This document shows, piece by piece, positions 1 to 64,000 of a stretch of 64,000 nt of DNA. The translations under genes were made by a program, and so were the position numbers. Within the stretch, counting starts at the first letter, position 1; each line of letters starts with the position of its first letter. This stretch comes from a virus: the IMG/VR virus record IMGVR_UViG_3300026544_000002, positions 1-64,000 of that record. The stretch is one strand, 5' to 3'. The notes under the pieces were generated by a model. It was not told the origin of the DNA. It was given only the letters and a program-made list of their open reading frames with translations, and did no database searches.

Positions 1-1
1 A

Positions 2-811
2 AATGATGATGGTAATATTGAAAAATATGGCAAATCGGGTATATCTCAAAATAATCATGATCATTGGAAGTCGGAAGGCAAAATAACTGTTGATCCAAAT
101 TCTTCATATATTGCAGAAAATCTTTTTAGAAAAATAATAGAAGATACAACAAAAGAATACACAGAATCATTTGGTAATCTACCTGGTGATTTACAAGTTA
201 AGATAGATAAATTTTTAGCTCCTCCAAAACTTCCATATTATTCGATCATAAAAAAATTGGTAGTAGGTAGTAGATTAGGAAAACAAAAAATATCATATTC
301 AAAATTAAATAGAAAACGAATGTATGTTTTCACCAAAGAAGATGAATTAGGTATGAAATTTATGCCACCATTTCCGGGTAAGACAAATGATAAATCATTT
401 AAAATTGGTGTATTATTAGATACTTCTGCATCTGTTCCAATAACTGATGACGGTATTTATGAAGCATTAAACGGTCTTGAATCTATTTTGAAGGAAGATC
501 AGAATGCTGAAATTATCTTATTACAAGTAGATACAGAAATTCGTGAAGAAAAGAAATTGAAATCGATAAAAGATATTCATCGGATAGAAGTTAAAGGGAG
601 AGGTGGTACAAGATTATTACCAGGTTTGAATAGATTAAAAGAATTGAAAGTAGATGTTTCATTGGTATTTACTGATGGATATTTCGAAGATATTTGTCAA
701 TATGTCTATTCATTACCAAAGAAAATAGTTTGGATTCTTCCTGATAAAAAATCAACAGATTATCGAATTGGGAATATTGGACATATAATTCATTTTCCAG
801 TTAAAGAATAG
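2..811 (+). CDS. DUF2201-type metallopeptidase/VWA domain protein (5'-truncated by window edge)
   Basis: Frame is open from base 2 (…NNHDHWK…GNLPG…PKLPY…) into the listed ORF 257-811; VWA MIDAS-like LDTSAS, GRGGT and FTDG motifs. Confidence 0.8.
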   Translation, partial: NDDGNIEKYGKSGISQNNHDHWKSEGKITVDPNSSYIAENLFRKIIEDTTKEYTESFGNLPGDLQVKIDKFLAPPKLPYYSIIKKLVVGSRLGKQKISYSKLNRKRMYVFTKEDELGMKFMPPFPGKTNDKSFKIGVLLDTSASVPITDDGIYEALNGLESILKEDQNAEIILLQVDTEIREEKKLKSIKDIHRIEVKGRGGTRLLPGLNRLKELKVDVSLVFTDGYFEDICQYVYSLPKKIVWILPDKKSTDYRIGNIGHIIHFPVKE

Positions 812-822
812 AGGAGAATAAA

Positions 823-1224
823 ATGTCAAGATTTTATAAAATGGGTTTTACCATAACAGGATATAACAAAGAAAAAGAAATTGATATAATCGAAGCTATT
901 TCTTTAATTTGGGATATTGATACGGATAATTGTTATATTGATTCTAGTAATCAAAGAGCAGTTGATATTATTAATAATAAAAATAATTTGAATTTACCAT
1001 GTACTTATTGTTTTGTAGATGGAGAAGGTAATTTATGCGGCGGTGAATCCGAAGATGAATTTGCAGAACGAGCAAGTTTGTTGATATGGGAAACAAATGG
1101 TGGTTTTTGTGGTGTTATGATAACTGCTACATATTTAGAAGATTCTCCGTATGAACAATATGAATATCGTGATCATGATAAATATATCGAAATGATGAAA
1201 CGTGAAAAGGATAAAAAGAAATGA
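823..1224 (+). CDS. hypothetical protein
   Basis: ORF with GAGGAG RBS; its stop overlaps the next start (ATGA). Confidence 0.75.
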   Translation: MSRFYKMGFTITGYNKEKEIDIIEAISLIWDIDTDNCYIDSSNQRAVDIINNKNNLNLPCTYCFVDGEGNLCGGESEDEFAERASLLIWETNGGFCGVMITATYLEDSPYEQYEYRDHDKYIEMMKREKDKKK

Positions 1225-3023
1225 CAACAGAATATTCTTCGAATGATATTCGAGTATTGGATGGGTTATCGCATGTCCAATTACATCCAAATATGTATAT
1301 ATCAACAACGAAGAATCCTTGCCACCTCATCGAGGAAGCATTAGACAATGCCCTCGATGAGGCGATTTCTGGATATGCTGATATTATAGCAGTTCGTGTT
1401 GATACAAAAACAGGTATATGTGCGATACTTGACAATGGTAGAGGAATTCCAATTGATACGGATGTTGCAATTACAATTTCAACAGAATTATTTTCTGGTG
1501 CCAAATTCACGGATTGTAAAACTGCATATTCTTCAAGCTCGGGTTTACATGGCATTGGTCTAGTAGCTATTTATGCATTATCATCTGAATATAGAATTGA
1601 AATTTATAAAGATAACAGACATGTATTATATGAAAAAAAGAAAAAGAAATTCAAAAAAACAACAGATGAAATTTTTGATAATAAGAAACCTCCTTTTTCA
1701 ACAAAAATAGAATTTAAAGCAAGTGAAGAATATTTTGATTCTATAATTCCAGATATTGACATAATTAGAAAAAGAATGACAACGGCATCCGTTGAATTAC
1801 CGAAAGTGCGATTTGTTCTCGTAATAGATGATAAAACAGAAGTGATTCATTATACATTAGATGATTACTTTAAAAATGAATATATTAATGATTATGCATC
1901 TGGTAATTTCAGCAAAAGAATTGATATAGAAGCAATTAATAATGATGAGAGGTTAGCTGTTTCGTTTTGTTATGAATATGGGAATTCGATAACACCAAAA
2001 TATTCATCAGCGGTTAATATACTTCCTGTTAAAAATGGTGGGACACATATCAATTTTATCAATGAAATTATAAGAAATTATTTTCTTCAAAAAGCAAAAA
2101 AGACAGATTTTAAATTCAATCCAAAAGATACAATAATTGGATTTAGATCATATATTTCTTTGTCATTGAAGAAACCAAAATTAAAAGGACAGTCAAAAGA
2201 AAGTCTTGAAAATACAAAAGCTCAATTATCTCATTTATTGAATGATTTTCAGAAACAACTAGCAGTAAAAATGAACAAAGAAATAGAAACAACAAATGAA
2301 ATCATGAATTATTTTCATGATTATAGAACAAAAATAGAATTGAAAAATTTAAAAACTGAAAAAGCTTCTAAAGGAAGAGGCTTGAAGAAGTTTACCAAAT
2401 TGAGAGATTGCCAATCACGCAATGGGGAATTGTTTATTGTTGAAGGTGATTCTGCTGCCGGTGGTATTATTCAAGCAAGAGATCCGAAGAAAATAGCTGT
2501 TCTGCCATTGAAAGGGAAGATTCCTTCATTTTCTAATAATAAGAATATTTTAGAAAATAAAGAAATTGGTGAAATGGTGAATGCATTTGGAACTGGTGTA
2601 GAACCACATTTCGATTTGAAGAAATTTCGTTATGATAAAATAATTTGTTGTTGTGATGCCGATGCCGATGGTGGTCATATTGCGACATTATTAACAATGA
2701 ATTTGGCTATGATGGTTCCAGAATTGATTAAACGAGGACATTATTATATTGCATATACACCTTTATATGCAATAAATGAAAAGAAAGTATTTATTCCTTT
2801 ATGGAATCAGATCGAATTAGATAAAGCAATAAAAGATAAAAGAAAAATTACACGATACAAAGGTCTTGGTGAATTAAATATTAGTGATCTTAAAACATGT
2901 TTGTTAGATGAAAAATCTAGAAAACTTGTTCAAGTACAATGGACAGATAAATTGGATCGATTGGTCGATTTAATGAACAATGTGAATGATAAAAGATTGC
3001 TTTTAAAAGGAGAATTTGAATGA
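1221..3023 (+). CDS. type IIA DNA topoisomerase, B (ATPase/TOPRIM) subunit
   Basis: GHKL motifs EALDNALDE, DNGRGIP, GLHGIG; TOPRIM VEGDSA, PLKGK, DADADG; RYKGLGE. Confidence 0.95.
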   Translation: MTTEYSSNDIRVLDGLSHVQLHPNMYISTTKNPCHLIEEALDNALDEAISGYADIIAVRVDTKTGICAILDNGRGIPIDTDVAITISTELFSGAKFTDCKTAYSSSSGLHGIGLVAIYALSSEYRIEIYKDNRHVLYEKKKKKFKKTTDEIFDNKKPPFSTKIEFKASEEYFDSIIPDIDIIRKRMTTASVELPKVRFVLVIDDKTEVIHYTLDDYFKNEYINDYASGNFSKRIDIEAINNDERLAVSFCYEYGNSITPKYSSAVNILPVKNGGTHINFINEIIRNYFLQKAKKTDFKFNPKDTIIGFRSYISLSLKKPKLKGQSKESLENTKAQLSHLLNDFQKQLAVKMNKEIETTNEIMNYFHDYRTKIELKNLKTEKASKGRGLKKFTKLRDCQSRNGELFIVEGDSAAGGIIQARDPKKIAVLPLKGKIPSFSNNKNILENKEIGEMVNAFGTGVEPHFDLKKFRYDKIICCCDADADGGHIATLLTMNLAMMVPELIKRGHYYIAYTPLYAINEKKVFIPLWNQIELDKAIKDKRKITRYKGLGELNISDLKTCLLDEKSRKLVQVQWTDKLDRLVDLMNNVNDKRLLLKGEFE

Positions 3024-3286
3024 CAAAAACTTTTTGTGATAAATGTGGTATCGAATTAACAGAAAATCATATTATGAATTATGAAAACAATATTACATTT
3101 ACTATTCTTGATGTTGAAATAGATGGGCGACAAAAAATTGCACATGTATGTTTGAATCCTGTGCATTCTTGGGATAATTTTGATATTTGTCGTAAATGTG
3201 CTTTGGAAGCTATGAAAAGTTTTATCGATGGGATTGATTTTTCTGATGAACAATCTTTTAAAAATGATATCGAGGTATCTAAATGA
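3020..3286 (+). CDS. hypothetical protein with CxxC…CxxC pairs
   Basis: CDKC and CRKC; AAGGAG RBS; ATGA overlap. Confidence 0.7.
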   Translation: MTKTFCDKCGIELTENHIMNYENNITFTILDVEIDGRQKIAHVCLNPVHSWDNFDICRKCALEAMKSFIDGIDFSDEQSFKNDIEVSK

Positions 3287-3678
3287 CAACAGACATAGCA
3301 AAAAAAGAAACATTCGAAGAAAAAATGAAATCACGAATTATCGATTCAATTGGTGATTTAATGCCAGATGAAGAATTAGAAAAAATCATCAGTAGAGCAA
3401 TCAATGAAGCATTTTTCCAAAAAATAGTTGTTCAAGAAGGATATCACAAAAAAGAATTAGATCCTTGGATATATGGTGTTGTAAAAGATTTATTACAAGA
3501 TCATATGAAAGAGCAAGTTGAATTGTATATGAAAGAACATAAAGATGTTATTTTAAATAATATAAATGATATTATAAAAAATGGTATATCAGAATGTTTC
3601 ATTTCAACTATTAAAAATTATTTTAGTCAACAATTTTTTGATTTTGAAGTTAATATTAGAAACAAAATGGGAATTTAA
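3283..3678 (+). CDS. hypothetical protein
   Basis: Coupled ORF (ATGA), GAGG RBS. Confidence 0.7.
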   Translation: MTTDIAKKETFEEKMKSRIIDSIGDLMPDEELEKIISRAINEAFFQKIVVQEGYHKKELDPWIYGVVKDLLQDHMKEQVELYMKEHKDVILNNINDIIKNGISECFISTIKNYFSQQFFDFEVNIRNKMGI

Positions 3679-3680
3679 TT

Positions 3681-4019
3681 ATGTATGAAAATAAATACGG
3701 TGTTCATCGGACACATTGCTGTGTATTACATGGATGTAAATATGGAAAAGAAGATTGTCCAGTTACTTCTGGCCAAATACCACAAGATTATATTTGTCTT
3801 GATTGTGAAGAACAAGGGATCAAATCAATTGATCATTTAAAAAAAGAAATTGATCGTATTAATAATGAAATATCTTGTTATGGTGATATAGATAGAAAAT
3901 CTGATTTAGATATTTTAGAAACATGGGTGAATATTCAATTAACAAAAAGTATAGATCCTTGGATTCATTCTCATGATCTAATCAACACTATCAATGCTAT
4001 AAGAAATAGAAAAAAATAA
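3681..4019 (+). CDS. hypothetical Cys/His-rich phage protein
   Basis: VHRTHCCVLHGCKYGKEDCPV motif, a likely metal-binding segment. Confidence 0.7.
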   Translation: MYENKYGVHRTHCCVLHGCKYGKEDCPVTSGQIPQDYICLDCEEQGIKSIDHLKKEIDRINNEISCYGDIDRKSDLDILETWVNIQLTKSIDPWIHSHDLINTINAIRNRKK

Positions 4020-4264
4020 TGATATATATACAATTTTTAATAAAAAATAATAAAGGTAAAATTGATGATCTTCTTGGTTCGGATGGTGTTTTTAAATTAG
4101 ATGGGAGATATACATTACAACGACATATTGTGACAGCACATGAAAGAAAAGAACAATTAAAAAATATTCATCCAAACATATGTGGTTATAAAATTTTTAA
4201 AGGAGAACGATTTGCTGATAATAATTATTTGATAACAGGTGGGATTTTTGAAAATGATTATTGA
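4019..4264 (+). CDS. hypothetical protein
   Basis: Coupled ORF (TAATG). Confidence 0.65.
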   Translation: MIYIQFLIKNNKGKIDDLLGSDGVFKLDGRYTLQRHIVTAHERKEQLKNIHPNICGYKIFKGERFADNNYLITGGIFENDY

Positions 4265-4547
4265 TAATCGTATATCTAAAAAAGATTTGAGTGTAGAAGA
4301 ATTAGTAAAAATATTGAATGATAATGGTTATTCTAATATAACTATTGAACGAATATTGCAATTAGAATTTGGTATTTTGAATAGATGGATTTCTGGAAAA
4401 GAAGATATTACTTGTGTTGGTTTATCATTATTACGGATTCTTTCAACATTTCCGTGGATGTTAAAAATTGCTGAAAACAATTTTGATGAGAATATAAAAA
4501 TCAATTTATTAAAAGAAATTATTGATAAAAAGAAAAAGGAGATATAA
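4239..4547 (+). CDS. putative HTH (XRE-like) protein; start may be ATG 4254
   Basis: YSNITIERILQLEFGILNRWISG resembles a helix-turn-helix. Confidence 0.5.
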   Translation: MGFLKMIIDNRISKKDLSVEELVKILNDNGYSNITIERILQLEFGILNRWISGKEDITCVGLSLLRILSTFPWMLKIAENNFDENIKINLLKEIIDKKKKEI

Positions 4548-4717
4548 TGGCGAATATGGGGTATTGCAGATTTGAAAACACTCTTAGAGATTTAGAAGAT
4601 TGTTATGAGAATATGGATGATAATGATCTTAGTGATTCAGAAACAAAGAGCCGAAGAATATTAATTAAAACATGTAGAAATATTGCTGATGATTATGAAC
4701 ATGAATTAGAGGATTAA
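4547..4717 (+). CDS. small hypothetical protein (56 aa, MANMGYCRFENTLRDL…), absent from ORF track
   Basis: AAGGAG RBS, TAATG coupling at both ends, fills the gap exactly. Confidence 0.75.
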   Translation: MANMGYCRFENTLRDLEDCYENMDDNDLSDSETKSRRILIKTCRNIADDYEHELED

Positions 4718-6072
4718 TGATGGGTGAAAAAATAGATATGTTTGATTTTGTCACTGAAAGTTATCGTAATTATGGTGATGAAGTTAATAAGAATAGAATG
4801 ATATCACTATCAATTGATGGTTTGAAACCAATAGAAAGACGAGTATTGGTTTCTGCTTTTACTATTGCTAAAAATAAAAAAGTAAAAAGTGTACAAATTG
4901 ATGGATATTGTCTTGGACATTTTCATCCACATTCAATGTGTTATGGAACAATTGTACAGATGGTTAAACAGGGATTTCTTGATGGTCAAGGTCAGTTCGG
5001 TGCCAATATTGGCACCGAACCAACTTCTGCCGCCGCTTCTAGATATACAGAATGTGGTATAAGTGAATTTACGAAATCATTGGCATTTGAATTAATCGAA
5101 TATGTTCCGTGGATAGAAAGTGAAATTTCTGCTGATATCAAAGAACCATTGTATCTTCCAACGAAATATCCATTTTGTTTAATTGGTAACACACCAACAA
5201 GTGGTATTGGTTTTGGATATGCTGCGAATGTTCCTTGTTATAGAATTGAAGATTTGAACAAACGATTGATGTGGTTATTGAAGCAAAGAAAACGTGAACC
5301 AATTATTGAACCAATTACAGATTGTGATATAATCAGTGACAAAACTAAATTGCAAATATTATTGACAGAAGGAAAAGAAACCTTGATCTATAAAGGTCGA
5401 TATGATGTTGACAGAGTAAAGAAACAAATTATCTGTCGTTCTTTGCCTCCTAAGACATCGTTCAGTGTAATATACTCCAAATTACAGAAGAAATATAAAG
5501 ATTTGGCTATATTGGATTCATCATGTGATGAACTAGGCACATACGTCATATTTTATCTTGATAGGGTTCGTAAGCAACAAGAATTGTTTGATGAATTGGT
5601 AAAAGATTTTGATGATATTGTTGTGAAAAATGCTAGTTTTGAAAACAATCAAATTCGATATAATGATTCAGACGACTTGCATAATATGGAATTAATGTGT
5701 ATGTCTATTGACAATATGTTATTGGACACATTCAACAATTATATGAAATTATATGAAATGATGTTGGATAAACAAATACACATCAAAAAGAATAAAATTG
5801 CTTCGTTGGAAATTCTTTCTTTAATCAAGAAGGTTCTTCCAAAATATTTAAATGATATCAAGAAAAAACCAGAAATGGTGATGAAAGAAATTTCCAAAGA
5901 AATAAAAATAGATATTGATATTATAACAAAAATATTCAATAATTATACTATAATTAAATTATTAAATGTTATTGTAGATTCTGATAAATTAGGAAATGAA
6001 ATATTGGTTATAGAAAAAATAAAAAAAAATCTTTTTGATCATATGATTAAAGAATATCAGAAATTGGGTTGA
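4717..6072 (+). CDS. type IIA DNA topoisomerase, A subunit (T4 gp52-like, no CTD)
   Basis: DGLKPIERR, HFHPH, GQGQFG, active-site AASRYT, GIGFG; 451 aa, so no beta-pinwheel CTD. Confidence 0.93.
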   Translation: MMGEKIDMFDFVTESYRNYGDEVNKNRMISLSIDGLKPIERRVLVSAFTIAKNKKVKSVQIDGYCLGHFHPHSMCYGTIVQMVKQGFLDGQGQFGANIGTEPTSAAASRYTECGISEFTKSLAFELIEYVPWIESEISADIKEPLYLPTKYPFCLIGNTPTSGIGFGYAANVPCYRIEDLNKRLMWLLKQRKREPIIEPITDCDIISDKTKLQILLTEGKETLIYKGRYDVDRVKKQIICRSLPPKTSFSVIYSKLQKKYKDLAILDSSCDELGTYVIFYLDRVRKQQELFDELVKDFDDIVVKNASFENNQIRYNDSDDLHNMELMCMSIDNMLLDTFNNYMKLYEMMLDKQIHIKKNKIASLEILSLIKKVLPKYLNDIKKKPEMVMKEISKEIKIDIDIITKIFNNYTIIKLLNVIVDSDKLGNEILVIEKIKKNLFDHMIKEYQKLG

Positions 6073-6089
6073 AAAATAATAATTTAAAC

Positions 6090-6101
6090 AACATAGTATT
6101 G
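6090..6101 (+). promoter_or_regulatory. candidate phage promoter AACA-TAGTAT-TG upstream of tRNA-Arg
   Basis: One-mismatch variant of the repeated AACATAATATTG motif, 21 nt before the tRNA. Confidence 0.4.
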
Positions 6102-6122
6102 ATGAAAAAAATAATTAATTAT

Positions 6123-6200
6123 GCGCCTGTAGCTCAGTTGGATTAGAGCAACGGATTTCTAATCCGTAGGTCGTAGGTTCGATTCCTACCTGGCGTACCA
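6123..6200 (+). tRNA. tRNA-Arg(UCU)
   Basis: Cloverleaf: anticodon arm ACGGA-TT-TCT-AA-TCCGT, T arm GTAGG-TTCGATT-CCTAC, encoded CCA. Confidence 0.95.
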
Positions 6201-6245
6201 AATAAGGAATATGAAACTATTTGAAAATAAATAATAAGGAGAATT

Positions 6246-7199
6246 ATGTATTATTTAGAAAGAGAATTCAAGGTGCCAGTTGGTCATCGTTTATCTAAAC
6301 ATAAAGGATTGTGTAAAAATATTCATGGACATACTATAAAAATCGTAGTCACATTGATGTCTTATAGATTGAATAATAATGATATGGTAATAGATTTTTC
6401 TGATTTAAAGAAAATGGTTGAAGAATTATTTCTTAAAAATTTTGATCATTGTTTACTTTTGAATTCCGAAGATATTATTGAATCGAATCATTGTAAAAAG
6501 AATAATTTGAAGTATATATGTTTTGACCAATTAGATCCTACAGCAGAAACAATATCTAAATATATATATGATATCATTGATGCATATATAAGAAAATTTT
6601 ATGGAAATCATATGTTATGTTGTCGTCGTGTTGTAGTATGGGAAAATGAATCATCTAGTTGTGTATACATGGATCATAAAAAAATTAAAGAATATATGAA
6701 ATTAGAAAAAAGTGTAAATAGATCAAATGAATATCAAGATAAAAATGAAAAAGAAACATCTGTTGATGAATTTGTTACAGATGAATCGGGTTTGTTTTTA
6801 AAATATTTTGTTTTGAAACCAGGTGGAGATAATGTTTATGCAGAAGCATCTAGAAAAGCAATGTTGGAATATGCCAAACATATCGATTCAACAGATAAAA
6901 AATTTAGTAATGATTTAAGAAAAATGGTAGCGATGTATACACCATTGGTAAAAGTAGATAAAACTATTCAAATTGGTGATATTCATAAAAAAAATTGGGA
7001 ATTGATTGAAAAAAATAATATAAAAGTTGGTGATATATTTGTTATGAAAAACAGTGAATATACAGAAACATTGATGCATATTCATTCTCTTTATGGATGG
7101 TTAACAACTGATACAGATAGACAAAAATTACCACAATCAGTTGAAGAAGCATTGCAATTATATGATCATTGTCCAATGATTGGGGAGTTATCATGTTAA
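6246..7199 (+). CDS. queD: QueD/6-carboxytetrahydropterin synthase with long C-terminal extension
   Basis: GHRL…CKNIHGH, IDFSDLK, FDH, PTAE, VWENE motifs in the first ~145 aa; ~170 extra residues follow. Confidence 0.88.
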   Translation: MYYLEREFKVPVGHRLSKHKGLCKNIHGHTIKIVVTLMSYRLNNNDMVIDFSDLKKMVEELFLKNFDHCLLLNSEDIIESNHCKKNNLKYICFDQLDPTAETISKYIYDIIDAYIRKFYGNHMLCCRRVVVWENESSSCVYMDHKKIKEYMKLEKSVNRSNEYQDKNEKETSVDEFVTDESGLFLKYFVLKPGGDNVYAEASRKAMLEYAKHIDSTDKKFSNDLRKMVAMYTPLVKVDKTIQIGDIHKKNWELIEKNNIKVGDIFVMKNSEYTETLMHIHSLYGWLTTDTDRQKLPQSVEEALQLYDHCPMIGELSC

Positions 7200-7459
7200 T
7201 ATTTAGTAAAAGAGAATTTTATATAACATGTTCTTTTATAATAGCATGGCCTTTAACAATTTTAGCTTTTATTCAAGATTATATGGGGAAAGATGCTTGG
7301 ATAAAATTTTTAGAAAAAAATTGGTGGGATATACATTATAGTGTGTGGATCATAATATTCATTTTATCAATAATTATTGTCTCACAATATCTTATAATAG
7401 CTTTGAAAAAAGGTATTATAATAAAAGATAAGATTGGATATGATATAAAATGGGAATAG
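7169..7459 (+). CDS. small membrane protein (start probably ATG 7193)
   Basis: Two hydrophobic segments; GGGGAG before ATG 7193. Confidence 0.6.
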   Translation: MSNDWGVIMLIFSKREFYITCSFIIAWPLTILAFIQDYMGKDAWIKFLEKNWWDIHYSVWIIIFILSIIIVSQYLIIALKKGIIIKDKIGYDIKWE

Positions 7460-7499
7460 GAGATATTTATGATAATCACATGTAACAGAGGAAATTGAG

Positions 7500-8930
7500 A
7501 TGATTGATAAATTGGTTCATCATGATAGATTAGGATATAGAATATCATCACAATTTGCTGATCAATTTTATTATCAACAAATTAAGAAATTATTAACTGT
7601 TTCTTCACAGGATTATTATACAAAAAAAATTGTATATAATGAATATTTTTATGAAACAGAAAAAGCTTTATTGATACCTAGATTATTTCCTATTGAAAAA
7701 TATTTCGATAAAAATTCTATTGATAAACAAGAAATATGGCATAGTAAAAAAATAAAAATCGAATCATTGGTGACACCTAGAAATAAAATACAAGAAGATT
7801 CGATCAATCATTTATTAAATACACCACATTGTTTATTACAATTGGATCCTGGTTCTGGAAAAACTGTTATTGCCATCGATGTTATGTGTAAATTAAAATA
7901 CAAAACAATTATATGTGTGCATCGTGATGGATTGTTAAAACAATGGTATGAAAGATTAAAAGAATTTTCAGATATATCTGATGATAAAATTGGGGTTTTA
8001 AATACACAATCATATGAATATGTTATCGAGAATAGTGATGTTATATTAACAACTGTTCAAGCATTTAATGCTATATTGAGAAATGATGATCATAGAAGAA
8101 ATTTCCAGTCAAAAATGTATCATTCTGGAATTGGTTTGATGATTGGTGATGAAGTTCATACTACTGTAGGAGCTCCTACATTTTCCAGAACATCTTTGTT
8201 CATTCCATGTCATAGAACTATTGGATTATCAGCTACTCCTGATAGAGAAGATGGAACATTTAAAATAATGAAATATCATTTGGGAGAAGTTTTTATCAGT
8301 CAATATGCATCAGGCACAATGGATGCAGAAGTAAATGTTGTTATGGCAGATTTTGATTTATTAAAAAATCGGGAAAGATGGTTATTTTGGGAAGGACAAT
8401 TTCAATATAGTAGATATTATCAAATTTTAAAAAATTCAAAAATATTTTTAAAATTAATGGATATTGTTATAAATACGATAGTTGATCAAAATAGACACGT
8501 TGTTATCATGGGAGAAAGAATTAAATTATTTGAAAAATTAACGAAAATATATAAAGATTATGATTGTTTTATATTCAAATCCGGTGTCGGAAATGAAGTA
8601 TTGACGAAAAAATTAATTTTTACCACACCTGGTAAAATGAGAGATGGAATAGATGCACCGTGGAAAGATACATTGATAATGACATCTCCGATTAATAATA
8701 TCAGTCAAGCGACAGGTCGAATAGTTCGACCTTATGATGGTAAACCAAAACCATTAGTTGTTGATTTTGTTGATACAGGGATTTCTAATATAAGAGAATC
8801 TTTTCGAAGAAATAGACTTCCATTTTATAATAAGAAAAATTGGATTGTTAAATACTATGCAATCGAAGAAGGAGTATTAACTGAAATGGGAAAAGACAAA
8901 GCGTTTAGATTATCAGGGATGAATAAATGA
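7500..8930 (+). CDS. superfamily 2 DNA helicase (UvsW/ResIII-like)
   Basis: Walker A PGSGKT, DEVH, LSATPDREDG, QATGRIVR. Confidence 0.9.
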   Translation: MIDKLVHHDRLGYRISSQFADQFYYQQIKKLLTVSSQDYYTKKIVYNEYFYETEKALLIPRLFPIEKYFDKNSIDKQEIWHSKKIKIESLVTPRNKIQEDSINHLLNTPHCLLQLDPGSGKTVIAIDVMCKLKYKTIICVHRDGLLKQWYERLKEFSDISDDKIGVLNTQSYEYVIENSDVILTTVQAFNAILRNDDHRRNFQSKMYHSGIGLMIGDEVHTTVGAPTFSRTSLFIPCHRTIGLSATPDREDGTFKIMKYHLGEVFISQYASGTMDAEVNVVMADFDLLKNRERWLFWEGQFQYSRYYQILKNSKIFLKLMDIVINTIVDQNRHVVIMGERIKLFEKLTKIYKDYDCFIFKSGVGNEVLTKKLIFTTPGKMRDGIDAPWKDTLIMTSPINNISQATGRIVRPYDGKPKPLVVDFVDTGISNIRESFRRNRLPFYNKKNWIVKYYAIEEGVLTEMGKDKAFRLSGMNK

Positions 8931-9193
8931 TTACTATTATCAGCATATTTGAAGATAATAGAAATTTATTAGTAAAAATGAGGGTAGGGGATGAGTTTAG
9001 TATTTTATTGTATGGAAATTTGACAAAAAAAGAATTTTTAGATAATCAACATTTAGTTGGATATGAACAAGTATTTAGGCATGTAAAATTTGAACCAATT
9101 GCAAAATTTTGTGGTGATCTATGGGGATGGGAAATGGGAAAATTGGCAATGGCAATAGATACAGAAAAAGTGATAAAAGAATCACACTCATGA
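8927..9193 (+). CDS. hypothetical protein
   Basis: ATGA-coupled ORF. Confidence 0.6.
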   Translation: MITIISIFEDNRNLLVKMRVGDEFSILLYGNLTKKEFLDNQHLVGYEQVFRHVKFEPIAKFCGDLWGWEMGKLAMAIDTEKVIKESHS

Positions 9194-9486
9194 TTTCTAT
9201 TTTAACAATGCGACAATTTGATAAAAATAATCAAGAACGAATAATCAAATTAATAACTAAACATAGAGTACAAAAAATTCAAGAATTCAAACAATTTATT
9301 ATTGAAAAAACTGATAGATTCACAAAAGAAATAAAATTTTCCGAAGGAGCTTTATTTATTTCATTATATGAAGGTGCAATGGAAGAATTGAGTTGTTATG
9401 ACAATTGGGGAATTACAATTAATGATATTTTTAATAATCCAGATAGTCCTTTAAGACAAGTATTGCAAATATTTAAAACGTGGTAA
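9190..9486 (+). CDS. hypothetical protein (ATG 9190 preferred over 9121)
   Basis: ATGA coupling with the upstream stop. Confidence 0.6.
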   Translation: MISILTMRQFDKNNQERIIKLITKHRVQKIQEFKQFIIEKTDRFTKEIKFSEGALFISLYEGAMEELSCYDNWGITINDIFNNPDSPLRQVLQIFKTW

Positions 9487-9496
9487 AGGAGATAAA

Positions 9497-10519
9497 ATGA
9501 GATCAGTTGTTACAGGAGATTTACATTATTCTCTTTATGGTTCTGATCCAGTTATGGAAAATGGATTGAATGAAAGACTTTATTATATTGATAAAGTCTT
9601 TCGTCAATCTATTCTTCATTATGCAATTGATAATAAAATTGAAAATTGTATTATAGCTGGTGATATTTTCCATAATAAGAGTATTATACATTCATTAGCC
9701 ATATCAACATTTGTTGATACGATAAGAGATTTTCCACAAATACATTTTTATTTAATAGATGGGAATCATGATCATTCAAAAATGTCAGGTGATGGTGTTT
9801 CGTCATTAAAAGCCTTATCAAGAGAACCAAATGTAACAGTTGTTCATGATACTTTACAAATTGAAAATATTTATATGGTAGCATGGAATAGTAAAATGAA
9901 AAAAAATATTACTAAATACAAAGGAAGTGATTATTTGATTTCTCATTTTGGTTTGAATGAAGCGTCTTTGTCATCTGGTATTTCAATTGTTTCTGATTTA
10001 GGAATGAAAGATTTGAAAAAATATAAATATATTTTATTGGGACATTATCATAAACCACAATCAATAGAAAAAAATGAAACACAATTGTATTACGTTGGTT
10101 CTCCTATTCAGTTGGATAGAGGAGAACGTCATGAAAATAAAAGATTTTTAGATGTTGATTTTGAGAATAATGATATTATATCAATAGAAACAACTGGATA
10201 TAAAAAATATTTTCAAATAGTAATTGATAAAAATGAAACTGTTGATGAAATTTTATTAGAAGCAAAAAAATTAGAAGAAGCAGGTCACGAAATTACTATT
10301 GAATTAACAGGGAATAATATTGATGTTAGTAAAATATCAGAAGATTTTAGAAAAATCGATAAAAGAGATATTGATATAACAAACAGAGGAGTATCTTTGG
10401 ATATGTCAGAAGAAGAAAGATTAAAATCTTTTCTTTCTATAAAAGAAATTCCAGAAAATTCTATTGATTATTATTTAAATATAGCTAAAGAAATTATAGG
10501 AGAATGTGCTAATGAGTAA
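9497..10519 (+). CDS. Mre11/SbcD-like nuclease (T4 gp47-like)
   Basis: Metallophosphoesterase motifs GDLH, AGDIFH, GNHD, SH, LGHYH, VGSP; next to a Rad50-like gene. Confidence 0.92.
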   Translation: MRSVVTGDLHYSLYGSDPVMENGLNERLYYIDKVFRQSILHYAIDNKIENCIIAGDIFHNKSIIHSLAISTFVDTIRDFPQIHFYLIDGNHDHSKMSGDGVSSLKALSREPNVTVVHDTLQIENIYMVAWNSKMKKNITKYKGSDYLISHFGLNEASLSSGISIVSDLGMKDLKKYKYILLGHYHKPQSIEKNETQLYYVGSPIQLDRGERHENKRFLDVDFENNDIISIETTGYKKYFQIVIDKNETVDEILLEAKKLEEAGHEITIELTGNNIDVSKISEDFRKIDKRDIDITNRGVSLDMSEEERLKSFLSIKEIPENSIDYYLNIAKEIIGECANE

Positions 10520-10754
10520 AGAATATCTTGTTGTTGGTTTTATTAAAGAAGTATATATTATTGATACTATTGATGCTTCTTCAAAAGATGAAGCTCTTGA
10601 TAAAATTAAATTAGGAGATAATGATAAATATATTATAGAAGAAGATCAATTCAATTCTTTTATAAAAAATAAAAAACGAATTAGTAGGGATTGTGAAATT
10701 GATGTTGGTGTTTTGAATAAAGATACTTCACAAATAGAATTCAATGTAGATTGA
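10506..10754 (+). CDS. hypothetical protein
   Basis: ORF with AGGAG before ATG 10512. Confidence 0.6.
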   Translation: MLMSKEYLVVGFIKEVYIIDTIDASSKDEALDKIKLGDNDKYIIEEDQFNSFIKNKKRISRDCEIDVGVLNKDTSQIEFNVD

Positions 10755-10757
10755 CAA

Positions 10758-10955
10758 ATGAATAAAGATAATGAATATGTAAGAAATATTTTTGCTAAAA
10801 ATAATCCGTGTATGTATCATGGAGAAATATTATGTAAAAATTGTAAAACATATTTAGATTGTGATATGGCAGCTGGTAGAGAACTTCATGAATTTTATTT
10901 CATGAGTGGTTTTATTCATGGAATAGAATTTATTAAAAATGAGGAAAATAAATGA
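10758..10955 (+). CDS. hypothetical Cys-rich protein
   Basis: ORF coupled to the downstream gene. Confidence 0.55.
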   Translation: MNKDNEYVRNIFAKNNPCMYHGEILCKNCKTYLDCDMAAGRELHEFYFMSGFIHGIEFIKNEENK

Positions 10956-13615
10956 AGAATATTAATTTCAAAAAAGTATACATGGAAAATTATTGTGGTT
11001 ATATAGAACCTATGGAATTTTTATTTGAAAATTCTAAAATCACTTTGATTTCTGGTAAAAACGGAGTGGGAAAATCTACGGTATTCAGTGTGATTCCATT
11101 TGCACTCTATGGTATCACACAAACTGGACAAACAGCAACAGATGTTTTAAACAACAAAACTGAAAAAAATTGTAAAACAGAATGTTATTTTGCAATTGAC
11201 AATGTTAATTATAAAGCAGTCAGGGGATTAAAATCTCCAAAAGCACAAGTATTTGCTGCTTTATTTATTGATGGTAAAAGAGATCCTATTGCAAAAGGAG
11301 CGAGAGAAGTAACAAATAAAATAGAAGAATTGTTTGTTCCTAAAGAATTGTTTTTTAATACAGTTTTGTTTGGACAAAAAGTAAAATCATTTTTTACAGA
11401 TTTACCAGATTCTAAACAAAAAGAAATATTTAGAAAAATTCTACAATTGGACTCATATGTAGATTATCAAAGAAAATCTTCTGAAAAGATAAATGTGATC
11501 AGTGATGAAATTAGTGACATAGAAAGAATTATTGATAAAATAGATGCTTCTATTGATTCTTTGAGATTCAATATTGAAAAAATAAATAATATCATATCAA
11601 ATAGAACAGTAAATCATAGTGAAATAAAAGCATTTATAGAAAAATTACAAAATGAAAAAAAAATACAAGAAGAATATTTATATAGTTTGGATGAAGAACG
11701 AGAAAATGATCAATTGCAATTATTATTAGATAGAAAAAATAGTCATGAAAATGAATTGGTCAATTTAGAAGCATTGAAAAATAGTAAAATGTCAGAATTA
11801 TCTGCACAAGTTACATCTAAAATAGCACAATTGAAAGAATATCATTCAACTGAGATATCTAAATGTAATAATCAATTGAATGACGAAATAAATAATATAA
11901 AAAATAAATTAAACCAAGAACTAGCTGATATAAATAAAGAAATTAGTGACTTGAGAGAAAATTATTTAATTGAGAAAAACGAATTATCAAACAAACATAA
12001 TAATGCTATAAATAATTTTAATAATTTAATTCAAACAAAAAAAGATGAATTAAGAGATATTAGAGATAAATTTAAAGATGAACTCAATGATATTCTTAAA
12101 AATGATCATAGTCAAGAAACTAAAGAATTAAATCAAGAAACTGAAAATTTTAAGAATATAGAACAATTGATTAATGACAAAATCAATAATCTCAAAAACG
12201 AAATATCTTCATTAGAAAAAGATCTTATTATTCAAAAAAATAAAATAGATAATTCGACAAATAAAATAGAACAATATGAAAAATCTATTGAATTAAAATC
12301 TACTATTTGTCCAACATGTCATCAACCTTGGGATGATGTTTCACATATTCAAAAATCTATAACAAAAGAAAAAGAATTATTGGCAACATTTATAAATATT
12401 GAGAAAGATATTCAATCAGAAATTACCAAATATAAACAACAGATAGATAATAATACAAATGATCTTAAAAAAGATATTGATGCATTTAAAATTTGTTTGG
12501 ATAATATTAGAGAAAAATATGTAAATGTTAGAAATATTCATTCTGATAAAATTATAGAATTAGAACAACAACAAAATTTGGAATATGAAAGTATTTTAAA
12601 TAAATTAATATCTGATAAAATTATAGAAGAAGAATCTTATAAAACATTATTATCTGAATTAGACAATAAATATACAAAATTAGCTGACGAACAAAAACAA
12701 TTAAAAATTGATACAGAATATAAATTCGGTGAAATGATAAATATAAATGAATCAGATAATAAAAATTTAATTGATAATTTAGATAATAGATTAAATATTG
12801 CTATTGAAACGGTATCATCAAAAGAAGCTGAGAGTAAAATAGTTATTTCTAAAGAATTTGATGATAAAGAAAAAGAATTAAAAGATAGAATACAAAATTT
12901 TGAAGATAATATTGTTAGTGTAAAACACAAAATAGCAGTAATTGAAAGTCATAAAAATAAAATAAAACAAACTGATGATGAAATTAATTATGCTAATAAA
13001 GAATTAAAACAATGTGAAGAAGATATACAAAATAATAAAAATATTATTAAAGAAACAAATGATGAAATAACACAAAAATATAACCATAAAGCAGAATTTG
13101 AAAATAATATAAAAGATTCAAAAGAAAAACAAAAAGTATGTAAATTTTGGAAAGAAGCATTTTCATCATCTGGTATTCCATCTATGTTAATTGATGAATC
13201 AATACCTTTCATGAATAGACAAATTTCAGATTATTTGGAACAGATGTCAAATGGGAGATATATTGTTACTTTCGATACACTCCACGAAACAAAAAAAGGA
13301 GAATTTAGAGATAAAATAAGTATTAATGTATATGATGCAGAAACACATTCTAATTCCAGAGTAAATCTATCTGGTGGCCAAACCAAATTAATTGACATCG
13401 CAACTATTTTGACATTATCAGATTTACAGGAAAGTGTTCAAAAATTTAAAACTAATATTTTATTATTTGATGAAATTTTTGATGCACTGGATGATGAAAA
13501 TATATCTAATGTTTCAAATATGTTACGAAGAATATTGATAGATAAATCAATCAATATTATTACTCATAGACATATTGATCAAGTAGAAGCTGATGCAATA
13601 TATAATTTTGGATGA
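10952..13615 (+). CDS. Rad50/SbcC-like ATPase (T4 gp46-like)
   Basis: Walker A GKNGVGKS, long coiled coil with CPTC zinc hook, LSGGQ signature, FDEIFDALD, ITH. Confidence 0.93.
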   Translation: MKNINFKKVYMENYCGYIEPMEFLFENSKITLISGKNGVGKSTVFSVIPFALYGITQTGQTATDVLNNKTEKNCKTECYFAIDNVNYKAVRGLKSPKAQVFAALFIDGKRDPIAKGAREVTNKIEELFVPKELFFNTVLFGQKVKSFFTDLPDSKQKEIFRKILQLDSYVDYQRKSSEKINVISDEISDIERIIDKIDASIDSLRFNIEKINNIISNRTVNHSEIKAFIEKLQNEKKIQEEYLYSLDEERENDQLQLLLDRKNSHENELVNLEALKNSKMSELSAQVTSKIAQLKEYHSTEISKCNNQLNDEINNIKNKLNQELADINKEISDLRENYLIEKNELSNKHNNAINNFNNLIQTKKDELRDIRDKFKDELNDILKNDHSQETKELNQETENFKNIEQLINDKINNLKNEISSLEKDLIIQKNKIDNSTNKIEQYEKSIELKSTICPTCHQPWDDVSHIQKSITKEKELLATFINIEKDIQSEITKYKQQIDNNTNDLKKDIDAFKICLDNIREKYVNVRNIHSDKIIELEQQQNLEYESILNKLISDKIIEEESYKTLLSELDNKYTKLADEQKQLKIDTEYKFGEMININESDNKNLIDNLDNRLNIAIETVSSKEAESKIVISKEFDDKEKELKDRIQNFEDNIVSVKHKIAVIESHKNKIKQTDDEINYANKELKQCEEDIQNNKNIIKETNDEITQKYNHKAEFENNIKDSKEKQKVCKFWKEAFSSSGIPSMLIDESIPFMNRQISDYLEQMSNGRYIVTFDTLHETKKGEFRDKISINVYDAETHSNSRVNLSGGQTKLIDIATILTLSDLQESVQKFKTNILLFDEIFDALDDENISNVSNMLRRILIDKSINIITHRHIDQVEADAIYNFG

Positions 13616-13926
13616 AAGGTTTGATAATGAATAAGAAAATTATTTATGTTTTGACAGTATATTATAAATATAGTATGTTGGACATGTCTTTTGATTTTAG
13701 AATCAAAGGAAATATTACATATCGGAATAAAAAATATGCTATTGATGCAATGAAAACACATGATGGTCCTGAATTTCATTATACATATTTTGAAAGACCA
13801 AGTGAAATTATGATAGAAATATTACGTTCAATATCATCAAAATTGTTATCTGTTATAGATGAAGATTTGTATAGAAACGGACCTGTTCAAAATAAGGAGT
13901 ATACTGGTGAAATTGAAATTGAATAA
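13612..13926 (+). CDS. hypothetical protein
   Basis: ATGA-coupled ORF. Confidence 0.55.
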   Translation: MKGLIMNKKIIYVLTVYYKYSMLDMSFDFRIKGNITYRNKKYAIDAMKTHDGPEFHYTYFERPSEIMIEILRSISSKLLSVIDEDLYRNGPVQNKEYTGEIEIE

Positions 13927-14926
13927 TAAAATTCAATTAGTAAATTGGATTTTGACAAGAAAATGTAATTTAGAATGTGATTATTGTGGTATTGTTAGAA
14001 ATAGTAATGAAACAATATATCCCAATATTAATTATTATAATTCTTTTCAAATGAATTATAATTATGTCATAGAATCATTAGAACAATTTAAACAATATTT
14101 ACCAGATTGTTTTCATATTTTTTATGGGGGAGAACCATTTATGTTTCCTCATTTAGATAAAGTTATTCAATATTGTAATGATAATAATATTTGGTACACT
14201 ATTATAACAAATAATTCTAAAAAAATTCAACCTAAAATAATAAAAGTATTAGACAAAGTTGGATTGTTTAGAGGATTAACAGCTAGTATTGATCCTATTA
14301 TTTATGATCCGATTTTTCATCCATCTAAAAAAGATAGAAGAGAAAAAAGTTTAGCTGGTTTGGAAAATTTAATTTCTATTTCTGATAGAGTAGATGATAT
14401 GATGGCTGAAATTACTATTGATAAAAGTAATTTGGAGTATATTTATCAATTAGTAGAAAAATTGACAAAACATAAAATTTGGTCAAGTATTACATTTGTG
14501 GATATTAAGAAATCAAGATATTATGATTTTTCAAATGTTACTGATATAAATGAATTAGTTGATGATACACAAGCATTGAGAAGTGTTTGTGCGAAAATGA
14601 TAGATGATGGTTTATGGATTCATATGGGAGAAGAATTATTAGATAGGACATTGAATATTCTTCCATCTACATTTAATTGTGAATTAGAAAATTATATGCA
14701 CAATTTAACAATAGATGCAGATGGTAGTATTCGTTTGTGTTTAAGAATAAAAGGAAAATACACATCAGATTATTATGTAAAAGATTTCTTTAATGATTTT
14801 GAAAATATTCATAATGCAATGATTGTAGATAAAAAAGAATATTGTAAATTATGTAATTGGACCTGTCCTATTATGAGCAAATTAGCAGTTGAAGAGGATA
14901 TGACAAAAGATATTTTACATATATAA
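13907..14926 (+). CDS. radical SAM protein with C-terminal Twitch/SPASM-like Cys cluster
   Basis: CNLECDYC (CxxxCxxC), GGEP, ITN; C-terminal FNC…IDADGSIRLC…CKLCNWTC; AAGGAG precedes in-frame GTG 13907. Confidence 0.85.
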   Translation: MKLKLNNKIQLVNWILTRKCNLECDYCGIVRNSNETIYPNINYYNSFQMNYNYVIESLEQFKQYLPDCFHIFYGGEPFMFPHLDKVIQYCNDNNIWYTIITNNSKKIQPKIIKVLDKVGLFRGLTASIDPIIYDPIFHPSKKDRREKSLAGLENLISISDRVDDMMAEITIDKSNLEYIYQLVEKLTKHKIWSSITFVDIKKSRYYDFSNVTDINELVDDTQALRSVCAKMIDDGLWIHMGEELLDRTLNILPSTFNCELENYMHNLTIDADGSIRLCLRIKGKYTSDYYVKDFFNDFENIHNAMIVDKKEYCKLCNWTCPIMSKLAVEEDMTKDILHI

Positions 14927-14992
14927 AATCATAATTTATCACAATCATTATATATATCAAATATTACTATTGAGAAATTTGATAGTAATATT

Positions 14993-15069
14993 GGGCCTTT
15001 AGCTTAGTTGGTTAAAGCCTCCCGCTCATAACGGGAAGATCCTGTGTTCGATTCACAGAGGGCCCACCA
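14993..15069 (+). tRNA. tRNA with CAU anticodon, most likely tRNA-Ile2 (lysidine type)
   Basis: GGGCCTT/AGGGCCC acceptor stem with paired G1-C72 (not initiator), C4-G69 and C5-G68, TCCCG-CT-CAT-AA-CGGGA, CCA end. Confidence 0.9.
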
Positions 15070-15177
15070 TTTTTTAAAAAACAAAGGATTGTTATGATTA
15101 TATTGTTTTATATTTATTCTGTTTTATAATATTTGTAAACAAAAAGAAAAATTAAGAAAAAAATGTAGGTAATAATT

Positions 15178-15435
15178 ATGTATTATGGTCTATTTAGAGT
15201 TATCCATGATGATTTTCGTTGTGAAGAATTAATTTGTGTTTCAAAAGATATAGAGGAATTAAAAACTTTATTTAAAAACGAATATAAAAAATATTATGAT
15301 TTGTTACCATATGATATATCGAAAGAAGTTGAAACGAATCATTATATCATACGTAAATGTAAAATTTGTTTAAAGGAGATTATTAATGGCGACAACAGAA
15401 AGTTTGGTAAAACAAGCAGAACAAAATTGCCTTAA
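15178..15435 (+). CDS. hypothetical protein
   Basis: ORF with AGGT RBS; overlaps the next gene by 50 nt. Confidence 0.45.
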   Translation: MYYGLFRVIHDDFRCEELICVSKDIEELKTLFKNEYKKYYDLLPYDISKEVETNHYIIRKCKICLKEIINGDNRKFGKTSRTKLP

Positions 15436-15811
15436 TGTGGCAAAAGATTTACAAGAATTATTGAATATTATCGATGCATTATCACGAGCTGGTTCAAATA
15501 TGTTCGATGCTTCATATAATCAAAATAATGATTTAAATGATTTTTCAAAAGGGATTGGTTTAATCAGAAAAGCTATTTATACAAAATATACTCATAGTAT
15601 TATGAATTGTTTTATGTTTACTGGTGTTGGTGGCGAAGAAGCAATCGAATTTGCATATGAACAATTCGTAGAAAGATTCGGAGAAGATAAATATATTATC
15701 ATGAATTTGTTAAATAGATATGGAAATATCCCTCCTAGATGGAATTGTGATGATGAAGAAAATTTTAGAAAAGAAGCTAAAAAATTAATCAATAATAAAA
15801 AGAAAAAATAA
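15386..15811 (+). CDS. hypothetical protein
   Basis: AAGGAG RBS. Confidence 0.75.
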   Translation: MATTESLVKQAEQNCLNVAKDLQELLNIIDALSRAGSNMFDASYNQNNDLNDFSKGIGLIRKAIYTKYTHSIMNCFMFTGVGGEEAIEFAYEQFVERFGEDKYIIMNLLNRYGNIPPRWNCDDEENFRKEAKKLINNKKKK

Positions 15812-15832
15812 AATATAATAAGGAGAAACAAA

Positions 15833-16168
15833 ATGGCTGAACAATTAGAAAATGCAATTGATTTTTTAGAAATGCTAACAGATGATGAATATGTAAAAGT
15901 ATTTTTTGTAAAAAAGAATGGTGAAAAAAGATTGATGAAAGCAACTCTTAATTTCAAACATATTCCAAAAGAATTTCATCCGAAGGGGTTTAATTTAAAA
16001 GGTATTTTGAAAAAGATCAAATCATCAAATGTATTATCAGTATTTGATTTAGAAAAAATGGCATGGCGATCAATAAAATTAGATACTGTTATTAGTGTTG
16101 TTTCGGCTAAAAATAAAGTGCTTGAATTTAAAATAAGTATGAATCAGTTTCATAATATCGGAGTCTAG
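15833..16168 (+). CDS. WYL_2/Sm-like SH3 beta-barrel protein (DUF2693-like)
   Basis: VFFVKKNGEKRLMKATL…VFDLEKMAWRSI pattern. Confidence 0.75.
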   Translation: MAEQLENAIDFLEMLTDDEYVKVFFVKKNGEKRLMKATLNFKHIPKEFHPKGFNLKGILKKIKSSNVLSVFDLEKMAWRSIKLDTVISVVSAKNKVLEFKISMNQFHNIGV

Positions 16169-16170
16169 AA

Positions 16171-16545
16171 ATGGTAATCATTGAGACCACAGAAAGATTG
16201 TATAAACAATATACTTCTACTGTTTTAGCTGAAAAAGAAGATGAAGAATCATTGGTTTCTTCATTTGATTTCTTTGATGAAGATTTGATTGATAAAGACG
16301 ATAGAAATAATTATTTCTTTGTTGAAGATACTATTATCAGATTTTATAAAGCAACATTGTCAGCTGATGCAGATGAAGAAGATGAAGAAATTCTTCAATG
16401 TTTGAAGGATTTTGCAAAATCTGATTCGCCTGAATTACGATATTGGTTCAAAGATTTACCAAAAGGTAATTGTATTTTAAAGACTTCGTGGGAAATAATA
16501 GAATCAGAAAATGTTAAAGTATTAATATATGATGGGTGGTTGTAA
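16171..16545 (+). CDS. hypothetical acidic protein
   Basis: GGAG RBS, tight packing. Confidence 0.65.
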   Translation: MVIIETTERLYKQYTSTVLAEKEDEESLVSSFDFFDEDLIDKDDRNNYFFVEDTIIRFYKATLSADADEEDEEILQCLKDFAKSDSPELRYWFKDLPKGNCILKTSWEIIESENVKVLIYDGWL

Positions 16546-18837
16546 ATGCCTATCGATTTTTCTAAAATAAGAAAAAATTTAGAGTTAACTGATACCACTG
16601 CACCCGATAGTTCGATGAAAAATGAATCAAAAGTTTTTTCATTTTTAGAATATAAAATTTTAGATGATAGTTTGACTGAATATACTGGATATATATCTAA
16701 AATTATTTTCCAATCTCCTAAAGGTGATTACATGGTTGCTATTTTTAATCCAAAAGATTATGATGAAACTATGAAAATAACCTGTCAATATGTTACAAAC
16801 ACAGAATCGGATATAACTATTTTTGGAGAATGGGAAGAATCTGAAAAATGGGGAAAACAATTTAATTCAACAAAATTTGCAATGGATTTGGATTTGAGTA
16901 AAAATGGATTATTAAAGTTTTTGATTAAATCATCTAATATTGTAGGTATTGGAGAAGCAAAAGCAAAAAAAATAGTAAATAATTATGGTGATAATTTTGA
17001 AAAATTTATGGAAACAGAAACATATATATTATCACAAGAATTATCTATCAATGAAGATATCATTGATAATCTAAAACATGTATGGATTACCCATAAATCA
17101 ACTAATCAAATAGCTGTTAATTTATCAGAATTTCCATTATCACAAAATCATATAATGGAATTAGTTAGATTATATGGACCTGCTGCTATTGAAAAAATTA
17201 GAGAAAATCCATATTTTTTAATCACTGTTCTTCCTTCATTTGGATTTAAAAGAGCAGATGAAATAGCAATGCAAAATGGAATTGATCCAAATAGTTCTAT
17301 ACGAAAACAAGCATGTTTAGATTATTTATTAATGTCTACAGAAAATAGTGGAAATTGTTGGATAGATTATGATTTTCTTATAGATAAAATGAAAAAAGAA
17401 TTATCAGATGTTTCGTATGAAAGTATTCGATATTTTTTAGATGATCAATATGATACCGATACAGTCAAAAAATTTGAAGATGATGGTATTATTAAATTGT
17501 CATCTGTGAATATATTTGACAAAGAAAAATATATAATTAATTATATTATAGAAAATTCTGATTATGTAGAAGAATTTGATTATTTCAAAGGTGGTGTTAG
17601 TGCAGAAGATTTAGAATCATTGAATGAAGATCAAAAAAAAGCTGTAACAAATTCAATGAATTATACTTTTTCTGTTATAACCGGAAAAGCGGGAACTGGG
17701 AAAACATTTGTTATTTCAAAAATTGTTGAAATATTTAGAAGAATAGGAATGGAAGTAGCGTGTGCTGCTCCAACTGGAAAAGCAGCTAGACGTATGGAAG
17801 AAGTAACATGTTATCCTGCTTCTACAATACATAGATTGTTGAAATCAAATGGAGAATTTTTCGAATATAATGAAACAAATAAAATGGAAGATTATGATGT
17901 AATAATTATTGATGAATTTTCTATGGTGAGTATTCCATTAGGGTATCATCTATTTGCAGCATTGCCTAAAAATACAAAAGTGATTATTGTTGGTGATCAT
18001 AATCAATTAACAGCCATCGGAGCTGGTAATATATTCAATGATATTTTAGAATATAATAAAAAATCTAATGAAAAAGTAAAATTCAGAGTATCAGAATTAT
18101 CAAAAGTGGTTCGACAGGCTGGGGATTTGAAGAAAAATTCTGTTGCTATATTAGATGGACAAATTTCTCATGTAAATACAGATGATTGGAGAACTTCTTT
18201 CACAGATCAATTTGAAGATGATTATAAATTATCTTCTTTCGTTGTTGATTTGATGATTAATTCTGATAAATATACTGGATATCCATTGAAAGATGTTCAA
18301 TTGATAATTCCAATGAAAAAAGAAACATTAGAATTATCAACATTTAAAATGAATAAATTATTACAAAAAGCTATTCAATATAAAAAATATGGTAATTTAA
18401 TTGAAATTACTAAATATCAAGATATTTTATATAAGCACGATAAAGTTATGCAAATAAAAAATGATTATGAAATAGAAGTCATGAATGGAACGATTGGAAA
18501 TGTTTCATATATAAGTAGTGATGGTAATATCACAATTGATTTTGAAGGAGGGGTTTCTATTACATATTCGAAAGGGGATGTTAGATTAAATAATGTTGTT
18601 TTAGCATATGCAATGACAACTCATAAAACACAAGGATCTGAATATCCTTGTGTTGTATTTGTGATGCATAATTCACATTATAATATGTTAAATAGAAATC
18701 TTCTTTATACCGCAGTTACAAGAGCAAAAGAAAAAGTAATGATTTTTGGTGATCGTCGTTCTATTGCAATTGCATTGAGTAGAGATGATACATCTGATAA
18801 AAAAACAAATTTTGATTATCATATGATTCAATATTAA
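16546..18837 (+). CDS. RecD2-like SF1B helicase
   Basis: N-terminal OB/HhH (GIGEAKA, ENPY, GFKRAD), GKAGTGKT, APTGKAA, TIHRLL, DEFSM, GDHNQL, THKTQGSEY, YTAVTRAK. Confidence 0.93.
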   Translation: MPIDFSKIRKNLELTDTTAPDSSMKNESKVFSFLEYKILDDSLTEYTGYISKIIFQSPKGDYMVAIFNPKDYDETMKITCQYVTNTESDITIFGEWEESEKWGKQFNSTKFAMDLDLSKNGLLKFLIKSSNIVGIGEAKAKKIVNNYGDNFEKFMETETYILSQELSINEDIIDNLKHVWITHKSTNQIAVNLSEFPLSQNHIMELVRLYGPAAIEKIRENPYFLITVLPSFGFKRADEIAMQNGIDPNSSIRKQACLDYLLMSTENSGNCWIDYDFLIDKMKKELSDVSYESIRYFLDDQYDTDTVKKFEDDGIIKLSSVNIFDKEKYIINYIIENSDYVEEFDYFKGGVSAEDLESLNEDQKKAVTNSMNYTFSVITGKAGTGKTFVISKIVEIFRRIGMEVACAAPTGKAARRMEEVTCYPASTIHRLLKSNGEFFEYNETNKMEDYDVIIIDEFSMVSIPLGYHLFAALPKNTKVIIVGDHNQLTAIGAGNIFNDILEYNKKSNEKVKFRVSELSKVVRQAGDLKKNSVAILDGQISHVNTDDWRTSFTDQFEDDYKLSSFVVDLMINSDKYTGYPLKDVQLIIPMKKETLELSTFKMNKLLQKAIQYKKYGNLIEITKYQDILYKHDKVMQIKNDYEIEVMNGTIGNVSYISSDGNITIDFEGGVSITYSKGDVRLNNVVLAYAMTTHKTQGSEYPCVVFVMHNSHYNMLNRNLLYTAVTRAKEKVMIFGDRRSIAIALSRDDTSDKKTNFDYHMIQY

Positions 18838-18840
18838 AAT

Positions 18841-18888
18841 AAAAATAGCCCCCATTATTTTTAACAATAGATAATGGGGGCTATTTTT
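18841..18888 (+). terminator. intrinsic terminator (bidirectional-looking)
   Basis: AAAAATAGCCCCCATTAT…ATAATGGGGGCTATTTTT inverted repeat. Confidence 0.85.
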
Positions 18889-18943
18889 ACGTTCAGATAA
18901 AGAGGTATGAAATGAAATATAAAAAAAGTAAAAGACAATCGAT

Positions 18944-19282
18944 ATGAAATATTGGTTAGGAATTTCTAAATTTTCAACGAGTAAAAATAGAATAAATATA
19001 ACTTCTGAGGATGGTTTTCATATAGTTATATATTTAATAGATGGCGAAAAATTTTTATATAACAAATGCGAATCTACATTGAAATTACAATCAAAAGAAA
19101 TATTTATAACAAAAACAAAAGGTAGTGGACAAACAAAATCTATAATGGGTTTCGCTTCTTTTATGTCTAATATTGGGTTATTGTTAAAAAAACATATTAT
19201 AAATAAAAAAATAAAAAAATATGATTTGAATAATTTTTATGAAAATATTTTCAATATTATAAAACAAATTTTGGAGGAATAA
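18944..19282 (+). CDS. hypothetical protein, first gene of the Ubl-system operon
   Basis: ORF between the terminator and the E2-like gene. Confidence 0.6.
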   Translation: MKYWLGISKFSTSKNRINITSEDGFHIVIYLIDGEKFLYNKCESTLKLQSKEIFITKTKGSGQTKSIMGFASFMSNIGLLLKKHIINKKIKKYDLNNFYENIFNIIKQILEE

Positions 19283-19291
19283 TATAAGAGA

Positions 19292-21625
19292 ATGGAAACT
19301 ATTCATTTAGAATCTTCGTTAGAATTACCAGCTACATATGTATTATCGAATCTCATAGTGAACACACAACCTGAAAGAATTATGAAATATAAATATGTAT
19401 ATGGAACATTTGATGATATTTATTGGACAAAAATGTTTATTGTGCCAATGGGGGTAAGATCATTTTTATTTGATACTTCTTTTGAAAATCATTTTAAAGA
19501 TGTTTTGTATTCTACAAAAGTGACTATAAATAATAGATCATATAATAAAATAAAATTGTTGATGCCAGATTTATTATTTGTTGTAAAATTACATCCTTAT
19601 GGATCAAATGAAATTGCTCAATTGTATGTACAACAAATAAATGGACCTTTTGATGTTAACAATATTTCAAATTTGTCAAATGCCCCATTGCCAAATTTAT
19701 ATGATTCTGGACAAGTATGTCAATCTGGAAAAATTTCTATCATGAAAATGTATAAAAACAAATCATATGTGTTGAAAAATATGTTTGATATATCAGAATA
19801 TTATATTGATATGTTTTTGAATTCTGCATTTAATAATGATTTGACCAGTACTTACCAATATTCAATTATAAAAAAATTAGGATTTCTATCAATTACTGAT
19901 TTTTTAAATATAGCAAGTGACCCTAAAAAATATAATATATTAAAGAAGTTATATATCAAAAATCATCTAGATGACCATAGTTCTTTAAGAGAAACATTTA
20001 AAGCATCTTTTTTAAATAATAAAAATAAAGGAGTGTGTAAGTCATTATTTGAAAATAATTTTATAAAATCAAATGATAATGATATGGTTACAAGATTAAT
20101 TATAAATAATGATTCTTTTATAAACAGTATCAGAATTAATGATTATATAAAATATGATAATGAAATTGTAAAAGTATTATCATTTGGAGAAAATGTTACA
20201 AATAGACAAGTTTTTATGAGTTCGTCAAATTATGAAGAAGGTCATTATATAAAATATATGACAGACTCTTATAGAATTGGAACAATTCATTTTTCAGAAA
20301 TATTGGAAAAAGTTGAATTAGATTCAATAGAAGATGTTGATGAAAAAGATTATCCAATTGATATTAAAAACAAATTCATAAGAAGTTATAAAACAGAAAA
20401 TCTTCATTTAATAGTTGGAATCGTAAAAACTATTATGAATAATGACTATTTTTATAAAATTAAAAGAGGGATAGATTCCGTTGATTTTGTCAAATTTAAT
20501 ATCGAACGACCTCGTGATATATATAAAATAGTAGAATTGGGATTACCCGATGTTTTAAATAACGAATGTTACAGAAGTAAATATGTTTATGGTGGGGAAA
20601 ATGCTCATATAATGTCTATTGATACAAATAAAACATATTCTTTTGATTCTATAAAAGATCGTTTGATTGAAGTATCTAATAGTTTTATAACAATGTTAAA
20701 CGAAGATGAAACAGAAATCGAAGAGTTGAATACAAATTATTTGGTTAAAAAAGATATATATGAGAATCATTTGAACATGGATACTTCTGATATATCTATT
20801 ATTATCGACATGGATAATTCTGTTATTCCATTGCATGATAATAATTTGAAATTTAAATCAGATAGAGAAAACTCTTTGTATGGATTAGATATTGATGCTT
20901 CATTATATATAAGAGAAAATATCGATGAATATTTAGAAAAATTAGTTGCTACATGGAATAAAAATGGTGAAGCAAAAAATATCAAATATTGGGATAGAGA
21001 AAAAGGTAATTACGCAATAATGGATTTGGTATTAAAGAAAGATCAATTAAGATTGCCTATTGATATCAATGATCAATCATTTTGTAGTAAATATTCGATT
21101 GAAGATTTTTATTATGATAATGATGTAACATCAATATTTGTAAATGTCAAAAATTTGGAAAATAAAGATGAAGAAATTTATGGGTTAACTTTGATAAAAA
21201 TTTTAGAATTTTATAAAAATAATTCAAATGAACCAGTGTCTTATTTTAAATCAGATATAGAAAATAAAGATAATAGATATATTAATAAATATGTTAGTAT
21301 TAATAAAAAAGTACAATTCAATAGTGTAAAATGTGAAATTTCAAAAGCATTTAAAGTATTTCAAATAATAGATACTGATTTTACATCATCTGTTAGATTT
21401 AATAGATTTTTTACTTCTGATAATATTGTCATATGTATCAATAAAGAAATTGATCCTTTTGAAAAAATATTTGAAATAAGAGAAGCCTCTGAATTTACTG
21501 ATCATAGAAATGTTGAAATAATAATGACATCTTCGTATCAGGCATATAATTATGTTCCTCGTGATACATATATTGCTAATTTTCTAATGAATCCTAGATA
21601 CAACCAAGTTTATCTTGGTATATAA
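19292..21625 (+). CDS. prokaryotic E2 family D (PRTRC-B-like) domain fused to ~580 aa of unknown sequence
   Basis: MPDLLFVV…APLPNLYDSGQVCQSG…FLNSAFNNDL fits the E2-D pattern with candidate catalytic Cys; operon with JAB, E1 and Ubl. Confidence 0.7.
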   Translation: METIHLESSLELPATYVLSNLIVNTQPERIMKYKYVYGTFDDIYWTKMFIVPMGVRSFLFDTSFENHFKDVLYSTKVTINNRSYNKIKLLMPDLLFVVKLHPYGSNEIAQLYVQQINGPFDVNNISNLSNAPLPNLYDSGQVCQSGKISIMKMYKNKSYVLKNMFDISEYYIDMFLNSAFNNDLTSTYQYSIIKKLGFLSITDFLNIASDPKKYNILKKLYIKNHLDDHSSLRETFKASFLNNKNKGVCKSLFENNFIKSNDNDMVTRLIINNDSFINSIRINDYIKYDNEIVKVLSFGENVTNRQVFMSSSNYEEGHYIKYMTDSYRIGTIHFSEILEKVELDSIEDVDEKDYPIDIKNKFIRSYKTENLHLIVGIVKTIMNNDYFYKIKRGIDSVDFVKFNIERPRDIYKIVELGLPDVLNNECYRSKYVYGGENAHIMSIDTNKTYSFDSIKDRLIEVSNSFITMLNEDETEIEELNTNYLVKKDIYENHLNMDTSDISIIIDMDNSVIPLHDNNLKFKSDRENSLYGLDIDASLYIRENIDEYLEKLVATWNKNGEAKNIKYWDREKGNYAIMDLVLKKDQLRLPIDINDQSFCSKYSIEDFYYDNDVTSIFVNVKNLENKDEEIYGLTLIKILEFYKNNSNEPVSYFKSDIENKDNRYINKYVSINKKVQFNSVKCEISKAFKVFQIIDTDFTSSVRFNRFFTSDNIVICINKEIDPFEKIFEIREASEFTDHRNVEIIMTSSYQAYNYVPRDTYIANFLMNPRYNQVYLGI

Positions 21626-21644
21626 AAAGGAGATTTAAAAAGAA

Positions 21645-23702
21645 ATGATTTTGAACCAAGAAGAAATATTTGATGATGGGTATATATGTGTTAAAAATCC
21701 AAATTTTACAATAACTCGTACTAATTTCTTAAAAAATTTATTAAATTATACAACCAATGAAATAAATAATGAGAATTGTATATGGTTTAGAAATAATGGA
21801 ATAATGTGGCATACTTTATATACAATAGAACCTGGATATAAAGAAATGATGATAAATGATAAAGAAATTATTTTATCATTGCCTCAATTAGTGATACATG
21901 TTGGAAAAAATAAGTATTCTAAATATGAAATAGATATATTTTTTCAAGATACCAATGGTAATTTAGATAATGTTTATGAATCTTTTTTACATGTAGATAA
22001 TATCGATATTGATATTGGAGAAAGTAATTATGTAAAAGAATCAACATTATTAATTAATCATATTTTACATGAATATAATTTTCAATATGATGGAAGTATT
22101 GATGAGCTATATATGATGATAAATCAGAACAATGTATTTGATAATTTTCCTATGATTGATATTAAATTATCAGATATGATAGAAATTTGGAAAAAAGAAA
22201 TAGATGAATGTATAAATTTGAATATTATTTATAATATGGTGATTAAACAAAGAAATGACTTTACCCCCATGTCTTATTATATTAAAAAGAAAATATTCAT
22301 GGGTGTATTATATGAAACAATGAAACATATTAAATTAGGAAACAAAAAATATTTGATTTATGGTATTGATTGTTATGAAAATATAAAAGATTCTATTAAT
22401 AATAATTTTAAAAATGATAAAATTTTATTATATGATTTGGAACAACGTAAGAAAGTTGCATTACCATTGAAAAGAATAATAGAATCTAAATTCAAAATGT
22501 TTGAAAATGGACATTCTATTATACCAAATAGTTCTATAAAAATAGGGAATTATATAAAATATGTAAATAGAGGTAGCGATGGTCCTGTTGCGATAACTCC
22601 TGAGAAAATAATTAATATCAGATTAGATAAAGATAACTATTCATTGATTTTGGAAACAAATCGTTTAAAACGGAATAAAGAAGTTATAACAAATAATATT
22701 TCGTATAATTTAATCGAAGAACCAAGAAATATTGATGCATTAGATATTTATCAATTAATTGGTCTTAAAGATAATAAAGAAAAATTTCCAATTTTTAAAA
22801 TAAAAGATTCTACGATTGTTTCAAAAAAAGATAATAATCAAGAAAAATATTATTTGAATGATATATGTGATTTTATTGGTTCACATTGTTTTTATAATAA
22901 AATAGAAGATTTTTATTTTGATATACTTAGTAGAAAACAATTTGTTGATATGTTAAATATTTTGAATAAAGAAATAAAAACTTTAAAAAATAATTATTAT
23001 TTTGGTTATATACCTAATAATAAAATGCTTGGAAAAAAATTATTAAAATGTGATAATTTATATATCGATGATGAAGCAGGTGTTATACACTTACAATGTG
23101 ATGATGAATATTTTAATAAAGAAATTGATGATATAAAATTAACTGATCATGAAGCTGATGTTGTTATGTTGCCTTGTGTTATCAATGATGTTCATATAGA
23201 TCCTGATGAAATCTATATTTCTCATTTAAAAAGATTTTTTAATAGAAGAATACGAATCAATGGTGTACGTATAGAAAATAATGAATTGGTTTATATGTTT
23301 ACAACAATTGATGATATGGAAAATCATACAAATACAATCCGTGATAACTATTTTTGTGGAAAACAAATTTATATAGAAGGATTGCAAATTGGTCAATATG
23401 GTAAATTAAAAGATATTGGTGCTTCATTAGGATTTAAAAAATCTTTATGGCATGGTATCAAATATTTTTATGAGAATAAAAATGGTGAAAAAATGGTATT
23501 GTTTGAAAATAATATTGCTGTTAATGTTAAATTGATTGATATTGATTATTTTAATAATACCTCTAGAAATGTAAAAAAGAGAAATATGACATTTTTGTCG
23601 AGTAATGATTTACGATCTATAAGAATGTCAACAAAAAGAAAAATAACAGATCATATTTTACACACATTTGATTCTATTGCTTGTGAAATTCATACAAATT
23701 AA
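21645..23702 (+). CDS. large hypothetical protein, probable degenerate paralog of the E2-D fusion
   Basis: N-terminal IEPGYK…LSLPQLVIHV parallels VPMGVR…LLMPDLLFVV of the upstream gene but lacks the PN…GxVC motif. Confidence 0.5.
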   Translation: MILNQEEIFDDGYICVKNPNFTITRTNFLKNLLNYTTNEINNENCIWFRNNGIMWHTLYTIEPGYKEMMINDKEIILSLPQLVIHVGKNKYSKYEIDIFFQDTNGNLDNVYESFLHVDNIDIDIGESNYVKESTLLINHILHEYNFQYDGSIDELYMMINQNNVFDNFPMIDIKLSDMIEIWKKEIDECINLNIIYNMVIKQRNDFTPMSYYIKKKIFMGVLYETMKHIKLGNKKYLIYGIDCYENIKDSINNNFKNDKILLYDLEQRKKVALPLKRIIESKFKMFENGHSIIPNSSIKIGNYIKYVNRGSDGPVAITPEKIINIRLDKDNYSLILETNRLKRNKEVITNNISYNLIEEPRNIDALDIYQLIGLKDNKEKFPIFKIKDSTIVSKKDNNQEKYYLNDICDFIGSHCFYNKIEDFYFDILSRKQFVDMLNILNKEIKTLKNNYYFGYIPNNKMLGKKLLKCDNLYIDDEAGVIHLQCDDEYFNKEIDDIKLTDHEADVVMLPCVINDVHIDPDEIYISHLKRFFNRRIRINGVRIENNELVYMFTTIDDMENHTNTIRDNYFCGKQIYIEGLQIGQYGKLKDIGASLGFKKSLWHGIKYFYENKNGEKMVLFENNIAVNVKLIDIDYFNNTSRNVKKRNMTFLSSNDLRSIRMSTKRKITDHILHTFDSIACEIHTN

Positions 23703-23728
23703 AACTATATTATAAAAAAGAGGAAAAA

Positions 23729-24781
23729 ATGTCTAAAAAGATTTTTGTATTAGATAAGGATTTGGATTTGTCAGAAGTTAAAAAATCTAATCATTGTTAT
23801 ATTATTGCAAAGAATGGTGTATTCTTTAAAGATAATCAACATAACATTGAAACATGTACTAAAATTGATAGTATTGAAGGATTGTCTTCTTTGCAACCAT
23901 ATATTAAATGGAGATTTCCAAAAATCACCAAAAGACAATTTAACATGGTTATTCAATTTTTCAGAAAAGTTTATACAAAGCATAAATCAGAATGTATGGT
24001 ATTGATAGGTTGGGATAGAAAGAAAAAAGATATTATATTATTTGCTCCTGATTCACAAGAAGTGTCAGGGGCGAGTATCAAATATCAAATGACTAATATC
24101 CCAGGTGTTGCTTTAATTGGTTCGATTCATTCACATGCCAGTATGTCAGCGTTTCATTCTGGAGTTGATATTGCTGATGAAATGAATTTTGATGGTTTGC
24201 ATATTACAATTGGAAAATTTTCTGATAAAACAAATACTTTTCAAATTTCATCTCAATTAACTTCTGGTAAAATGAGAGAAACTATTGATCATACTCAAAT
24301 AATTGAAGATATCTATATTAATTATAATGTTAAATTAGAAGGAAAAGGTTTGAAAGATTGTAGCAATGACAGCATCATAGAAGCTATCATGAATAATAAA
24401 TGTGATATTAAATATGATGGTGAAATGTGTATTGATGAAAAAGAATTAGATAAAGAAGATAAAGAAATTATCGAAAGTTGGTTAGAAACAGTTGTCCCCC
24501 CACGGACATATATTTATGGTAAAAATTGGCACAGTGGTTATGGATATAACAAGCAACAGAGTTTCACACCTATTAAGAAAGATGTACCAGCAGTTGAACA
24601 TCCAATAGGAAGCAATGATTCTTTGTTACAAGTACAAGATGAAATTGATTTAGCTACAATGTATGGAGTAGAAGAATTAGATGAATTGTTAATTGATGAT
24701 AATTATGATTTAGATATTATGGATAATGCTAATATTTTTAATAAAGGTAATAAAAATAACGCTTCAAAAGTGGAGATGTAA
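23729..24781 (+). CDS. JAB/JAMM metalloprotease (PRTRC-A/Prok-JAB type)
   Basis: YIIAKNGVF, SECMVL (catalytic E), GSIHSHASMSAFHSGVDIADE (HxH-x7-S-xx-D), GLHITIG; acidic tail. Confidence 0.9.
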   Translation: MSKKIFVLDKDLDLSEVKKSNHCYIIAKNGVFFKDNQHNIETCTKIDSIEGLSSLQPYIKWRFPKITKRQFNMVIQFFRKVYTKHKSECMVLIGWDRKKKDIILFAPDSQEVSGASIKYQMTNIPGVALIGSIHSHASMSAFHSGVDIADEMNFDGLHITIGKFSDKTNTFQISSQLTSGKMRETIDHTQIIEDIYINYNVKLEGKGLKDCSNDSIIEAIMNNKCDIKYDGEMCIDEKELDKEDKEIIESWLETVVPPRTYIYGKNWHSGYGYNKQQSFTPIKKDVPAVEHPIGSNDSLLQVQDEIDLATMYGVEELDELLIDDNYDLDIMDNANIFNKGNKNNASKVEM

Positions 24782-25491
24782 TGAAAACAAATATTTATTT
24801 AGTAGGCATGGGAGGAATTGGTTCACAATTATGTGAACCAATTTGTCGATTTGTTAATTATTTAGAAAATAAATCTGATTATTGTATTACTTTCATTGAT
24901 GGTGATGAATATGAATCTTCTAATCAAACAAGACAAACTATTGAATTAGCTGATATTGGACAAAACAAAGCAGTTAGTCAATATAGTAAAATGTATAATT
25001 TATTTCCAAATTTAGAAATAAATGCAAATGCTATATATATCAATAATCAGAATATCAAAGATTGTTTTAATAAACCAGATGAAAACACGATTATTCTATC
25101 TGGTGTGGATAATAACAAAACAAGAAATGTTATTCAACAATATTGTCTTGCATTAAAAAATGTTCTGTTACTATCAGGAGGTAATGAATATATTGATGGT
25201 GATGTGCAAATTTATGCAAGAAAACAAGGAGTTGATTTGACTCCCCCGATTTGGAAATGGAATCCTAATATTAAAAATCCAAAAGACCGGTCGCCGGAGG
25301 AGATTGGTTGTGATGAATTAGTAGAATCCACACCTCAGTTGATTTTTACAAATGGTATGGTTTCCGCTTGTATGTGTATGGCATTTTATAATTATTATAA
25401 AATGTTTGATACTGATGTTTCCATTGACAAAAGTGTAGTAATGTTTGATATCCCTGAATTATCAGTTGTATCAAAGATGAGAAATCTGTAG
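24781..25491 (+). CDS. ThiF/E1-like ubiquitin-like-protein activating enzyme
   Basis: VGMGGIGS, IDGDEYESSNQTRQ, GQNKA, GVDNNKTR, SGGNE, candidate catalytic Cys in PEEIGCDE…PQLIFTN. Confidence 0.9.
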   Translation: MKTNIYLVGMGGIGSQLCEPICRFVNYLENKSDYCITFIDGDEYESSNQTRQTIELADIGQNKAVSQYSKMYNLFPNLEINANAIYINNQNIKDCFNKPDENTIILSGVDNNKTRNVIQQYCLALKNVLLLSGGNEYIDGDVQIYARKQGVDLTPPIWKWNPNIKNPKDRSPEEIGCDELVESTPQLIFTNGMVSACMCMAFYNYYKMFDTDVSIDKSVVMFDIPELSVVSKMRNL

Positions 25492-25543
25492 TAAAATTAA
25501 CTAGTTGATTTAAAAAAGAAACAAATTAAAGGAGAACAAAAAC

Positions 25544-26152
25544 ATGTCTGATTTCAATTTTGATAGTGTTGTTGCTGTAGCTGATTTGCAAGAAATGACT
25601 GTAAAAGACCTTCGGGGTATTTGTGCTGATCTAGGATTGGCTCGGTATAGCAAGGCACCAAAACCAAATTTGGTTAAAATGATTTCTGAATATTATTCAG
25701 ATGCGTTAATGGAAATGACTGCAAAAGATTTACGATCTATTTGTGTCGATCGTGGTATTACTGGAGTTGCTAAAACAACAAAACCTAATTTGATTGATTT
25801 GCTTTTAAAATCTGTTCAGCCAGTAAATGCACCAGAAGAAATTTCGTCAGAAGATATTGTTGATATTTCTTCGGATGATAATGAAAATAATGAAGATTCC
25901 GATTCTTCATCTGGAACTATTACCGTTATTAACGGTGCTCGCTCTCGGACGATTCCCTTTGAAGAAGGGAAAACAGTGTGGGATATCCATCAACAGATGG
26001 CTAATGAAATGGGGATTGCCGCACATCCAAGTTTTACAGTAAATGATACAGATGCACCAAATAATGTTGTTATCCGTGAAGGTGACACTATTGAATTCTT
26101 TAAAGTAAGTGGGACTAAAGGAATCATAGGTACACTTTTGAAAAAATGTTAA
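25544..26152 (+). CDS. ubiquitin-like protein precursor: two Rho-N/SAP-like helical repeats, acidic linker, beta-grasp domain ending GTKG plus 9-aa extension
   Basis: Repeats LQEMTVKDLRGICADLGL and LMEMTAKDLRSICVDRGI; Ubl ITVING…GKTV…TVND…IREGDTIEFFKVSGTKG|IIGTLLKKC. Confidence 0.8.
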   Translation: MSDFNFDSVVAVADLQEMTVKDLRGICADLGLARYSKAPKPNLVKMISEYYSDALMEMTAKDLRSICVDRGITGVAKTTKPNLIDLLLKSVQPVNAPEEISSEDIVDISSDDNENNEDSDSSSGTITVINGARSRTIPFEEGKTVWDIHQQMANEMGIAAHPSFTVNDTDAPNNVVIREGDTIEFFKVSGTKGIIGTLLKKC

Positions 26153-26175
26153 ATTATTAATTCATAAAAATATAT

Positions 26176-26219
26176 AAGAATGTCTCGTATATGTTTATCG
26201 TATACGAGACATTCTTTTT
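26176..26219 (+). terminator. intrinsic terminator closing the first Ubl operon
   Basis: AAGAATGTCTCGTATA-9nt-TATACGAGACATTCTT followed by TTT. Confidence 0.85.
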
Positions 26220-26256
26220 CATATAAATAAAATATAAAAATGGAGATTAATAGAAA

Positions 26257-26598
26257 ATGATGATTATTGATGATATTTTAGAAAATATAGAACAATCTGA
26301 TTTTAGAAAAGATTTAATTATTCTCTGTGATAAAATGAAAGAACAAATAACAGAAAAAAATGATAGATTAGATGAAACAGAAATTTTGTATTATTATTGT
26401 TATTCTTCAACTAAATTTTTTAATAAATTTCTTGTATTAACAATGGATATTTTTGATGAAGAAATTTACTATATTGATGTATGGGCATTTAATAAAAAAA
26501 CAGAAGAATATAAACGATATAATACAAAAACAGTGAATGCTTCATCTGCTAAAGAATTATTAATTAAATATGCAAAAATACTAAAGAATTTAATATAG
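26257..26598 (+). CDS. hypothetical protein
   Basis: GGAG RBS. Confidence 0.7.
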   Translation: MMIIDDILENIEQSDFRKDLIILCDKMKEQITEKNDRLDETEILYYYCYSSTKFFNKFLVLTMDIFDEEIYYIDVWAFNKKTEEYKRYNTKTVNASSAKELLIKYAKILKNLI

Positions 26599-26610
26599 AA
26601 TGGAGGAATT

Positions 26611-27408
26611 ATGATAGGAATAATCGGAGTGGGATCAATTGGTAAAAATTTATTAGATTCTTTAGTATCAAAACTTCCAAATGAAAAATTTATAGTTATA
26701 GATGATGATACGATTAATAAACATAATATCCAATACAACAAAAAATATATTGGATTTGAAAAAACATTAGCATGTGTCGATCAGTATAAAAATGTATCGG
26801 CAATATCAGAATATGTTAATAACGATAAATTATCAACATTAATAAAAAAATCATTAGACCAATGTTCTACTATTTTTGATTGTAGAGATACTTTTGAAAA
26901 CAGAATAACATTTGATGCTATTAAAATATTCGTCAATAAAGATAAATTAATAATTGATTTTAGAAAAAAAATTTTGTATAGGTATGATGTTGAAGGTGAA
27001 TATGTTAGTTATATAAGTGACCAATTTATAAAATCATTGATCATAACTTTTGTAAACATGTGGATAAATAAAAAATCTTGTATTGAAAAATATATTAAAA
27101 ATGAAAATGCGATTTCGATTAATCAAATTGGTTCGATTGAAGAATTATATTCTTCTGTTGCAGTAGCAAAAGATATTGAAAAAATTATAAATAATAAAAT
27201 AAAAGATATCGATACTGTCAAAGTAGATATTTTTGATGGTTTGTATAATATAGTGAATAAAACATATGATTTAAAAGAGTATAAACCATCTGATATCGTC
27301 AGTATAATTAATAGAGAAACTCATTGGTTTCCAGCTATGTATTTTATGCCAGAAACAATAAAAAATATCATGTATCTAAGAATCTTTAATCAAACAGGAG
27401 GTGCGTGA
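26611..27408 (+). CDS. second, divergent ThiF/E1-like protein ending in …QTGGA
   Basis: IGIIGVGSIG, VIDDDTINKHNI, IGFEK, IFDCRD Rossmann motifs; lacks the NxxRQ arginine. Confidence 0.7.
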   Translation: MIGIIGVGSIGKNLLDSLVSKLPNEKFIVIDDDTINKHNIQYNKKYIGFEKTLACVDQYKNVSAISEYVNNDKLSTLIKKSLDQCSTIFDCRDTFENRITFDAIKIFVNKDKLIIDFRKKILYRYDVEGEYVSYISDQFIKSLIITFVNMWINKKSCIEKYIKNENAISINQIGSIEELYSSVAVAKDIEKIINNKIKDIDTVKVDIFDGLYNIVNKTYDLKEYKPSDIVSIINRETHWFPAMYFMPETIKNIMYLRIFNQTGGA

Positions 27409-27429
27409 TCAAAAAATACGGAGTGTTAT

Positions 27430-28107
27430 ATGCCACATAATATTGATACACCAACCGTTTCAAATCATATTGTTTTACGAGAAGACAATTCATTGATATT
27501 GATTGATTGTAATATTGTTCCACGATACATAGAATGTTTTGGATTACGATTGATGATAAGTAAGATACATGATGAAACATGTATCATAAAAAAATTATTG
27601 ATTAAATGTATTCCAAGAAATAAAGAAAACCAACAAGCAGAAATAACTAACGTGTGGCTGATAGATGCATTGCATCCAAATGCTACTATTATTCAAAAAG
27701 ATTTTAATTTTGATAATAATGTGTTAGATGAATTATCTGATTATACAACAAATCCAATAAAACAATCATTTGATTTATTTAAATTTTGCAAAGATCCATA
27801 TTTATCGTATGCAGGAGATAAAATTAATATAAGTATTTTAAAATTAGTGAATGATCTATCATTCTGGAATTTTGATTCTGGATATTGGAATGATATGTCA
27901 AAAATTTCTATTGACATTGGTGATGCAGATGAAGTATATGATCATCAAAGTAAAAAAATGATATCTGCAAAAAAAGCGAAAAGAAGATTACGATTAGGAA
28001 GATGTATGAATTTGATTCAAAAACCTTTTTCGTTATTAACGAATGAGAATGAAAAATATTGTTTAGATGAATCGATGCGAATTTTTAAAAATATTAAATT
28101 GGTATAA
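27430..28107 (+). CDS. putative E2/UBC-fold protein
   Basis: LHPNA…(insertion)…FKFC followed by a helix and LSFWNFDSGY; directly after a ThiF-like gene. Confidence 0.45.
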   Translation: MPHNIDTPTVSNHIVLREDNSLILIDCNIVPRYIECFGLRLMISKIHDETCIIKKLLIKCIPRNKENQQAEITNVWLIDALHPNATIIQKDFNFDNNVLDELSDYTTNPIKQSFDLFKFCKDPYLSYAGDKINISILKLVNDLSFWNFDSGYWNDMSKISIDIGDADEVYDHQSKKMISAKKAKRRLRLGRCMNLIQKPFSLLTNENEKYCLDESMRIFKNIKLV

Positions 28108-28109
28108 CG

Positions 28110-28159
28110 AAAATAAGAAAACAGTCTATGAATTCAATCATGGGCTGTTTTCTTATTTT
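28110..28159 (+). terminator. long hairpin/terminator between the Ubl locus and the RNAP genes
   Basis: AAAATAAGAAAACAGTCTATGA / TCATGGGCTGTTTTCTTATTTT, about 22-bp stem with two G-U pairs. Confidence 0.75.
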
Positions 28160-28230
28160 ATTCCAACATAGATATACAAACAATAAAAAGATTTTTTTCT
28201 TGAATATTAGACAATGGAGTTGACTGTGAG

Positions 28231-31005
28231 ATGCCAAAATTACTGAATAGAAATTTCGCCAAAGATTTACCTGAAATAACAACATCTAATTATTTTGAAA
28301 AGAAAAAAAGATATCATAAAGATGGTTTGTTTTCTGAACATATATTTGGATTGTCAAACAATTATACTTGTCGATGTGGTATTTATCATGGCAAACATGC
28401 CGAAGGACAAAAAAGCAAATGTGGTGGGAAATTTTGTACTGATTTAGAAATTACAAACAGCATAAAACGACGAAGACAATTTGCAAAAATCACTTTACCA
28501 ATACCTTTGCTGAATAGAACATATTTGGCATTAGTAAAAAGAACTTTACCTGTAACGGAAAAAGAATTATTTGATGATGTAAATAAATTGATGAAATCTC
28601 ATAGGACAATTCTATTAAAATATGATGATGAATATATGATAAAATCATTAGATGAAGAAGAAAATATAAATGAATTGAAATATGAATTTTGGCAAATGCA
28701 TGAAGCAGTTGAAAAATTAATTAGACATGTTATAACCATTTATATTACAATTGATCCAACAAATGAAGATTATAAAATGTTGCTTAAACAATTAGAAGAA
28801 CAATTGTTTATGTATGAAGTAATTGTTATACCTCCTTCAATGAGACCTATTTCTCAAATAAATCCAACAACAAACTCCGTTGATCAGTTAAACCAATTCT
28901 ATTATCAATTATTAGTAAAAAAAGAAATTATGGCAGCTGGTGATATTGATGTAACCCGTCATATGAAAATTTATCAGCAATATTATATGCAATTTCAAAA
29001 AACAGTTGATGATATGTTTGATTATGTAATAAATGCTGTTTCTAAAAAAGAAGGATTGATTCGTGGGAATATTTTAGGAAAACGAATTGATTTTTCAGGA
29101 AGAGCTGTTATTGCGCCATCACCGACAATTGAATTAGATGAATGCATATTACCATATCGAATGGTATTAGAATTATATAAAATTCCTATTGCTAAGAAAT
29201 TGATTGAAAAAGGATATTTTAAATTTATCCATTCTGCACTAGAACGAGTCGAATCATGTCAATTTTATAATGATCCACAATTGATTGAAGTTTGTAGATC
29301 GGTTATTGGTGAAGATGTATGTTTACTTAATAGACAACCTAGTCTTCATAAATTGAGTTTGGTTGCATTTAAAATAAAAGTTGAACCTGTTGATGTTATT
29401 TATATTCATCCAATGGTTTGTCGTGGTTTCAATGCTGATTTTGATGGCGATGCAATGGCAGTATATCTTCCTGTTACAGAAGAATCACAAGCAGAAGCTA
29501 AATCACAAGCATTATCAACAAATTGTTTGTTAAATCCAACTGATATGAAAATAACTACGACTCCTAGCCAAGAAATGGTTTTAGGATTGTATATGTTAAG
29601 TACAATTTCTAAAGGAAAATATGCAAAGAAAGTTTTATATAAAGGTGAAGAAATAACAGAAGGAATGAAAATAATTAATGAATGTTTTCCAGATGATTTT
29701 CCTTTGATTAACAAACCAGTAACATCTGATGTTATTCGACAATATATTTATAATTCGTTTAATTTATATAATGGTGATATTAAAAATATTTTAGATAATA
29801 TCAAAACTGTTGGATTTGTTTATGCTACTTTGATTGGACATACGATTTCTTTACAAGGAATGTTATCACAAACTAAATTACGTGATGAAATATATGCACT
29901 TCCAAAAGTAACTGATCAAATTAAAGAAATAACAGGTGATAGAGTTTCTAAATTTTTGAAAGAACATTTTAAATATACTGATATGATAGAATCAGGAGCA
30001 AGAGGAAGTTGGGATCAAGCTCGACAATTAATTCTTTCTCGTGGATTTATTTCTAACTTCAAAGGAAATATATTAACAACTCCTATTGAAAATTCATTTG
30101 TTGATGGATTAACACCAATGGAATTTTTTACATCATCTTTTGGTTGTAGGAAAGGATTATTAGATGTTGCTGTTAAAACATCATTTTCTGGATATCTTTT
30201 TAGAAAATTTACATTTGCTTGTTCGAATTTGATGTTAGATCATGATAATGAAGATTGTGGAACAGATCAATATGTTTCTATTTATATTTCTGATATCAAA
30301 AAAGCACAATCTATAAATGGAAGATGGGTTACATTAGAACCTAATGATCATGAATCATTATTCATGGTAGAACCGTCTAATATGAAAAGAATCATTGGAA
30401 AAAAGATTTTCATGAGAAGTCCAATGTATTGCAAAACTGAAAAAATTTGTAAAAAATGTTATGGTGAATTATATAGATATTTAAACAAAAGTCGATTTAT
30501 TGGTTCTATTGCTGCTCAAGCATTAGGAGAATCAAATACACAAATGGTTTTGAGAACATTTCATACATCTGGTGTTGCCTCTATTGATGAAAATTCTATC
30601 AACGAATCAGGTGAAATGGAACAAAAAGATATTGTTGGTGCATTAGCATTAATTTCTAAATTAGTTCACATTTATGAAAAAGATAAAAATGCGGATGATT
30701 TGGTGTCTGATCTTTTTGAAATTTATTCTAAAGATAGATTCTTTATGCATGTTCATTTTGAATGTTTGGTTTCACAATTAATGTGGTATAACGATAAACA
30801 GAAATGGAGAACTGTAGAAAATCGTCATGAAAAACCATACCAGATGAAATCAATTGTAGCGATTCCGTCATTAGAAAGTTGGATAATGGGAATTTCTTTT
30901 TCAAATACTAAAAAAGAATTAATTAATAGTATGTTACAATCTGGAATATATTCAGGGGGTGTCATAGATAAAATAATGTGCGGTGTTTCATATAAAAACA
31001 TTTAA
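28231..31005 (+). CDS. phage multisubunit RNA polymerase, beta'-like subunit (unsplit)
   Basis: DGLFSEHIFG, Zn-finger CRCG…C…C, GNILGKRIDFSGRAVI, LNRQPSLH, catalytic NADFDGD, bridge helix RKGLLDVAVKTSFSGYLFRK, trigger loop QMVLRTFH. Confidence 0.96.
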   Translation: MPKLLNRNFAKDLPEITTSNYFEKKKRYHKDGLFSEHIFGLSNNYTCRCGIYHGKHAEGQKSKCGGKFCTDLEITNSIKRRRQFAKITLPIPLLNRTYLALVKRTLPVTEKELFDDVNKLMKSHRTILLKYDDEYMIKSLDEEENINELKYEFWQMHEAVEKLIRHVITIYITIDPTNEDYKMLLKQLEEQLFMYEVIVIPPSMRPISQINPTTNSVDQLNQFYYQLLVKKEIMAAGDIDVTRHMKIYQQYYMQFQKTVDDMFDYVINAVSKKEGLIRGNILGKRIDFSGRAVIAPSPTIELDECILPYRMVLELYKIPIAKKLIEKGYFKFIHSALERVESCQFYNDPQLIEVCRSVIGEDVCLLNRQPSLHKLSLVAFKIKVEPVDVIYIHPMVCRGFNADFDGDAMAVYLPVTEESQAEAKSQALSTNCLLNPTDMKITTTPSQEMVLGLYMLSTISKGKYAKKVLYKGEEITEGMKIINECFPDDFPLINKPVTSDVIRQYIYNSFNLYNGDIKNILDNIKTVGFVYATLIGHTISLQGMLSQTKLRDEIYALPKVTDQIKEITGDRVSKFLKEHFKYTDMIESGARGSWDQARQLILSRGFISNFKGNILTTPIENSFVDGLTPMEFFTSSFGCRKGLLDVAVKTSFSGYLFRKFTFACSNLMLDHDNEDCGTDQYVSIYISDIKKAQSINGRWVTLEPNDHESLFMVEPSNMKRIIGKKIFMRSPMYCKTEKICKKCYGELYRYLNKSRFIGSIAAQALGESNTQMVLRTFHTSGVASIDENSINESGEMEQKDIVGALALISKLVHIYEKDKNADDLVSDLFEIYSKDRFFMHVHFECLVSQLMWYNDKQKWRTVENRHEKPYQMKSIVAIPSLESWIMGISFSNTKKELINSMLQSGIYSGGVIDKIMCGVSYKNI

Positions 31006-31025
31006 AAGAAAAAGGAATATAATAC

Positions 31026-34000
31026 ATGTATCCGAATAATCCAACATTGCGCTTACCAGATAGAAATATATTTAATATACGACAAGAAAATTATAATCAA
31101 TTAATGGAAGATATTGAAGAAATGTTAAAAGTTCCATTAAAATATGGATTTGAAATTGAAAAATTTGAAAAAGTAAACACTCGATACCACGGAAATAATT
31201 TAATAAATACAGTAAAAGAAAATATTGTACTTAAATTATCAAAGGGTGGAAAAATAATTGATCTATCAATGCAGATTCCAAAATTAATTGATGGACAGTG
31301 GTTCATAATAAATAAAAGAAAGAAAATTCCAAAATATCAATTATATGATATTCCTATTTTAACATTCAATACTCCAAAAAATAAAGAAATACGAATACAA
31401 ACAAATATTGGTAGAATTTCTGTATTTTGGAAACATAAAAAGAAAAATAAATTTGATTTCTTTGTTACATTGTCAGCATTTGGTAGAAGTATTCCATTTG
31501 CTATCGTGTTAAATGCTTTCTATGGACCTGATATTGTAAAAGAAAAATTTCTTTCAGATATAAATGAGAGAGATATTTTATCAAATGAAAAATTATCAGT
31601 ATTACAATTGTTACAATTAGATTTATTGAATTTAACAAATGATAAAATAACGAAAAAAGACTTTATACATAATATTGGATTAACTTTTTCTGAAAGAAAT
31701 CCTAATGACAAAAGTGCTGATTATATGTTTTCTTTAGAAAACATTCTTAACATTGATGTTATGACAAAAAGATTTATCGAAGAAGAAAATGTTATAGAAT
31801 GTTTGTTAAATATTATAGTTAATGATTTATGGATCAATGATTTAAATTATACAAATAAAAGAATCAGATGTTTTGAATATGCTGTATTACAATATTTCAT
31901 AATAAATATTTATAAATTATGTGTTAATTGTAGAAATGAAACAAAACCAAAATTTAATGTATCTAAAACAAAAATTTTAGGAGACAGCAATACTTCTGAA
32001 ATTATTCAATTTGATTTTAGTATAAATCCAATAGATCAGATTGCTCAGATTGCTCAGATTTCATTAACAGGTCCAAATGGATTCAAAAAGAAATCTGTAC
32101 CAACTAAATTAAGAGATTTAGATAGAACAATGACAGGTAAAATTTGTCCAGTTGATACTCCTGATAGAGAAAATTGTGGTGTTGTTCAAAATCTTGTACC
32201 AACTGCTAGATTTGATGATAGATTTAAATTTATTGATGATATTACAGAAAATGGTGCTATAACTTCTATTCCTATCACAATGATTCCATTTTTAGAACAC
32301 ACTGATCAGACACGCTTACAAATGGCATCTGGACAAATGAAACAATCTATTCTTTTGAAGAATTTTCATGTTCCTTTGATCTGTTCTGGTGCTGAAAAAA
32401 GTTTTTCTGAACATAGTAGTTTTTTATATAAAGCCAAAGAAGATGGTGAAGTGATTTTTATTAATAAAAATCATATGATAATTGGATATAAATCTGGTGA
32501 AGTATGTGTATATGATATTGGGGTCATCCCGATAACATCAGAAAATATGAATGTTATGATGACTGATCTGAAAAAAGGGGATAATATATCAAAAGGACAA
32601 GTAATCACATATAGTGTGTTTTGTCAAAATGAAGGTATCACAATTGGTCAAAATTTCAAAATAGCGTTCATGTCATATTATGGATATAATCATGAAGACG
32701 GAATAGTAATTTCTGATAGATTGGTCAAAGATGGTTGTCTAACATCTTTGCATTATGTTGATATGTCATTTAATATTTCTCCTACAAAAGTATTGTTAGA
32801 TTTACCAAATAATGATAGTGATAAATATTTACCACTATATCCTGTTGGAACATCTTTACAGAAAGGTGATGTATATGCCATTTTGAAAGAAATGTATTTA
32901 TTTGGTGCTATGAAAAATAATTCTTATAATATTTTTGAAGATAGTATGGAGAAAATTGCAAAATATGATTTATTAATTGAAGATATTACAATATATGCAA
33001 ATGAATGGTACACAGATTTAAAAGAATATGATAATTGGGTAAAAAGTAAAATTGATGAACAAATAAATAAAGATAATGCTATTATAAATGCTATTGTATC
33101 TAATACTGACAAAAAAGATGCGAAACGAATTATTACAGAAAATAATTTAGATTCTCATAGTCATCCTGGTAAATATAAAAACAAAGATGAATTAATTAAA
33201 GGAATTCGTATTGATATAAATGGTGTATACGAAAGACCAATTCAAATTGGTGATAAATTGGCAAATAGACATGGAAATAAAGGGGTAATAACTGTTATAA
33301 AAAAACATGATCAAATGCCACGATTACCAGATGGTTCTCATATAGACATATGTTTAAATCCAGTTGGTGTTATATCTCGTATGAATACTGGTCAGTTATT
33401 TGAATTATCTCTTAGTAAATCATTAGTTGATTTGAAAAATAATATGAAAAAAATGTTGGATGAATCTGTTGATCAGCATGATATTAAGAAATATTTTATA
33501 GATTATTTACATATAGCAGATAAAACATCTGAAAAATGGATTGTTAGTTATGTGAAAAATAATTTACCCAAAGTAATCAATCATGATTATATTGACAAAA
33601 TATATCTCATTCAGCCAATGTTTGCTTCTATTAATAACCAAGATTTGCATAAATTAATGAAATACACAGGAACAAATTTTGAAGAAAAAATATATGATCC
33701 TGTATCTGGTGAATATGTTATTAATGAAATAGCCACTGGTTATATGTATCTTATGAAATTGATTCATATAGCAGAAAAGAAATTAGCTTTTCGAAGTATT
33801 GGTATAACATCACAAAAAACTATGCAACCTGTCGCAGGTAAAGTAAATAACGGTGGTCAGAAATGTGGTGAAATGGAAAGTATTTGTTTAGTATCGAATG
33901 ATATGCCAATCAATCAACATGAATTTTATACAACAAAATCAGATTGTGTTGATGGAAAAAATAATTTTCTTAAAAAAGCAATTGGTACTGATTATCTCGA

Positions 34001-34094
34001 TTTAGAAGAAAATCCAGATATGGAATCAGAAACTTTGAAATTATTTAAGGCATATATGATGACTATAGGTCTTGATATAAATGGGGAAATATAA
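31026..34094 (+). CDS. phage multisubunit RNA polymerase, beta-like subunit (unsplit)
   Basis: ICPVDTPDRENCG, PFLEHTDQTRLQMASGQMKQS, GYNHEDGIVIS, GDKLANRHGNKGVI, SRMNTGQ, GGQKCGEME. Confidence 0.96.
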   Translation: MYPNNPTLRLPDRNIFNIRQENYNQLMEDIEEMLKVPLKYGFEIEKFEKVNTRYHGNNLINTVKENIVLKLSKGGKIIDLSMQIPKLIDGQWFIINKRKKIPKYQLYDIPILTFNTPKNKEIRIQTNIGRISVFWKHKKKNKFDFFVTLSAFGRSIPFAIVLNAFYGPDIVKEKFLSDINERDILSNEKLSVLQLLQLDLLNLTNDKITKKDFIHNIGLTFSERNPNDKSADYMFSLENILNIDVMTKRFIEEENVIECLLNIIVNDLWINDLNYTNKRIRCFEYAVLQYFIINIYKLCVNCRNETKPKFNVSKTKILGDSNTSEIIQFDFSINPIDQIAQIAQISLTGPNGFKKKSVPTKLRDLDRTMTGKICPVDTPDRENCGVVQNLVPTARFDDRFKFIDDITENGAITSIPITMIPFLEHTDQTRLQMASGQMKQSILLKNFHVPLICSGAEKSFSEHSSFLYKAKEDGEVIFINKNHMIIGYKSGEVCVYDIGVIPITSENMNVMMTDLKKGDNISKGQVITYSVFCQNEGITIGQNFKIAFMSYYGYNHEDGIVISDRLVKDGCLTSLHYVDMSFNISPTKVLLDLPNNDSDKYLPLYPVGTSLQKGDVYAILKEMYLFGAMKNNSYNIFEDSMEKIAKYDLLIEDITIYANEWYTDLKEYDNWVKSKIDEQINKDNAIINAIVSNTDKKDAKRIITENNLDSHSHPGKYKNKDELIKGIRIDINGVYERPIQIGDKLANRHGNKGVITVIKKHDQMPRLPDGSHIDICLNPVGVISRMNTGQLFELSLSKSLVDLKNNMKKMLDESVDQHDIKKYFIDYLHIADKTSEKWIVSYVKNNLPKVINHDYIDKIYLIQPMFASINNQDLHKLMKYTGTNFEEKIYDPVSGEYVINEIATGYMYLMKLIHIAEKKLAFRSIGITSQKTMQPVAGKVNNGGQKCGEMESICLVSNDMPINQHEFYTTKSDCVDGKNNFLKKAIGTDYLDLEENPDMESETLKLFKAYMMTIGLDINGEI

Positions 34095-34959
34095 AATGTT
34101 TGATGCTGATCTTCCAGATGTACAAGAAGCATACAAGCCAGAATATGAAATTTATCTACCAAAAGTGGGAGTTGAAAATATCAAACTTCCATTTAAATTA
34201 TTATTACGAAATTTAAAAAATCGAGATTTGATTGCTAATACATCGATATCAACAGATTTAGATAAAGAAAAGAAAGGTATTTCAATGTCTAGACTGTTGT
34301 TATCGATACAAGATTTATTGAATTATGGTTTGAATTGGGATATTATCAAACAATGTTTATATAATATTTCTGATGCAATTGGCAGTGCAAATAGTCATAT
34401 TAAATTTGATTTTGAATTACCGATTGATAAAATCTCACCATTATCGGGTCATATATTTCCATTATTTTATAAATGTTATTTTGAAGGATATAAACATAAT
34501 TCAAAATATACATTCAATCAATCAGTTATAGTGCAGTATTCATCATACTGTCCTTGTTCAGCTGCTCTATCTGATGATTTAATAAAAAATGGATTTTCTC
34601 AAGGATTCCCACATGCACAACGATCTTTTGTAAAAATTATTGTTGATATGGATTTACAAAATAAAAAACATATATGGTTAGAAGATATTATTGACATTGT
34701 TAATGATAATATTCATACACAACCATACCCAATTATAAAAAGAATAGATGAACAAGAATTAGCCAAAGTTGCATCAAATAACCCATTATTTGTGGAAGAT
34801 GCTATTAGAATAATTTCCTATCATTTAGAGAAATTGGTAGGAAATGGAATAAACGATTGGATTGTAAAATGTAAACATGAAGAATCTATTCATACACATG
34901 AAGCAATTGCAATTAATTTTTCAAAAGTTGTTAACGGTTTTCGTTATAACGACATTTAA
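34081..34959 (+). CDS. folE2: GTP cyclohydrolase IB (FolE2)
   Basis: DLPDVQ, KGISMSR, YCPCS, PHAQRS, KRIDE, FVEDAIR, EESIHTH. Confidence 0.92.
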   Translation: MGKYKMFDADLPDVQEAYKPEYEIYLPKVGVENIKLPFKLLLRNLKNRDLIANTSISTDLDKEKKGISMSRLLLSIQDLLNYGLNWDIIKQCLYNISDAIGSANSHIKFDFELPIDKISPLSGHIFPLFYKCYFEGYKHNSKYTFNQSVIVQYSSYCPCSAALSDDLIKNGFSQGFPHAQRSFVKIIVDMDLQNKKHIWLEDIIDIVNDNIHTQPYPIIKRIDEQELAKVASNNPLFVEDAIRIISYHLEKLVGNGINDWIVKCKHEESIHTHEAIAINFSKVVNGFRYNDI

Positions 34960-34986
34960 AAACAAAAAACATAGAGGAGATTTAAA

Positions 34987-35811
34987 ATGGATTTGGATTT
35001 GACCAGTATGATTGAAAATTCAATAAAAGATGATTCTGTAGAAGAAACTATTGTAGACGAAAATATTGCTGATAATGAAATGGTTGATATGATTTCTCCT
35101 AATCCTGATATTGATCACATGAAAATGATCAATGAGGATGAAACATATTCAAATGATGAACAACAAGATGCATCATCTGATGTTGATTCTTATATTGCAA
35201 ATGTAGTTGATTTTAAGAAAAATATTTCTGATAATATTAATAATTTACAATTTACAAAATGTTTAACTATTACGTCTGACGATATTTCAAATGAAGATGG
35301 GATAGTCATATTAAAATCAACAGAAGATTCAAAAAGTATTATTCAATTATATAAAAATATGAATAATTATAATGTATTTGATCATGAAGTTGATTATATG
35401 AAATTATGTGGTGAAAATGGTTTTATGATTAAATATAAATCTATTGATAATTATCATTGGAAACTATATGGAACAAAATCTTCCATATGTGTTACGATGT
35501 TCATAGAAGTTGATGAAAATCAATATCCAATTTATCATAGAAAATTTACAAAAACTAAATTCGATAAAGTAGAATTACCTGAAAATTTCTATTTGATGTC
35601 AGTTGATGAATATCGAGAAAAATTAGAAGATGATAGTAATTTCGATATCGAATCATGTTGTATTTATTATCCACCTTTATATAAAAAGATGGATGAATTG
35701 ATTACTAAAAAAATAGTAATGCAAAAATTACATGATATTTTAGTTAAAACATATGATATTGCACACTGTATCAAAATATTTAATGCAATGACATATATTA
35801 TTAATATGTAA
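34987..35811 (+). CDS. hypothetical protein with acidic N-terminus
   Basis: GAGGAG RBS. Confidence 0.75.
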   Translation: MDLDLTSMIENSIKDDSVEETIVDENIADNEMVDMISPNPDIDHMKMINEDETYSNDEQQDASSDVDSYIANVVDFKKNISDNINNLQFTKCLTITSDDISNEDGIVILKSTEDSKSIIQLYKNMNNYNVFDHEVDYMKLCGENGFMIKYKSIDNYHWKLYGTKSSICVTMFIEVDENQYPIYHRKFTKTKFDKVELPENFYLMSVDEYREKLEDDSNFDIESCCIYYPPLYKKMDELITKKIVMQKLHDILVKTYDIAHCIKIFNAMTYIINM

Positions 35812-35817
35812 TTTAAT

Positions 35818-35862
35818 TTGAGGAAAGATTATCTATTTTATATGTAGATAATCTTTCCTCAA
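35818..35862. repeat. perfect 18-bp inverted repeat without U-tract
   Basis: TTGAGGAAAGATTATCTA-9nt-TAGATAATCTTTCCTCAA. Confidence 0.85.
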
Positions 35863-35871
35863 GGATTATTT

Positions 35872-36612
35872 ATGATCAATAATAGGAAGAAACATCAATA
35901 TATCTATAAGAATATATATTCTTATGATATTCCATCATGTCATTATAATATATTGAAAAATAGTGGTTATGATGTGAGTCATATTGATCCTGTTGATAAA
36001 TTTGAAAGAAATAAAGCAATTGGATTAATGATGAGAAATGATTCAGAATTAACAAAATTTCTTAGAAAAACAACAAAAGAAATTATTGATTTCTATATTT
36101 CTAATAATATGTTAGCACCATCTGATATCTTATTACGACAATATGATGGTTTTTATTCGACTAAATCTTTAGATGTTTCTCTTAGAAATGATTTTCCTGC
36201 TAAATTAGAATTTAAAAATTTATATGATATTTTTATTTTTTCTATAAACATGAAAATGTATCTAGGGATAGATTGTTATAACGATTCATTATTAATGAAA
36301 GGTATTCCTGCTAGATATGATGAAATTGATAATTTATATAAAAAAATTCTAAATATTAATTTTTTAGATATAAAGAGTATTATAAATTCTTTGAAAAAAT
36401 ATAAAGATTATATAATGACCACTAATAAAATAAATTTATTTATGATTCCAATAGATGATAATAAAATAAAATTATTTTTGAAAGATATTGGTGAAATTAA
36501 TATAAGTAAAAAAACAATGGATATGATTGATGATGATGAAATAGACAGAAAAAAATATTTTCAAATTTATTTCGAACCTTTTTTCAAAGCAATTATATAT
36601 GAAACATTTTGA
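35872..36612 (+). CDS. possible divergent, minimal family-B-like polymerase palm protein
   Basis: IYSYDIPSCHYNIL (motif A-like), LLRQYDGFY (motif C-like), LLMKGI; only 246 aa. Confidence 0.45.
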   Translation: MINNRKKHQYIYKNIYSYDIPSCHYNILKNSGYDVSHIDPVDKFERNKAIGLMMRNDSELTKFLRKTTKEIIDFYISNNMLAPSDILLRQYDGFYSTKSLDVSLRNDFPAKLEFKNLYDIFIFSINMKMYLGIDCYNDSLLMKGIPARYDEIDNLYKKILNINFLDIKSIINSLKKYKDYIMTTNKINLFMIPIDDNKIKLFLKDIGEINISKKTMDMIDDDEIDRKKYFQIYFEPFFKAIIYETF

Positions 36613-36808
36613 AATAAAAAAATTATCTATATTAATATTTTCATTTATATGGAGATATAGATTAAAAGGAATCCATTGGCATCCAAAAGCTACATATCCA
36701 GCTAAAGTGATAAAAATAAAAGGTTGGCGAACAGCTATTATTGATCCACCTCTTGGTTCTAGAAGAACTGTTACATTCTTGTTTGATATATTTGGGTTTT
36801 ATATTTAA
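36599..36808 (+). CDS. small hypothetical protein
   Basis: ORF overlapping the upstream stop. Confidence 0.45.
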   Translation: MKHFEIKKLSILIFSFIWRYRLKGIHWHPKATYPAKVIKIKGWRTAIIDPPLGSRRTVTFLFDIFGFYI

Positions 36809-36920
36809 AAATATAGGAACATATATATTGAAGAGGATTATAAAGATCCTCATAACCAACCTTAGATCGACTTTAAACAAATTTAGAATTTTAGTCGGTA
36901 ATTCTTTAAAGAGGTGCATC

Positions 36921-37721
36921 ATGATGTATAGTGAAAAATTAGTAGCATGTATCAAAATCAATGGCAAAGTTATTCGTGAAGATGGTGAAAATGTTTATAT
37001 TCCTTTTGGATCGGATTATTCTATTTACTTTAAAAATTTGCATACTGAAAAATGTAAAATATCTGTCACTATCGATGGAGAAAATGTTTTAAATGATGTC
37101 AGTATTTTATTAGGAGCAAAAGAATCTATTGATCTAGAAGGATTTTTACAGAATAATCGTGTGAAAAATAAGTTTAGATTTATAGAAAAAACCCATCAAA
37201 TTTCAAAACATAGAGGTGATAATCCAGAAGATGGATTAATTGTCATTACTTATTGTTTTAACCAACCTATCCAATCTTCTTCTGGTACTGTATGGTATGA
37301 TTCTTCTTACCAATTCGATTTTAATAACCAAAAATTTAACACAGCTGCAAATCCTCTTCTAAACAATATCAATATATGTTCAACAAATAATCATAATCTA
37401 GGCAATTCTTCTAATACTTATTCGTGTAATATAAATTCATGCGAAGTAAAAAGTAGTTATTCTTGTGATCATTCATTAAATGATAAAGGAATAACAGTTA
37501 AAGGAAAAGAAACTGATCAACAATTTAGAAATGATAATTCATTATATTTTTGGGGAACTGATAAAACAATGATTATTCATTTGAAAGGAGATATTGATCA
37601 GAAAAAAATAAATAAAATTGTTACCACTCATAAAAAAATAAAATGTGAAATATGTGGTATACGAAATAAAAGTAATAGTAAATATTGTAGAAATTGTGGT
37701 ACATTTTTATCGATGTATTAA
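36921..37721 (+). CDS. hypothetical protein with C-terminal double zinc ribbon (start ATG 36921)
   Basis: GAGGTG RBS before ATG 36921; CEICG…CRNCG at the C-terminus. Confidence 0.75.
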   Translation: MMYSEKLVACIKINGKVIREDGENVYIPFGSDYSIYFKNLHTEKCKISVTIDGENVLNDVSILLGAKESIDLEGFLQNNRVKNKFRFIEKTHQISKHRGDNPEDGLIVITYCFNQPIQSSSGTVWYDSSYQFDFNNQKFNTAANPLLNNINICSTNNHNLGNSSNTYSCNINSCEVKSSYSCDHSLNDKGITVKGKETDQQFRNDNSLYFWGTDKTMIIHLKGDIDQKKINKIVTTHKKIKCEICGIRNKSNSKYCRNCGTFLSMY

Positions 37722-37740
37722 AATTTTAATATAACAAAGG

Positions 37741-37793
37741 TTTCCTATATATATTCAATATTAATAATGTTGGGTGTATATAGGAAATTTTTT
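37741..37793 (+). terminator. probable terminator hairpin
   Basis: TTTCCTATATA…TATATAGGAAA followed by a T tract. Confidence 0.6.
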
Positions 37794-37820
37794 ACGTTTT
37801 TGAATATTAAAAGGAGATAT

Positions 37821-38030
37821 ATGAAAATAATATGTACAAAAAGAAATTGTGGTGGTCATATGAAAATAGGAATCGCCATTCAAAATACTTTTGTAGGAAT
37901 ACCAGATTTTATTGGAGATGATAGAATAGTAACAATGTCATATGGTGGAAGTGGAAAATTGATAACATGTTATAAATGTCCAAAATGTGGACATTCTGTG
38001 TATCGTTTTAAGGAGAAAAAGAAAATATGA
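37821..38030 (+). CDS. small Zn-ribbon protein (start ATG 37821)
   Basis: AAGGAG RBS; CTKRNC…CPKCGH. Confidence 0.7.
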   Translation: MKIICTKRNCGGHMKIGIAIQNTFVGIPDFIGDDRIVTMSYGGSGKLITCYKCPKCGHSVYRFKEKKKI

Positions 38031-38644
38031 AATTAATTACTATGATGGAAGCAGGTAAAATTTTAAATGTATTACCACAAACCGTTTCAAATAGTATAAA
38101 ACCTGATGCAACACAAAAAAGTGGAAAAGGTGGACCCCCTACCACTTTATATTATTTACATAGAATATTAGAATTGAAGGAAAAAAAACTAGAAAAAAAA
38201 AGAAAAACAGCAGAAAGAAGAGAATATATTTTATCACATATCAAAAAACCCGAACCTGCTGATGAATGGTTTGATAGGATTGAAGCAGAAGAATTATTTC
38301 CTTCTGTAAAAGGATTTTTAACAAACAATGCCGATTTTCGTTTAGTTACATATAAAAAATTAGCTATCAAATTATATCACATTGATGAAATAGAAAAAAT
38401 AGCAAAACAAGATTCTAAAGAATTATATAGAAAAAGTAGAAAAGAATTATTAGAAGATCCATTTGGTGTTATGATAAAACCAAAAAAACAAAAAAGAAAG
38501 TGTCCTAGACGTGGACCTACTTGTTTAGTTGAATTAGAAGAGGGACAATATATGTGCAAAAATTGTAAACCAGAAAATCAAATAAATGAAAATTTATTTG
38601 ATGCATATGAAGCATATGGGGAAATAAACGTAAAGGGAATATAA
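38027..38644 (+). CDS. putative DNA-binding protein (N-terminal HTH-like, C-terminal Cys cluster)
   Basis: ITMMEAGKILNVLPQTVSN is excisionase/MerR-like; CPRRGPTC…CKNC. Confidence 0.55.
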   Translation: MKLITMMEAGKILNVLPQTVSNSIKPDATQKSGKGGPPTTLYYLHRILELKEKKLEKKRKTAERREYILSHIKKPEPADEWFDRIEAEELFPSVKGFLTNNADFRLVTYKKLAIKLYHIDEIEKIAKQDSKELYRKSRKELLEDPFGVMIKPKKQKRKCPRRGPTCLVELEEGQYMCKNCKPENQINENLFDAYEAYGEINVKGI

Positions 38645-38648
38645 AAAC

Positions 38649-39176
38649 ATGATAAAAATAGCTTTAGTAGGACCTGCTTGTTCAGGAAAAACATCTGCAT
38701 ATGAATATATAAAAAAATTATGTGATGAAAAAAATATATATTTATTAAAATTTGCTCAACCTCATTATGACGTATTAGCCATATTACACCAAGAAAAACA
38801 TAGACCATTTTTACAAGAATTTAGTGATCTTGCTAAAGAACATTTTGGCGAAGATATTTTTGTAAAAATATTTGAAGAAAAAGTAAATGATATTTCGCAA
38901 GATAATATTGGTATTTTAATATGTGATGATTTAAGATATTTAATTGAATATGATTCATGTTATTTTTATGATTGGAATTTTATTTATATAGACGCACACG
39001 AATCAATTCGAAAAGAACGTTCTGATAAATTAGGTTTGAAATGGAATCCTAAACACAATTCTGAACAATGTCATGTATTCAAAGATAAATGTGCAATTCA
39101 GATTGAAAACAATGATTTATTAGATGATTTTTTGAATAAAATAGAATCAGTTTTTCATAATATAATAAATCAATAA
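38649..39176 (+). CDS. deoxynucleoside monophosphate kinase-like P-loop kinase
   Basis: GPACSGKTS, KFA, RPFLQ, ICDDLRY, HNSE. Confidence 0.8.
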   Translation: MIKIALVGPACSGKTSAYEYIKKLCDEKNIYLLKFAQPHYDVLAILHQEKHRPFLQEFSDLAKEHFGEDIFVKIFEEKVNDISQDNIGILICDDLRYLIEYDSCYFYDWNFIYIDAHESIRKERSDKLGLKWNPKHNSEQCHVFKDKCAIQIENNDLLDDFLNKIESVFHNIINQ

Positions 39177-39191
39177 AGGAATTTTATTAAC

Positions 39192-39566
39192 ATGGGAAAA
39201 GAAAAAATTGATTGGATAACACTTTTGAATATAGATATAGATAAAAAAAGATTTTTGAGAATTTTTAGAAAAGAATTAATACAACATCCAGATTTACTTC
39301 CATATATTTTAACGATTGCATCAGGTGCTGCAATCGATTTCGAAACAAAATGCAAAACAGAAAATGATAATACATTGAGAAATGCATTAGGTGATGCTGT
39401 TCATCTTTTAGCTATGGATAAAAAACCATCATTAAAATATATGTCAAAAAATTATTGTCAAAGAATTAAAAAAGCATTATATCCAAATGGTATTTCTAAT
39501 TATCATCATCAAGGAGAAAAAATGTTCTTTAAAAAAATGAATTGGGATAAAGATGAGGTAACATAA
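39192..39566 (+). CDS. hypothetical protein
   Basis: AAGGA RBS. Confidence 0.65.
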   Translation: MGKEKIDWITLLNIDIDKKRFLRIFRKELIQHPDLLPYILTIASGAAIDFETKCKTENDNTLRNALGDAVHLLAMDKKPSLKYMSKNYCQRIKKALYPNGISNYHHQGEKMFFKKMNWDKDEVT

Positions 39567-39973
39567 TGGATACTCCATATATAAATTTAAAATTAACAAT
39601 TAATCAAGCTCGTTTATTATCAAGAACATGTGAATTAGTTAGCAGATTACATATGGGGCAAACAGATGTTTTAATGGATATTTCATCTAATGCAAATTGG
39701 GATAATTGTTTATTAGTTAAAAAAATATTATTTCCAGAATTTCAATCTGGTGGTTATTATGGAATTAACAGCAATGAAATATCTGATGAAGCACGACAAT
39801 TAACAGATATAAAACATGTTGTGCGACATCATTTAGCATGGAGAGAACAGAAAAATACACCAGAAACAAGAAAATGGCCAGAACAATTAGGGGTTCATTT
39901 TGATACTCCTAGTCGATATAGTCATAAAGAACCATTGCCAGAAATAGAAGAAGTTGATGTTAGAAAAGATTAA
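39566..39973 (+). CDS. hypothetical protein
   Basis: GAGG RBS, TAATG coupling. Confidence 0.7.
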   Translation: MDTPYINLKLTINQARLLSRTCELVSRLHMGQTDVLMDISSNANWDNCLLVKKILFPEFQSGGYYGINSNEISDEARQLTDIKHVVRHHLAWREQKNTPETRKWPEQLGVHFDTPSRYSHKEPLPEIEEVDVRKD

Positions 39974-40016
39974 TTTTTAACTAAAATAGAATTTAATATT
40001 AAAAAGGAGATGAAGT

Positions 40017-40187
40017 ATGGCTAAAGAGAAAAAAATAGAAACCCTTCGTGAAAAATTGACATCAGCAGATAAATTCAAAAAGCATTGTGAAAATGCTGGT
40101 GTCGAAGCAACTACGAGACAATTGTCGAAATATCAGATGAAAAAAGGCAAAGTGTATCGTTCACAAGTTTTAAAAGAGACTGTATAA
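40017..40187 (+). CDS. small basic protein (56 aa, MAKEKKIETLREKL…), absent from ORF track
   Basis: AAGGAG RBS, ORF followed by a hairpin. Confidence 0.7.
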   Translation: MAKEKKIETLREKLTSADKFKKHCENAGVEATTRQLSKYQMKKGKVYRSQVLKETV

Positions 40188-40189
40188 AA

Positions 40190-40229
40190 TTAGAAGTGTG
40201 TGTAAAAATCTTTTTACACACACTTCTAA
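40190..40229. repeat. perfect 19-bp inverted repeat with 2-nt spacer
   Basis: TTAGAAGTGTGTGTAAAAA-TC-TTTTTACACACACTTCTAA. Confidence 0.9.
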
Positions 40230-40240
40230 ATAAGGAGAAT

Positions 40241-40558
40241 ATGGAAAATTTGAAATTAATCAAATCCGATTCTTTTGGGATATATGAAATTCCAGAAGCA
40301 ATTAATGATTTTCGTAAATTTTGGGAATGTAAATTTGAACAAGTTCCGAAAGAATATCAAGATTCTATCACAATCGATTTTATGTTTTATGATAGTTATG
40401 GTGCACCTGGTTTGGATGTAACTATTTATTATCAAAGAGAGAAAACAAAAGCAGAAATTGAAGATGAAAAGAAAAAATTTGATCATATACAAATGAAGAA
40501 AAGAAAACGACAGAGAGAAGAATATGATAGATTGAAAAAAATCTTCGAAGATGAATAA
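40241..40558 (+). CDS. hypothetical protein (start ATG 40241)
   Basis: AAGGAG RBS just after the palindrome. Confidence 0.7.
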   Translation: MENLKLIKSDSFGIYEIPEAINDFRKFWECKFEQVPKEYQDSITIDFMFYDSYGAPGLDVTIYYQREKTKAEIEDEKKKFDHIQMKKRKRQREEYDRLKKIFEDE

Positions 40559-40745
40559 TATGAAAATTACTATTGAACTATATCAAGGTCCAAATCATGA
40601 TCCAGAAGTTACAAAAAAAGATATTCAAAGAAACATCGAAACAATTGATAGATATTTAAATGGGAAACAAACTGCTAATGATTACATATCATTGTTGGAT
40701 ACACAATCTATTTTAATAAATATTCGGAAACAATTAAAGGATTGA
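40551..40745 (+). CDS. hypothetical protein
   Basis: Overlap-coupled ORF. Confidence 0.55.
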   Translation: MNNMKITIELYQGPNHDPEVTKKDIQRNIETIDRYLNGKQTANDYISLLDTQSILINIRKQLKD

Positions 40746-40746
40746 T

Positions 40747-41682
40747 ATGCAATTTTCAGAAATAGAAAATAATATCATTTTAGAATATCCAGTTGGGTCA
40801 CATTTATATGGTACAAATACCAAAGATTCTGATCAAGATTTTTCTGGTATTTTCATTGCTCCTATCGATTATTATTTTGGAATGAAAGATGTTAAGGAAA
40901 TAGATTTTTCAATAGCGTCAAAACATGAAAATGGAAAGAATGATAAAAATGCAATCGATAGAAAATTTTATGAATTAAAAAGATTCATAAAATTAGCTGC
41001 TGATAATAACCCCGCAATTATAGAACAATTATTTGTACCATTAGAAATATTAATCAATTCTACTTTTAGAGGATTAGCAATTTTAAATCACAAAGAAATA
41101 TTTCTACACAAAGGATTGTATCAGCGATTTCTTGGATATGCATATTCCCAAAAAAAGAAAATGATTGTTAAATTAGATAATCATGATAAATATGAACATG
41201 TGAAAAAAGTATTGGAGGAAGCAAATCCGACCGATACACTGCATCATGTTAAAAATATTCTCGGAAAATATTTTGATAAAGAACATATGGCAGTTGGTGA
41301 TATCAAAATACCTTTAGGTGTATTGAATAAAAAAGCATTATCGATTATTAATAAAAGATTTTCTAATATGTCACATAGGAAAGAATTGATTCGTAAACAT
41401 GGTTTCGATACGAAATTCGGTTCTCACCTAATTCGTTTGACGTTAGAAGGAATCGAATTGTTGGAAACAGGAAATTTGGTTTTTCCATTAAAAGAAAATA
41501 AATTAATTATAGATATAAAAAATGGGAAATATGATCTGAAAGTATTATTAGAATTATTCGATGAATTAGAAAATAGAATCAAAAAAGCAAAAGATAATTC
41601 AGAATTACCAAAGAAACCAGATTTTGATAGAATCAATAATTTATCTATTGATTTAATATCATCATTTTTTGATAATTGTTAA
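40747..41682 (+). CDS. Pol-beta superfamily nucleotidyltransferase (RlaP-like)
   Basis: VGSHLYGTNTKDSDQDFSGIF, NNPAIIE, GYAYSQ, GFDTKFGSHLIRL. Confidence 0.85.
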   Translation: MQFSEIENNIILEYPVGSHLYGTNTKDSDQDFSGIFIAPIDYYFGMKDVKEIDFSIASKHENGKNDKNAIDRKFYELKRFIKLAADNNPAIIEQLFVPLEILINSTFRGLAILNHKEIFLHKGLYQRFLGYAYSQKKKMIVKLDNHDKYEHVKKVLEEANPTDTLHHVKNILGKYFDKEHMAVGDIKIPLGVLNKKALSIINKRFSNMSHRKELIRKHGFDTKFGSHLIRLTLEGIELLETGNLVFPLKENKLIIDIKNGKYDLKVLLELFDELENRIKKAKDNSELPKKPDFDRINNLSIDLISSFFDNC

Positions 41683-41696
41683 AGGAGATTATTCTG

Positions 41697-41945
41697 ATGT
41701 TAGAAAAAAAAGATACATATAATTTAGGTTGTCGTGCAGAAGATATAATAACAGAATTTCAAGGTATTATTACAGGTTTTTGTAGATACATTACAGGATG
41801 TGATCAATATTTAATCACTCCTAAAGTAGATAAAGAAGGAAAACCCGTATCTGCAAAATGGTTCGATGAAAATAGAATTGAAATATTAGATTATGAACCT
41901 ATTGTTATCAACACTGGTATGAGTGAAGAAGCTCCTATTAAATAA
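41697..41945 (+). CDS. hypothetical protein (start ATG 41697)
   Basis: AAGGAG RBS. Confidence 0.65.
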   Translation: MLEKKDTYNLGCRAEDIITEFQGIITGFCRYITGCDQYLITPKVDKEGKPVSAKWFDENRIEILDYEPIVINTGMSEEAPIK

Positions 41946-41956
41946 GCATATTCGAT

Positions 41957-41996
41957 AAAATCCCCTCTTGATCAAAAATTCAAGAGGGGATTTTTT
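41957..41996 (+). terminator. intrinsic terminator
   Basis: AAAATCCCCTCTTGA-loop-TCAAGAGGGGATTTTTT. Confidence 0.88.
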
Positions 41997-42012
41997 ACGT
42001 TATGGAGTTTGA

Positions 42013-42333
42013 ATGAAAAAAATAATTCTCCAAGAAGAAAGAAATTTAGATGATGTGTTAAAAAGTGCTATCAGAACATTTCCAAATGGTTGTAATTTTC
42101 GATTAACAAAAGAAGCAAATGATAAATATTATCTTGAATATGGTTGTTATGGTGTTCTTGTTAATTTATTAACAGGAGATGAACGATTATTATACAAATG
42201 GTTTATTTCAAATAACAAAGAACAAATCAGAAAATGTTTATCAGATGTTGTTTCTTATGAAACTATATTGTTTTTATTAAAAAAAGAAACGTGTTCAGTC
42301 TGTGGTGGTATAAGATTTTTTAAAAAAAATTAA
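42013..42333 (+). CDS. hypothetical protein
   Basis: GGAG RBS. Confidence 0.65.
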   Translation: MKKIILQEERNLDDVLKSAIRTFPNGCNFRLTKEANDKYYLEYGCYGVLVNLLTGDERLLYKWFISNNKEQIRKCLSDVVSYETILFLLKKETCSVCGGIRFFKKN

Positions 42334-42343
42334 AGGAGATAAT

Positions 42344-42802
42344 ATGAAAAAATATAAATTACCTGTTTCATGGGAAGCATATGGTATATTACAAATAGAA
42401 GCAAAAGATGATATTGATTTTTTAACTAAAGTGAGAAATTATAAAATCAATAGCGATGAATTACCATTACCACAAGAATCTGATTATATAGATGGTTCTT
42501 TTAAAATAGAAGAAGAAGATGATATAATTTTAGAAATGAATAAAATTGAAATAACTGATATAGATGCAGCAAAAATTTATATCAAATCATATTTAGATTC
42601 ACATACAGAATATCCAGAAGACAAATGGGTGCAAATATCTAATGATAATGATTTAAATATGTGGATAACAGATGATACAAAAGCAAGAAAAGCAGCATTG
42701 TATCCAGTTAAAAATGGAAAAACAGATACATCTGTTTGGGTAAAAATTAACGTACGTGAATTAGAAAAGGAATGTAAAAATGTTGCTAAAAAAGATAGCT
42801 GA
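42344..42802 (+). CDS. hypothetical protein
   Basis: AAGGAG RBS. Confidence 0.7.
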   Translation: MKKYKLPVSWEAYGILQIEAKDDIDFLTKVRNYKINSDELPLPQESDYIDGSFKIEEEDDIILEMNKIEITDIDAAKIYIKSYLDSHTEYPEDKWVQISNDNDLNMWITDDTKARKAALYPVKNGKTDTSVWVKINVRELEKECKNVAKKDS

Positions 42803-43655
42803 TATAAAAGGACCTTTATTAACAGAAGAAAAATATGGACATGAATTTACTATTCGTGAAATTCTTGAATATTATTACAGTAGTAATGATATGACGAATT
42901 ACAAAGAATTAGCTGAAAAATATATTCAATGTCATGGATCATCAAATAAAACCGTTCAAGATTTAAGAGAAAAAAATAATGATATTATGTTTGGAGATTT
43001 GGATAAACACCCTTCATATGGAATGGTTTCTATTAGTAGAACTTCTTGTCATCCAAGTGTTCCTGCATATGGCAGTAAAATAAAACATAACACATTAATA
43101 TCATTAAAAGTTATGAGATCTGAAAAAAATCGTGATTTATATTCAGAACATTTTTTCTCAAAAAAAACTATTGTAGAATTATATTTTACACCATCACAAT
43201 TTGCACAAATGGTATCTAGTATAAATACATCAGGCGTACCATGTACATTACGATTCATTGAAGGTGAAGGTTGGTTAGAAGATACTCCTACGAATGATGT
43301 TAAAAGAGAAATGATAGATGATATTGATAGACAAATGGTTAAATTAAAATCAGTAATTGCTAAATTATCGAATGAAGCATCTGATTTACTTGAAAAAAAA
43401 GGAAATTTGAAAAAAGATGATAAAAATAATATATCATCTTTGTTAACTAGAATATATAATGAAATTAATTCAAATTTCGATTTTCTTAATAGATGTCAAA
43501 AAGAAAAATTAGAAGATACAGTAGCAGAAGCACAAGCACAAGTAGAGGCTACAATTAATAAAACTATTTCTGATTATGGGATGAATGGTATCAAAGAAAA
43601 AATGATAAGTTCATCGAAAATACATGATACGTTGGAGATATCTAATGAAGAATAA
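42780..43655 (+). CDS. hypothetical protein with C-terminal coiled coil
   Basis: AAGGA RBS; HPSYGMVSISR…SQFAQ…GVPCTL. Confidence 0.75.
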   Translation: MLLKKIADIKGPLLTEEKYGHEFTIREILEYYYSSNDMTNYKELAEKYIQCHGSSNKTVQDLREKNNDIMFGDLDKHPSYGMVSISRTSCHPSVPAYGSKIKHNTLISLKVMRSEKNRDLYSEHFFSKKTIVELYFTPSQFAQMVSSINTSGVPCTLRFIEGEGWLEDTPTNDVKREMIDDIDRQMVKLKSVIAKLSNEASDLLEKKGNLKKDDKNNISSLLTRIYNEINSNFDFLNRCQKEKLEDTVAEAQAQVEATINKTISDYGMNGIKEKMISSSKIHDTLEISNEE

Positions 43656-43893
43656 AATTTTAATAGAAGTATCTAGTGGAACAATTACAAATGTTAGAGC
43701 AACAAATAATGATATTGATGTACATATTATTGATCATGATATTGAAGATGATGATTATCCGACTGAAATAATGGAAGAATTTTATAGTAAACCGATTGAT
43801 TATTATGGTGATCCATTAACAGATGAAGAATTTACAAACATGTTAAATAATCTTATAGAAGATGCAAAAAAGCATATAGAGGAGGATTTATAA
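43624..43893 (+). CDS. hypothetical protein (start probably ATG 43645)
   Basis: GGAG before ATG 43645. Confidence 0.6.
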   Translation: MIRWRYLMKNKILIEVSSGTITNVRATNNDIDVHIIDHDIEDDDYPTEIMEEFYSKPIDYYGDPLTDEEFTNMLNNLIEDAKKHIEEDL

Positions 43894-44799
43894 ATGTCAT
43901 TTCTTACAGAATCCCTTGAGATGGGATTAGAAACAATTGATCATGGTTTATATGAATATCGTGATCGATATTCATCAGTTTGGTACGAGATATTGAGAGG
44001 TGTTACCAGACCTGATGAATTACCTTCATTGGCAATTTTCACAGGAGGACCGACTACACCAATTGATGATAGACAATATGTTGGAGCAGTTTCTACAGAA
44101 TACAAATTCTTTGGAAATGCAATGGCTGTTGATGCAGTTATGGAATCTGTTAATAATTTATCATCAGGAAATAATAATATTTCTGAAAAAACAATTTTTT
44201 CTGCCAATATGACTCAATTGTCATCCGAATTGATGATTATCAATCGTTCATCTAATTCAAATAGTAGAGAAATTGTTGTTCCAATGATCAATATTGAAAA
44301 TTCATATAATGGCACAAAAGCCGCTATGTATTCTTTTGGTATTGGTATTGTTGATGAAAATTTTAATTTGATTGGAAGTGTTTCTCTTAAAAAGAAAATT
44401 TCAAGCATGAGACAGATTCATATCATGTGTTCTAATACACAATTAGAATCAAATATTGGTAGTTATATTGATGTATTTAATACGAATATTACTGATTTGA
44501 TAAATGAAAATTTTGAAAAAGTTATTCCAGCAGAAGATGCAATGAAAGCATTGGGTATGGTAGAAAAGTTAGGAAAACGAAGATATGCAGCAGTTGTCCA
44601 TAATCTTGCCAATTTGACAAATAATGGAAACGAATTTGATGAAGATAATATTCCTCCGATTAATGCATGGAATATGTTTATGGCTATTGCTACTTATTCA
44701 TGTAAAGAAGAGAATATCAATGCGAAGAAAATGCTTGATAATATTGCAGAAAGAACATTGAACATTCCTACCAGAATGTTGTCTGCATTGAACGGATAA
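43894..44799 (+). CDS. DUF932-like protein
   Basis: VGAVSTEYK, INIENSYNGTKA, NAWNMF patterns; GAGGAGG-like RBS. Confidence 0.55.
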   Translation: MSFLTESLEMGLETIDHGLYEYRDRYSSVWYEILRGVTRPDELPSLAIFTGGPTTPIDDRQYVGAVSTEYKFFGNAMAVDAVMESVNNLSSGNNNISEKTIFSANMTQLSSELMIINRSSNSNSREIVVPMINIENSYNGTKAAMYSFGIGIVDENFNLIGSVSLKKKISSMRQIHIMCSNTQLESNIGSYIDVFNTNITDLINENFEKVIPAEDAMKALGMVEKLGKRRYAAVVHNLANLTNNGNEFDEDNIPPINAWNMFMAIATYSCKEENINAKKMLDNIAERTLNIPTRMLSALNG

Positions 44800-44807
44800 G
44801 AAGTACA

Positions 44808-44837
44808 AAAAAAGTCACTGAAATGGTGACTTTTTTT
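44808..44837 (+). terminator. intrinsic terminator
   Basis: AAAAAAAGTCAC-TGAAATG-GTGACTTTTTTT. Confidence 0.85.
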
Positions 44838-44959
44838 GTCTATTTATGCTCTAAAACGCTATATCATATATTCTTTTATACGACTATCACACTGTTTTTA
44901 TATATATTAATTAGTGATACCAAACGAATGATATTTTTAACTATATAAGGAGAAATAAA

Positions 44960-45250
44960 ATGACGAATTCGATAGCAGTAAAAAACGTGGTAGAAGTAGA
45001 ATTTGATTTTTCTTGTGATGTTGTTCTCGCAGGAGAAAAATCAAATATCTTTCAAGAAATCAAACTGACTGATTTTTATAATCGGTCGGTTTCTTTTAAC
45101 TTTTCGAAAGAGATGGTCTGTTCAAACAGAGATCTCTTTGAGAAGGTTAAAAGAAGTCAAGTAGCTGGTGGGTTGTTAACACCTAGCTACTTGACAAAAT
45201 TAGTTGAAGAAGCTGATGGCTTCTTCAACAGGCATTGTTTCGCATATTAA
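44960..45250 (+). CDS. hypothetical protein in a stand-alone cassette
   Basis: AAGGAG RBS, its own AT-rich upstream region and terminator. Confidence 0.7.
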   Translation: MTNSIAVKNVVEVEFDFSCDVVLAGEKSNIFQEIKLTDFYNRSVSFNFSKEMVCSNRDLFEKVKRSQVAGGLLTPSYLTKLVEEADGFFNRHCFAY

Positions 45251-45259
45251 ACAATGCCG

Positions 45260-45291
45260 AAAAATCTTCTCTCATCTGGAAGATTTTTTTT
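45260..45291. terminator. bidirectional terminator between convergent genes
   Basis: AAAAATCTTC…GAAGATTTTTTTT; a second hairpin GGCATTGTTT/AAACAATGCC lies at 45231-45258. Confidence 0.7.
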
Positions 45292-45293
45292 GT

Positions 45294-45704
45294 CTATTTT
45301 TCCATTACACTAAATTCCAAATCCTCTGGAAATATAATAAATAATTTGATATCATATTTATCACATAATACTTTGATACGATAAACAAATTTCATATCTT
45401 TCATCTCTTCGACAATCAATAAAACTGCTGGTTTCAATTTCATCATTTCTGCATAATACAAAGATTGTCCAATCGATTCTGCCCACTTTGAAGCAAAGTC
45501 AACTTCTATTGCATATTCATTTGTGACGATATCTACTCTCGTTCTATCAGGTAAAATATATTCAGTAGCAATAGCATCATTTTCATCTGCCCAATACATT
45601 TGATATATCTTTTCTTTATGTAAATGTTTTGCGTAAGAATTGGTAATAAGAATAGGAACATAATATTGTAGAAGTATGATTAATAGAATAATTATTTTTT
45701 TCAT
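45294..45704 (-). CDS. signal-peptide-bearing protein with PD-(D/E)XK-like nuclease motif
   Basis: MKKIIILLIILL…SYA leader; E…DRTRVDIVTNEYAIEVDF…KWAESIGQSLYY. Confidence 0.65.
   Translation of the reverse strand: MKKIIILLIILLQYYVPILITNSYAKHLHKEKIYQMYWADENDAIATEYILPDRTRVDIVTNEYAIEVDFASKWAESIGQSLYYAEMMKLKPAVLLIVEEMKDMKFVYRIKVLCDKYDIKLFIIFPEDLEFSVMEK
45654..45668 (+). promoter_or_regulatory. candidate late promoter AGG-AACA-TAATAT-TG for the 45773 operon
   Basis: Exact copy of the repeated 12-mer, about 105 nt upstream of ATG 45773. Confidence 0.6.
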
Positions 45705-45733
45705 GATTTCTCCAAATAAAAGATTATGATTAT

Positions 45734-45750
45734 TTCAATATTATGTTCCT
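45734..45750 (-). promoter_or_regulatory. candidate late promoter AGG-AACA-TAATAT-TG-AA for ORF 45294-45704
   Basis: Exact copy of the repeated motif, about 30 nt upstream of the ATG. Confidence 0.6.
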
Positions 45751-45772
45751 AATGAAAACAAGGTAAAAATAA

Positions 45773-47152
45773 ATGGCAAAATTAGTCAATGGTGGTGATC
45801 CAAAAATTCTACAAGTACCTACTGGATTTGTATTAGAATTAGTCATAGATGAATATGATTATGAACCAGATTTACAAAGTATGCGAATCATTTCAACATT
45901 TAATAGTCCATATCCAATGTTTATTTTTAATTTGAATATAAAACCTATTGAAATGATCCGTCATAAATTATTAGGGGATATAACAATAAATTTGACTATT
46001 CATATGAAAAATCATGACGGAACAGATATGCAATTTTCTCCTTTTACAGTTGATTTATTATATTTATCCGGTGAATATGAAGTCCCGATATCAAATCAAT
46101 TATTAAATAATGAAGAATCACTACAAGATCAAAAAGCATTTACAATAAGAGCTGTGCCAGAACATGCATATCGTGTAATGACATATAACATAAATAAAAT
46201 ATATAGAAATCAAAGTCCCCATAAAATTTTATTCGATATGATATCTGATTTGATTCCTGAATTCAATAGTTCAAGAACAGGTTTTAATATAAAAACAGAT
46301 ACAGCTGGTGCAAATAATATTCCTATTGAACAAATAATTTTACCTCCAACTGTTGTGAAAAATCATTGTGATTATTTATTAAATGAATTTGGTGTTTTTG
46401 ATGGATATGGTGTTTTTTATTCTAGTATAGGTCATGCTGATAATGATTATGAAGCATCTATAAATTATAAAATAATGAATATAACCGATAGATGGTTACA
46501 TTTTGATCCAGTTTTTAAAATAATCCAATTAGCAAACGACGAAGAAGATACAGATAAAATAACAAATAATTTTATATTAGGAAATTATACAGATTATTAT
46601 ATCTATACTGATGTAACTACTAAATATGTAGCAAATGGTGTTTATTCTGCTATTGGAAGAGATAATTATTATATAAACAAACCAATAGATAAATTCTATA
46701 GAATAGATAATATAGAAACAGATGAATATATCAATAGATATATTGATTACCCTGAATTAGCAGCTAGTATTTATGATAGAAAAAGATATATATCAAATCA
46801 TATATGTCACAATAGAGATATAGAAAACTATTCACAAATAGCAGTGAATAATCAATATGACGGAACTCCAATACAAGATGAATATTGGTTATCTGCTAAA
46901 TTGAACAAAGCAGTTTTTAATATGACTAGATTAAATGTCACTGTTAACAGAGATTTTCCATTACACTTATTCACAAATATTGGAGAACCAATTGAATTTG
47001 AATCAAGAACAAATGATTATGATAATTTAAATGGTAGATACATATTATTTTCTACAGATGTTACATTAAGAAGAGAACAAGGTGGATGGAAATCATCAGC
47101 TAATATAACTTTCACTAGACCAAATTGGAGCAGAGAACAGTTTAATGTCTAA
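45773..47152 (+). CDS. virion structural protein, possibly baseplate hub (gp27-like)
   Basis: First gene of the structural operon; C-terminal IGEPIEF…LNGRYILFS…SANITFTR pattern as in hub proteins. Confidence 0.45.
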   Translation: MAKLVNGGDPKILQVPTGFVLELVIDEYDYEPDLQSMRIISTFNSPYPMFIFNLNIKPIEMIRHKLLGDITINLTIHMKNHDGTDMQFSPFTVDLLYLSGEYEVPISNQLLNNEESLQDQKAFTIRAVPEHAYRVMTYNINKIYRNQSPHKILFDMISDLIPEFNSSRTGFNIKTDTAGANNIPIEQIILPPTVVKNHCDYLLNEFGVFDGYGVFYSSIGHADNDYEASINYKIMNITDRWLHFDPVFKIIQLANDEEDTDKITNNFILGNYTDYYIYTDVTTKYVANGVYSAIGRDNYYINKPIDKFYRIDNIETDEYINRYIDYPELAASIYDRKRYISNHICHNRDIENYSQIAVNNQYDGTPIQDEYWLSAKLNKAVFNMTRLNVTVNRDFPLHLFTNIGEPIEFESRTNDYDNLNGRYILFSTDVTLRREQGGWKSSANITFTRPNWSREQFNV

Positions 47153-48809
47153 TAAAAAATTAGCTAAAAAACAACAAAAAATGGAAGAATGGTTAAAATG
47201 TCAACAATCATTTTTTTATTTTTGTGCTAGGTATGTTTTATTAGAATTACCAGGTGGTGATGTTAAATTTGATATGTATGATTTACAAAAAACTTTAATA
47301 GATATGATTGAAGATTTGCATCATGTATTAGTATTAAAATCCAGACAGGTTGGTATATCAACAACACTCCAAGCTTATTGTGCATGGTTATTAATATTTT
47401 TTCCAAATGTAGTAGTTGGTATTGTTTCAAAAGATGGCCCGGAAGCAACTACTTTTGCAAGAACAATTTCAGGAATGATAGATAAATTACCAATATGGTT
47501 AAAACCACCAGGTGGACAATCTAATCAAAAAGGATTTGCAAAAAGATCAGAACAATCTTTTATTTTAACAAATGGTTCTAAATGTTTTGCTGCCACAGTC
47601 AATCCAAAAGCACCTGGAAAAACTCTTCGTGGTAAAGCTATTACTTTTCTTGTTATCGATGAAGCTGCTTTTATTGAACATATTGATGAAGCATGGACAG
47701 CAATGGTACCTGCTTTATCAACAAATCAAAAACATGCTAAAAAAGCAGGGGTTCCATATGGAACATTGATATTATCAACTCCTAATAAAACATCTGGTGT
47801 TGGTTCATTTTATTATAGACAATATACAAATGCTATATCTGGTAATAGTTTACTTACTCCTATGGTTATTCATTGGAGAGATATAAAAGAATTGGCAGAT
47901 GATCCTGATTGGTACAAACAACAATGTATGTTGTTTGATAATGATGATCGAAAAATTAAACAAGAATTAGAATTAGTTTTCTTACCATCAGCAGGAGCTT
48001 TTTTCTCTGATAAAACATGTCAAATTTTACAGGAATTAACCAAAGATTCTAATCCTAATATTAGGAAAATGTTTAATGGAACTGTGTATGAATTCAAGAA
48101 AGCTGTCAAAGGTCGACCTTATATGATATGTGTTGATACTGCATCTGAACATGGTAATGATTATTCAGCAATAAATATTACTGATTATATAACAGACGAA
48201 CAAGTATGGGAATATCAAGGGAAAAGTGCTGTAACAGATTTTGGAAAAGTAGTTTTATATGCGGCAACTGTTTATGATTCTGGACCCATTGTTATTGAAA
48301 ATAATTCATATGGTACACAAGTGGTTGAATTTATGGAAAGAACTCCATTTAGTATGAGATTATATAAAGAACATCCGACAGAAAATACTGTTAAAACAGG
48401 TTTAACAACAACAGGTAAATCTAGACCGTTGATGATAGATGCATTATATTCAATGATAACAGAAGATCCTTCTGTTATTAAATCAAAAAGAATGGCACTA
48501 GAATTGATTGGATTGGTTTCGAAAAATAATGGAAAAGTAGAAGCTGATTCTGATTGTAATGATGACCTTGCGATGACAAAAGCATTTGGATGTTATGTGA
48601 AAAAATATGATCCACCATTGATGTTAGATGTTGATTCTCCTGCTACTGATGAATTTGCAGATATAATGGCGATGAATGATGATATATATACAGAAAATTC
48701 AAATCCTTATGAAATAATAGATAAAAATTTATTAGCTAAAAATTTAAATGATTTTATAAATGAACATAGAAATGTTTCTACAATTGATACATTTGAATTT
48801 TTAAATTAA
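47145..48809 (+). CDS. terminase large subunit (T4 gp17-like)
   Basis: LKSRQVGISTT, LRG, LVIDEAAF, LSTPN, nuclease CVDTASEHGNDYS, IENN, NDDLAM. Confidence 0.93.
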   Translation: MSNKKLAKKQQKMEEWLKCQQSFFYFCARYVLLELPGGDVKFDMYDLQKTLIDMIEDLHHVLVLKSRQVGISTTLQAYCAWLLIFFPNVVVGIVSKDGPEATTFARTISGMIDKLPIWLKPPGGQSNQKGFAKRSEQSFILTNGSKCFAATVNPKAPGKTLRGKAITFLVIDEAAFIEHIDEAWTAMVPALSTNQKHAKKAGVPYGTLILSTPNKTSGVGSFYYRQYTNAISGNSLLTPMVIHWRDIKELADDPDWYKQQCMLFDNDDRKIKQELELVFLPSAGAFFSDKTCQILQELTKDSNPNIRKMFNGTVYEFKKAVKGRPYMICVDTASEHGNDYSAINITDYITDEQVWEYQGKSAVTDFGKVVLYAATVYDSGPIVIENNSYGTQVVEFMERTPFSMRLYKEHPTENTVKTGLTTTGKSRPLMIDALYSMITEDPSVIKSKRMALELIGLVSKNNGKVEADSDCNDDLAMTKAFGCYVKKYDPPLMLDVDSPATDEFADIMAMNDDIYTENSNPYEIIDKNLLAKNLNDFINEHRNVSTIDTFEFLN

Positions 48810-48827
48810 GAACATAATATTGAAGAG
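48808..48827 (+). promoter_or_regulatory. candidate late promoter AG-AACA-TAATAT-TG-AAGAG
   Basis: Intergenic copy of the repeated motif, about 35 nt before ATG 48858. Confidence 0.65.
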
Positions 48828-48857
48828 AATTATTAATAAAAATATAAAGGCAAAATT

Positions 48858-49784
48858 ATGATTTTATCCGAAAATGAATTGTTAAAGGAATTATTTGCAA
48901 TTCCAATTAATCCTAAATTGGTTGCGGTATTGGATGGAAAATTAAAATTATATTCATCCAAAGTCCTAATAAGCAAATTCAAACAATCTTTGTCAAAAAA
49001 CAAATCAACATCTTCATCATATAAATTTCTAGATAGAATGATTGATAAACAAATGTTGACTCCTGTATATTTAACAAGAGGTTTATTGTCATATTCATTT
49101 ATGAAAGTATGGGGTCATTCAATGGAAGGAATTAATGCCTTTTATGATCCAAATTCAAATAGAATATTTATATTAATTGACAATAATACGACATTCGGAT
49201 TTTCATCTGATGAATGGATTGGGAGATTGTCTATTCATGAATGTATGCATATGGCATGTGCTCATGGCAAAGGAAATTTTTTGAAATTGTTTTATAATGA
49301 ATTTGTTCATTTTTATAATGTATTTTTTCATATTCTTGCAGATAAGAATATAAAAACCGATACTTCAAAATTAATTGCTAAAGATATAGATGCTTATCTA
49401 AAAGTATTTTATAACACAGAAGTACATGGTAAAGATTTACAAACAGCAGTATTCAAAAAAGGATTTCAAATTATTCATTCTATTTTAACAAAACTTGGTG
49501 TAGAAAAAAAATTGATTTCTATCATTCAAGATGGTTATAAAAAATTGATTTCTCTTTTTGTCAATTACCAATACGCTGGTATAATGAAAGCTATGCAAGA
49601 TCCATCATGTTATTATATAATGTCTTGTTTACAAAAAACATATCCAGCTATATCTAATAACAAAGCTAAAACTTTAGCAATTCAAGAATTAATTTTTCCT
49701 TCTGAAATAGCCGCAGTATTTTCTGAAATTCGTGTATCAGCTAATAAGATACCCAAAGCCATGTCAATGATCAAGGTGAAATAA
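48858..49784 (+). CDS. HExxH zinc metallopeptidase-like protein
   Basis: AFYDP…IFILID…SIHECMHMA, with a distal E in QELIFPSE. Confidence 0.65.
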   Translation: MILSENELLKELFAIPINPKLVAVLDGKLKLYSSKVLISKFKQSLSKNKSTSSSYKFLDRMIDKQMLTPVYLTRGLLSYSFMKVWGHSMEGINAFYDPNSNRIFILIDNNTTFGFSSDEWIGRLSIHECMHMACAHGKGNFLKLFYNEFVHFYNVFFHILADKNIKTDTSKLIAKDIDAYLKVFYNTEVHGKDLQTAVFKKGFQIIHSILTKLGVEKKLISIIQDGYKKLISLFVNYQYAGIMKAMQDPSCYYIMSCLQKTYPAISNNKAKTLAIQELIFPSEIAAVFSEIRVSANKIPKAMSMIKVK

Positions 49785-49785
49785 T

Positions 49786-52700
49786 ATGGCAATAAACGAT
49801 GTTAGTGATATTTCGTTTAATAATTTAGCACAAAATGCTAAAAATTATAAATCGAAAATACAAGATAAAAAGAAAAATAATTATTCAATTGGTGGTATAT
49901 CTAAAAAAACAGAAAAAAACATCAGTGATTTAGTTATTTCTTCAAATAAAGCTATATTATTAGCAACAAAATTAGCCAATGAAAATAATAAGAAATTTTC
50001 GGCGCAATATACAAATATCCCTGATCGTTTGAAACAAATTAAAAAAGAGAAAGCTAAAATAAAAAGAGAATCGACTGCTAATGATGCAAAATCACCAACA
50101 ATGGCAGTTATGTCTATAGATAGAAATGTAAAGAAAATTTATAATTTATTGAATAGAAAATTTGGATCTGTTTCGGATAGAAAAACAAAAAATTCATTAG
50201 ATGCAAGTGCTGCATATGATGCTAAAAAATTAGGTATAGAAGGAACTGGTAAAACATGGAGTGCTAATTTATTTAGTCTGATATCAACAGCTATGCGACA
50301 AAGCACATTAAGTTCTTTGAAAGTAGACCAAGATACATATTTCCATTCACGATTCGGTGAGGGTGAAAAGAAGAAAGGTTTCATTGGATCAGCTATTCGT
50401 GCATATAAAGTAGCAAGTGATGAAACAACAATGTCTACCCAAGAAAAAATGGTAAAGGCATTGATTGAAATAAATAATTCACTTTCTGGAAAAGATTCTG
50501 TTTTTAGATTGACATATGAACGTCTATTGATGGAACATGCAGCATTTAGGAATATTGTATGGTTTTTGAAAAAAGGTCAAGATACATTAATGGCTATCCC
50601 TCGTATATATAGATGGGCAACAAAATCAAGAGGAGGATATCAAAGTAAACTCCCAAGAGGAAAAGGAACTGCTGAACATACTGCTGCTGTATTGGATATG
50701 ATATATGTAGATAGTATGTGGCGATTGGATAATATTGTTCATCATCTGAAACAACAATATAATCTATGGAACAAATATATGATGAGTCAAACTGGCTCCT
50801 CAGCAAATGGTATTAATGATATCGATGATGGTAAATATCAATTTACGAAAGGAATTAAGCAAAGATTTAAAGATTGGAGGAATAAAAGAAAAAATGCTGC
50901 TGAAGTTCCTGAATATCAAAAATATCAAGTAACACAAAAAGATTTATTGGAAAAACAAGTAAAAATTGGATATACACAAATTCAATTATTACGGATAATT
51001 GGCGCATCTATAATCCATCTAGGTTCTCCTGATGTTGCTGGGAAAAAACGAACAACAAAAGAAAAACGTCATCGTGCTGCATTACAATCTTCTTTATCAG
51101 GGGCAATTGGTAGATTAGATGTCGGCAGAATCGATGCTGATAATAGATTGAATGAAGATGCTTATATTACCAACAAGAAACACCCTCATAGATTATTATA
51201 TTGGAAAGCTAAAACTAAATTAGAAAAAGATAAACAAAGTAAATTCGAAAAAACACAAGCTATTATAGAAAAAAATAAAAAGAAAATAGAAGACAGAAGA
51301 AATAAAAAAATAGCTAAACGGGTGTTTAAATCATATAAGAAAGATCCAAATGGATATGCAAAAGATTTGAATCAACAAGCAGATGAAAATCTTAGTTTAG
51401 CTATACAAGCAGGACCTGCACGATTCGCTATTGCTGCTGGAAAGAAAATTGGAAAAAGTAAAATATACAAATCAACAATTGAAAAAATGAAAGGATTCAA
51501 TGAATCTGCTTCTGATAAAATTGATAATTTCAAAAACAAAGCAATAGCTGGAACATATAAATTTCTTTCTCCTGATTCTTCTCCACAAAGAGTAAGAGAA
51601 GCAGCTAGAAAGCAAGCAGTTGGACAAGATAATATTACTGATAGATTGGTATTGAAGATGGATCAATTGATCAGTGAAAATTCAATTGCAAATAAATTGA
51701 GTCGAAATAGTTATCGATTATCTTTTAAATCTTTTTTAGCAGATGAAAAAGATAGAATGAAAAGAAAATTAAAAGATAGTTGGTTAGGTAAAATACTAGG
51801 TACTGGATTTGGATGGATAAAAGGATGGGGTAAAAGTATAATCAAATCCATATCAATGATATTAGGAGTGATGGGAGTCAAAGGATTAGTAAAATCTGGC
51901 ATGGCAGGATTATCTAGAATGCTATTCAAAGATGGATTCAAAGAATTTGCTAAAAGAAATATGAAATCCTTTGGTGCTAAATTGATGACCGGAAGAGGTA
52001 TGGCTGGTATGGCTGGCCTCGGTATGATGGGATATGATGCATACGGAGGAGTAAAAAAATCTAAAGAATGGGGTACGTCTAAATTAGCTAGTGGAATTGC
52101 TGGTGCATTGGGTGGTACTGGCGATGGTGGTGTAGGAAGTGCTTTAAAAGGTGCTGCAAAAGGTGCTCTTATTGGTTCGATGATTTTTCCGGGTATCGGA
52201 ACAGCTATTGGTGGAATAGCCGGTGGTTTGCTTGGATATTTTGGAGGAAAAAATATAGCGAAATCCCTAGATGGTATAATGGGAGGTTTTAAAAAAGCAT
52301 GGGAAGTTATAAAGAAAGCTATTAGTTATCCCATAGAAATGTTTAAATGGATTGGTAAAAAATATATACAATATTTCACCTTCATGAAAGAAGGATTATC
52401 ATCTGCTATTAGTGGGGCATATGCATGGCTATATGACAAAGCGCCTTGGTATCTCAAAAAAGTTCTTCCAAAACCAAAAGAAGCACCCAAAACGACAGAA
52501 GAATCTGTCAAAGGAGCAATTGCCACACATAAAAAAGGTAATTCTATTTCAATGTCTGCTTCATTAGTTGATCCAGCTTTTTTGAGTGTAGTTGATAAAC
52601 AACAAAAGAATGATTTATTAGCTAGAACATCTGTTGTTTCTGGATTGCAAACACCTTCTCCTAATAAGCCAACTACAGGTAAAAAACCATATGCTTTTGA

Positions 52701-54648
52701 TAATAAAAATCGTCTATCACCAGAAGAAAAACAAGCAAATGTAGCTAGTCAAAAAATATATGCAGAAGAACATAAAGTAGGACCAACGATAGCTAGATCT
52801 GCGGCAAAAGGATTAGCAGCATTACCAACACCAAAAGAAGTGCAGACTGCTGGTGGTAATTTATGGGAAAAAACAAAGAAATTTGGTAGACAATTAGGAA
52901 GTGATGCAATTTATATAGCAAATGATCTTGGGAATAGGACACAAGATTGGATCAATAAACATCCAAAATATTTACAACTACAAAAAGATTTGCAAAAAGA
53001 ATATGGCGGTTCATGGGATAAAATAAAAACATTTGCAGATATACAAGCTATTAAGGCAGAGGGAAAAGGAAGAGATTGGATATCAAAATTTAATACATCT
53101 GATTTTGCACATTCTCTGAGCATATATGCCACACGAGCAGAATGGAATTGGAAGAAATTTAAACAATCTGATTTATATAAACAAGCATCAACATATGGTA
53201 TAACATCAGAAAAAAGATTTAATGCAGCAATGGCAGCAGTTACCAATTCACCAAAATATATTAAATTACAAGGAGCAATTGCTAATAAGGAAAATAGATG
53301 GAATGAGAATGATATAAGACAAGGTGCCACTGGTGTACAACAACAAATGGTCTCGGGAGCTAAAAAAGTACAACATACCATAACAGATTCAGTAGCATAT
53401 ACACAAGCAGAAAGTTTGGCAAGATCACAAGAAAATAGAGAGATTTTGGTAGATAGAATTGTGAAAAAAGGAAGAGAATTAGGAGAAACTGTACAAGAAA
53501 ATGTTTCTACAGTTCTTCCTAAACAAAATTTAGTTCATAAAAAAGTTAGAACTGATTTGGTTAAAAAACATAAATCAAAAAAGAAAATAATATCACGAAA
53601 AAAATTAACATATGGAGATAAATTAAAAAATAAATTCAAAAAAGCTCTTGCTAAATATGAAAAATTAAAATCAGATTATTTAAAAATTCCTGAAGATTCT
53701 CGTAGTTTAATGATTCCTAAAACACGTCAAGCTTATATGGCAATAGAAGAAGCAAAACAAAAATTATTGGATATATCATATAAATATTCTCGTATGGATC
53801 ATGATGGAAATCCTAAATATGAAACAAAATCAGCTTTGGGTAAAAAAATATTCGAATTGGGAATAGCTGGTAGACAACAAGATTCGACTAAAGAAGAACA
53901 AATAAATATGAACAATATAAGACCTTCTGAGAGAAAGAAAATATTAAATAAGAAAACATCTATGAAAGATTCATATGGCAATTTTATAGATACAACGCAT
54001 GGTAAAATAATTGACATTTATAAAAATGCAACCAAATCAATAGATGAAATTTTATCAGGGAAAAAACAATATTCCGATGATTCTGATATGACAACAATTA
54101 ATACCAGTAAAGGTGTATTAGCAACAGAAAGAAGAACATCTACTTTTGGGAAAAAAGATTTAGAACAAGCAAAGAAAACAAATCAAAAAGGAATCCTTTT
54201 AGGAATAAAAGGAATTGATAAACAATTAATCACAGCTAAATCAAAAGGTGATCAATCACAAATTGATAAATTATTAGCAGCTAGGAAAAAATTAACAAGC
54301 AAATTAGATGCTTCGAATGCAACTTCTGTATCACCCCCTCCTGTTATGACAGGAAAAGATATTGCATCTGCACATATCGAACAAGAAAAAATAAAATCAG
54401 ATAATCAAGACAAAAGTTTAAATAAAGCATTGAGCAATCAAACTACGCAAATTAACAAAAATCAAAAAGAATCAACTGCACATATCGTAGCAGCTAATAC
54501 ATCGATGGCAAATACAATTATAACAAATAATAATTCATCAGTACAGAATAGTAGCACTGATGGAGGAAGTGGAAATTCAAAACCACAACAATCAGATGCT
54601 TTTGCTGATGCTGTTATGATAGGTCAATTTGATAATTTTGGACTTTAA
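49786..54648 (+). CDS. tape-measure-like large tail protein
   Basis: 1620 aa, Lys/Ala-rich and helical, central glycine-zipper segment GALIGSMIFPGIGTAIGGIAGGLLG; in the virion module. Confidence 0.65.
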   Translation: MAINDVSDISFNNLAQNAKNYKSKIQDKKKNNYSIGGISKKTEKNISDLVISSNKAILLATKLANENNKKFSAQYTNIPDRLKQIKKEKAKIKRESTANDAKSPTMAVMSIDRNVKKIYNLLNRKFGSVSDRKTKNSLDASAAYDAKKLGIEGTGKTWSANLFSLISTAMRQSTLSSLKVDQDTYFHSRFGEGEKKKGFIGSAIRAYKVASDETTMSTQEKMVKALIEINNSLSGKDSVFRLTYERLLMEHAAFRNIVWFLKKGQDTLMAIPRIYRWATKSRGGYQSKLPRGKGTAEHTAAVLDMIYVDSMWRLDNIVHHLKQQYNLWNKYMMSQTGSSANGINDIDDGKYQFTKGIKQRFKDWRNKRKNAAEVPEYQKYQVTQKDLLEKQVKIGYTQIQLLRIIGASIIHLGSPDVAGKKRTTKEKRHRAALQSSLSGAIGRLDVGRIDADNRLNEDAYITNKKHPHRLLYWKAKTKLEKDKQSKFEKTQAIIEKNKKKIEDRRNKKIAKRVFKSYKKDPNGYAKDLNQQADENLSLAIQAGPARFAIAAGKKIGKSKIYKSTIEKMKGFNESASDKIDNFKNKAIAGTYKFLSPDSSPQRVREAARKQAVGQDNITDRLVLKMDQLISENSIANKLSRNSYRLSFKSFLADEKDRMKRKLKDSWLGKILGTGFGWIKGWGKSIIKSISMILGVMGVKGLVKSGMAGLSRMLFKDGFKEFAKRNMKSFGAKLMTGRGMAGMAGLGMMGYDAYGGVKKSKEWGTSKLASGIAGALGGTGDGGVGSALKGAAKGALIGSMIFPGIGTAIGGIAGGLLGYFGGKNIAKSLDGIMGGFKKAWEVIKKAISYPIEMFKWIGKKYIQYFTFMKEGLSSAISGAYAWLYDKAPWYLKKVLPKPKEAPKTTEESVKGAIATHKKGNSISMSASLVDPAFLSVVDKQQKNDLLARTSVVSGLQTPSPNKPTTGKKPYAFDNKNRLSPEEKQANVASQKIYAEEHKVGPTIARSAAKGLAALPTPKEVQTAGGNLWEKTKKFGRQLGSDAIYIANDLGNRTQDWINKHPKYLQLQKDLQKEYGGSWDKIKTFADIQAIKAEGKGRDWISKFNTSDFAHSLSIYATRAEWNWKKFKQSDLYKQASTYGITSEKRFNAAMAAVTNSPKYIKLQGAIANKENRWNENDIRQGATGVQQQMVSGAKKVQHTITDSVAYTQAESLARSQENREILVDRIVKKGRELGETVQENVSTVLPKQNLVHKKVRTDLVKKHKSKKKIISRKKLTYGDKLKNKFKKALAKYEKLKSDYLKIPEDSRSLMIPKTRQAYMAIEEAKQKLLDISYKYSRMDHDGNPKYETKSALGKKIFELGIAGRQQDSTKEEQINMNNIRPSERKKILNKKTSMKDSYGNFIDTTHGKIIDIYKNATKSIDEILSGKKQYSDDSDMTTINTSKGVLATERRTSTFGKKDLEQAKKTNQKGILLGIKGIDKQLITAKSKGDQSQIDKLLAARKKLTSKLDASNATSVSPPPVMTGKDIASAHIEQEKIKSDNQDKSLNKALSNQTTQINKNQKESTAHIVAANTSMANTIITNNNSSVQNSSTDGGSGNSKPQQSDAFADAVMIGQFDNFGL

Positions 54649-54673
54649 TAAAATATATAGAGGAAAAATTTAA

Positions 54674-57082
54674 ATGGCTACATTACCACCTATTATTGGT
54701 TTACCACCTTTGTTCGATGATAACATTGGAAATATCAATGAAAAAATGATAGATTCAATGCCAATAGCTACAATAACTCCTTCATACCCACAATTCAAAG
54801 CTGGTATGTCTACAATGATAATTAGTAAAACAAAAGGAATGGGTAAATATAAAGAAATTTTAAGGAAACATGGATATTCTTTATCTAATCCAAAAAATGG
54901 ATTAAAAGTAGCTTTTCTTGCTGATAGTTTTCCAACAGATTCTTTTTCTAATTCATACACAGAAGGATTCTTACAAGATTTTTCAAATGGATTATCTAAA
55001 AAAGCATCTACATTAATTCAAACATTTGGTGGTGATACTGGATTAGATGCTTTTGCACAGATAACAAAAGCAATGTCAAAAGAATCTGCTGATTTAGGAA
55101 GTTTTGGAAAATTAGCTAGTGGAGTATTAGGGCAAGCATCTTCTTTTGCAGGAGGATTGGATAAAAAAATAAAAAATAGACAAATGTCTGATAATAATAC
55201 TGTTAATAGTATTGCTGGAAATTTAAATGCTATAGCAGCTGGTGCAAGAGTTGATTTTCCGCAAATATGGTCAGATAGTCAATTCACTCCTTCTTATACA
55301 ATGACTGTTCGTTTATATAATCCTGATCCAAGTAATTTAGAATCTACAAGAAAATTTATAATAGGTCCTGTTGCTGCTTTGATGTTATTAGGAATCCCGA
55401 TTTCGGCAGATGGGAATAGTTCCACATATAATTATCCATTTTTACATGATATCAATGCACCTGGTATTTATCATTTAAATCCATGTTATATAAGTAATAT
55501 TGCAATAATCAAAGGTGGGGATCAACAACAAATTGCATATAATCAAGCAATGGGAATTGTTGATGTTCGATTAGATTTTGGTTCATTATATTCTTCTATT
55601 TTAGCTTCTAACGATGATGAAATAAAAGACAGACCTACATTAGCATCATATTTAAAATCTTTTGAAGAAGGTAAAATTTTAAAATATAAAAATCCAAAAT
55701 CATCTAGTGGTAAATCAGAAGAAGAAGAAGAAGAATCAGAAGATTCTGGATATGATATTCCTGATCCAACTGGAAAAGATGGTGAGCCTAGAGATCCTGA
55801 TCCATATTTAACAAAGAAAATGTTTTCTGATGCTGTTAAAAAAGCTGGAAGTTTGTCACAAGCAATTAAAAATGGATTAGCTATACCAGAAAGTATGGCA
55901 AAAGAATTGTTTAAAGATGGTTTGATCAAACTACAAGATTTGTTAGCAAGTTTCCCTGATATTAGCTTAGAAGGTTTAGAAAAATATATAAAATCATTAC
56001 CGCCTGATTTTATAACTAATTTAACAGACGAACAATTAAAATATATATCTGGTAATATGTTGCAAAATATTATTGATAGTTCATCTTATTTAAATCTCCC
56101 ACAAGTTGATGTTTTCGGTATGAATCAAAATATACTTAACAATATTTCATCTATAGCAGATATAAATAATTTATCTGTTGATAATATAATAAAAAATCAA
56201 CAATCATTTTTTTCATCATTAACAAGTTCAATTGCAAATGGTGCAAAATTTACATTTAATGGTGTGAAGAATTTATTTTCCAGTGCGGGTTCTATAGCAA
56301 GTAAATTAGGAATGGGAACAAATGATGTTTTACGAATGGGAGATAGTTTATTTGCTAATTTATCACATAATATCGGAGGGGTATTAACTAATAATCAATT
56401 AATAAGATCAGCAGGTAGTATGCTAGGTTCTATTGGAAATAGAATGACTCCTACCGAAGGATTTTCTTTATTGAAAAATTTACAGTCCACTATAGGAGAT
56501 TTTAGTTTAACATCTGGTATAGATTTAGTTAATAAAGTAAAAGCTGTTGCAGAAGGAGATATTTTTGCTAGTTTGGATTTGGTAGAAAATGTTAAAAAAT
56601 TAGCAAAAGGTATGGGAATAGAAGATAATGCTATGTTATCTTCATCTATTGGGATTTTTGATGGATTACAAAATACTGTCAATGAAACAGGGATTCTTGA
56701 TAATCTTGTTGTAGCGGGAGGAATTGAACTATTTAAAAATAATTATCAATATTATGATAGTTATGATTTATCTCTTAGATCATCTTCTAGTTTATTACAA
56801 TCTATGGCACACATTGCAGATGATTTGAATTTAGATGGTAGTGATGTAATAACAACTGGATTTAGTACATTTAATAATTTATCTGAAATTCAAAATACAT
56901 TACAATGGACAGATTCTAATATATTAGAAACAAGTTCTAATATATTAGAATCTGTTTCTAATATATCACATGATTTAGGAATATCAGAAGAAGAGACGGT
57001 TAGATCAGGAAAAAATACATTGGATAATATGAGTAAAATAACCAATGATGTTGAGACGATGATGTATATAATCAAAAGTTAA
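54674..57082 (+). CDS. virion structural protein (possible tube-initiator/baseplate domain with low-complexity C-terminal repeats)
   Basis: FPQIWSDSQFTPSYTMTVRLYNP…YNYPF…CYISNI…VDVRLDFGSLY beta-rich domain, acidic linker, S/N/G/L-rich repeats. Confidence 0.5.
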   Translation: MATLPPIIGLPPLFDDNIGNINEKMIDSMPIATITPSYPQFKAGMSTMIISKTKGMGKYKEILRKHGYSLSNPKNGLKVAFLADSFPTDSFSNSYTEGFLQDFSNGLSKKASTLIQTFGGDTGLDAFAQITKAMSKESADLGSFGKLASGVLGQASSFAGGLDKKIKNRQMSDNNTVNSIAGNLNAIAAGARVDFPQIWSDSQFTPSYTMTVRLYNPDPSNLESTRKFIIGPVAALMLLGIPISADGNSSTYNYPFLHDINAPGIYHLNPCYISNIAIIKGGDQQQIAYNQAMGIVDVRLDFGSLYSSILASNDDEIKDRPTLASYLKSFEEGKILKYKNPKSSSGKSEEEEEESEDSGYDIPDPTGKDGEPRDPDPYLTKKMFSDAVKKAGSLSQAIKNGLAIPESMAKELFKDGLIKLQDLLASFPDISLEGLEKYIKSLPPDFITNLTDEQLKYISGNMLQNIIDSSSYLNLPQVDVFGMNQNILNNISSIADINNLSVDNIIKNQQSFFSSLTSSIANGAKFTFNGVKNLFSSAGSIASKLGMGTNDVLRMGDSLFANLSHNIGGVLTNNQLIRSAGSMLGSIGNRMTPTEGFSLLKNLQSTIGDFSLTSGIDLVNKVKAVAEGDIFASLDLVENVKKLAKGMGIEDNAMLSSSIGIFDGLQNTVNETGILDNLVVAGGIELFKNNYQYYDSYDLSLRSSSSLLQSMAHIADDLNLDGSDVITTGFSTFNNLSEIQNTLQWTDSNILETSSNILESVSNISHDLGISEEETVRSGKNTLDNMSKITNDVETMMYIIKS

Positions 57083-58203
57083 TTTTTACATACAAAATTT
57101 TTTAAAGACCAACATAAATAAAATATTATAAAATTTAAATAAGCATATTTACTTTGTTGAGTTAATTTTTTATAATTTTTTTCTATATTTGCTTTTTTGA
57201 TTGAATGTTCTAATAATTCTAAATTAGCTTCTTTGAAAAATTTTGTTTTTGAATTTTTCCCTCTAATTATAGATTTTAATTCAGATACAAATTTATGCGA
57301 ACATAATGAATTTATATTTTTTAAATTTGCAATATATGATCGATAAATAGTTAATAATATATCAGAATTGTAAACAGCACTTATTTCTTTTACAATTTTT
57401 TCTGCATATACTTTGTTAACGGAATTTAATCTAGCAGCACTTTCCATAGCTTTTATATCAACAAATCTATGAATGGTAATTTTCTCAACTAAATCAACTA
57501 TTTTTTGTGGAGTTCTAACTTGTCCTCCTACTTCTGATGTTTCCCCATGCTCATTCGTTATTTCTTCTCTAGTTTGTCCTATTTTATTTCCTTTTTCAGA
57601 ATTATTATAATATGAAACAGTGAAACTTTTTAAACTTTGTGCGTGTCTATGTCTACATTCTCGTACAAATTTTGAAACCATCATAGGATTATTTAATTTT
57701 TCGAATTCTCTTTCCCACCTATGAACCATTTGATTACTGAAATGATATATTGCATTTGCAATGGTTTTCTCTCTTGAGTAAATATGACTTTTACTCATAT
57801 TTTCCATTGTATATTTAAAAACGTCTGGTTGACAGAATTTAAAATTTCGATGGAATAAATTAGAATACTGTCTAATATTATAGAATATCATTGTAGCACG
57901 AAATCCAATTTTATCTTTATTTATAGCAAAATAATGAAGAATCAAAATTAATAAATTTGTTGTTGTATCATTTTCCAATAACCATTTCTCTGCTGCTGTA
58001 CCCTTGTAAAAACTCTTTATTTCTTGTTGTAATTCTTTTTTGGATACATTCACCATATCATACAATGAATCTTCATATTTACGCAATTTAGGCGTATAAC
58101 AAGGTTCTGATAAATTTAATAATTCTTGACTAGTAATTACATGAAAAAATTTACGTAATTTTATCTTGTGTATATGCCATTCATCTGTGATAATATTTCG
58201 CAT
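57079..58203 (-). CDS. putative sigma-like promoter-specificity subunit (phiKZ gp68/AR9 gp226-like)
   Basis: All-helical basic protein with NLLILILHYF, YSNLFHRNF…VFKYTMENMSK and SLKSFTVSYYNNSEKGNKI segments recalling the gp68 family (from memory, unverified). Confidence 0.5.
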   Translation of the reverse strand: MRNIITDEWHIHKIKLRKFFHVITSQELLNLSEPCYTPKLRKYEDSLYDMVNVSKKELQQEIKSFYKGTAAEKWLLENDTTTNLLILILHYFAINKDKIGFRATMIFYNIRQYSNLFHRNFKFCQPDVFKYTMENMSKSHIYSREKTIANAIYHFSNQMVHRWEREFEKLNNPMMVSKFVRECRHRHAQSLKSFTVSYYNNSEKGNKIGQTREEITNEHGETSEVGGQVRTPQKIVDLVEKITIHRFVDIKAMESAARLNSVNKVYAEKIVKEISAVYNSDILLTIYRSYIANLKNINSLCSHKFVSELKSIIRGKNSKTKFFKEANLELLEHSIKKANIEKNYKKLTQQSKYAYLNFIIFYLCWSLKNFVCKN

Positions 58204-58209
58204 AATTTA

Positions 58210-60756
58210 TTATTGTACCAATCTAATTGTTATATTTGTTGAATTGAAATATAATAATTCTGGTGTATAATGTAATAATTGATCAGTAGTTAATTCTTCT
58301 AATCTATAATTATAGAATATATTCGTAACAGGTTTTATTAGACGGCAATGATCAACTCCTTGTGTGTTTTGGATAGTTGCTACTATTTCACTTCTATTCA
58401 AATATGATTGACATACCATTCTTGATTTATAATCATTTAATATATTTTCTTTTATTTCATCAATAAAAGCTTGTTTATCAATAGAATAATTATCTTGCAT
58501 TCTAACATCTGCTTCTATTAATAATGGTATTTCAAAAATAGGTTCGATCCAATCATGACCTGTATATATATATTTCTTTTCAGTATTTTTTGCATAAATA
58601 ATATCATCCATTTCTGGTTTTACATATGACCATTCTGTTGAAGATGTGCTATCAGCTCCTTTTGTACAAATAGCAATATAGCCAATTGGTACATCTTTCC
58701 AATCAATTATATCATCATTAACAATAAATCTTTCGTTTGTTTCTGGTTCGTGTTCGAATTGAGAAATATTGATATAATCAATTGGTAATCTTGTTTCTCT
58801 ATTTAATAACATATTTTTTAAATATTGAGAAGTATTTGCAAATTTAATATTTGTAAAATCTGTTATCATTCTAGTCTTCTTAAAATCAACATTATCAATA
58901 ATTCTTTGGAAAACATGATATTCAAACTCTTCTTTATTTTCAACAGCATCATAATATTTTTTATTTACAACAGGAATATCATAAACAGAAACAGTACCAT
59001 CGTTATTTACAATAGTATTTGATAACATCATCTGATCTAAATTTTTACGGAAAGTAAAATTAACAGAATAAGTATTTAATTGACCAAGATTGCTATGTGA
59101 AAAAATAAAAGTATATGTTTCATTACTTTCTGGTAATCTCTCATATGGTTCGATATATACTTCAAAAAAACCTTCGCTCGTATCACCATTATTAGATTGA
59201 ACAATATTCATAGCAGATGTATTTAATGTCATTGGAACATTTATCATTGTGTTTGAAACTGTCATTGTACATGATATTTCATTATAATCAATTTCCATCG
59301 TTTGAAAAAATATACGTAATCTGATTCTATTGTCATATGTTTGTACATATAAATAATTACCAAAAAAGACATAATCTTCGATAGGGATATTTGTCGATTC
59401 TAGAACCAAATTATATTTGACACTATTAGTTATATATTTATAACGAGTTACTTCTAAATCAGGATCAACTAATAAATCAAAAGGTGACACAAATTCTTCA
59501 TTATTAAATTCAAATATTGTATATTTATCAATTACAATACTATTCGTGGTGTCTAGTTCAATATAAATATTTTCTGTTGGTACGATAGTGTTATTGTATT
59601 TCAATAATGTAAATAATTGAATTTCATTTGTCCGTATATCACTTCGTTTTAATACTGGATAAGTATTTAATGCTAATGGAGAATTTGGCATTAACGAACC
59701 AACATTCATATAATCATTTTCAGAGACAAATCTGTGTAATGCAGTTAGATTATCAATTGCTAAATATTTGATTTCTTCGAGAGTTGGTTCGTTAATTCCT
59801 CCCACACCAGGTGTACCATTCAAAGCTGAATAATTAACAGTGAAATGTTCTCCTGTATCAGTTGCAACAGCATTTATTCTTGGTGTATTTGTTATAACTC
59901 CTTTTATGACATTACCATCAAATCCAGATGTTGTGTAAGCAGTTACATATATTCTCGCTCCTACTGGAGGTTGTACTCCGATCAAGCCATTCCCGAAAGA
60001 CAACTTATATCCATTGTCTGTTTTTCTTGCAACAAAACCATGATCAGTTGAAGACATTAAATAAATAGATTTAAATTGTTCATATATTTGTTCTATCGTG
60101 CTTCCATCTTCTACTATTATTACTTTTATTTTTGCTAATTGTCCAGATGTTTTGATGGCATAATCAGTAAATCTATATTCAGTTGAATTAGCACCAACAG
60201 AAAATTCAAATTTTTCTATTTCCATTTGATCTAATGATACCATTATATTGAATACGTGTTCTTCTGGAATGATAGTAACAGGAACTATTTCTGATTTTCC
60301 ATCTTTGAATTTATAACATTGTACCATTGAATTTGCTGTCACGGTTGTTCTTATCGAATAATTTAAAATAAATTTTGTTTCTAATGCTCTGAATTCAGTA
60401 CCTTCTGGTATTTCAAAAATAATCTCATTGAATTCGAATCTAAATGGGAATGTTAAAATAACTTCTACGGAAGAACTTTTTGCATTTTCTGGTTTATATC
60501 CAATACTAGCAGCACCATCTATTACAGAATTATCTAATTGTGCTTTTGTTAAAAAGAATTCACGGTAAACTGATATCTGATAAAAAAGAATATTAGCAGT
60601 TAATGTGGATAATATACCAATTATATAAGATAGAAAAGAAGATTTAGTTAAATCTACATCTGTTAATTCAAGATAATTTTTTATTTCTTTAATTATCTGA
60701 CTTTGTATCGCATCCCGTGAGAGAAATATTTCTTTAGACAAAGATGAAATTTTCAT
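58210..60756 (-). CDS. baseplate wedge subunit (T4 gp6-like)
   Basis: REFFLTKAQLDNSV…IGYKP, LSFGNGLIGVQPPVGA, GGINEPTLEEIK…RFVSENDY. Confidence 0.85.
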   Translation of the reverse strand: MKISSLSKEIFLSRDAIQSQIIKEIKNYLELTDVDLTKSSFLSYIIGILSTLTANILFYQISVYREFFLTKAQLDNSVIDGAASIGYKPENAKSSSVEVILTFPFRFEFNEIIFEIPEGTEFRALETKFILNYSIRTTVTANSMVQCYKFKDGKSEIVPVTIIPEEHVFNIMVSLDQMEIEKFEFSVGANSTEYRFTDYAIKTSGQLAKIKVIIVEDGSTIEQIYEQFKSIYLMSSTDHGFVARKTDNGYKLSFGNGLIGVQPPVGARIYVTAYTTSGFDGNVIKGVITNTPRINAVATDTGEHFTVNYSALNGTPGVGGINEPTLEEIKYLAIDNLTALHRFVSENDYMNVGSLMPNSPLALNTYPVLKRSDIRTNEIQLFTLLKYNNTIVPTENIYIELDTTNSIVIDKYTIFEFNNEEFVSPFDLLVDPDLEVTRYKYITNSVKYNLVLESTNIPIEDYVFFGNYLYVQTYDNRIRLRIFFQTMEIDYNEISCTMTVSNTMINVPMTLNTSAMNIVQSNNGDTSEGFFEVYIEPYERLPESNETYTFIFSHSNLGQLNTYSVNFTFRKNLDQMMLSNTIVNNDGTVSVYDIPVVNKKYYDAVENKEEFEYHVFQRIIDNVDFKKTRMITDFTNIKFANTSQYLKNMLLNRETRLPIDYINISQFEHEPETNERFIVNDDIIDWKDVPIGYIAICTKGADSTSSTEWSYVKPEMDDIIYAKNTEKKYIYTGHDWIEPIFEIPLLIEADVRMQDNYSIDKQAFIDEIKENILNDYKSRMVCQSYLNRSEIVATIQNTQGVDHCRLIKPVTNIFYNYRLEELTTDQLLHYTPELLYFNSTNITIRLVQ

Positions 60757-60769
60757 ATATTACAAATCC

Positions 60770-61432
60770 TTATATTAAATAAAAACCAGTATGTTCATCA
60801 AAACGGTTTTTAACTATATTTTTTAAATTAGAATTAGTTTCTAATAATTTCAATAAAATATTTGCATTTTCTATTGTATGTATTTGTTTAGCATAATCAA
60901 AAAACATATATGTATCAAGGGTTTGGTTTTCTACTTCTGAAATTTTTCTAGATTGATCAACTTCTAATTTTAATTTCCAGAAACGCCTATCTGTATTAGG
61001 AGCTATTTCTACACCAGATACATGATAAACTGGATGTGCATTTGGATACATTTGTAAATAATCTTGTTCGAATTGTATAATATCATGTGGTAATGGTGTA
61101 AAACCATATTCGGAAGGGATGACACAATATGTTTCTGTTAATTTATTTTGACCTATTTCAGATGCATCAAAACCAATTGAAGATATTTCGTCAATGAAAA
61201 AAACAGGTAATAATAATATTTTATCCCATCTTATTCCTGTTAATTCTCCAATTTCCTCATACGCACCACCCATCAAATATTCATTATCCCAAATAGTTTC
61301 ATCATTATTTAAATGAAAATACGTAGTCAAAAAAGCTACTGCATCTTTTGCATAATATTCATAAGCTAGATATTGATATTCATGAATATAATGATAAAGT
61401 CTTTCCCATAATTGAGGTGATGACATAATCAA
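60770..61432 (-). CDS. probable virion structural protein
   Basis: In the baseplate operon; TTYFHLN…AYEEIGELTGIRWDKILLLPVF. Confidence 0.6.
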   Translation of the reverse strand: MIMSSPQLWERLYHYIHEYQYLAYEYYAKDAVAFLTTYFHLNNDETIWDNEYLMGGAYEEIGELTGIRWDKILLLPVFFIDEISSIGFDASEIGQNKLTETYCVIPSEYGFTPLPHDIIQFEQDYLQMYPNAHPVYHVSGVEIAPNTDRRFWKLKLEVDQSRKISEVENQTLDTYMFFDYAKQIHTIENANILLKLLETNSNLKNIVKNRFDEHTGFYLI

Positions 61433-61548
61433 TTTCCATTATTTGATAATTTTTTAAAAATATAATATAAAAATTTATCAATATAAATAAGATTTTTCTC
61501 TACATATATTGCAAATAAAAAACCTAAAATAAAAAAAAATAAATTCAT
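61429..61548 (-). CDS. 39-aa hydrophobic peptide (MNLFFFILGFLFAIYV…), absent from ORF track
   Basis: ATGA-coupled to the upstream mini-ORF; fills the intergenic gap; one TM segment. Confidence 0.45.
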   Translation of the reverse strand: MNLFFFILGFLFAIYVEKNLIYIDKFLYYIFKKLSNNGN

Positions 61549-61634
61549 TTTATACTCTTAATAAAACCTATTATGATTTTCAAAAAAATCATAGCAAATA
61601 TACCCAATAAAAAATACCTCCATTCATAATTCAT
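61545..61634 (-). CDS. 29-aa hydrophobic peptide (MNYEWRYFLLGIFAMIFLKIIIGFIKSIK), absent from ORF track
   Basis: Starts 1 nt after the gp25-like stop; one TM segment. Confidence 0.45.
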   Translation of the reverse strand: MNYEWRYFLLGIFAMIFLKIIIGFIKSIK

Positions 61635-61635
61635 A

Positions 61636-62067
61636 TTATTGACCGTATGAGTTGATTATATCTAATGATAATTCTTTGACAGTACCTTTGTATTCAACAT
61701 CTATTTTAACATTAAATCCTTTTTTAGAAGAAACTCCTTTTAAAAATTTAACTGTTATTTTATTTATTTTAGCACGATTATCATAATAATATACACTGTT
61801 ATATATTTCTTCTCTTATTATATTTTGAGTATCCCCATCAACTGGTTCAAATATCAAATCAAATAAACCACTACCATAATTAGGATCATGGTCAAAAGTA
61901 CCTCTTGGTGTCAACAAAATATTATTCCAAGAATTTATGATAACATCTATATTTTCTATTCTTATAAAATCTTTAGTGGCATCATTTTTTGGAATATAAT
62001 CAAAATATTTTATTTCAGTTGTTCTAGTTCTAGATGATAAATGAAATCTAGATAATGGATTTGCCAT
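61636..62067 (-). CDS. baseplate wedge protein, GPW/gp25 family
   Basis: INSWNNILLTPRGTFDHDPNYGSGLFDLIFEP…DNRAKI. Confidence 0.88.
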   Translation of the reverse strand: MANPLSRFHLSSRTRTTEIKYFDYIPKNDATKDFIRIENIDVIINSWNNILLTPRGTFDHDPNYGSGLFDLIFEPVDGDTQNIIREEIYNSVYYYDNRAKINKITVKFLKGVSSKKGFNVKIDVEYKGTVKELSLDIINSYGQ

Positions 62068-62112
62068 ATAAAACCTCTGAAAATGTTGAATTAATGGAAG
62101 AAATGAATCTTA

Positions 62113-62313
62113 TTATGAATTCATTTCTTCCATTAATTTTTGTTTTTTATCTTCTAAATCATGTTTCCATTTTAAATACGCAGTTAATCTTAAAACAGGC
62201 ATCTGCATAATATTTTGATATGGTTGTTTACCTGCCTCCATGCAAGAAAATATCAATTCATTGTTTGTTTTGATAAATTCTTCACGAAATTCTTCACTAG
62301 TACATTGATCGAA
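62113..62313 (-). CDS. overlapping +1-frame ORF (66 codons), tail/baseplate chaperone extension
   Basis: Open from the TTT-CGA site to TAA 62113: …ELIFSCMEAGKQPYQNIMQMPVLRLTAYLKWK…; internal ATG 62241 has no RBS. Confidence 0.55.
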   Translation of the reverse strand, partial: FDQCTSEEFREEFIKTNNELIFSCMEAGKQPYQNIMQMPVLRLTAYLKWKHDLEDKKQKLMEEMNS

Positions 62314-63082
62314 AGAAATTATCGACTAAGTCGATATCAATTACCTCCACTTTACCACATGCTGGACAATTCACTTTCATTTTTAATGAAATTTTATATT
62401 TTCCAAAATTTTCTTTATAAGCATTTTTGATAACAGTTTTATCTTTTGCTGGTAAAGATTCGTATGCAGAAATAATATCATCAAATTCATTATATATAGT
62501 AGGAATAGTAGCTTCTTCTGTTGTTTGTTCGAAGCTATCAATAATCAAACAATCCATTAGGATATCATTTGATTTTCTAGCAGTAAATGCAAATCTACGA
62601 TTGATTTCGTTTTCATCATTTAAAGTAGGTTGTTTGATTTTAAAAACAACTCCTTTTAAAATTTTCAATGGAACAGAAATAACTTTTGAAAGAATTTCAT
62701 TTTCTTCACCTGGATACAAATCCATAGAAAATGTATCAGATGCATTCACTGTTACATCATGAGATTTTCCACAATTACCACAACTAACAGAATAATTTCT
62801 AATTTCTTCATATGTTATATGATATAATCCATATAACAATGCATCACGATCTTTCAATGTTACTGTTTCAAGAAATTTCTTTAAAGTATAACCTTCTGGT
62901 TTTTCTGCAATAGCGTCATATAAACATTTGTTCAAATGTGATAAAATTTTCGATTCATTCATCATACTAGCTTTCAATCGTTCTTCATCACCAACTGTCA
63001 TACTTTTTAATTTGAACGATTGTTTTGTTTGTGGAACAATTACTTCGTACGTGGGCAAAATTGCATTAAATGATGTAAACAT
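62297..63082 (-). CDS. baseplate hub assembly protein (T4 gp26/gp51-like)
   Basis: LPTYEVIVP…KLKSMTVGDEERL, DRDALL, CGNCG and CPACG, ending NFFRSMY; AAGGAG RBS. Confidence 0.8.
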   Translation of the reverse strand: MFTSFNAILPTYEVIVPQTKQSFKLKSMTVGDEERLKASMMNESKILSHLNKCLYDAIAEKPEGYTLKKFLETVTLKDRDALLYGLYHITYEEIRNYSVSCGNCGKSHDVTVNASDTFSMDLYPGEENEILSKVISVPLKILKGVVFKIKQPTLNDENEINRRFAFTARKSNDILMDCLIIDSFEQTTEEATIPTIYNEFDDIISAYESLPAKDKTVIKNAYKENFGKYKISLKMKVNCPACGKVEVIDIDLVDNFFRSMY

Positions 63083-63162
63083 AATCTTTGTTACTCCTTT
63101 TCGTTTTTAGTTATTTTTATTACTTTATGTCTCATTTTATAAAACAAACTTCTAAATAGTTT

Positions 63163-63181
63163 TCTTCAATATTATGTTCCT
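63163..63181 (-). promoter_or_regulatory. candidate late promoter AGG-AACA-TAATAT-TG-AAGA for the baseplate operon
   Basis: Intergenic exact copy, about 85 nt upstream of ATG 63082. Confidence 0.65.
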
Positions 63182-63203
63182 TAAATATAAGTCGAAATCA
63201 TAA

Positions 63204-63782
63204 TTATTTAGATTTTAATTTTTGTAATCTAATTTCTATTTTTTTCTTGAATGATTTTGGATCACTTGTTTTATCAGCCATTGATAAACTTTTCTTTAGT
63301 GCATTTTGTTGCATTTTATATGCATTAGCACGATAATTATTCATACATGCTTCTTTTTCAGAAGCAGTTTTTCCTTTACATGCTTTCGCTGCTTTAGAAA
63401 AATAATTCTTATAAATTTTATATGAAGCAGTTATGACAAGAGCTGCCAAAGCAGTTGCACCAATAACACCACCATGATTCTTGATAGTATCCCAAATAGA
63501 TTTAAAATCCACCATTGGTTTTGGTTTTTCTACACCATTTGACATAATACCTTCTGTTATAATATTTTTGTATTCTTTATTTATATCTTCGATTAATTCT
63601 CCTGTTACTTTTGCTCCAAAAATATTTACACAATCACGATAATTATTTTGCACAAATAACATAGTAGAACCAATTTCAGAAAGCATCTCAATTTCATTTA
63701 ATTCTTTTCGATCAATTCCAAATTGGCCTAAAAAGCTATCATCATTTAATTCATTGATTGTTTCTAATAGTATAGATGACAT
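63204..63782 (-). CDS. probable virion protein with hydrophobic segment and basic C-terminal domain
   Basis: GGVIGATALAALVITASY followed by AAKACKG…KEACM…; AAGGA RBS. Confidence 0.65.
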   Translation of the reverse strand: MSSILLETINELNDDSFLGQFGIDRKELNEIEMLSEIGSTMLFVQNNYRDCVNIFGAKVTGELIEDINKEYKNIITEGIMSNGVEKPKPMVDFKSIWDTIKNHGGVIGATALAALVITASYKIYKNYFSKAAKACKGKTASEKEACMNNYRANAYKMQQNALKKSLSMADKTSDPKSFKKKIEIRLQKLKSK

Positions 63783-63803
63783 CTTACAAATCCTTTTTAA
63801 TTT

Positions 63804-63841
63804 AAAAAAAGGGAGAGAGATTTAAAATCTCTCTCCCTTTT
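63804..63841 (-). terminator. intrinsic terminator
   Basis: AAAAGGGAGAGAGATT/AATCTCTCTCCCTTTT stem with a U7 tract on the minus strand. Confidence 0.88.
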
Positions 63842-63859
63842 GATTAAGAAATTAAATTC

Positions 63860-64000
63860 TTATTTTTTGATTGCAGCAATTTTTGCATTCAGAGCAGCTC
63901 GTGCTTTAGCAGGATTGGTAGAATTTCTGGCAAGAGAAGCACCTTTTCGAAGTGAAGCAATACGAGCTCGCTGTGCTTGTTGTTTTGCTTTCGCCATACA
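63860..64000 (-). CDS. 3' end of a gene paralogous to 63204-63782 (truncated by window edge)
   Basis: …CMAKAKQQAQRARIASLRKGASLARNSTNPAKARAALNAKIAAIKK* aligns with …CMNNYRANAYKMQQNALKKSLSMADKTSDPKSFKKKIEIRLQKLKSK*. Confidence 0.7.
   Translation of the reverse strand, partial: CMAKAKQQAQRARIASLRKGASLARNSTNPAKARAALNAKIAAIKK

Follow-up and report, generated by a model that had tools for sequence, protein, structure and literature searches.

Two gene units upstream of a phage RNA polymerase

The window analysed here, positions 1 to 64,000 of the IMG/VR phage record IMGVR_UViG_3300026544_000002, belongs to a 102 kb linear fragment with a completeness of about 33%. Positions 18944–28107 carry two gene units, each bounded by terminators composed of a hairpin and a T-run, and the open reading frames lie where the first-pass annotation had placed them, all intact and tightly packed (Table 1). 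The first unit encodes, in order, p112, a giant E2 protein, a 685-aa protein, a JAB peptidase, a minimal E1 and the precursor of a ubiquitin-like protein (Ubl), termed the tag below; the second encodes p113, a second ThiF-type protein (ThiF2) and the E2-like p225. The RNA polymerase (RNAP) β′ and β genes, as described earlier, follow directly downstream.

Table 1. Features of the two units and their flanks.
Feature	Position	Strand	Description	Basis or remark
Intrinsic terminator	18844..18886	+	Closes the RecD2-like helicase gene upstream; 5′ limit of unit 1	GC-rich inverted repeat then T-run, direct reading
p112	18944..19282	+	Opening gene of unit 1; no assigned family	No match in family searches
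Giant E2, 777 aa	19292..21625	+	N-terminal E2/UBC-like domain (about residues 20–225)	LPN-x7-Cys143
685-aa protein	21645..23702	+	No assigned family; specific to the window's clade	No match in family searches
JAB/JAMM metallopeptidase	23729..24781	+	Catalytic domain about residues 60–175; acidic C-terminal extension	
Minimal ThiF-type E1, 236 aa	24781..25491	+	Single adenylation domain	Start overlaps JAB stop
Ubl precursor (tag)	25544..26152	+	Two SAP/Rho_N domains, acidic linker, ThiS-like domain ending G190-T-K-G193	9-residue tail IIGTLLKKC
Strong intrinsic terminator	26176..26216	+	Separates unit 1 from unit 2	18-bp stem and T-run
p113	26257..26598	+	No assigned family	No match in family searches
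ThiF2	26611..27408	+	Second ThiF-fold protein	No canonical RQ arginine finger; ends TGGA
p225	27430..28107	+	Divergent mini-E2 family member; about 110-aa C-terminal extension	HPN at 82–84; Asn in catalytic Cys column
Terminator-like hairpin	28112..28158	+	Precedes the RNA polymerase genes	Inverted repeat and T-run, direct reading
Phage RNAP β′ (924 aa) and β (1022 aa)	28231..34094	+	Conserved downstream neighbour	PHROG RNAP families; pathway membership not implied

A survey of synteny, proposed earlier as a check, found the order E2, JAB, E1, tag in about 40 viral contigs. ThiF2, the mini-E2 and RNAP β′/β come next in most contigs that extend far enough, and the complete order from E2 to RNA polymerase is present in most of the 41 viral contigs. 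Adjacency to RNAP was seen in the 13 loci reaching that far and carrying ThiF2, and is kept in most, not all, lineages. The order of the cassette is fixed across lineages whose β′ subunits are only 46% identical (β′ and β share 46% and 42% identity, respectively, with those of contig L005), and the cassette is placed in the replication/transcription core, on the same strand. Terminase, RNAP and topoisomerase II genes, a composition that is even across the stretch, and the recurrence of the same gene order in independent viral contigs support a phage origin and speak against a chimeric locus; the recurrence contradicts the assembly chimera that the first-pass annotation had named as a way in which its reading could fail. 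The wider neighbourhood also carries a radical SAM gene and FolE2.

Three proteins of the two units matched no family and were assigned no role; each has relatives in other contigs. p112 is 69% identical to the protein at the same position in contig L002, making it the best-conserved operon protein between these two contigs, and weak relatives of p113 (25–27%) immediately precede the E2 gene in contigs L035, L048 and L055. The 685-aa protein has an L002 ortholog (34% identical, E 9e-84), and 37 relatives carry a single large protein at the same position. Its earlier designation as a pseudo-E2 is not sustained: similarity to the E2 is not significant, with hhalign against the E2 family returning E 0.024 and a probability of 2%, and BLAST returning E 0.046 out of register and no in-register match.

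Components of a candidate conjugation pathway

The E1 matches Pfam ThiF at 68.6 bits (E 5.8e-19, cut-off 28.1) and displays the GxGxxG motif, Arg-Gln finger, Lys and Mg-binding Asp that define ThiF/MoeB/E1 enzymes; the PRTRC_ThiF model (TIGR03736) scores 47.3 bits (E 1.6e-12), level with the ThiF and MoeB models. Across 30 sequences there is no variation at G9, G11, G14, D40, N48, R51, Q52, K63, D110 or R115, nor at Cys177 (30/30), in keeping with the candidate catalytic Cys reported earlier; residues 133–143 were set by the search pattern and are left out of this conservation evidence. No E1 UFD domain, E1 Cys domain, E3 or target was identifiable.

The tag had been described as a beta-grasp protein ending in GTKG. 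The GTKG motif is present and is followed by nine further residues, and the beta-grasp fold of the C-terminal domain is a prediction from sequence: residues 118–193 score 21.5 bits against ThiS (E 3.6e-4), just under the 22.5 cut-off, the L005 tag shows weak TGS and ThiS matches, and a profile search of the tag against PDB sequences found nothing significant. The N-terminal part matches Rho_N (E 3.9e-12) and SAP (E 3.3e-7). A majority of the 35 tag C-termini examined end at G-x-K-G, and the others append C, F, R, YK, IDVGL, DRKGC or IIGTLLKKC, such that the tails beyond Lys-Gly vary over 1–9 residues and the terminal Gly is invariant. Exact in some relatives and variably extended in others, these ends, which are Lys-Gly and not Gly-Gly, appear to be the mark of a trimmed precursor.

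Modelling of the E1:Ubl complex, also suggested earlier, gave a positive result. The E1 with tag residues 118–193 reached an ipSAE of 0.66 (runs 0.68, 0.57 and 0.66) against 0.00 for the best of three controls, clearing a mark that was attained by 58 of the 80 solved complexes and by 2 of the 110 mismatched pairs; as E1-Ubl complexes have already been solved, this pass may reflect likeness to them. The runs share at least 81% of contacts, with partner pLDDT of at least 84, and tag tail residues 186–193 contact E1 residues 11–14, 108–112 and 132–136, a placement that puts the modelled tail in the ATP site.

The giant E2 was recognized from its family, its motif and its fold. Pfam Prok-E2_D (PF14460) matches the window protein at 16.5 bits (E 0.007), below the 25-bit gathering cut-off; of three orthologs, two exceed that cut-off (26.3 and 30.6 bits) and one falls below it (24.3 bits), and a homolog from the L005 clade scores 14.3 bits. 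The NCBIfam search gave no PRTRC_B match for the window protein itself, while its orthologs score 17–23.4 bits (E 3e-5 to 3e-3). Residues P134, N135, G140, C143 and Q144 and an FNxDL motif are invariant in 10 close relatives, with no His among the invariant positions, and the Asn135 and Cys143 columns are also invariant in 16 broader relatives. In its spacing, Asn135-x7-Cys143 mirrors the HPN...Cys site that UBC enzymes have. An AF2 model of the N-terminal domain (pLDDT 63–90) was compared by VIA against 48,161 chains in a structural search, in which the best matches were UbcH7 (Z 6.1, 126 aa, 4.1 Å), UBE2E1 (Z 6.0) and Citrobacter BubB (Z 5.8), and E2, UEV or RWD chains made up more than 20 of the best 50 rows, at Z 5.0–6.1; VIA's own note rates Z 5–6 as 'middling'. 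The modelled UBC fold, together with an Asn about eight residues before the Cys, identifies residues of about 20–225 as a putative member of the UBC superfamily, in agreement with the E2-D-like domain noted at first pass. Further along, residues of about 265–345 form a predicted Tudor/SH3-like barrel (Z about 5 to Tudor, BAH, CarD and UvrD-CTD in VIA), and the C-terminal half is mostly beta and poorly modelled.

The JAB protease retains the complete E ... HxH-x7-S-xx-D metal/catalytic motif, and none of E88, H134, H136, S144 and D147 varies among 23 relatives. Its best and only specific NCBIfam match is PRTRC_A (TIGR03735; 45.8 bits, E 4.9e-12), which also matches the L005 ortholog at 39.3 bits; Prok-JAB scores 20.7 bits (E 3.8e-4), below its 25-bit cut-off.

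The second unit holds more divergent relatives of the same enzymes. ThiF2, already identified as ThiF-like, matches Pfam ThiF at 22.2 bits (E 8.8e-5), below the cut-off, and its L005 ortholog (28% identical, E 9e-15) scores 50.4 bits; in the Atlas it lies next to viral ThiF clusters at 0.93, and its AF2 model has a pLDDT of 33. The GxGxxG motif, Lys and Asp-x4-Arg are retained, and the RQ finger is replaced by NIQYN here and by N[LI][RK]NS in most relatives. The C-terminus reads [T/S]-G-[A/G/S]-A in 21 of the 22 relatives examined, with Ala as the last residue in all 22. For p225, an HPN...C protein at first pass, the HPN is present and the protein aligns with the mini-E2 family, but the Cys column holds Asn, and S, S and L in its three close relatives. 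All 15 distinct relatives of the wider family have Cys in this column; HPN-x8-C is the usual form, and two that contain a 12-residue insertion read HPN-x20-C. p225 itself has no Pfam or PDB match, its Atlas model has a pLDDT of 0.35, and the best PDB sequence match of the L005 mini-E2 is an E2 active site at E 0.4. With the canonical Cys of its relatives lost, p225 would in this window be at best a pseudo-E2.

A proposed pathway and its alternatives

Taken together, the family, motif, fold and synteny evidence for the core set of E1, E2, JAB and Ubl argues that the virus encodes an apparently complete pathway, as first proposed, and that the cassette is probably a phage-owned system for conjugating a ubiquitin-like protein to other proteins, distantly related to the PRTRC (type 6d) cassette. 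The tag would be made as a precursor from which the JAB enzyme cuts the nine residues after Gly193. The minimal E1 would then bind the C-terminal domain of the tag, take up the tail in its own ATP site and adenylate Gly193, perhaps with subsequent transfer to the invariant Cys177, before the tag passes to Cys143 of the 777-aa E2. The long C-terminal part of this E2, with its Tudor/SH3-like barrels, could serve as a built-in substrate selector that directs the tag to lysines of phage or host proteins, a mark that the JAB enzyme might also reverse. As the tag carries SAP domains, it is enticing to speculate that tagged proteins become tethered to DNA or RNA, or that tagging takes place on nucleic acid. 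ThiF2 and p225 would form an accessory pair, represented in most relatives by a ThiF protein and a Cys-bearing mini-E2 whose Cys has been lost in the window's clade. The purposes proposed at first pass, to tag viral or host proteins, to counter host Ubl-based immunity or to act on the transcription machinery, are possible ones. Weighing against the pathway as a whole are the PRTRC, Prok-E2_D and ThiS scores below cut-off, the middling Z values, the Lys-Gly end of the tag and the failure to identify an E3, a target or an E1 UFD or Cys domain.

An unlikely elaboration is that two linked modifiers, the SAP-headed tag and ThiF2, or the tag with ThiF2 as an inactive E1 subunit, together mark RNAP or DNA-bound host proteins. 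In one version, ThiF2 may be activated at its C-terminus and passed through the HPN-Cys mini-E2, by analogy with the handling of a CD-NTase by Cap2; in the alternative, ThiF2 may supply the inactive adenylation half of a dimer with the active E1, giving the virus an equivalent of the eukaryotic E1 heterodimer. If so, the tag arm and the ThiF2 arm would together switch transcription during infection.

Other explanations fare less well. That the phage carries a defence or superinfection-exclusion system which, like Bil or type II CBASS, tags the proteins of competing phages is improbable, even though the bacterial E1, E2, JAB and Ubl sets characterized so far are all anti-phage (PMC10557695, PMC11601596) and the E1 weakly matches CBASS Cap2-type 'E1-E2' PADLOC models (best 7.8e-8). 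PADLOC returned no match for the E2, JAB or tag, and the core location, common strand, fixed order and RNAP neighbours maintained across divergent β′ lineages are unlike variable accessory defence genes.

Very improbable, in turn, is a role in counter-defence, in which the JAB enzyme would strip Bil or CBASS conjugates or a decoy tag would flood the host pathway. Inhibitors of harmful defences are commonly phage-encoded, Bil tags phage tail proteins (PMC11601596), and JAB enzymes do deconjugate; but a full writer set of E1, E2 and tag has been kept, which is more than an eraser or a decoy, and likeness to Bil proteins is limited to fold, the E1 match to PADLOC BilD being marginal (E 0.0066 over 35 residues). 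The cassette moreover resides in contigs of very different composition, hence probably in different hosts.

Equally little favours a sulfur carrier, which we regard as highly doubtful: here the E1 would adenylate a ThiS/MoaD-like protein to form a thiocarboxylate that supplies sulfur to a cofactor or a tRNA/DNA nucleoside, and the JAB enzyme would only uncap it, as occurs for the sulfur carriers of CysO/Mec and QbsE/QbsD. Among Pfam families, ThiS is indeed the one closest to the tag, and ThiF and MoeB are among the best named E1 matches. Against this, an E2 whose Asn and Cys do not vary accompanies the set in every case, the tag bears SAP domains and a Lys-Gly rather than Gly-Gly end, and no rhodanese, cysteine desulfurase, ThiG, MoaE, TtuA or CysM-like gene was found among the neighbouring open reading frames scanned; the nearby radical SAM and FolE2 genes, which could be taken to favour sulfur chemistry, would better suit 7-deazaguanine chemistry. 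Finally, a non-working set of decayed genes or a phage/bacterial assembly chimera, to which the fragmentary record and the Cys-less E2 of unit 2 might point, can be given next to no weight in the face of intact, packed reading frames, even composition, catalytic residues invariant across 23–30 sequences and the shared gene order.

Comparison with known systems

The JAB, E1 and E2 appear by sequence to be nearest to the PRTRC cassette, which by inference corresponds to operon type 6d of Iyer, Burroughs and Aravind 2006 (PMC1779556), with scores far below its NCBIfam equivalog cut-offs: 45.8 against 101.8 bits for PRTRC_A, 47.3 against 144.75 for PRTRC_ThiF, and at most 23.4 (E2 orthologs) against 131.45 for PRTRC_B (TIGR03737). 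The PRTRC Ubl (protein C) model matched neither the tag nor any other open reading frame of 18944–28107, and no ParB-like partner gene was present among the neighbouring frames scanned. Of the PRTRC/Bub relation drawn at first pass, the PRTRC half survives in this distant form, and the Bub half does not, Bub being a distinct system. The likeness to PRTRC extends to the four components, a JAB, a small ThiF-type E1, an E2 and a Ubl, each encoded by its own gene, to an E1 lacking Zn or Cys domains, to an E2 of Pfam family D without the classical His, and to the small extra proteins that accompany the set; the PRTRC models are the only or best NCBIfam matches for the JAB and E2 orthologs and among the top ones for the E1. 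The systems differ in that the E2 domain here forms the N-terminal part of a 777-aa protein that also contains Tudor-like barrels, and has no counterpart of the His that type 6d is described as conserving beyond the Cys; the tag begins with SAP/Rho_N domains, and the carrier is a lytic-type jumbo phage, whereas PRTRC resides on bacterial mobile elements, either plasmids or ICEs. In the literature, we found no tested function for PRTRC and no paper describing the phage cassette.

Bil (BilA–D) likewise has separate Ubl, E2, JAB and E1 genes, a JAB that exposes or removes the tag, and no E3, the E2 being thought to choose the target (PMC10557695, PMC11601596). BilD, however, is a large IAD-AAD-CYS E1 in contrast to the single adenylation domain found here, PADLOC gave no match to BilA–C, and Bil defends the host by tagging the tail proteins of phages (PMC11601596), whereas the present set is phage-encoded.

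Type II CBASS shares E1 and E2 chemistry and a JAB eraser (Cap2/Cap3), but Cap2 is an E2-E1 fusion that operates without a free Ubl, and the CD-NTase and effector are absent here. In that system the activated end is the C-terminus, Gly or Ala, of a non-Ubl protein, a possible analogy for the conserved T-G-[G/A]-A end of ThiF2.

Bub (6E/DUF6527) resembles the phage set in having Ubls with varied N-terminal domains, JAB cleavage of a pre-protein and a homodimeric E1 that lacks a Cys domain (PMC11601596), and the structural search with the E2 domain matched BubB among others; yet its serine E2, Ubl-E2 and JAB-E1 fusions and required BubE protease (PMC11601596) were not seen here. An earlier-noted pairing of a Ubl with a JAB in phages is that of lambda-type TAPI and TAPK (PMC1779556), which belong to the tail module and lack E1 and E2, whereas the present cassette holds a full writer set in the replication/transcription module. 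A machinery hitherto studied as bacterial anti-phage defence is here carried by a large uncultured phage.

Genome setting and layout of the cassette

The source record spans 102,491 bp with a CheckV completeness of ~33%, and the window is its first 64 kb. The GC content of the window is ~26% and almost every gene lies on the + strand; the record carries genes for a large terminase, a topoisomerase II, an SbcC-like nuclease, a RecD2-like helicase and an unsplit RNA polymerase (RNAP) with a beta' subunit of 924 aa and a beta subunit of 1022 aa. Among the isolated phages in INPHARED, beta' identity to the window's protein reaches at most 29%, from which it follows that the source is a tailed phage that has not been cultured and is probably a jumbo phage. 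Nine ORFs, all on the + strand, occupy positions 18944-28107, and three terminators, each a hairpin followed by a T-run, split them into a six-gene and a three-gene unit. The first-pass annotation had described this region as a ubiquitin-like (Ubl) conjugation system, and every coordinate and motif that it quoted was found in the sequence.

Features of the cassette and its surroundings in the window
Feature	Position	Remarks
tRNA-Arg(TCT)	6123-6200	replication module
Radical SAM protein	13859-14926	upstream of cassette
tRNA-Met(CAT)	14993-15069	replication module
WYL_2 Sm-like barrel protein	15833-16168	E 2e-12; two genes before RecD2-like helicase
RecD2-like helicase	16546-18837	directly upstream of cassette; same in L002
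Terminator	18844-18886	boundary of six-gene unit
p112	18944-19282	no known family
777-aa protein (giant E2)	19292-21625	Pfam Prok-E2_D, 16.5 bits (cut-off 25)
Barrel, residues 265-345 of 777-aa protein	20084-20326	Tudor/SH3-like, Z about 5
685-aa protein	21645-23702
JAB	23729-24781	sole specific NCBIfam match PRTRC_A, E 4.9e-12
E1	24781-25491	ThiF family, 68.6 bits (cut-off 28.1)
Tag (Ubl precursor)	25544-26152	two Rho_N/SAP domains, E 3.9e-12 and 3.3e-7
Terminator	26176-26216	between six-gene and three-gene units
p113	26257-26598	between tag and ThiF2
ThiF2	26611-27408	ThiF-fold relative
p225	27430-28107	mini-E2 relative
Terminator	28112-28158	end of three-gene unit
FolE2-type GTP cyclohydrolase I	34081-34959	directly after RNAP beta; E 2.5e-59

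A radical SAM gene also lies upstream of the cassette in three related loci (L005, L030 and L048), and this enzyme and FolE2 may belong to one 7-deazaguanine-type DNA or tRNA modification route.

The core enzymes and the tag

In the E1, G9, G11, G14, D40, N48, R51, Q52, K63, D110 and R115 are invariant in 30 distinct relatives, as is Cys177, while residues 133-143 give no conservation evidence because they were fixed by the search pattern. In the JAB protein, E88, H134-x-H136, S144 and D147 are present in the window copy and invariant across 23 relatives. The nearest INPHARED match to the E1, 27% identical, is a lone ThiF protein of the Bacillus jumbo phages vB_BceM_WH1, Edson and KLEB27-3, whose annotated neighbours include no JAB, E2 or Ubl; the gene (LC597490.1 183960-184817, L004) adjoins a NADAR gene. 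In the ESM Atlas, several large ThiF clusters are mostly viral.

The tag joins its SAP/Rho_N heads to a C-terminal ThiS-like domain (E 0.002 with the whole protein, 3.6e-4 with the isolated domain), and its GD..EF.K..G.KG end is invariant in six close relatives and in four members of the clade of L005. Of 35 tag C-termini, the majority end exactly at K-G; the remainder extend beyond it by C, F, R, YK, IDVGL or DRKGC, and the window copy by IIGTLLKKC. A constant glycine that either closes the chain or precedes a short tail of varying sequence is the classical sign of a modifier whose reactive end a peptidase exposes. A profile search of PDB sequences with the tag family returned nothing significant. 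At the related locus L010, a 146-aa protein (4230-4670) with a SAP/Rho_N-like N-terminus, recognized by eye, and an acidic tail is encoded just upstream of the E2 gene in the L005 clade; it would share the head type of the tag.

In complex modelling, E1 paired with tag residues 118-193 scored 0.66 (runs of 0.68, 0.57 and 0.66), whereas none of the three controls rose above 0.00; the pair passed a mark that 58 of 80 solved complexes reach, compared with 2 of 110 mismatched pairs. At least 81% of contacts are shared between runs, with partner pLDDT of at least 84, and the modelled tag tail (186-193) contacts the E1 P-loop (11-14), the Asp110 region (108-112) and residues 132-136. The pose resembles those of the MoeB-MoaD and ThiF-ThiS complexes. 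Because such complexes are already solved, the pass establishes likeness and is not proof of binding.

The 777-aa protein scores below the Prok-E2_D cut-off, and three of its orthologs give 24.3, 26.3 and 30.6 bits; matches of the orthologs to PRTRC_B range from E 3e-5 to 3e-3. When 1.84 billion representatives were searched with its profile, the family proved to have ten members only, and P134, N135, G140, C143, Q144 and the FNxDL motif are invariant in all ten; a broader set of 16 relatives, encoded on viral contigs, shows no variation in the Asn and Cys columns either. The spacing between the two residues matches that of the HPN...Cys site of UBC enzymes. In the AF2 model, pLDDT is 63-90 over residues 25-225 and poor elsewhere. 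When this modelled N-domain was aligned against 48,161 PDB representatives, the best matches were E2 enzymes, namely UbcH7 (Z 6.1 over 126 aa at 4.1 A) and UBE2E1 (6.0), followed by UbcH10 (5.9), Citrobacter BubB (5.8) and then many E2, UEV and RWD chains. Although Z values of 5-6 are middling by the tool's calibration, the matches are consistent and are joined by the motif and the Pfam matches, so that the UBC fold claimed for the N-terminus is well supported as a prediction. A profile search of PDB sequences with the E2 family found nothing significant.

The barrel further along the giant E2 matches BAH and Tudor domains, the RNAP-binding CarD RID, UvrD/PcrA C-terminal domains and Spt5 KOW. 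Whole-model Foldseek returned mostly multi-barrel proteins (Spt5 chains, tandem Tudor) at TM about 0.1. Since such small barrels are common, the RNAP-binding flavour of these matches is a lead only.

Synteny and the accessory proteins

A survey of viral contigs with a degenerate DNA pattern for the invariant E1 peptide matched 41 contigs, many >100 kb. BLAST recognized cassette genes in 40 of the 41, in the order E2, JAB, E1, tag without exception. In about 20 contigs, where the sequence extends further, ThiF2 and mini-E2 genes come next, and RNAP beta' then beta follow in 13 of the 13 contigs that reach that far. A small subgroup of IMG/VR contigs, L043 (3300029268_002499), L045 (3300039140_000143) and L059 (3300039152_000131), has the four-gene core only: within 2.5-4.5 kb downstream, unrelated genes take the place of ThiF2, mini-E2 or RNAP, and the tags end in ...IMPSGSKG or ...TKPSGRKG.

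The window clade is the most divergent branch. Identity between the window and L005 is 39-41% for E1, 34% for JAB, 26% for the tag and 46% for beta', and the clade is peculiar in having two SAP heads versus one, an extra 685-aa protein and a p225 that lacks the cysteine. Searches with the 777-aa protein found no related locus in viral contigs, and its family profile had no match in metagenome contigs; a degenerate DNA pattern for APLPNLY..G.VCQS matched none of the viral contigs and one metagenome contig (L002), which, in the half covered, carries the helicase, p112, E2 and 685-aa genes as in the window. Three further relatives, of the tag (P0006), the E2 (P0002) and p225 (P0019), probably lie on one JGI contig of 28,266 bp. 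None of the cultured relatives in INPHARED carries the cassette, and with RNAP beta' as the query a single distant locus turned up, which was uninformative for synteny.

In the second unit, the protein annotated as another ThiF-like protein is a true ThiF-fold relative, but without the RQ arginine finger. Conservation at its extreme C-terminus is striking: the window protein ends in TGGA, 21 of 22 relatives fit [T/S]-G-[A/G/S]-A, and every one of them has Ala as its last residue. The AF2 model of ThiF2 has a mean pLDDT of 32.8, and a beta-grasp over roughly the last 65 residues is conjectural; hhalign found no significant similarity to the tag family (probability 0.2%), and its C-terminal pieces had no Pfam match. 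For p225, which had been proposed as a second E2, the HPN motif (82-84) is present and the protein groups by multiple alignment, on which the homology rests, with the 108-168-aa mini-E2 proteins encoded after ThiF2. A Cys follows HPN in 15 of 15 distinct mini-E2 relatives (HPN-x8-C, two with a 12-residue insertion), but this column holds N in the window protein and S, S and L in its three close relatives, which share with it an added C-terminal extension of about 110 aa; p225 is a cysteine-less variant. The best PDB sequence match of the L005 mini-E2 is to an E2 active site (HPNVNFKTGEICLD, E 0.4), insignificant alone. Neither p225 nor mini-E2 matched Pfam even at E 10, the family profile had no match in the PDB, hhalign found nothing between them and the giant-E2 family, and a BLAST comparison of p225 with the L005 mini-E2 fell short of significance.

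The 685-aa protein is a real protein with a conserved counterpart in L002 (34% identity, E 9e-84); in the wider family only one large protein occupies this position. The first-pass designation of the 685-aa protein as a pseudo-E2 is unproven: comparison with the E2 was not significant by hhalign (E 0.024, probability 2%), BLAST aligned the two only out of register, and the reading as an E2 paralog was rejected. The p112 protein is 69% identical to its L002 counterpart (4195-4530, - strand) next to E2 proteins that are just 27% identical, and by this pairwise comparison appears to be the most constrained protein of the cassette. Weak relatives of p113 (25-27%) are encoded directly upstream of the E2 gene in L035 (5763-6185), L048 (8454-8804) and L055, which suggests that p113 is a mobile small subunit of the system.

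A putative conjugation cascade and its relatives

A working conjugation cascade is the most economical reading of the cassette. It draws on catalytic residues that have stayed intact under long-term selection, on the signature of a precursor, on the docking model and on a gene order that stays fixed; the chemistry beyond adenylation, the targets and the purpose are inferred. JAB would trim the tag precursor, E1 would adenylate Gly193, possibly forming a thioester on Cys177, and the tag would pass to Cys143 of the giant E2, whose own C-terminal domains would choose the substrate and join the tag to a lysine; JAB is also the likely eraser. The SAP heads of the tag speak for a link between tagging and DNA or RNA. 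Because its adjacency is frequent but not universal, RNAP counts as no more than a candidate target.

Other readings explain some of the same features. A defence module carried by the phage fits less well with the fixed core position of the genes, and a counter-defence device leaves the conservation of a full writer set unexplained. A sulfur-carrier pathway fits less well both with an ever-present E2 with invariant Asn and Cys and with the absence of sulfur-transfer partner genes among the ORFs scanned.

If the cassette is a conjugation cascade, an entire lineage of large phages maintains a writer, a carrier, an eraser and a tag of its own in the genome core. Eukaryotic viruses use covalent protein tagging, and possession of a complete set by a phage lineage would therefore make it a viral tool in bacteria as well. 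Its small, separate and intact parts make the pathway amenable to reconstitution in vitro, and the nucleic-acid-binding heads of the tag, the candidate substrate-binding barrels of the E2 and the neighbouring RNAP supply concrete targets for tests.

To our knowledge, prokaryotic Ubl conjugation has been shown experimentally only for the bacterial anti-phage systems type II CBASS and Bil and for Bub, all of which share the chemistry of the phage cassette but have another architecture. The sole phage case in Iyer et al. is a TAPI/TAPK pair of tail modules (PMC1779556), and the nearest case in the literature is an Asgard archaeal virus with three ThiF genes, described in a preprint (10.1101/2021.07.29.454249). 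The part of the literature covered yielded no description of a set of E1, E2, JAB and Ubl encoded by a phage, which does not prove absence.

The nearest named family is PRTRC, with JAB corresponding to PRTRC_A, E1 to PRTRC_ThiF and E2 to PRTRC_B (Pfam Prok-E2_D), and we equate PRTRC, by inference, with the type 6d operons that Iyer et al. described in 2006 (PMC1779556). Every score of the phage cassette falls far under its equivalog cut-off, neither the Ubl nor the ParB partner of PRTRC occurs among the ORFs scanned, and the His conserved in type 6d E2s (PMC1779556) is absent from the phage E2; the cassette is therefore a distant relative of PRTRC, not a member. The p113 protein may correspond to the alpha-helical protein that is the fifth member of type 6d operons. 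A literature search found no functional study of PRTRC, and the phage cassette would offer a first handle on this uncharacterised family of plasmids and ICEs.

What the first reader, a model, noticed from the sequence alone, without database searches (positions are those of the whole stretch)
25544..26152. Ubl modifier carrying tandem nucleic-acid-binding-type repeats and a cleavable C-terminal cap
Seen: two LxEMTxKDLRxICxDxGx…KPNL repeats, a D/E/S-rich linker, then a Ubl whose GTKG end is masked by IIGTLLKKC. Established: this helix-extension-helix pattern is typical of Rho-N/SAP/HeH nucleic-acid-binding domains, and PRTRC-C-type Ubls end in GxKG. Inference: JAB must uncap the Ubl, and conjugation would covalently attach a DNA/RNA-tethering module to substrates. 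That would be a localisation tag rather than a degradation tag.
Basis: partly seen in the sequence, partly recalled or inferred. Interest (0 to 1): 0.82.

Follow-up and report, generated by a model that had tools for sequence, protein, structure and literature searches.

The report
Phage ubiquitin-like modifier with Rho-N domains
An uncultured jumbo phage encodes a ubiquitin-like protein with two Rho-N/SAP-type helical modules at its front and a short, non-conserved tail hiding its conserved Gly-x-Lys-Gly end, inside a JAB/E1/E2-like cassette that always sits next to the phage RNA polymerase genes; this suggests phage-run ubiquitin-like tagging, but no step has been tested biochemically.

Summary
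ORF 25544-26152 (202 aa) has two Rho_N/SAP helix-extension-helix repeats (Pfam 3.9e-12; structural match to the Rho N-terminal bundle, Z 8.3). An acidic disordered linker follows, then a confidently modelled beta-grasp Ubl ending GTKG, then a 9-residue tail.

Comparative data support the "cap" reading. In about 150 relatives K192 is invariant and G190/G193 are over 90% conserved. About two thirds stop exactly at KG. The rest carry unrelated tails of 1-15 residues, often a single Cys. Thirteen relatives are head-to-tail poly-Ubls, and one is a tandem of the whole Rho_N-Ubl unit, each unit ending GxKG.

The gene lies in a strictly syntenic cassette: E2-like giant protein, JAMM peptidase, ThiF E1, Ubl, second ThiF-like protein, HPN protein, RNAP beta' and beta. 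This order holds in all 83 related viral loci examined. A solo-Ubl version with a clear Prok-E2_D protein occurs in CPR, Planctomycetota and Lentisphaerota MAGs.

The cassette resembles PRTRC (Iyer 2006 type 6d) but fails the PRTRC curated thresholds, and the PRTRC_C model does not see this Ubl. Cleavage by JAB, conjugation, nucleic-acid binding and targets are all inferences.

The scan had already noted this Rho_N-Ubl family on another genome. New here are the doubled Rho_N module and the cap evidence. I rate it a new variant of a known kind.

The parts
25544..26152 (+). Whole gene: [Rho_N]x2 - acidic linker - beta-grasp Ubl - GTKG - 9-aa tail (P0001, 202 aa)
25530..25534 (+). AGGAG ribosome-binding site 9 nt upstream of the ATG
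   Evidence: read from the sequence
25580..25693 (+). Rho_N/SAP helix-extension-helix repeat 1 (aa 13-50)
   Evidence: Pfam Rho_N and SAP above cut-off. Model helices 20-30 and 40-57. VIA Z 8.3, rmsd 2.1 A over 48 residues to Rho residues 1-48, 1a62_A. Family profile hits Rho N-termini in PDB, E 0.002-0.005.
25700..25813 (+). Rho_N/SAP repeat 2 (aa 53-90)
   Evidence: Second Pfam Rho_N stretch. PHROG hits on aa 53-89. Model helices 60-69 and 80-90, pLDDT about 96.
25814..25909 (+). Acidic D/E/S-rich disordered linker (aa 91-122), containing the invariant D-I-S-S motif (aa 107-110, nt 25862-25873)
   Evidence: Net charge -11. pLDDT 46-59. D107, I108, S109 and S110 are invariant in 7 close relatives.
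25910..26122 (+). Beta-grasp ubiquitin-like domain (aa 123-193) ending G190-T-K192-G193 (nt 26111-26122)
   Evidence: K192 invariant and G190/G193 over 90% conserved in 58 sequences.
26123..26149 (+). Lineage-specific C-terminal tail IIGTLLKKC (aa 194-202), the putative precursor cap
   Evidence: pLDDT about 58. Absent or unrelated in relatives.
26176..26216 (+). Intrinsic-terminator-like hairpin (18-bp stem, then a T run) closing the bigA-to-Ubl transcription unit
   Evidence: A comparable hairpin follows the homolog in L124.
23729..24781 (+). JAMM/JAB metallopeptidase (350 aa), the candidate uncapping and deconjugating enzyme
   Evidence: Prok-JAB 3.8e-4 and PRTRC_A 4.9e-12, both below cut-off. 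E88, H134, H136, S144 and D147 invariant in 10 diverse homologs.
24781..25491 (+). ThiF-type E1 (236 aa)
   Evidence: ThiF 5.8e-19. G.GG.G, N..RQ, VDN..R and Cys176 are at least 90% conserved in 68 homologs.
19292..21625 (+). Giant protein 'bigA' (777 aa) with an N-terminal E2-like (Prok-E2_D-type) region and conserved Cys143
   Evidence: Weak, repeated Prok-E2_D hits in three homologs at equivalent profile positions. N135 invariant and C143 near-invariant. The cellular counterpart L105:3281-5350 hits Prok-E2_D at 9.8e-10, above cut-off.
21645..23702 (+). Paralog 'bigB' (685 aa) that lacks the conserved Cys; seen as a second copy only in the window and one other locus
26611..27408 (+). Second ThiF-like protein (E1b) with a conserved C-terminal TG[AG]A; part of the syntenic block
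27430..28107 (+). Protein with a conserved HPN motif (possible second E2-like protein); part of the syntenic block
28231..34094 (+). Phage RNA polymerase beta' (28231-31005) and beta (31026-34094), directly downstream of the cassette in all 83 related loci

Best explanation
P0001 is the modifier of a phage-encoded ubiquitin-like conjugation cassette related to PRTRC / 'type 6d' (E2-like, JAB, E1, Ubl). The cassette is a core, RNAP-linked module of a clade of uncultured jumbo phages.

The protein has three functional parts:
- Two Rho_N/SAP-type helix-extension-helix modules, which act as cargo.
- A flexible acidic linker.
- A beta-grasp domain whose conserved G-x-K-G end is the activation handle.

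In this lineage the handle is masked by a 9-residue, fast-evolving tail, so the gene product is a precursor. An endopeptidase that cuts after KG must expose Gly193. The most likely enzyme is the co-encoded JAMM peptidase, whose conserved main job is probably deconjugation. The ThiF E1 can then adenylate Gly193 and pass the Ubl, through E1 Cys176 and the E2-like Cys143 of bigA, to lysines of unknown targets. Each conjugation would then attach two HeH modules to the target.

Shown: architecture, folds, conservation of the terminus, turnover of tails, tandem precursors, intact catalytic motifs, synteny.

Inferred: cleavage, who cleaves, conjugation, what the HeH modules bind, and the targets.
For: - Domain calls and folds.
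- Terminus: K192 invariant and G190/G193 over 90% conserved.
- Share ending exactly at KG: 48 of 83 Ubl-bearing cluster representatives and 45 of 68 distinct viral homologs.
- Tails are 1-15 aa and unrelated in sequence. The window has IIGTLLKKC and L124 has TALIHP, with no DNA similarity after the Gly codon.
- Thirteen poly-Ubl proteins have 2-4 head-to-tail repeats, each ending GxKG and directly followed by the next repeat.
- L053 encodes a tandem of the complete Rho_N-Ubl unit.
- JAMM motif invariant. E1 nucleotide, Arg-finger and Cys motifs conserved. E2-like Cys conserved.
- A homologous cellular cassette has a significant Prok-E2_D protein.
- The gene order bigA-JAB-E1-Ubl-E1b-(HPN protein)-RNAP beta'-beta holds in essentially all 83 viral loci.
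- Rho_N is fused to the Ubl in 67 of 68 distinct viral homologs; the exception is cut by a contig end.
Against: - No biochemical datum exists for any member.
- JAB is retained where no cap exists, so 'JAB uncaps' is only one possible activity, and a host protease could do the trimming.
- In some bacterial Bil/Bub systems, multi-beta-grasp Ubls are not cut into monomers but act as units (PMC11601603). Tandem repeats alone therefore do not prove processing.
- The window's own ThiS hit is below cut-off (19.1 against 22.5 bits).
- The E2 assignment for the window's bigA rests on sub-threshold hits. Its AF2 model failed (pLDDT 46).
- The tail is well conserved between P0001 and P0002, so it may have a function of its own in this sub-lineage.
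Confidence: 0.62

Rival explanations
1. Same conjugation chemistry, but the HeH modules are an address rather than a payload. They would dock the free Ubl, or the E1/E2-charged Ubl, onto DNA, nascent RNA or the adjacent phage RNA polymerase, so that only chromatin- or transcription-proximal substrates are modified. Alternatively they are purely protein-binding modules. The biological output would then be the Ubl mark itself, not tethering.
For: - Strict linkage of the cassette to RNAP beta'/beta in 83 of 83 loci.
- The closest structural relative is the Rho N-terminal helix bundle. In Rho this bundle assists the OB-fold RNA site rather than binding on its own (PMC11347177).
- The HeH region of P0001 is not basic overall (net charge 0 for aa 1-90). 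The whole protein is strongly acidic.
Against: - Gene adjacency to RNAP is not evidence of interaction.
- SAP/HeH modules in many proteins do bind DNA (established knowledge of the Pfam LEM/SAP clan; not tested here).
- Individual HeH domains in the family average +1.6 net charge.
Confidence: 0.2
2. The tail is not removed. In this lineage P0001 is a non-conjugatable Ubl-domain adaptor (a decoy or scaffold) that works non-covalently, for example bridging nucleic acid and the E1/E2/JAB proteins.
For: - The tail is nearly identical in P0001 and P0002, hinting at selection on it.
- Many beta-grasp domains act as non-covalent adaptors (established knowledge).
Against: - Closest relatives at 53-67% identity lack the tail or have unrelated ones.
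- The GxKG end stays under strong constraint.
- The full set of apparently active enzymes is retained in the window.
Confidence: 0.08
3. The Ubl is a ThiS/MoaD/Urm1-like sulfur carrier. It would be thiocarboxylated at Gly193 by the E1 and brought to nucleic acid by the HeH modules for a thio-modification of phage DNA or RNA. JAB would act as in CysO/Mec-type systems.
For: - The best profile and structure matches include ThiS, MoaD and SAMP1.
- JAB plus ThiS/MoaD-like sulfur systems exist (PMC1779556).
- The phage carries nucleotide-modification genes nearby: FolE2 GTP cyclohydrolase and a radical SAM protein.
Against: - No rhodanese, cysteine desulfurase or PP-loop thiolase was found in the conserved block.
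- The block does contain an E2-like protein with a conserved Cys.
- Poly-Ubl precursors are typical of conjugation systems.
- The end is KG, not GG.
Confidence: 0.05

Closest known systems
PRTRC / Iyer-Burroughs-Aravind 'type 6d' prokaryotic operons (Ubl + JAB + E1-like + E2-like; TIGR03735-03738, Pfam Prok-E2_D, Prok-JAB)
   Same: Same four component types. The JAB matches PRTRC_A over both its N-terminal extra domain and the JAMM core. For a cellular cassette member, the best NCBIfam match of the E1 is PRTRC_ThiF. The E2-like protein matches Prok-E2_D and PRTRC_B. The function of PRTRC is itself unknown (PMC1779556).
   Different: All hits fall below the curated cut-offs, and PRTRC_C and Prok_Ub do not match the Ubl. 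No ParB-type gene was seen in the block. The E2-like domain sits in a 700-880 aa protein. The Ubl is fused to Rho_N modules. The cassette is viral and RNAP-linked, and it is followed by a second ThiF-like/HPN pair.
Bacterial Bil and Bub ubiquitination-like systems (Ubls with N-terminal extra domains; PMC11601603)
   Same: E1, E2, JAB and Ubl logic. Ubls have 1-3 beta-grasp domains and some carry N-terminal add-on domains (coiled coil, DUF1508, N/G-rich tails).
   Different: No PADLOC BilA, BilB or BilC match, and only generic E1 Rossmann similarity. Those systems are host-encoded and anti-phage or stress-related. No SAP/Rho_N cargo is reported in that paper.
Eukaryotic ubiquitin/Ubl precursors (polyubiquitin, Ub plus one extra residue, SUMO and NEDD8 pro-forms, Ub-ribosomal fusions)
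   Same: A conserved C-terminal Gly handle, variable short C-terminal extensions, and head-to-tail poly-Ubl genes that require a dedicated peptidase before E1 activation (established knowledge). The family here shows the same three signatures.
   Different: The end is G-x-K-G, not GG. Similarity is at fold level only, about 13-18% identity. Processing is unproven here.
Eukaryotic Sde2
   Same: It combines a ubiquitin-fold domain, a processing site after a Gly motif, and a SAP-type DNA-binding module.
   Different: The order is reversed: the Ubl is N-terminal and is discarded, and the SAP-bearing fragment is the product. No conjugation of the SAP module occurs.
Rho termination factor N-terminal helix bundle (Pfam Rho_N; 1a62)
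   Same: Profile match above cut-off and the best structural match.
   Different: No OB-fold RNA-binding domain or ATPase follows. Here the module is duplicated and fused to a Ubl.

Membership tests
Rho_N / SAP (HeH, LEM/SAP clan) | Match to the Pfam model above the gathering score | tested here: met
   PF07498: 46.4 bits against 24.9, with 2 stretches. PF02037: 30.2 bits against 23.9.
Rho_N / SAP (HeH, LEM/SAP clan) | Helix - extended loop - helix fold | tested here: met
   AF2 pLDDT about 96 for aa 1-90, with helices 20-30/40-57 and 60-69/80-90. Z 8.3 and rmsd 2.1 A over 48 residues to Rho residues 1-48.
Rho_N / SAP (HeH, LEM/SAP clan) | Binding of DNA or RNA | not testable with these tools
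   Charge only: aa 1-90 net 0, with a family mean of +1.6 per module. EMSA is needed.
Ubiquitin-like beta-grasp modifiers (ThiS/MoaD/Ub superfamily) | Beta-grasp fold | tested here: met
   pLDDT about 96 with a beta-beta-alpha-beta-beta order. Matches MoaD, NEDD8, Ub, SUMO, ISG15 and SAMP1.
Ubiquitin-like beta-grasp modifiers (ThiS/MoaD/Ub superfamily) | Conserved C-terminal glycine as the activation handle | tested here: met
   G193 over 90% conserved and K192 invariant. Most relatives end at this Gly.
Ubiquitin-like beta-grasp modifiers (ThiS/MoaD/Ub superfamily) | Profile match above threshold (ThiS, PF02597) | tested here: inconclusive
   Window protein: 19.1 bits against 22.5. Relatives P0017 at 40.8 bits and P0031 at 34.1 bits pass.
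Ubiquitin-like beta-grasp modifiers (ThiS/MoaD/Ub superfamily) | Covalent attachment to targets through E1/E2 | not testable with these tools
   Only the co-encoded enzymes and their conserved catalytic residues are seen.
PRTRC system (TIGR03735-TIGR03738 plus ParB) | PRTRC_C (Ubl) model match | tested here: not met
   No hit at E<=0.1 for P0001 or 15 relatives. No hit in the window's genome or in three cassette-bearing genomes at E<=1.
PRTRC system (TIGR03735-TIGR03738 plus ParB) | PRTRC_A (JAB) and PRTRC_ThiF above curated cut-off | tested here: not met
   45.8 bits against 101.8, and 47.3 bits against 144.75. The similarity is real but below family level.
PRTRC system (TIGR03735-TIGR03738 plus ParB) | PRTRC_B / Prok-E2_D E2-like protein | tested here: inconclusive
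   Window bigA: Prok-E2_D E 0.007, below cut-off. Cellular homolog L105: 38.9 bits against 25, but PRTRC_B only 23.8 bits against 131.
PRTRC system (TIGR03735-TIGR03738 plus ParB) | ParB-related protein in the cassette | tested here: not met
   None of the nine ORFs from 18944 to 28107 matches a ParB family in Pfam or NCBIfam.
Bil / CBASS-Cap2-Cap3 defence Ubl systems | Matches to BilA-D or Cap2/Cap3 models | tested here: not met
   PADLOC gives only generic E1-domain similarity (best 7.8e-8, 29 bits) and BilD at 0.0066. There is nothing for the Ubl, JAB or E2-like proteins.

The most novel reading that the evidence does not exclude
A clade of RNAP-encoding jumbo phages runs its own ubiquitin-like conjugation pathway. 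Its modifier is itself a nucleic-acid- or RNAP-binding module. Conjugation would covalently graft HeH domains onto phage or host proteins, for instance the phage polymerase or host nucleoid or transcription factors. This would relocalise them to DNA or RNA and act as a viral 'tethering tag'. Precursor capping and JAB processing would serve as an activation switch.
Probability: 0.25. Interest if true: 0.85.

Novelty: new variant of a known kind. Interest (0 to 1): 0.6.

Why it matters
Prokaryotic E1/E2/JAB/Ubl cassettes are currently known as host systems (Bil, Bub, CBASS Cap2/3, and PRTRC of unknown role). Where they have been studied, they act against phages.

Here the same logic is a conserved core module of a whole clade of large phages. 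It is wired next to their RNA polymerase genes, and the modifier carries a cargo domain.

If conjugation is real, this would be a virus-run Ubl pathway in bacteria. It would also be a natural example of a modifier that delivers a binding function rather than a degradation signal. The family offers a clean test bed: small proteins, capped and uncapped natural variants, and natural poly-precursors. These could be used to study how Ubl precursor processing and JAMM peptidases co-evolved outside eukaryotes.

Tried and rejected
I could not fetch the contigs of P0002-P0006. I used the search for related loci instead.
No in-silico test of JAB docking on the tail was possible.
- The AF2 model of the bigA N-terminal 250 aa with a 12-sequence alignment gave pLDDT 46. 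It was not used for fold search, so an E2 fold for the window's bigA is not shown structurally.
- tblastn of P0001 against 50,697 GenBank phage records found no match. The E1 finds only about 27%-identical ThiF genes in Bacillus jumbo phages, whose annotated neighbourhood shows no recognised JAB or Ubl.
- phmmer of aa 1-95 against PDB sequences found nothing. Only the family profile reaches Rho.
- A genome-contig scan with the Rho_N-Ubl alignment A5 found no relative in the species-representative genomes (pattern-limited sensitivity). The fusion was seen only on viral or metagenomic contigs.
- I tried to fetch canonical PRTRC_C proteins to check their C-termini.
- Eight literature searches found no paper describing a Rho_N/SAP-Ubl fusion or a phage-encoded E1/E2/JAB/Ubl cassette. 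The library is incomplete, so this is not proof of absence.
- Sequencing artefact or read-through as the origin of the tail was rejected, because an independent homolog has the same tail.
- The sigma-70 promoter scan was uninformative: 105 sites against 99 expected.

Full report
**What is there**

The window is the first 64 kb of a 102-kb IMG/VR virus record. CheckV estimates the record at 33% complete and it has about 26% G+C. It is therefore a fragment of a jumbo phage.

ORF 25544-26152 (+) encodes a 202-aa protein, P0001. An AGGAG site precedes it. A strong hairpin terminator at 26176-26216 follows it.

Pfam places two Rho_N stretches (E 3.9e-12) and a SAP match (3.3e-7) in aa 13-90. Both are above their gathering scores. 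A weak ThiS match (0.002, below cut-off) covers aa 131-188.

An AlphaFold2 model built on a 58-sequence family alignment has mean pLDDT 86:
- aa 1-90: helical, pLDDT about 96.
- aa 91-122: disordered.
- aa 123-190: a beta-grasp, pLDDT about 96.
- aa 191-202: low confidence.

A search without Foldseek gave the Rho N-terminal helix bundle as top hit for aa 10-57 (1a62, Z 8.3, rmsd 2.1 A over 48 residues). A long list of Ubls followed for aa 120-192: MoaD, SAMP1, Fubi, ISG15, ubiquitin and SUMO, all at Z 7-8. Foldseek agrees for the Ubl. The family profile also finds Rho N-termini in PDB by sequence (E 0.002-0.005).

**The C-terminal tail**

Seven close homologs (48-74% identity) show an invariant core and a conserved G-[TNS]-K-G. 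What follows differs:
- two stop right there;
- one has almost the window's tail (VIIGTLLEKC);
- others have TALIHP or NDI.

An exhaustive HMMER search of 1.8 billion representatives gave 107 hits. Eighty-three of the proteins in hand contain the Ubl. About 48 end exactly at KG. Seventeen carry one extra residue, nine of them Cys. The rest have unrelated tails of 2-10 residues, and one has a 67-aa Lys/Ala-rich extension.

In a 58-sequence alignment K192 is invariant. G190 and G193 are over 90% conserved.

Among 68 distinct homologs taken from viral contigs, 45 end at KG and 16 at KG-Cys. The homolog in L124 has a different tail and no DNA similarity after the Gly codon. Its terminator and downstream gene are in the same places.

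Thirteen relatives are poly-Ubls with 2-4 head-to-tail repeats. Each repeat ends GxKG and abuts the next. L053 encodes a tandem of the complete Rho_N-linker-Ubl unit.

These are the signatures of Ubl precursors that need cutting after the terminal Gly. They argue that the window's IIGTLLKKC is a lineage-specific cap. This is comparative inference, not proof. In Bil/Bub systems some triple-beta-grasp Ubls act uncut (PMC11601603).

**Surroundings**

Upstream genes:
- A 777-aa protein ('bigA') with weak Prok-E2_D similarity.
- A 685-aa paralog.
- A JAB peptidase (PRTRC_A 4.9e-12).
- A ThiF E1 (5.8e-19).

Downstream genes:
- A small ORF.
- A second ThiF-like protein.
- A 225-aa protein.
- RNAP beta' and beta.

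A scan of IMG/VR with a family alignment found 101 viral contigs, the longest 277 kb. In the 83 related viral loci examined (80 kept from this scan, plus L002-L004), the order is bigA-JAB-E1-Ubl-(small)-E1b-(HPN protein)-RNAP beta'-RNAP beta. It is essentially invariant, and deviations are contig ends.

Conservation of catalytic features:
- The JAMM residues E88, H134, H136, S144 and D147 are invariant.
- The E1 keeps its glycine loop, N..RQ, VDN..R and Cys176.
- bigA keeps N135 and Cys143, while the paralog bigB lacks the Cys.

Rho_N is fused to the Ubl in 67 of 68 distinct viral homologs. Most have one repeat. The window's sub-clade has two.

**Relatives outside phages**

A genome scan with the poly-Ubl alignment found 38 loci in MAGs of Planctomycetota, Lentisphaerota/Victivallales and CPR phyla. 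Most of the longer contigs carry JAB and E1 proteins very similar to the phage ones (E down to 1e-83 against the phage-built HMMs), next to a solo 70-75-aa Ubl. That Ubl ends G-[ETK]-K-G with tails of 0-15 aa and has no Rho_N.

In L105 the gene before JAB encodes a 689-aa protein with a significant Prok-E2_D domain (9.8e-10, above cut-off; PRTRC_B 2.4e-5). The best NCBIfam match of its E1 is PRTRC_ThiF.

The phage cassette is thus a derived member of a bacterial E2-D/JAB/E1/Ubl family. That family is a sister of PRTRC, or Iyer et al.'s type 6d (PMC1779556). It is not PRTRC proper:
- All PRTRC hits are far below curated cut-offs.
- PRTRC_C does not recognise the Ubl.
- No ParB was seen.
- PADLOC Bil and Cap models do not match.

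**How it most likely works**

See Best explanation for the full statement. In short, the protein is a precursor modifier. The tail must be cut off to expose Gly193, and the co-encoded JAMM peptidase is the obvious candidate.

JAB is kept in the two thirds of cassettes with uncapped Ubls. Its conserved role is therefore more likely deconjugation or recycling. A general ability to cut after KG would explain why tails come and go freely.

The E1, and the E2-like Cys of bigA, would then transfer the Ubl to targets. The long C-terminal part of bigA is a candidate substrate selector.

What the Rho_N modules bind is open. SAP/HeH modules often bind DNA. The Rho bundle is a positively charged helper of the RNA site (PMC11347177). 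P0001's HeH region is net neutral and the protein is very acidic. The universal adjacency to RNAP genes suggests, but does not show, a link to transcription.

**Prior knowledge and novelty**

Eight literature searches found no description of a Rho_N/SAP-Ubl fusion or of a phage-encoded complete Ubl cassette. No cultured phage in GenBank carries the protein.

The scan itself had already noted and followed up the single-Rho_N version on another genome (e1-5711969). The family is therefore not new to this project. This window adds the doubled module, the capped terminus, and the family-wide evidence on termini, poly-precursors and cellular solo-Ubl cassettes.

I class it as a new variant of a known kind (prokaryotic Ubl conjugation cassettes), with interest about 0.6.

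**Limits**

The E2 fold of bigA could not be modelled. All functional steps are inferred.

Noticed in passing
window 26611-27408: The second ThiF-like protein lacks the N..RQ Arg finger. It has a conserved C-terminal T-G-[AG]-A in 70 distinct homologs (mostly ETGAA; the window has TGGA). No second Ubl gene exists in the window, so this protein's own tail might be a handle.
   Followed up: partly
window 27430-28107: The 225-aa protein has no family match, but an HPN tripeptide is conserved in at least 90% of 59 homologs (an E2-like hallmark). It always lies between E1b and RNAP beta'.
   Followed up: partly
window 21645-23702: [quoted passage not shown] A second bigA-like copy was seen only in the window and one other locus.
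   Followed up: partly
window 25859-25873 (aa 106-110): An invariant [IVL]-D-I-S-S motif sits inside the otherwise variable acidic linker of the two-repeat subfamily. By my recollection it resembles a SUMO-interaction-type motif (hydrophobic core plus Ser/acidic run). It is absent from the one-repeat subfamily.
   Followed up: no
family-wide: A single Cys directly after the terminal KG occurs in about a quarter of viral homologs and in several MAG solo Ubls. The window's longer tail also ends in Cys. The reason is unknown.
   Followed up: no
L053:7989-8948: A 319-aa protein is a head-to-tail tandem of the whole Rho_N-linker-Ubl unit. The first unit ends ...PAGRKG and is directly followed by the second.
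   Followed up: yes
protein P0060: A Rho_N-Ubl ends ...KG and is followed by a 67-aa Lys/Ala-rich extension. This recalls ubiquitin fused to a C-terminal extension protein.
   Followed up: no
L086-L122 (e.g. L105:3281-7195, L100:7923-10912): Cassettes of E2-D-like protein, JAB, E1 and a solo Ubl ending GxKG occur in MAGs of CPR phyla, Planctomycetota and Lentisphaerota. Some MAGs hold several Ubl copies on different contigs.
   Followed up: partly
L002:5423-5785 and 6 other loci: A separate small protein with a single Rho_N-like module and a long acidic/Pro-rich tail lies just upstream of bigA in seven related phage loci. No counterpart exists in the window.
   Followed up: no
window 34081-34959 and 13859-14926: A FolE2-type GTP cyclohydrolase I (2.5e-59) lies right after RNAP beta, and a radical SAM protein lies upstream. 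They could be parts of a nucleotide or DNA-modification pathway.
   Followed up: no
window 16546-18837 and 15833-16168: A RecD2-type helicase (AAA_19/AAA_30, HHH_RecD2, SH3_13) and a WYL_2 Sm-like protein lie upstream of the cassette. A WYL_2-like homolog also precedes the cassette in L002 and L004.
   Followed up: no
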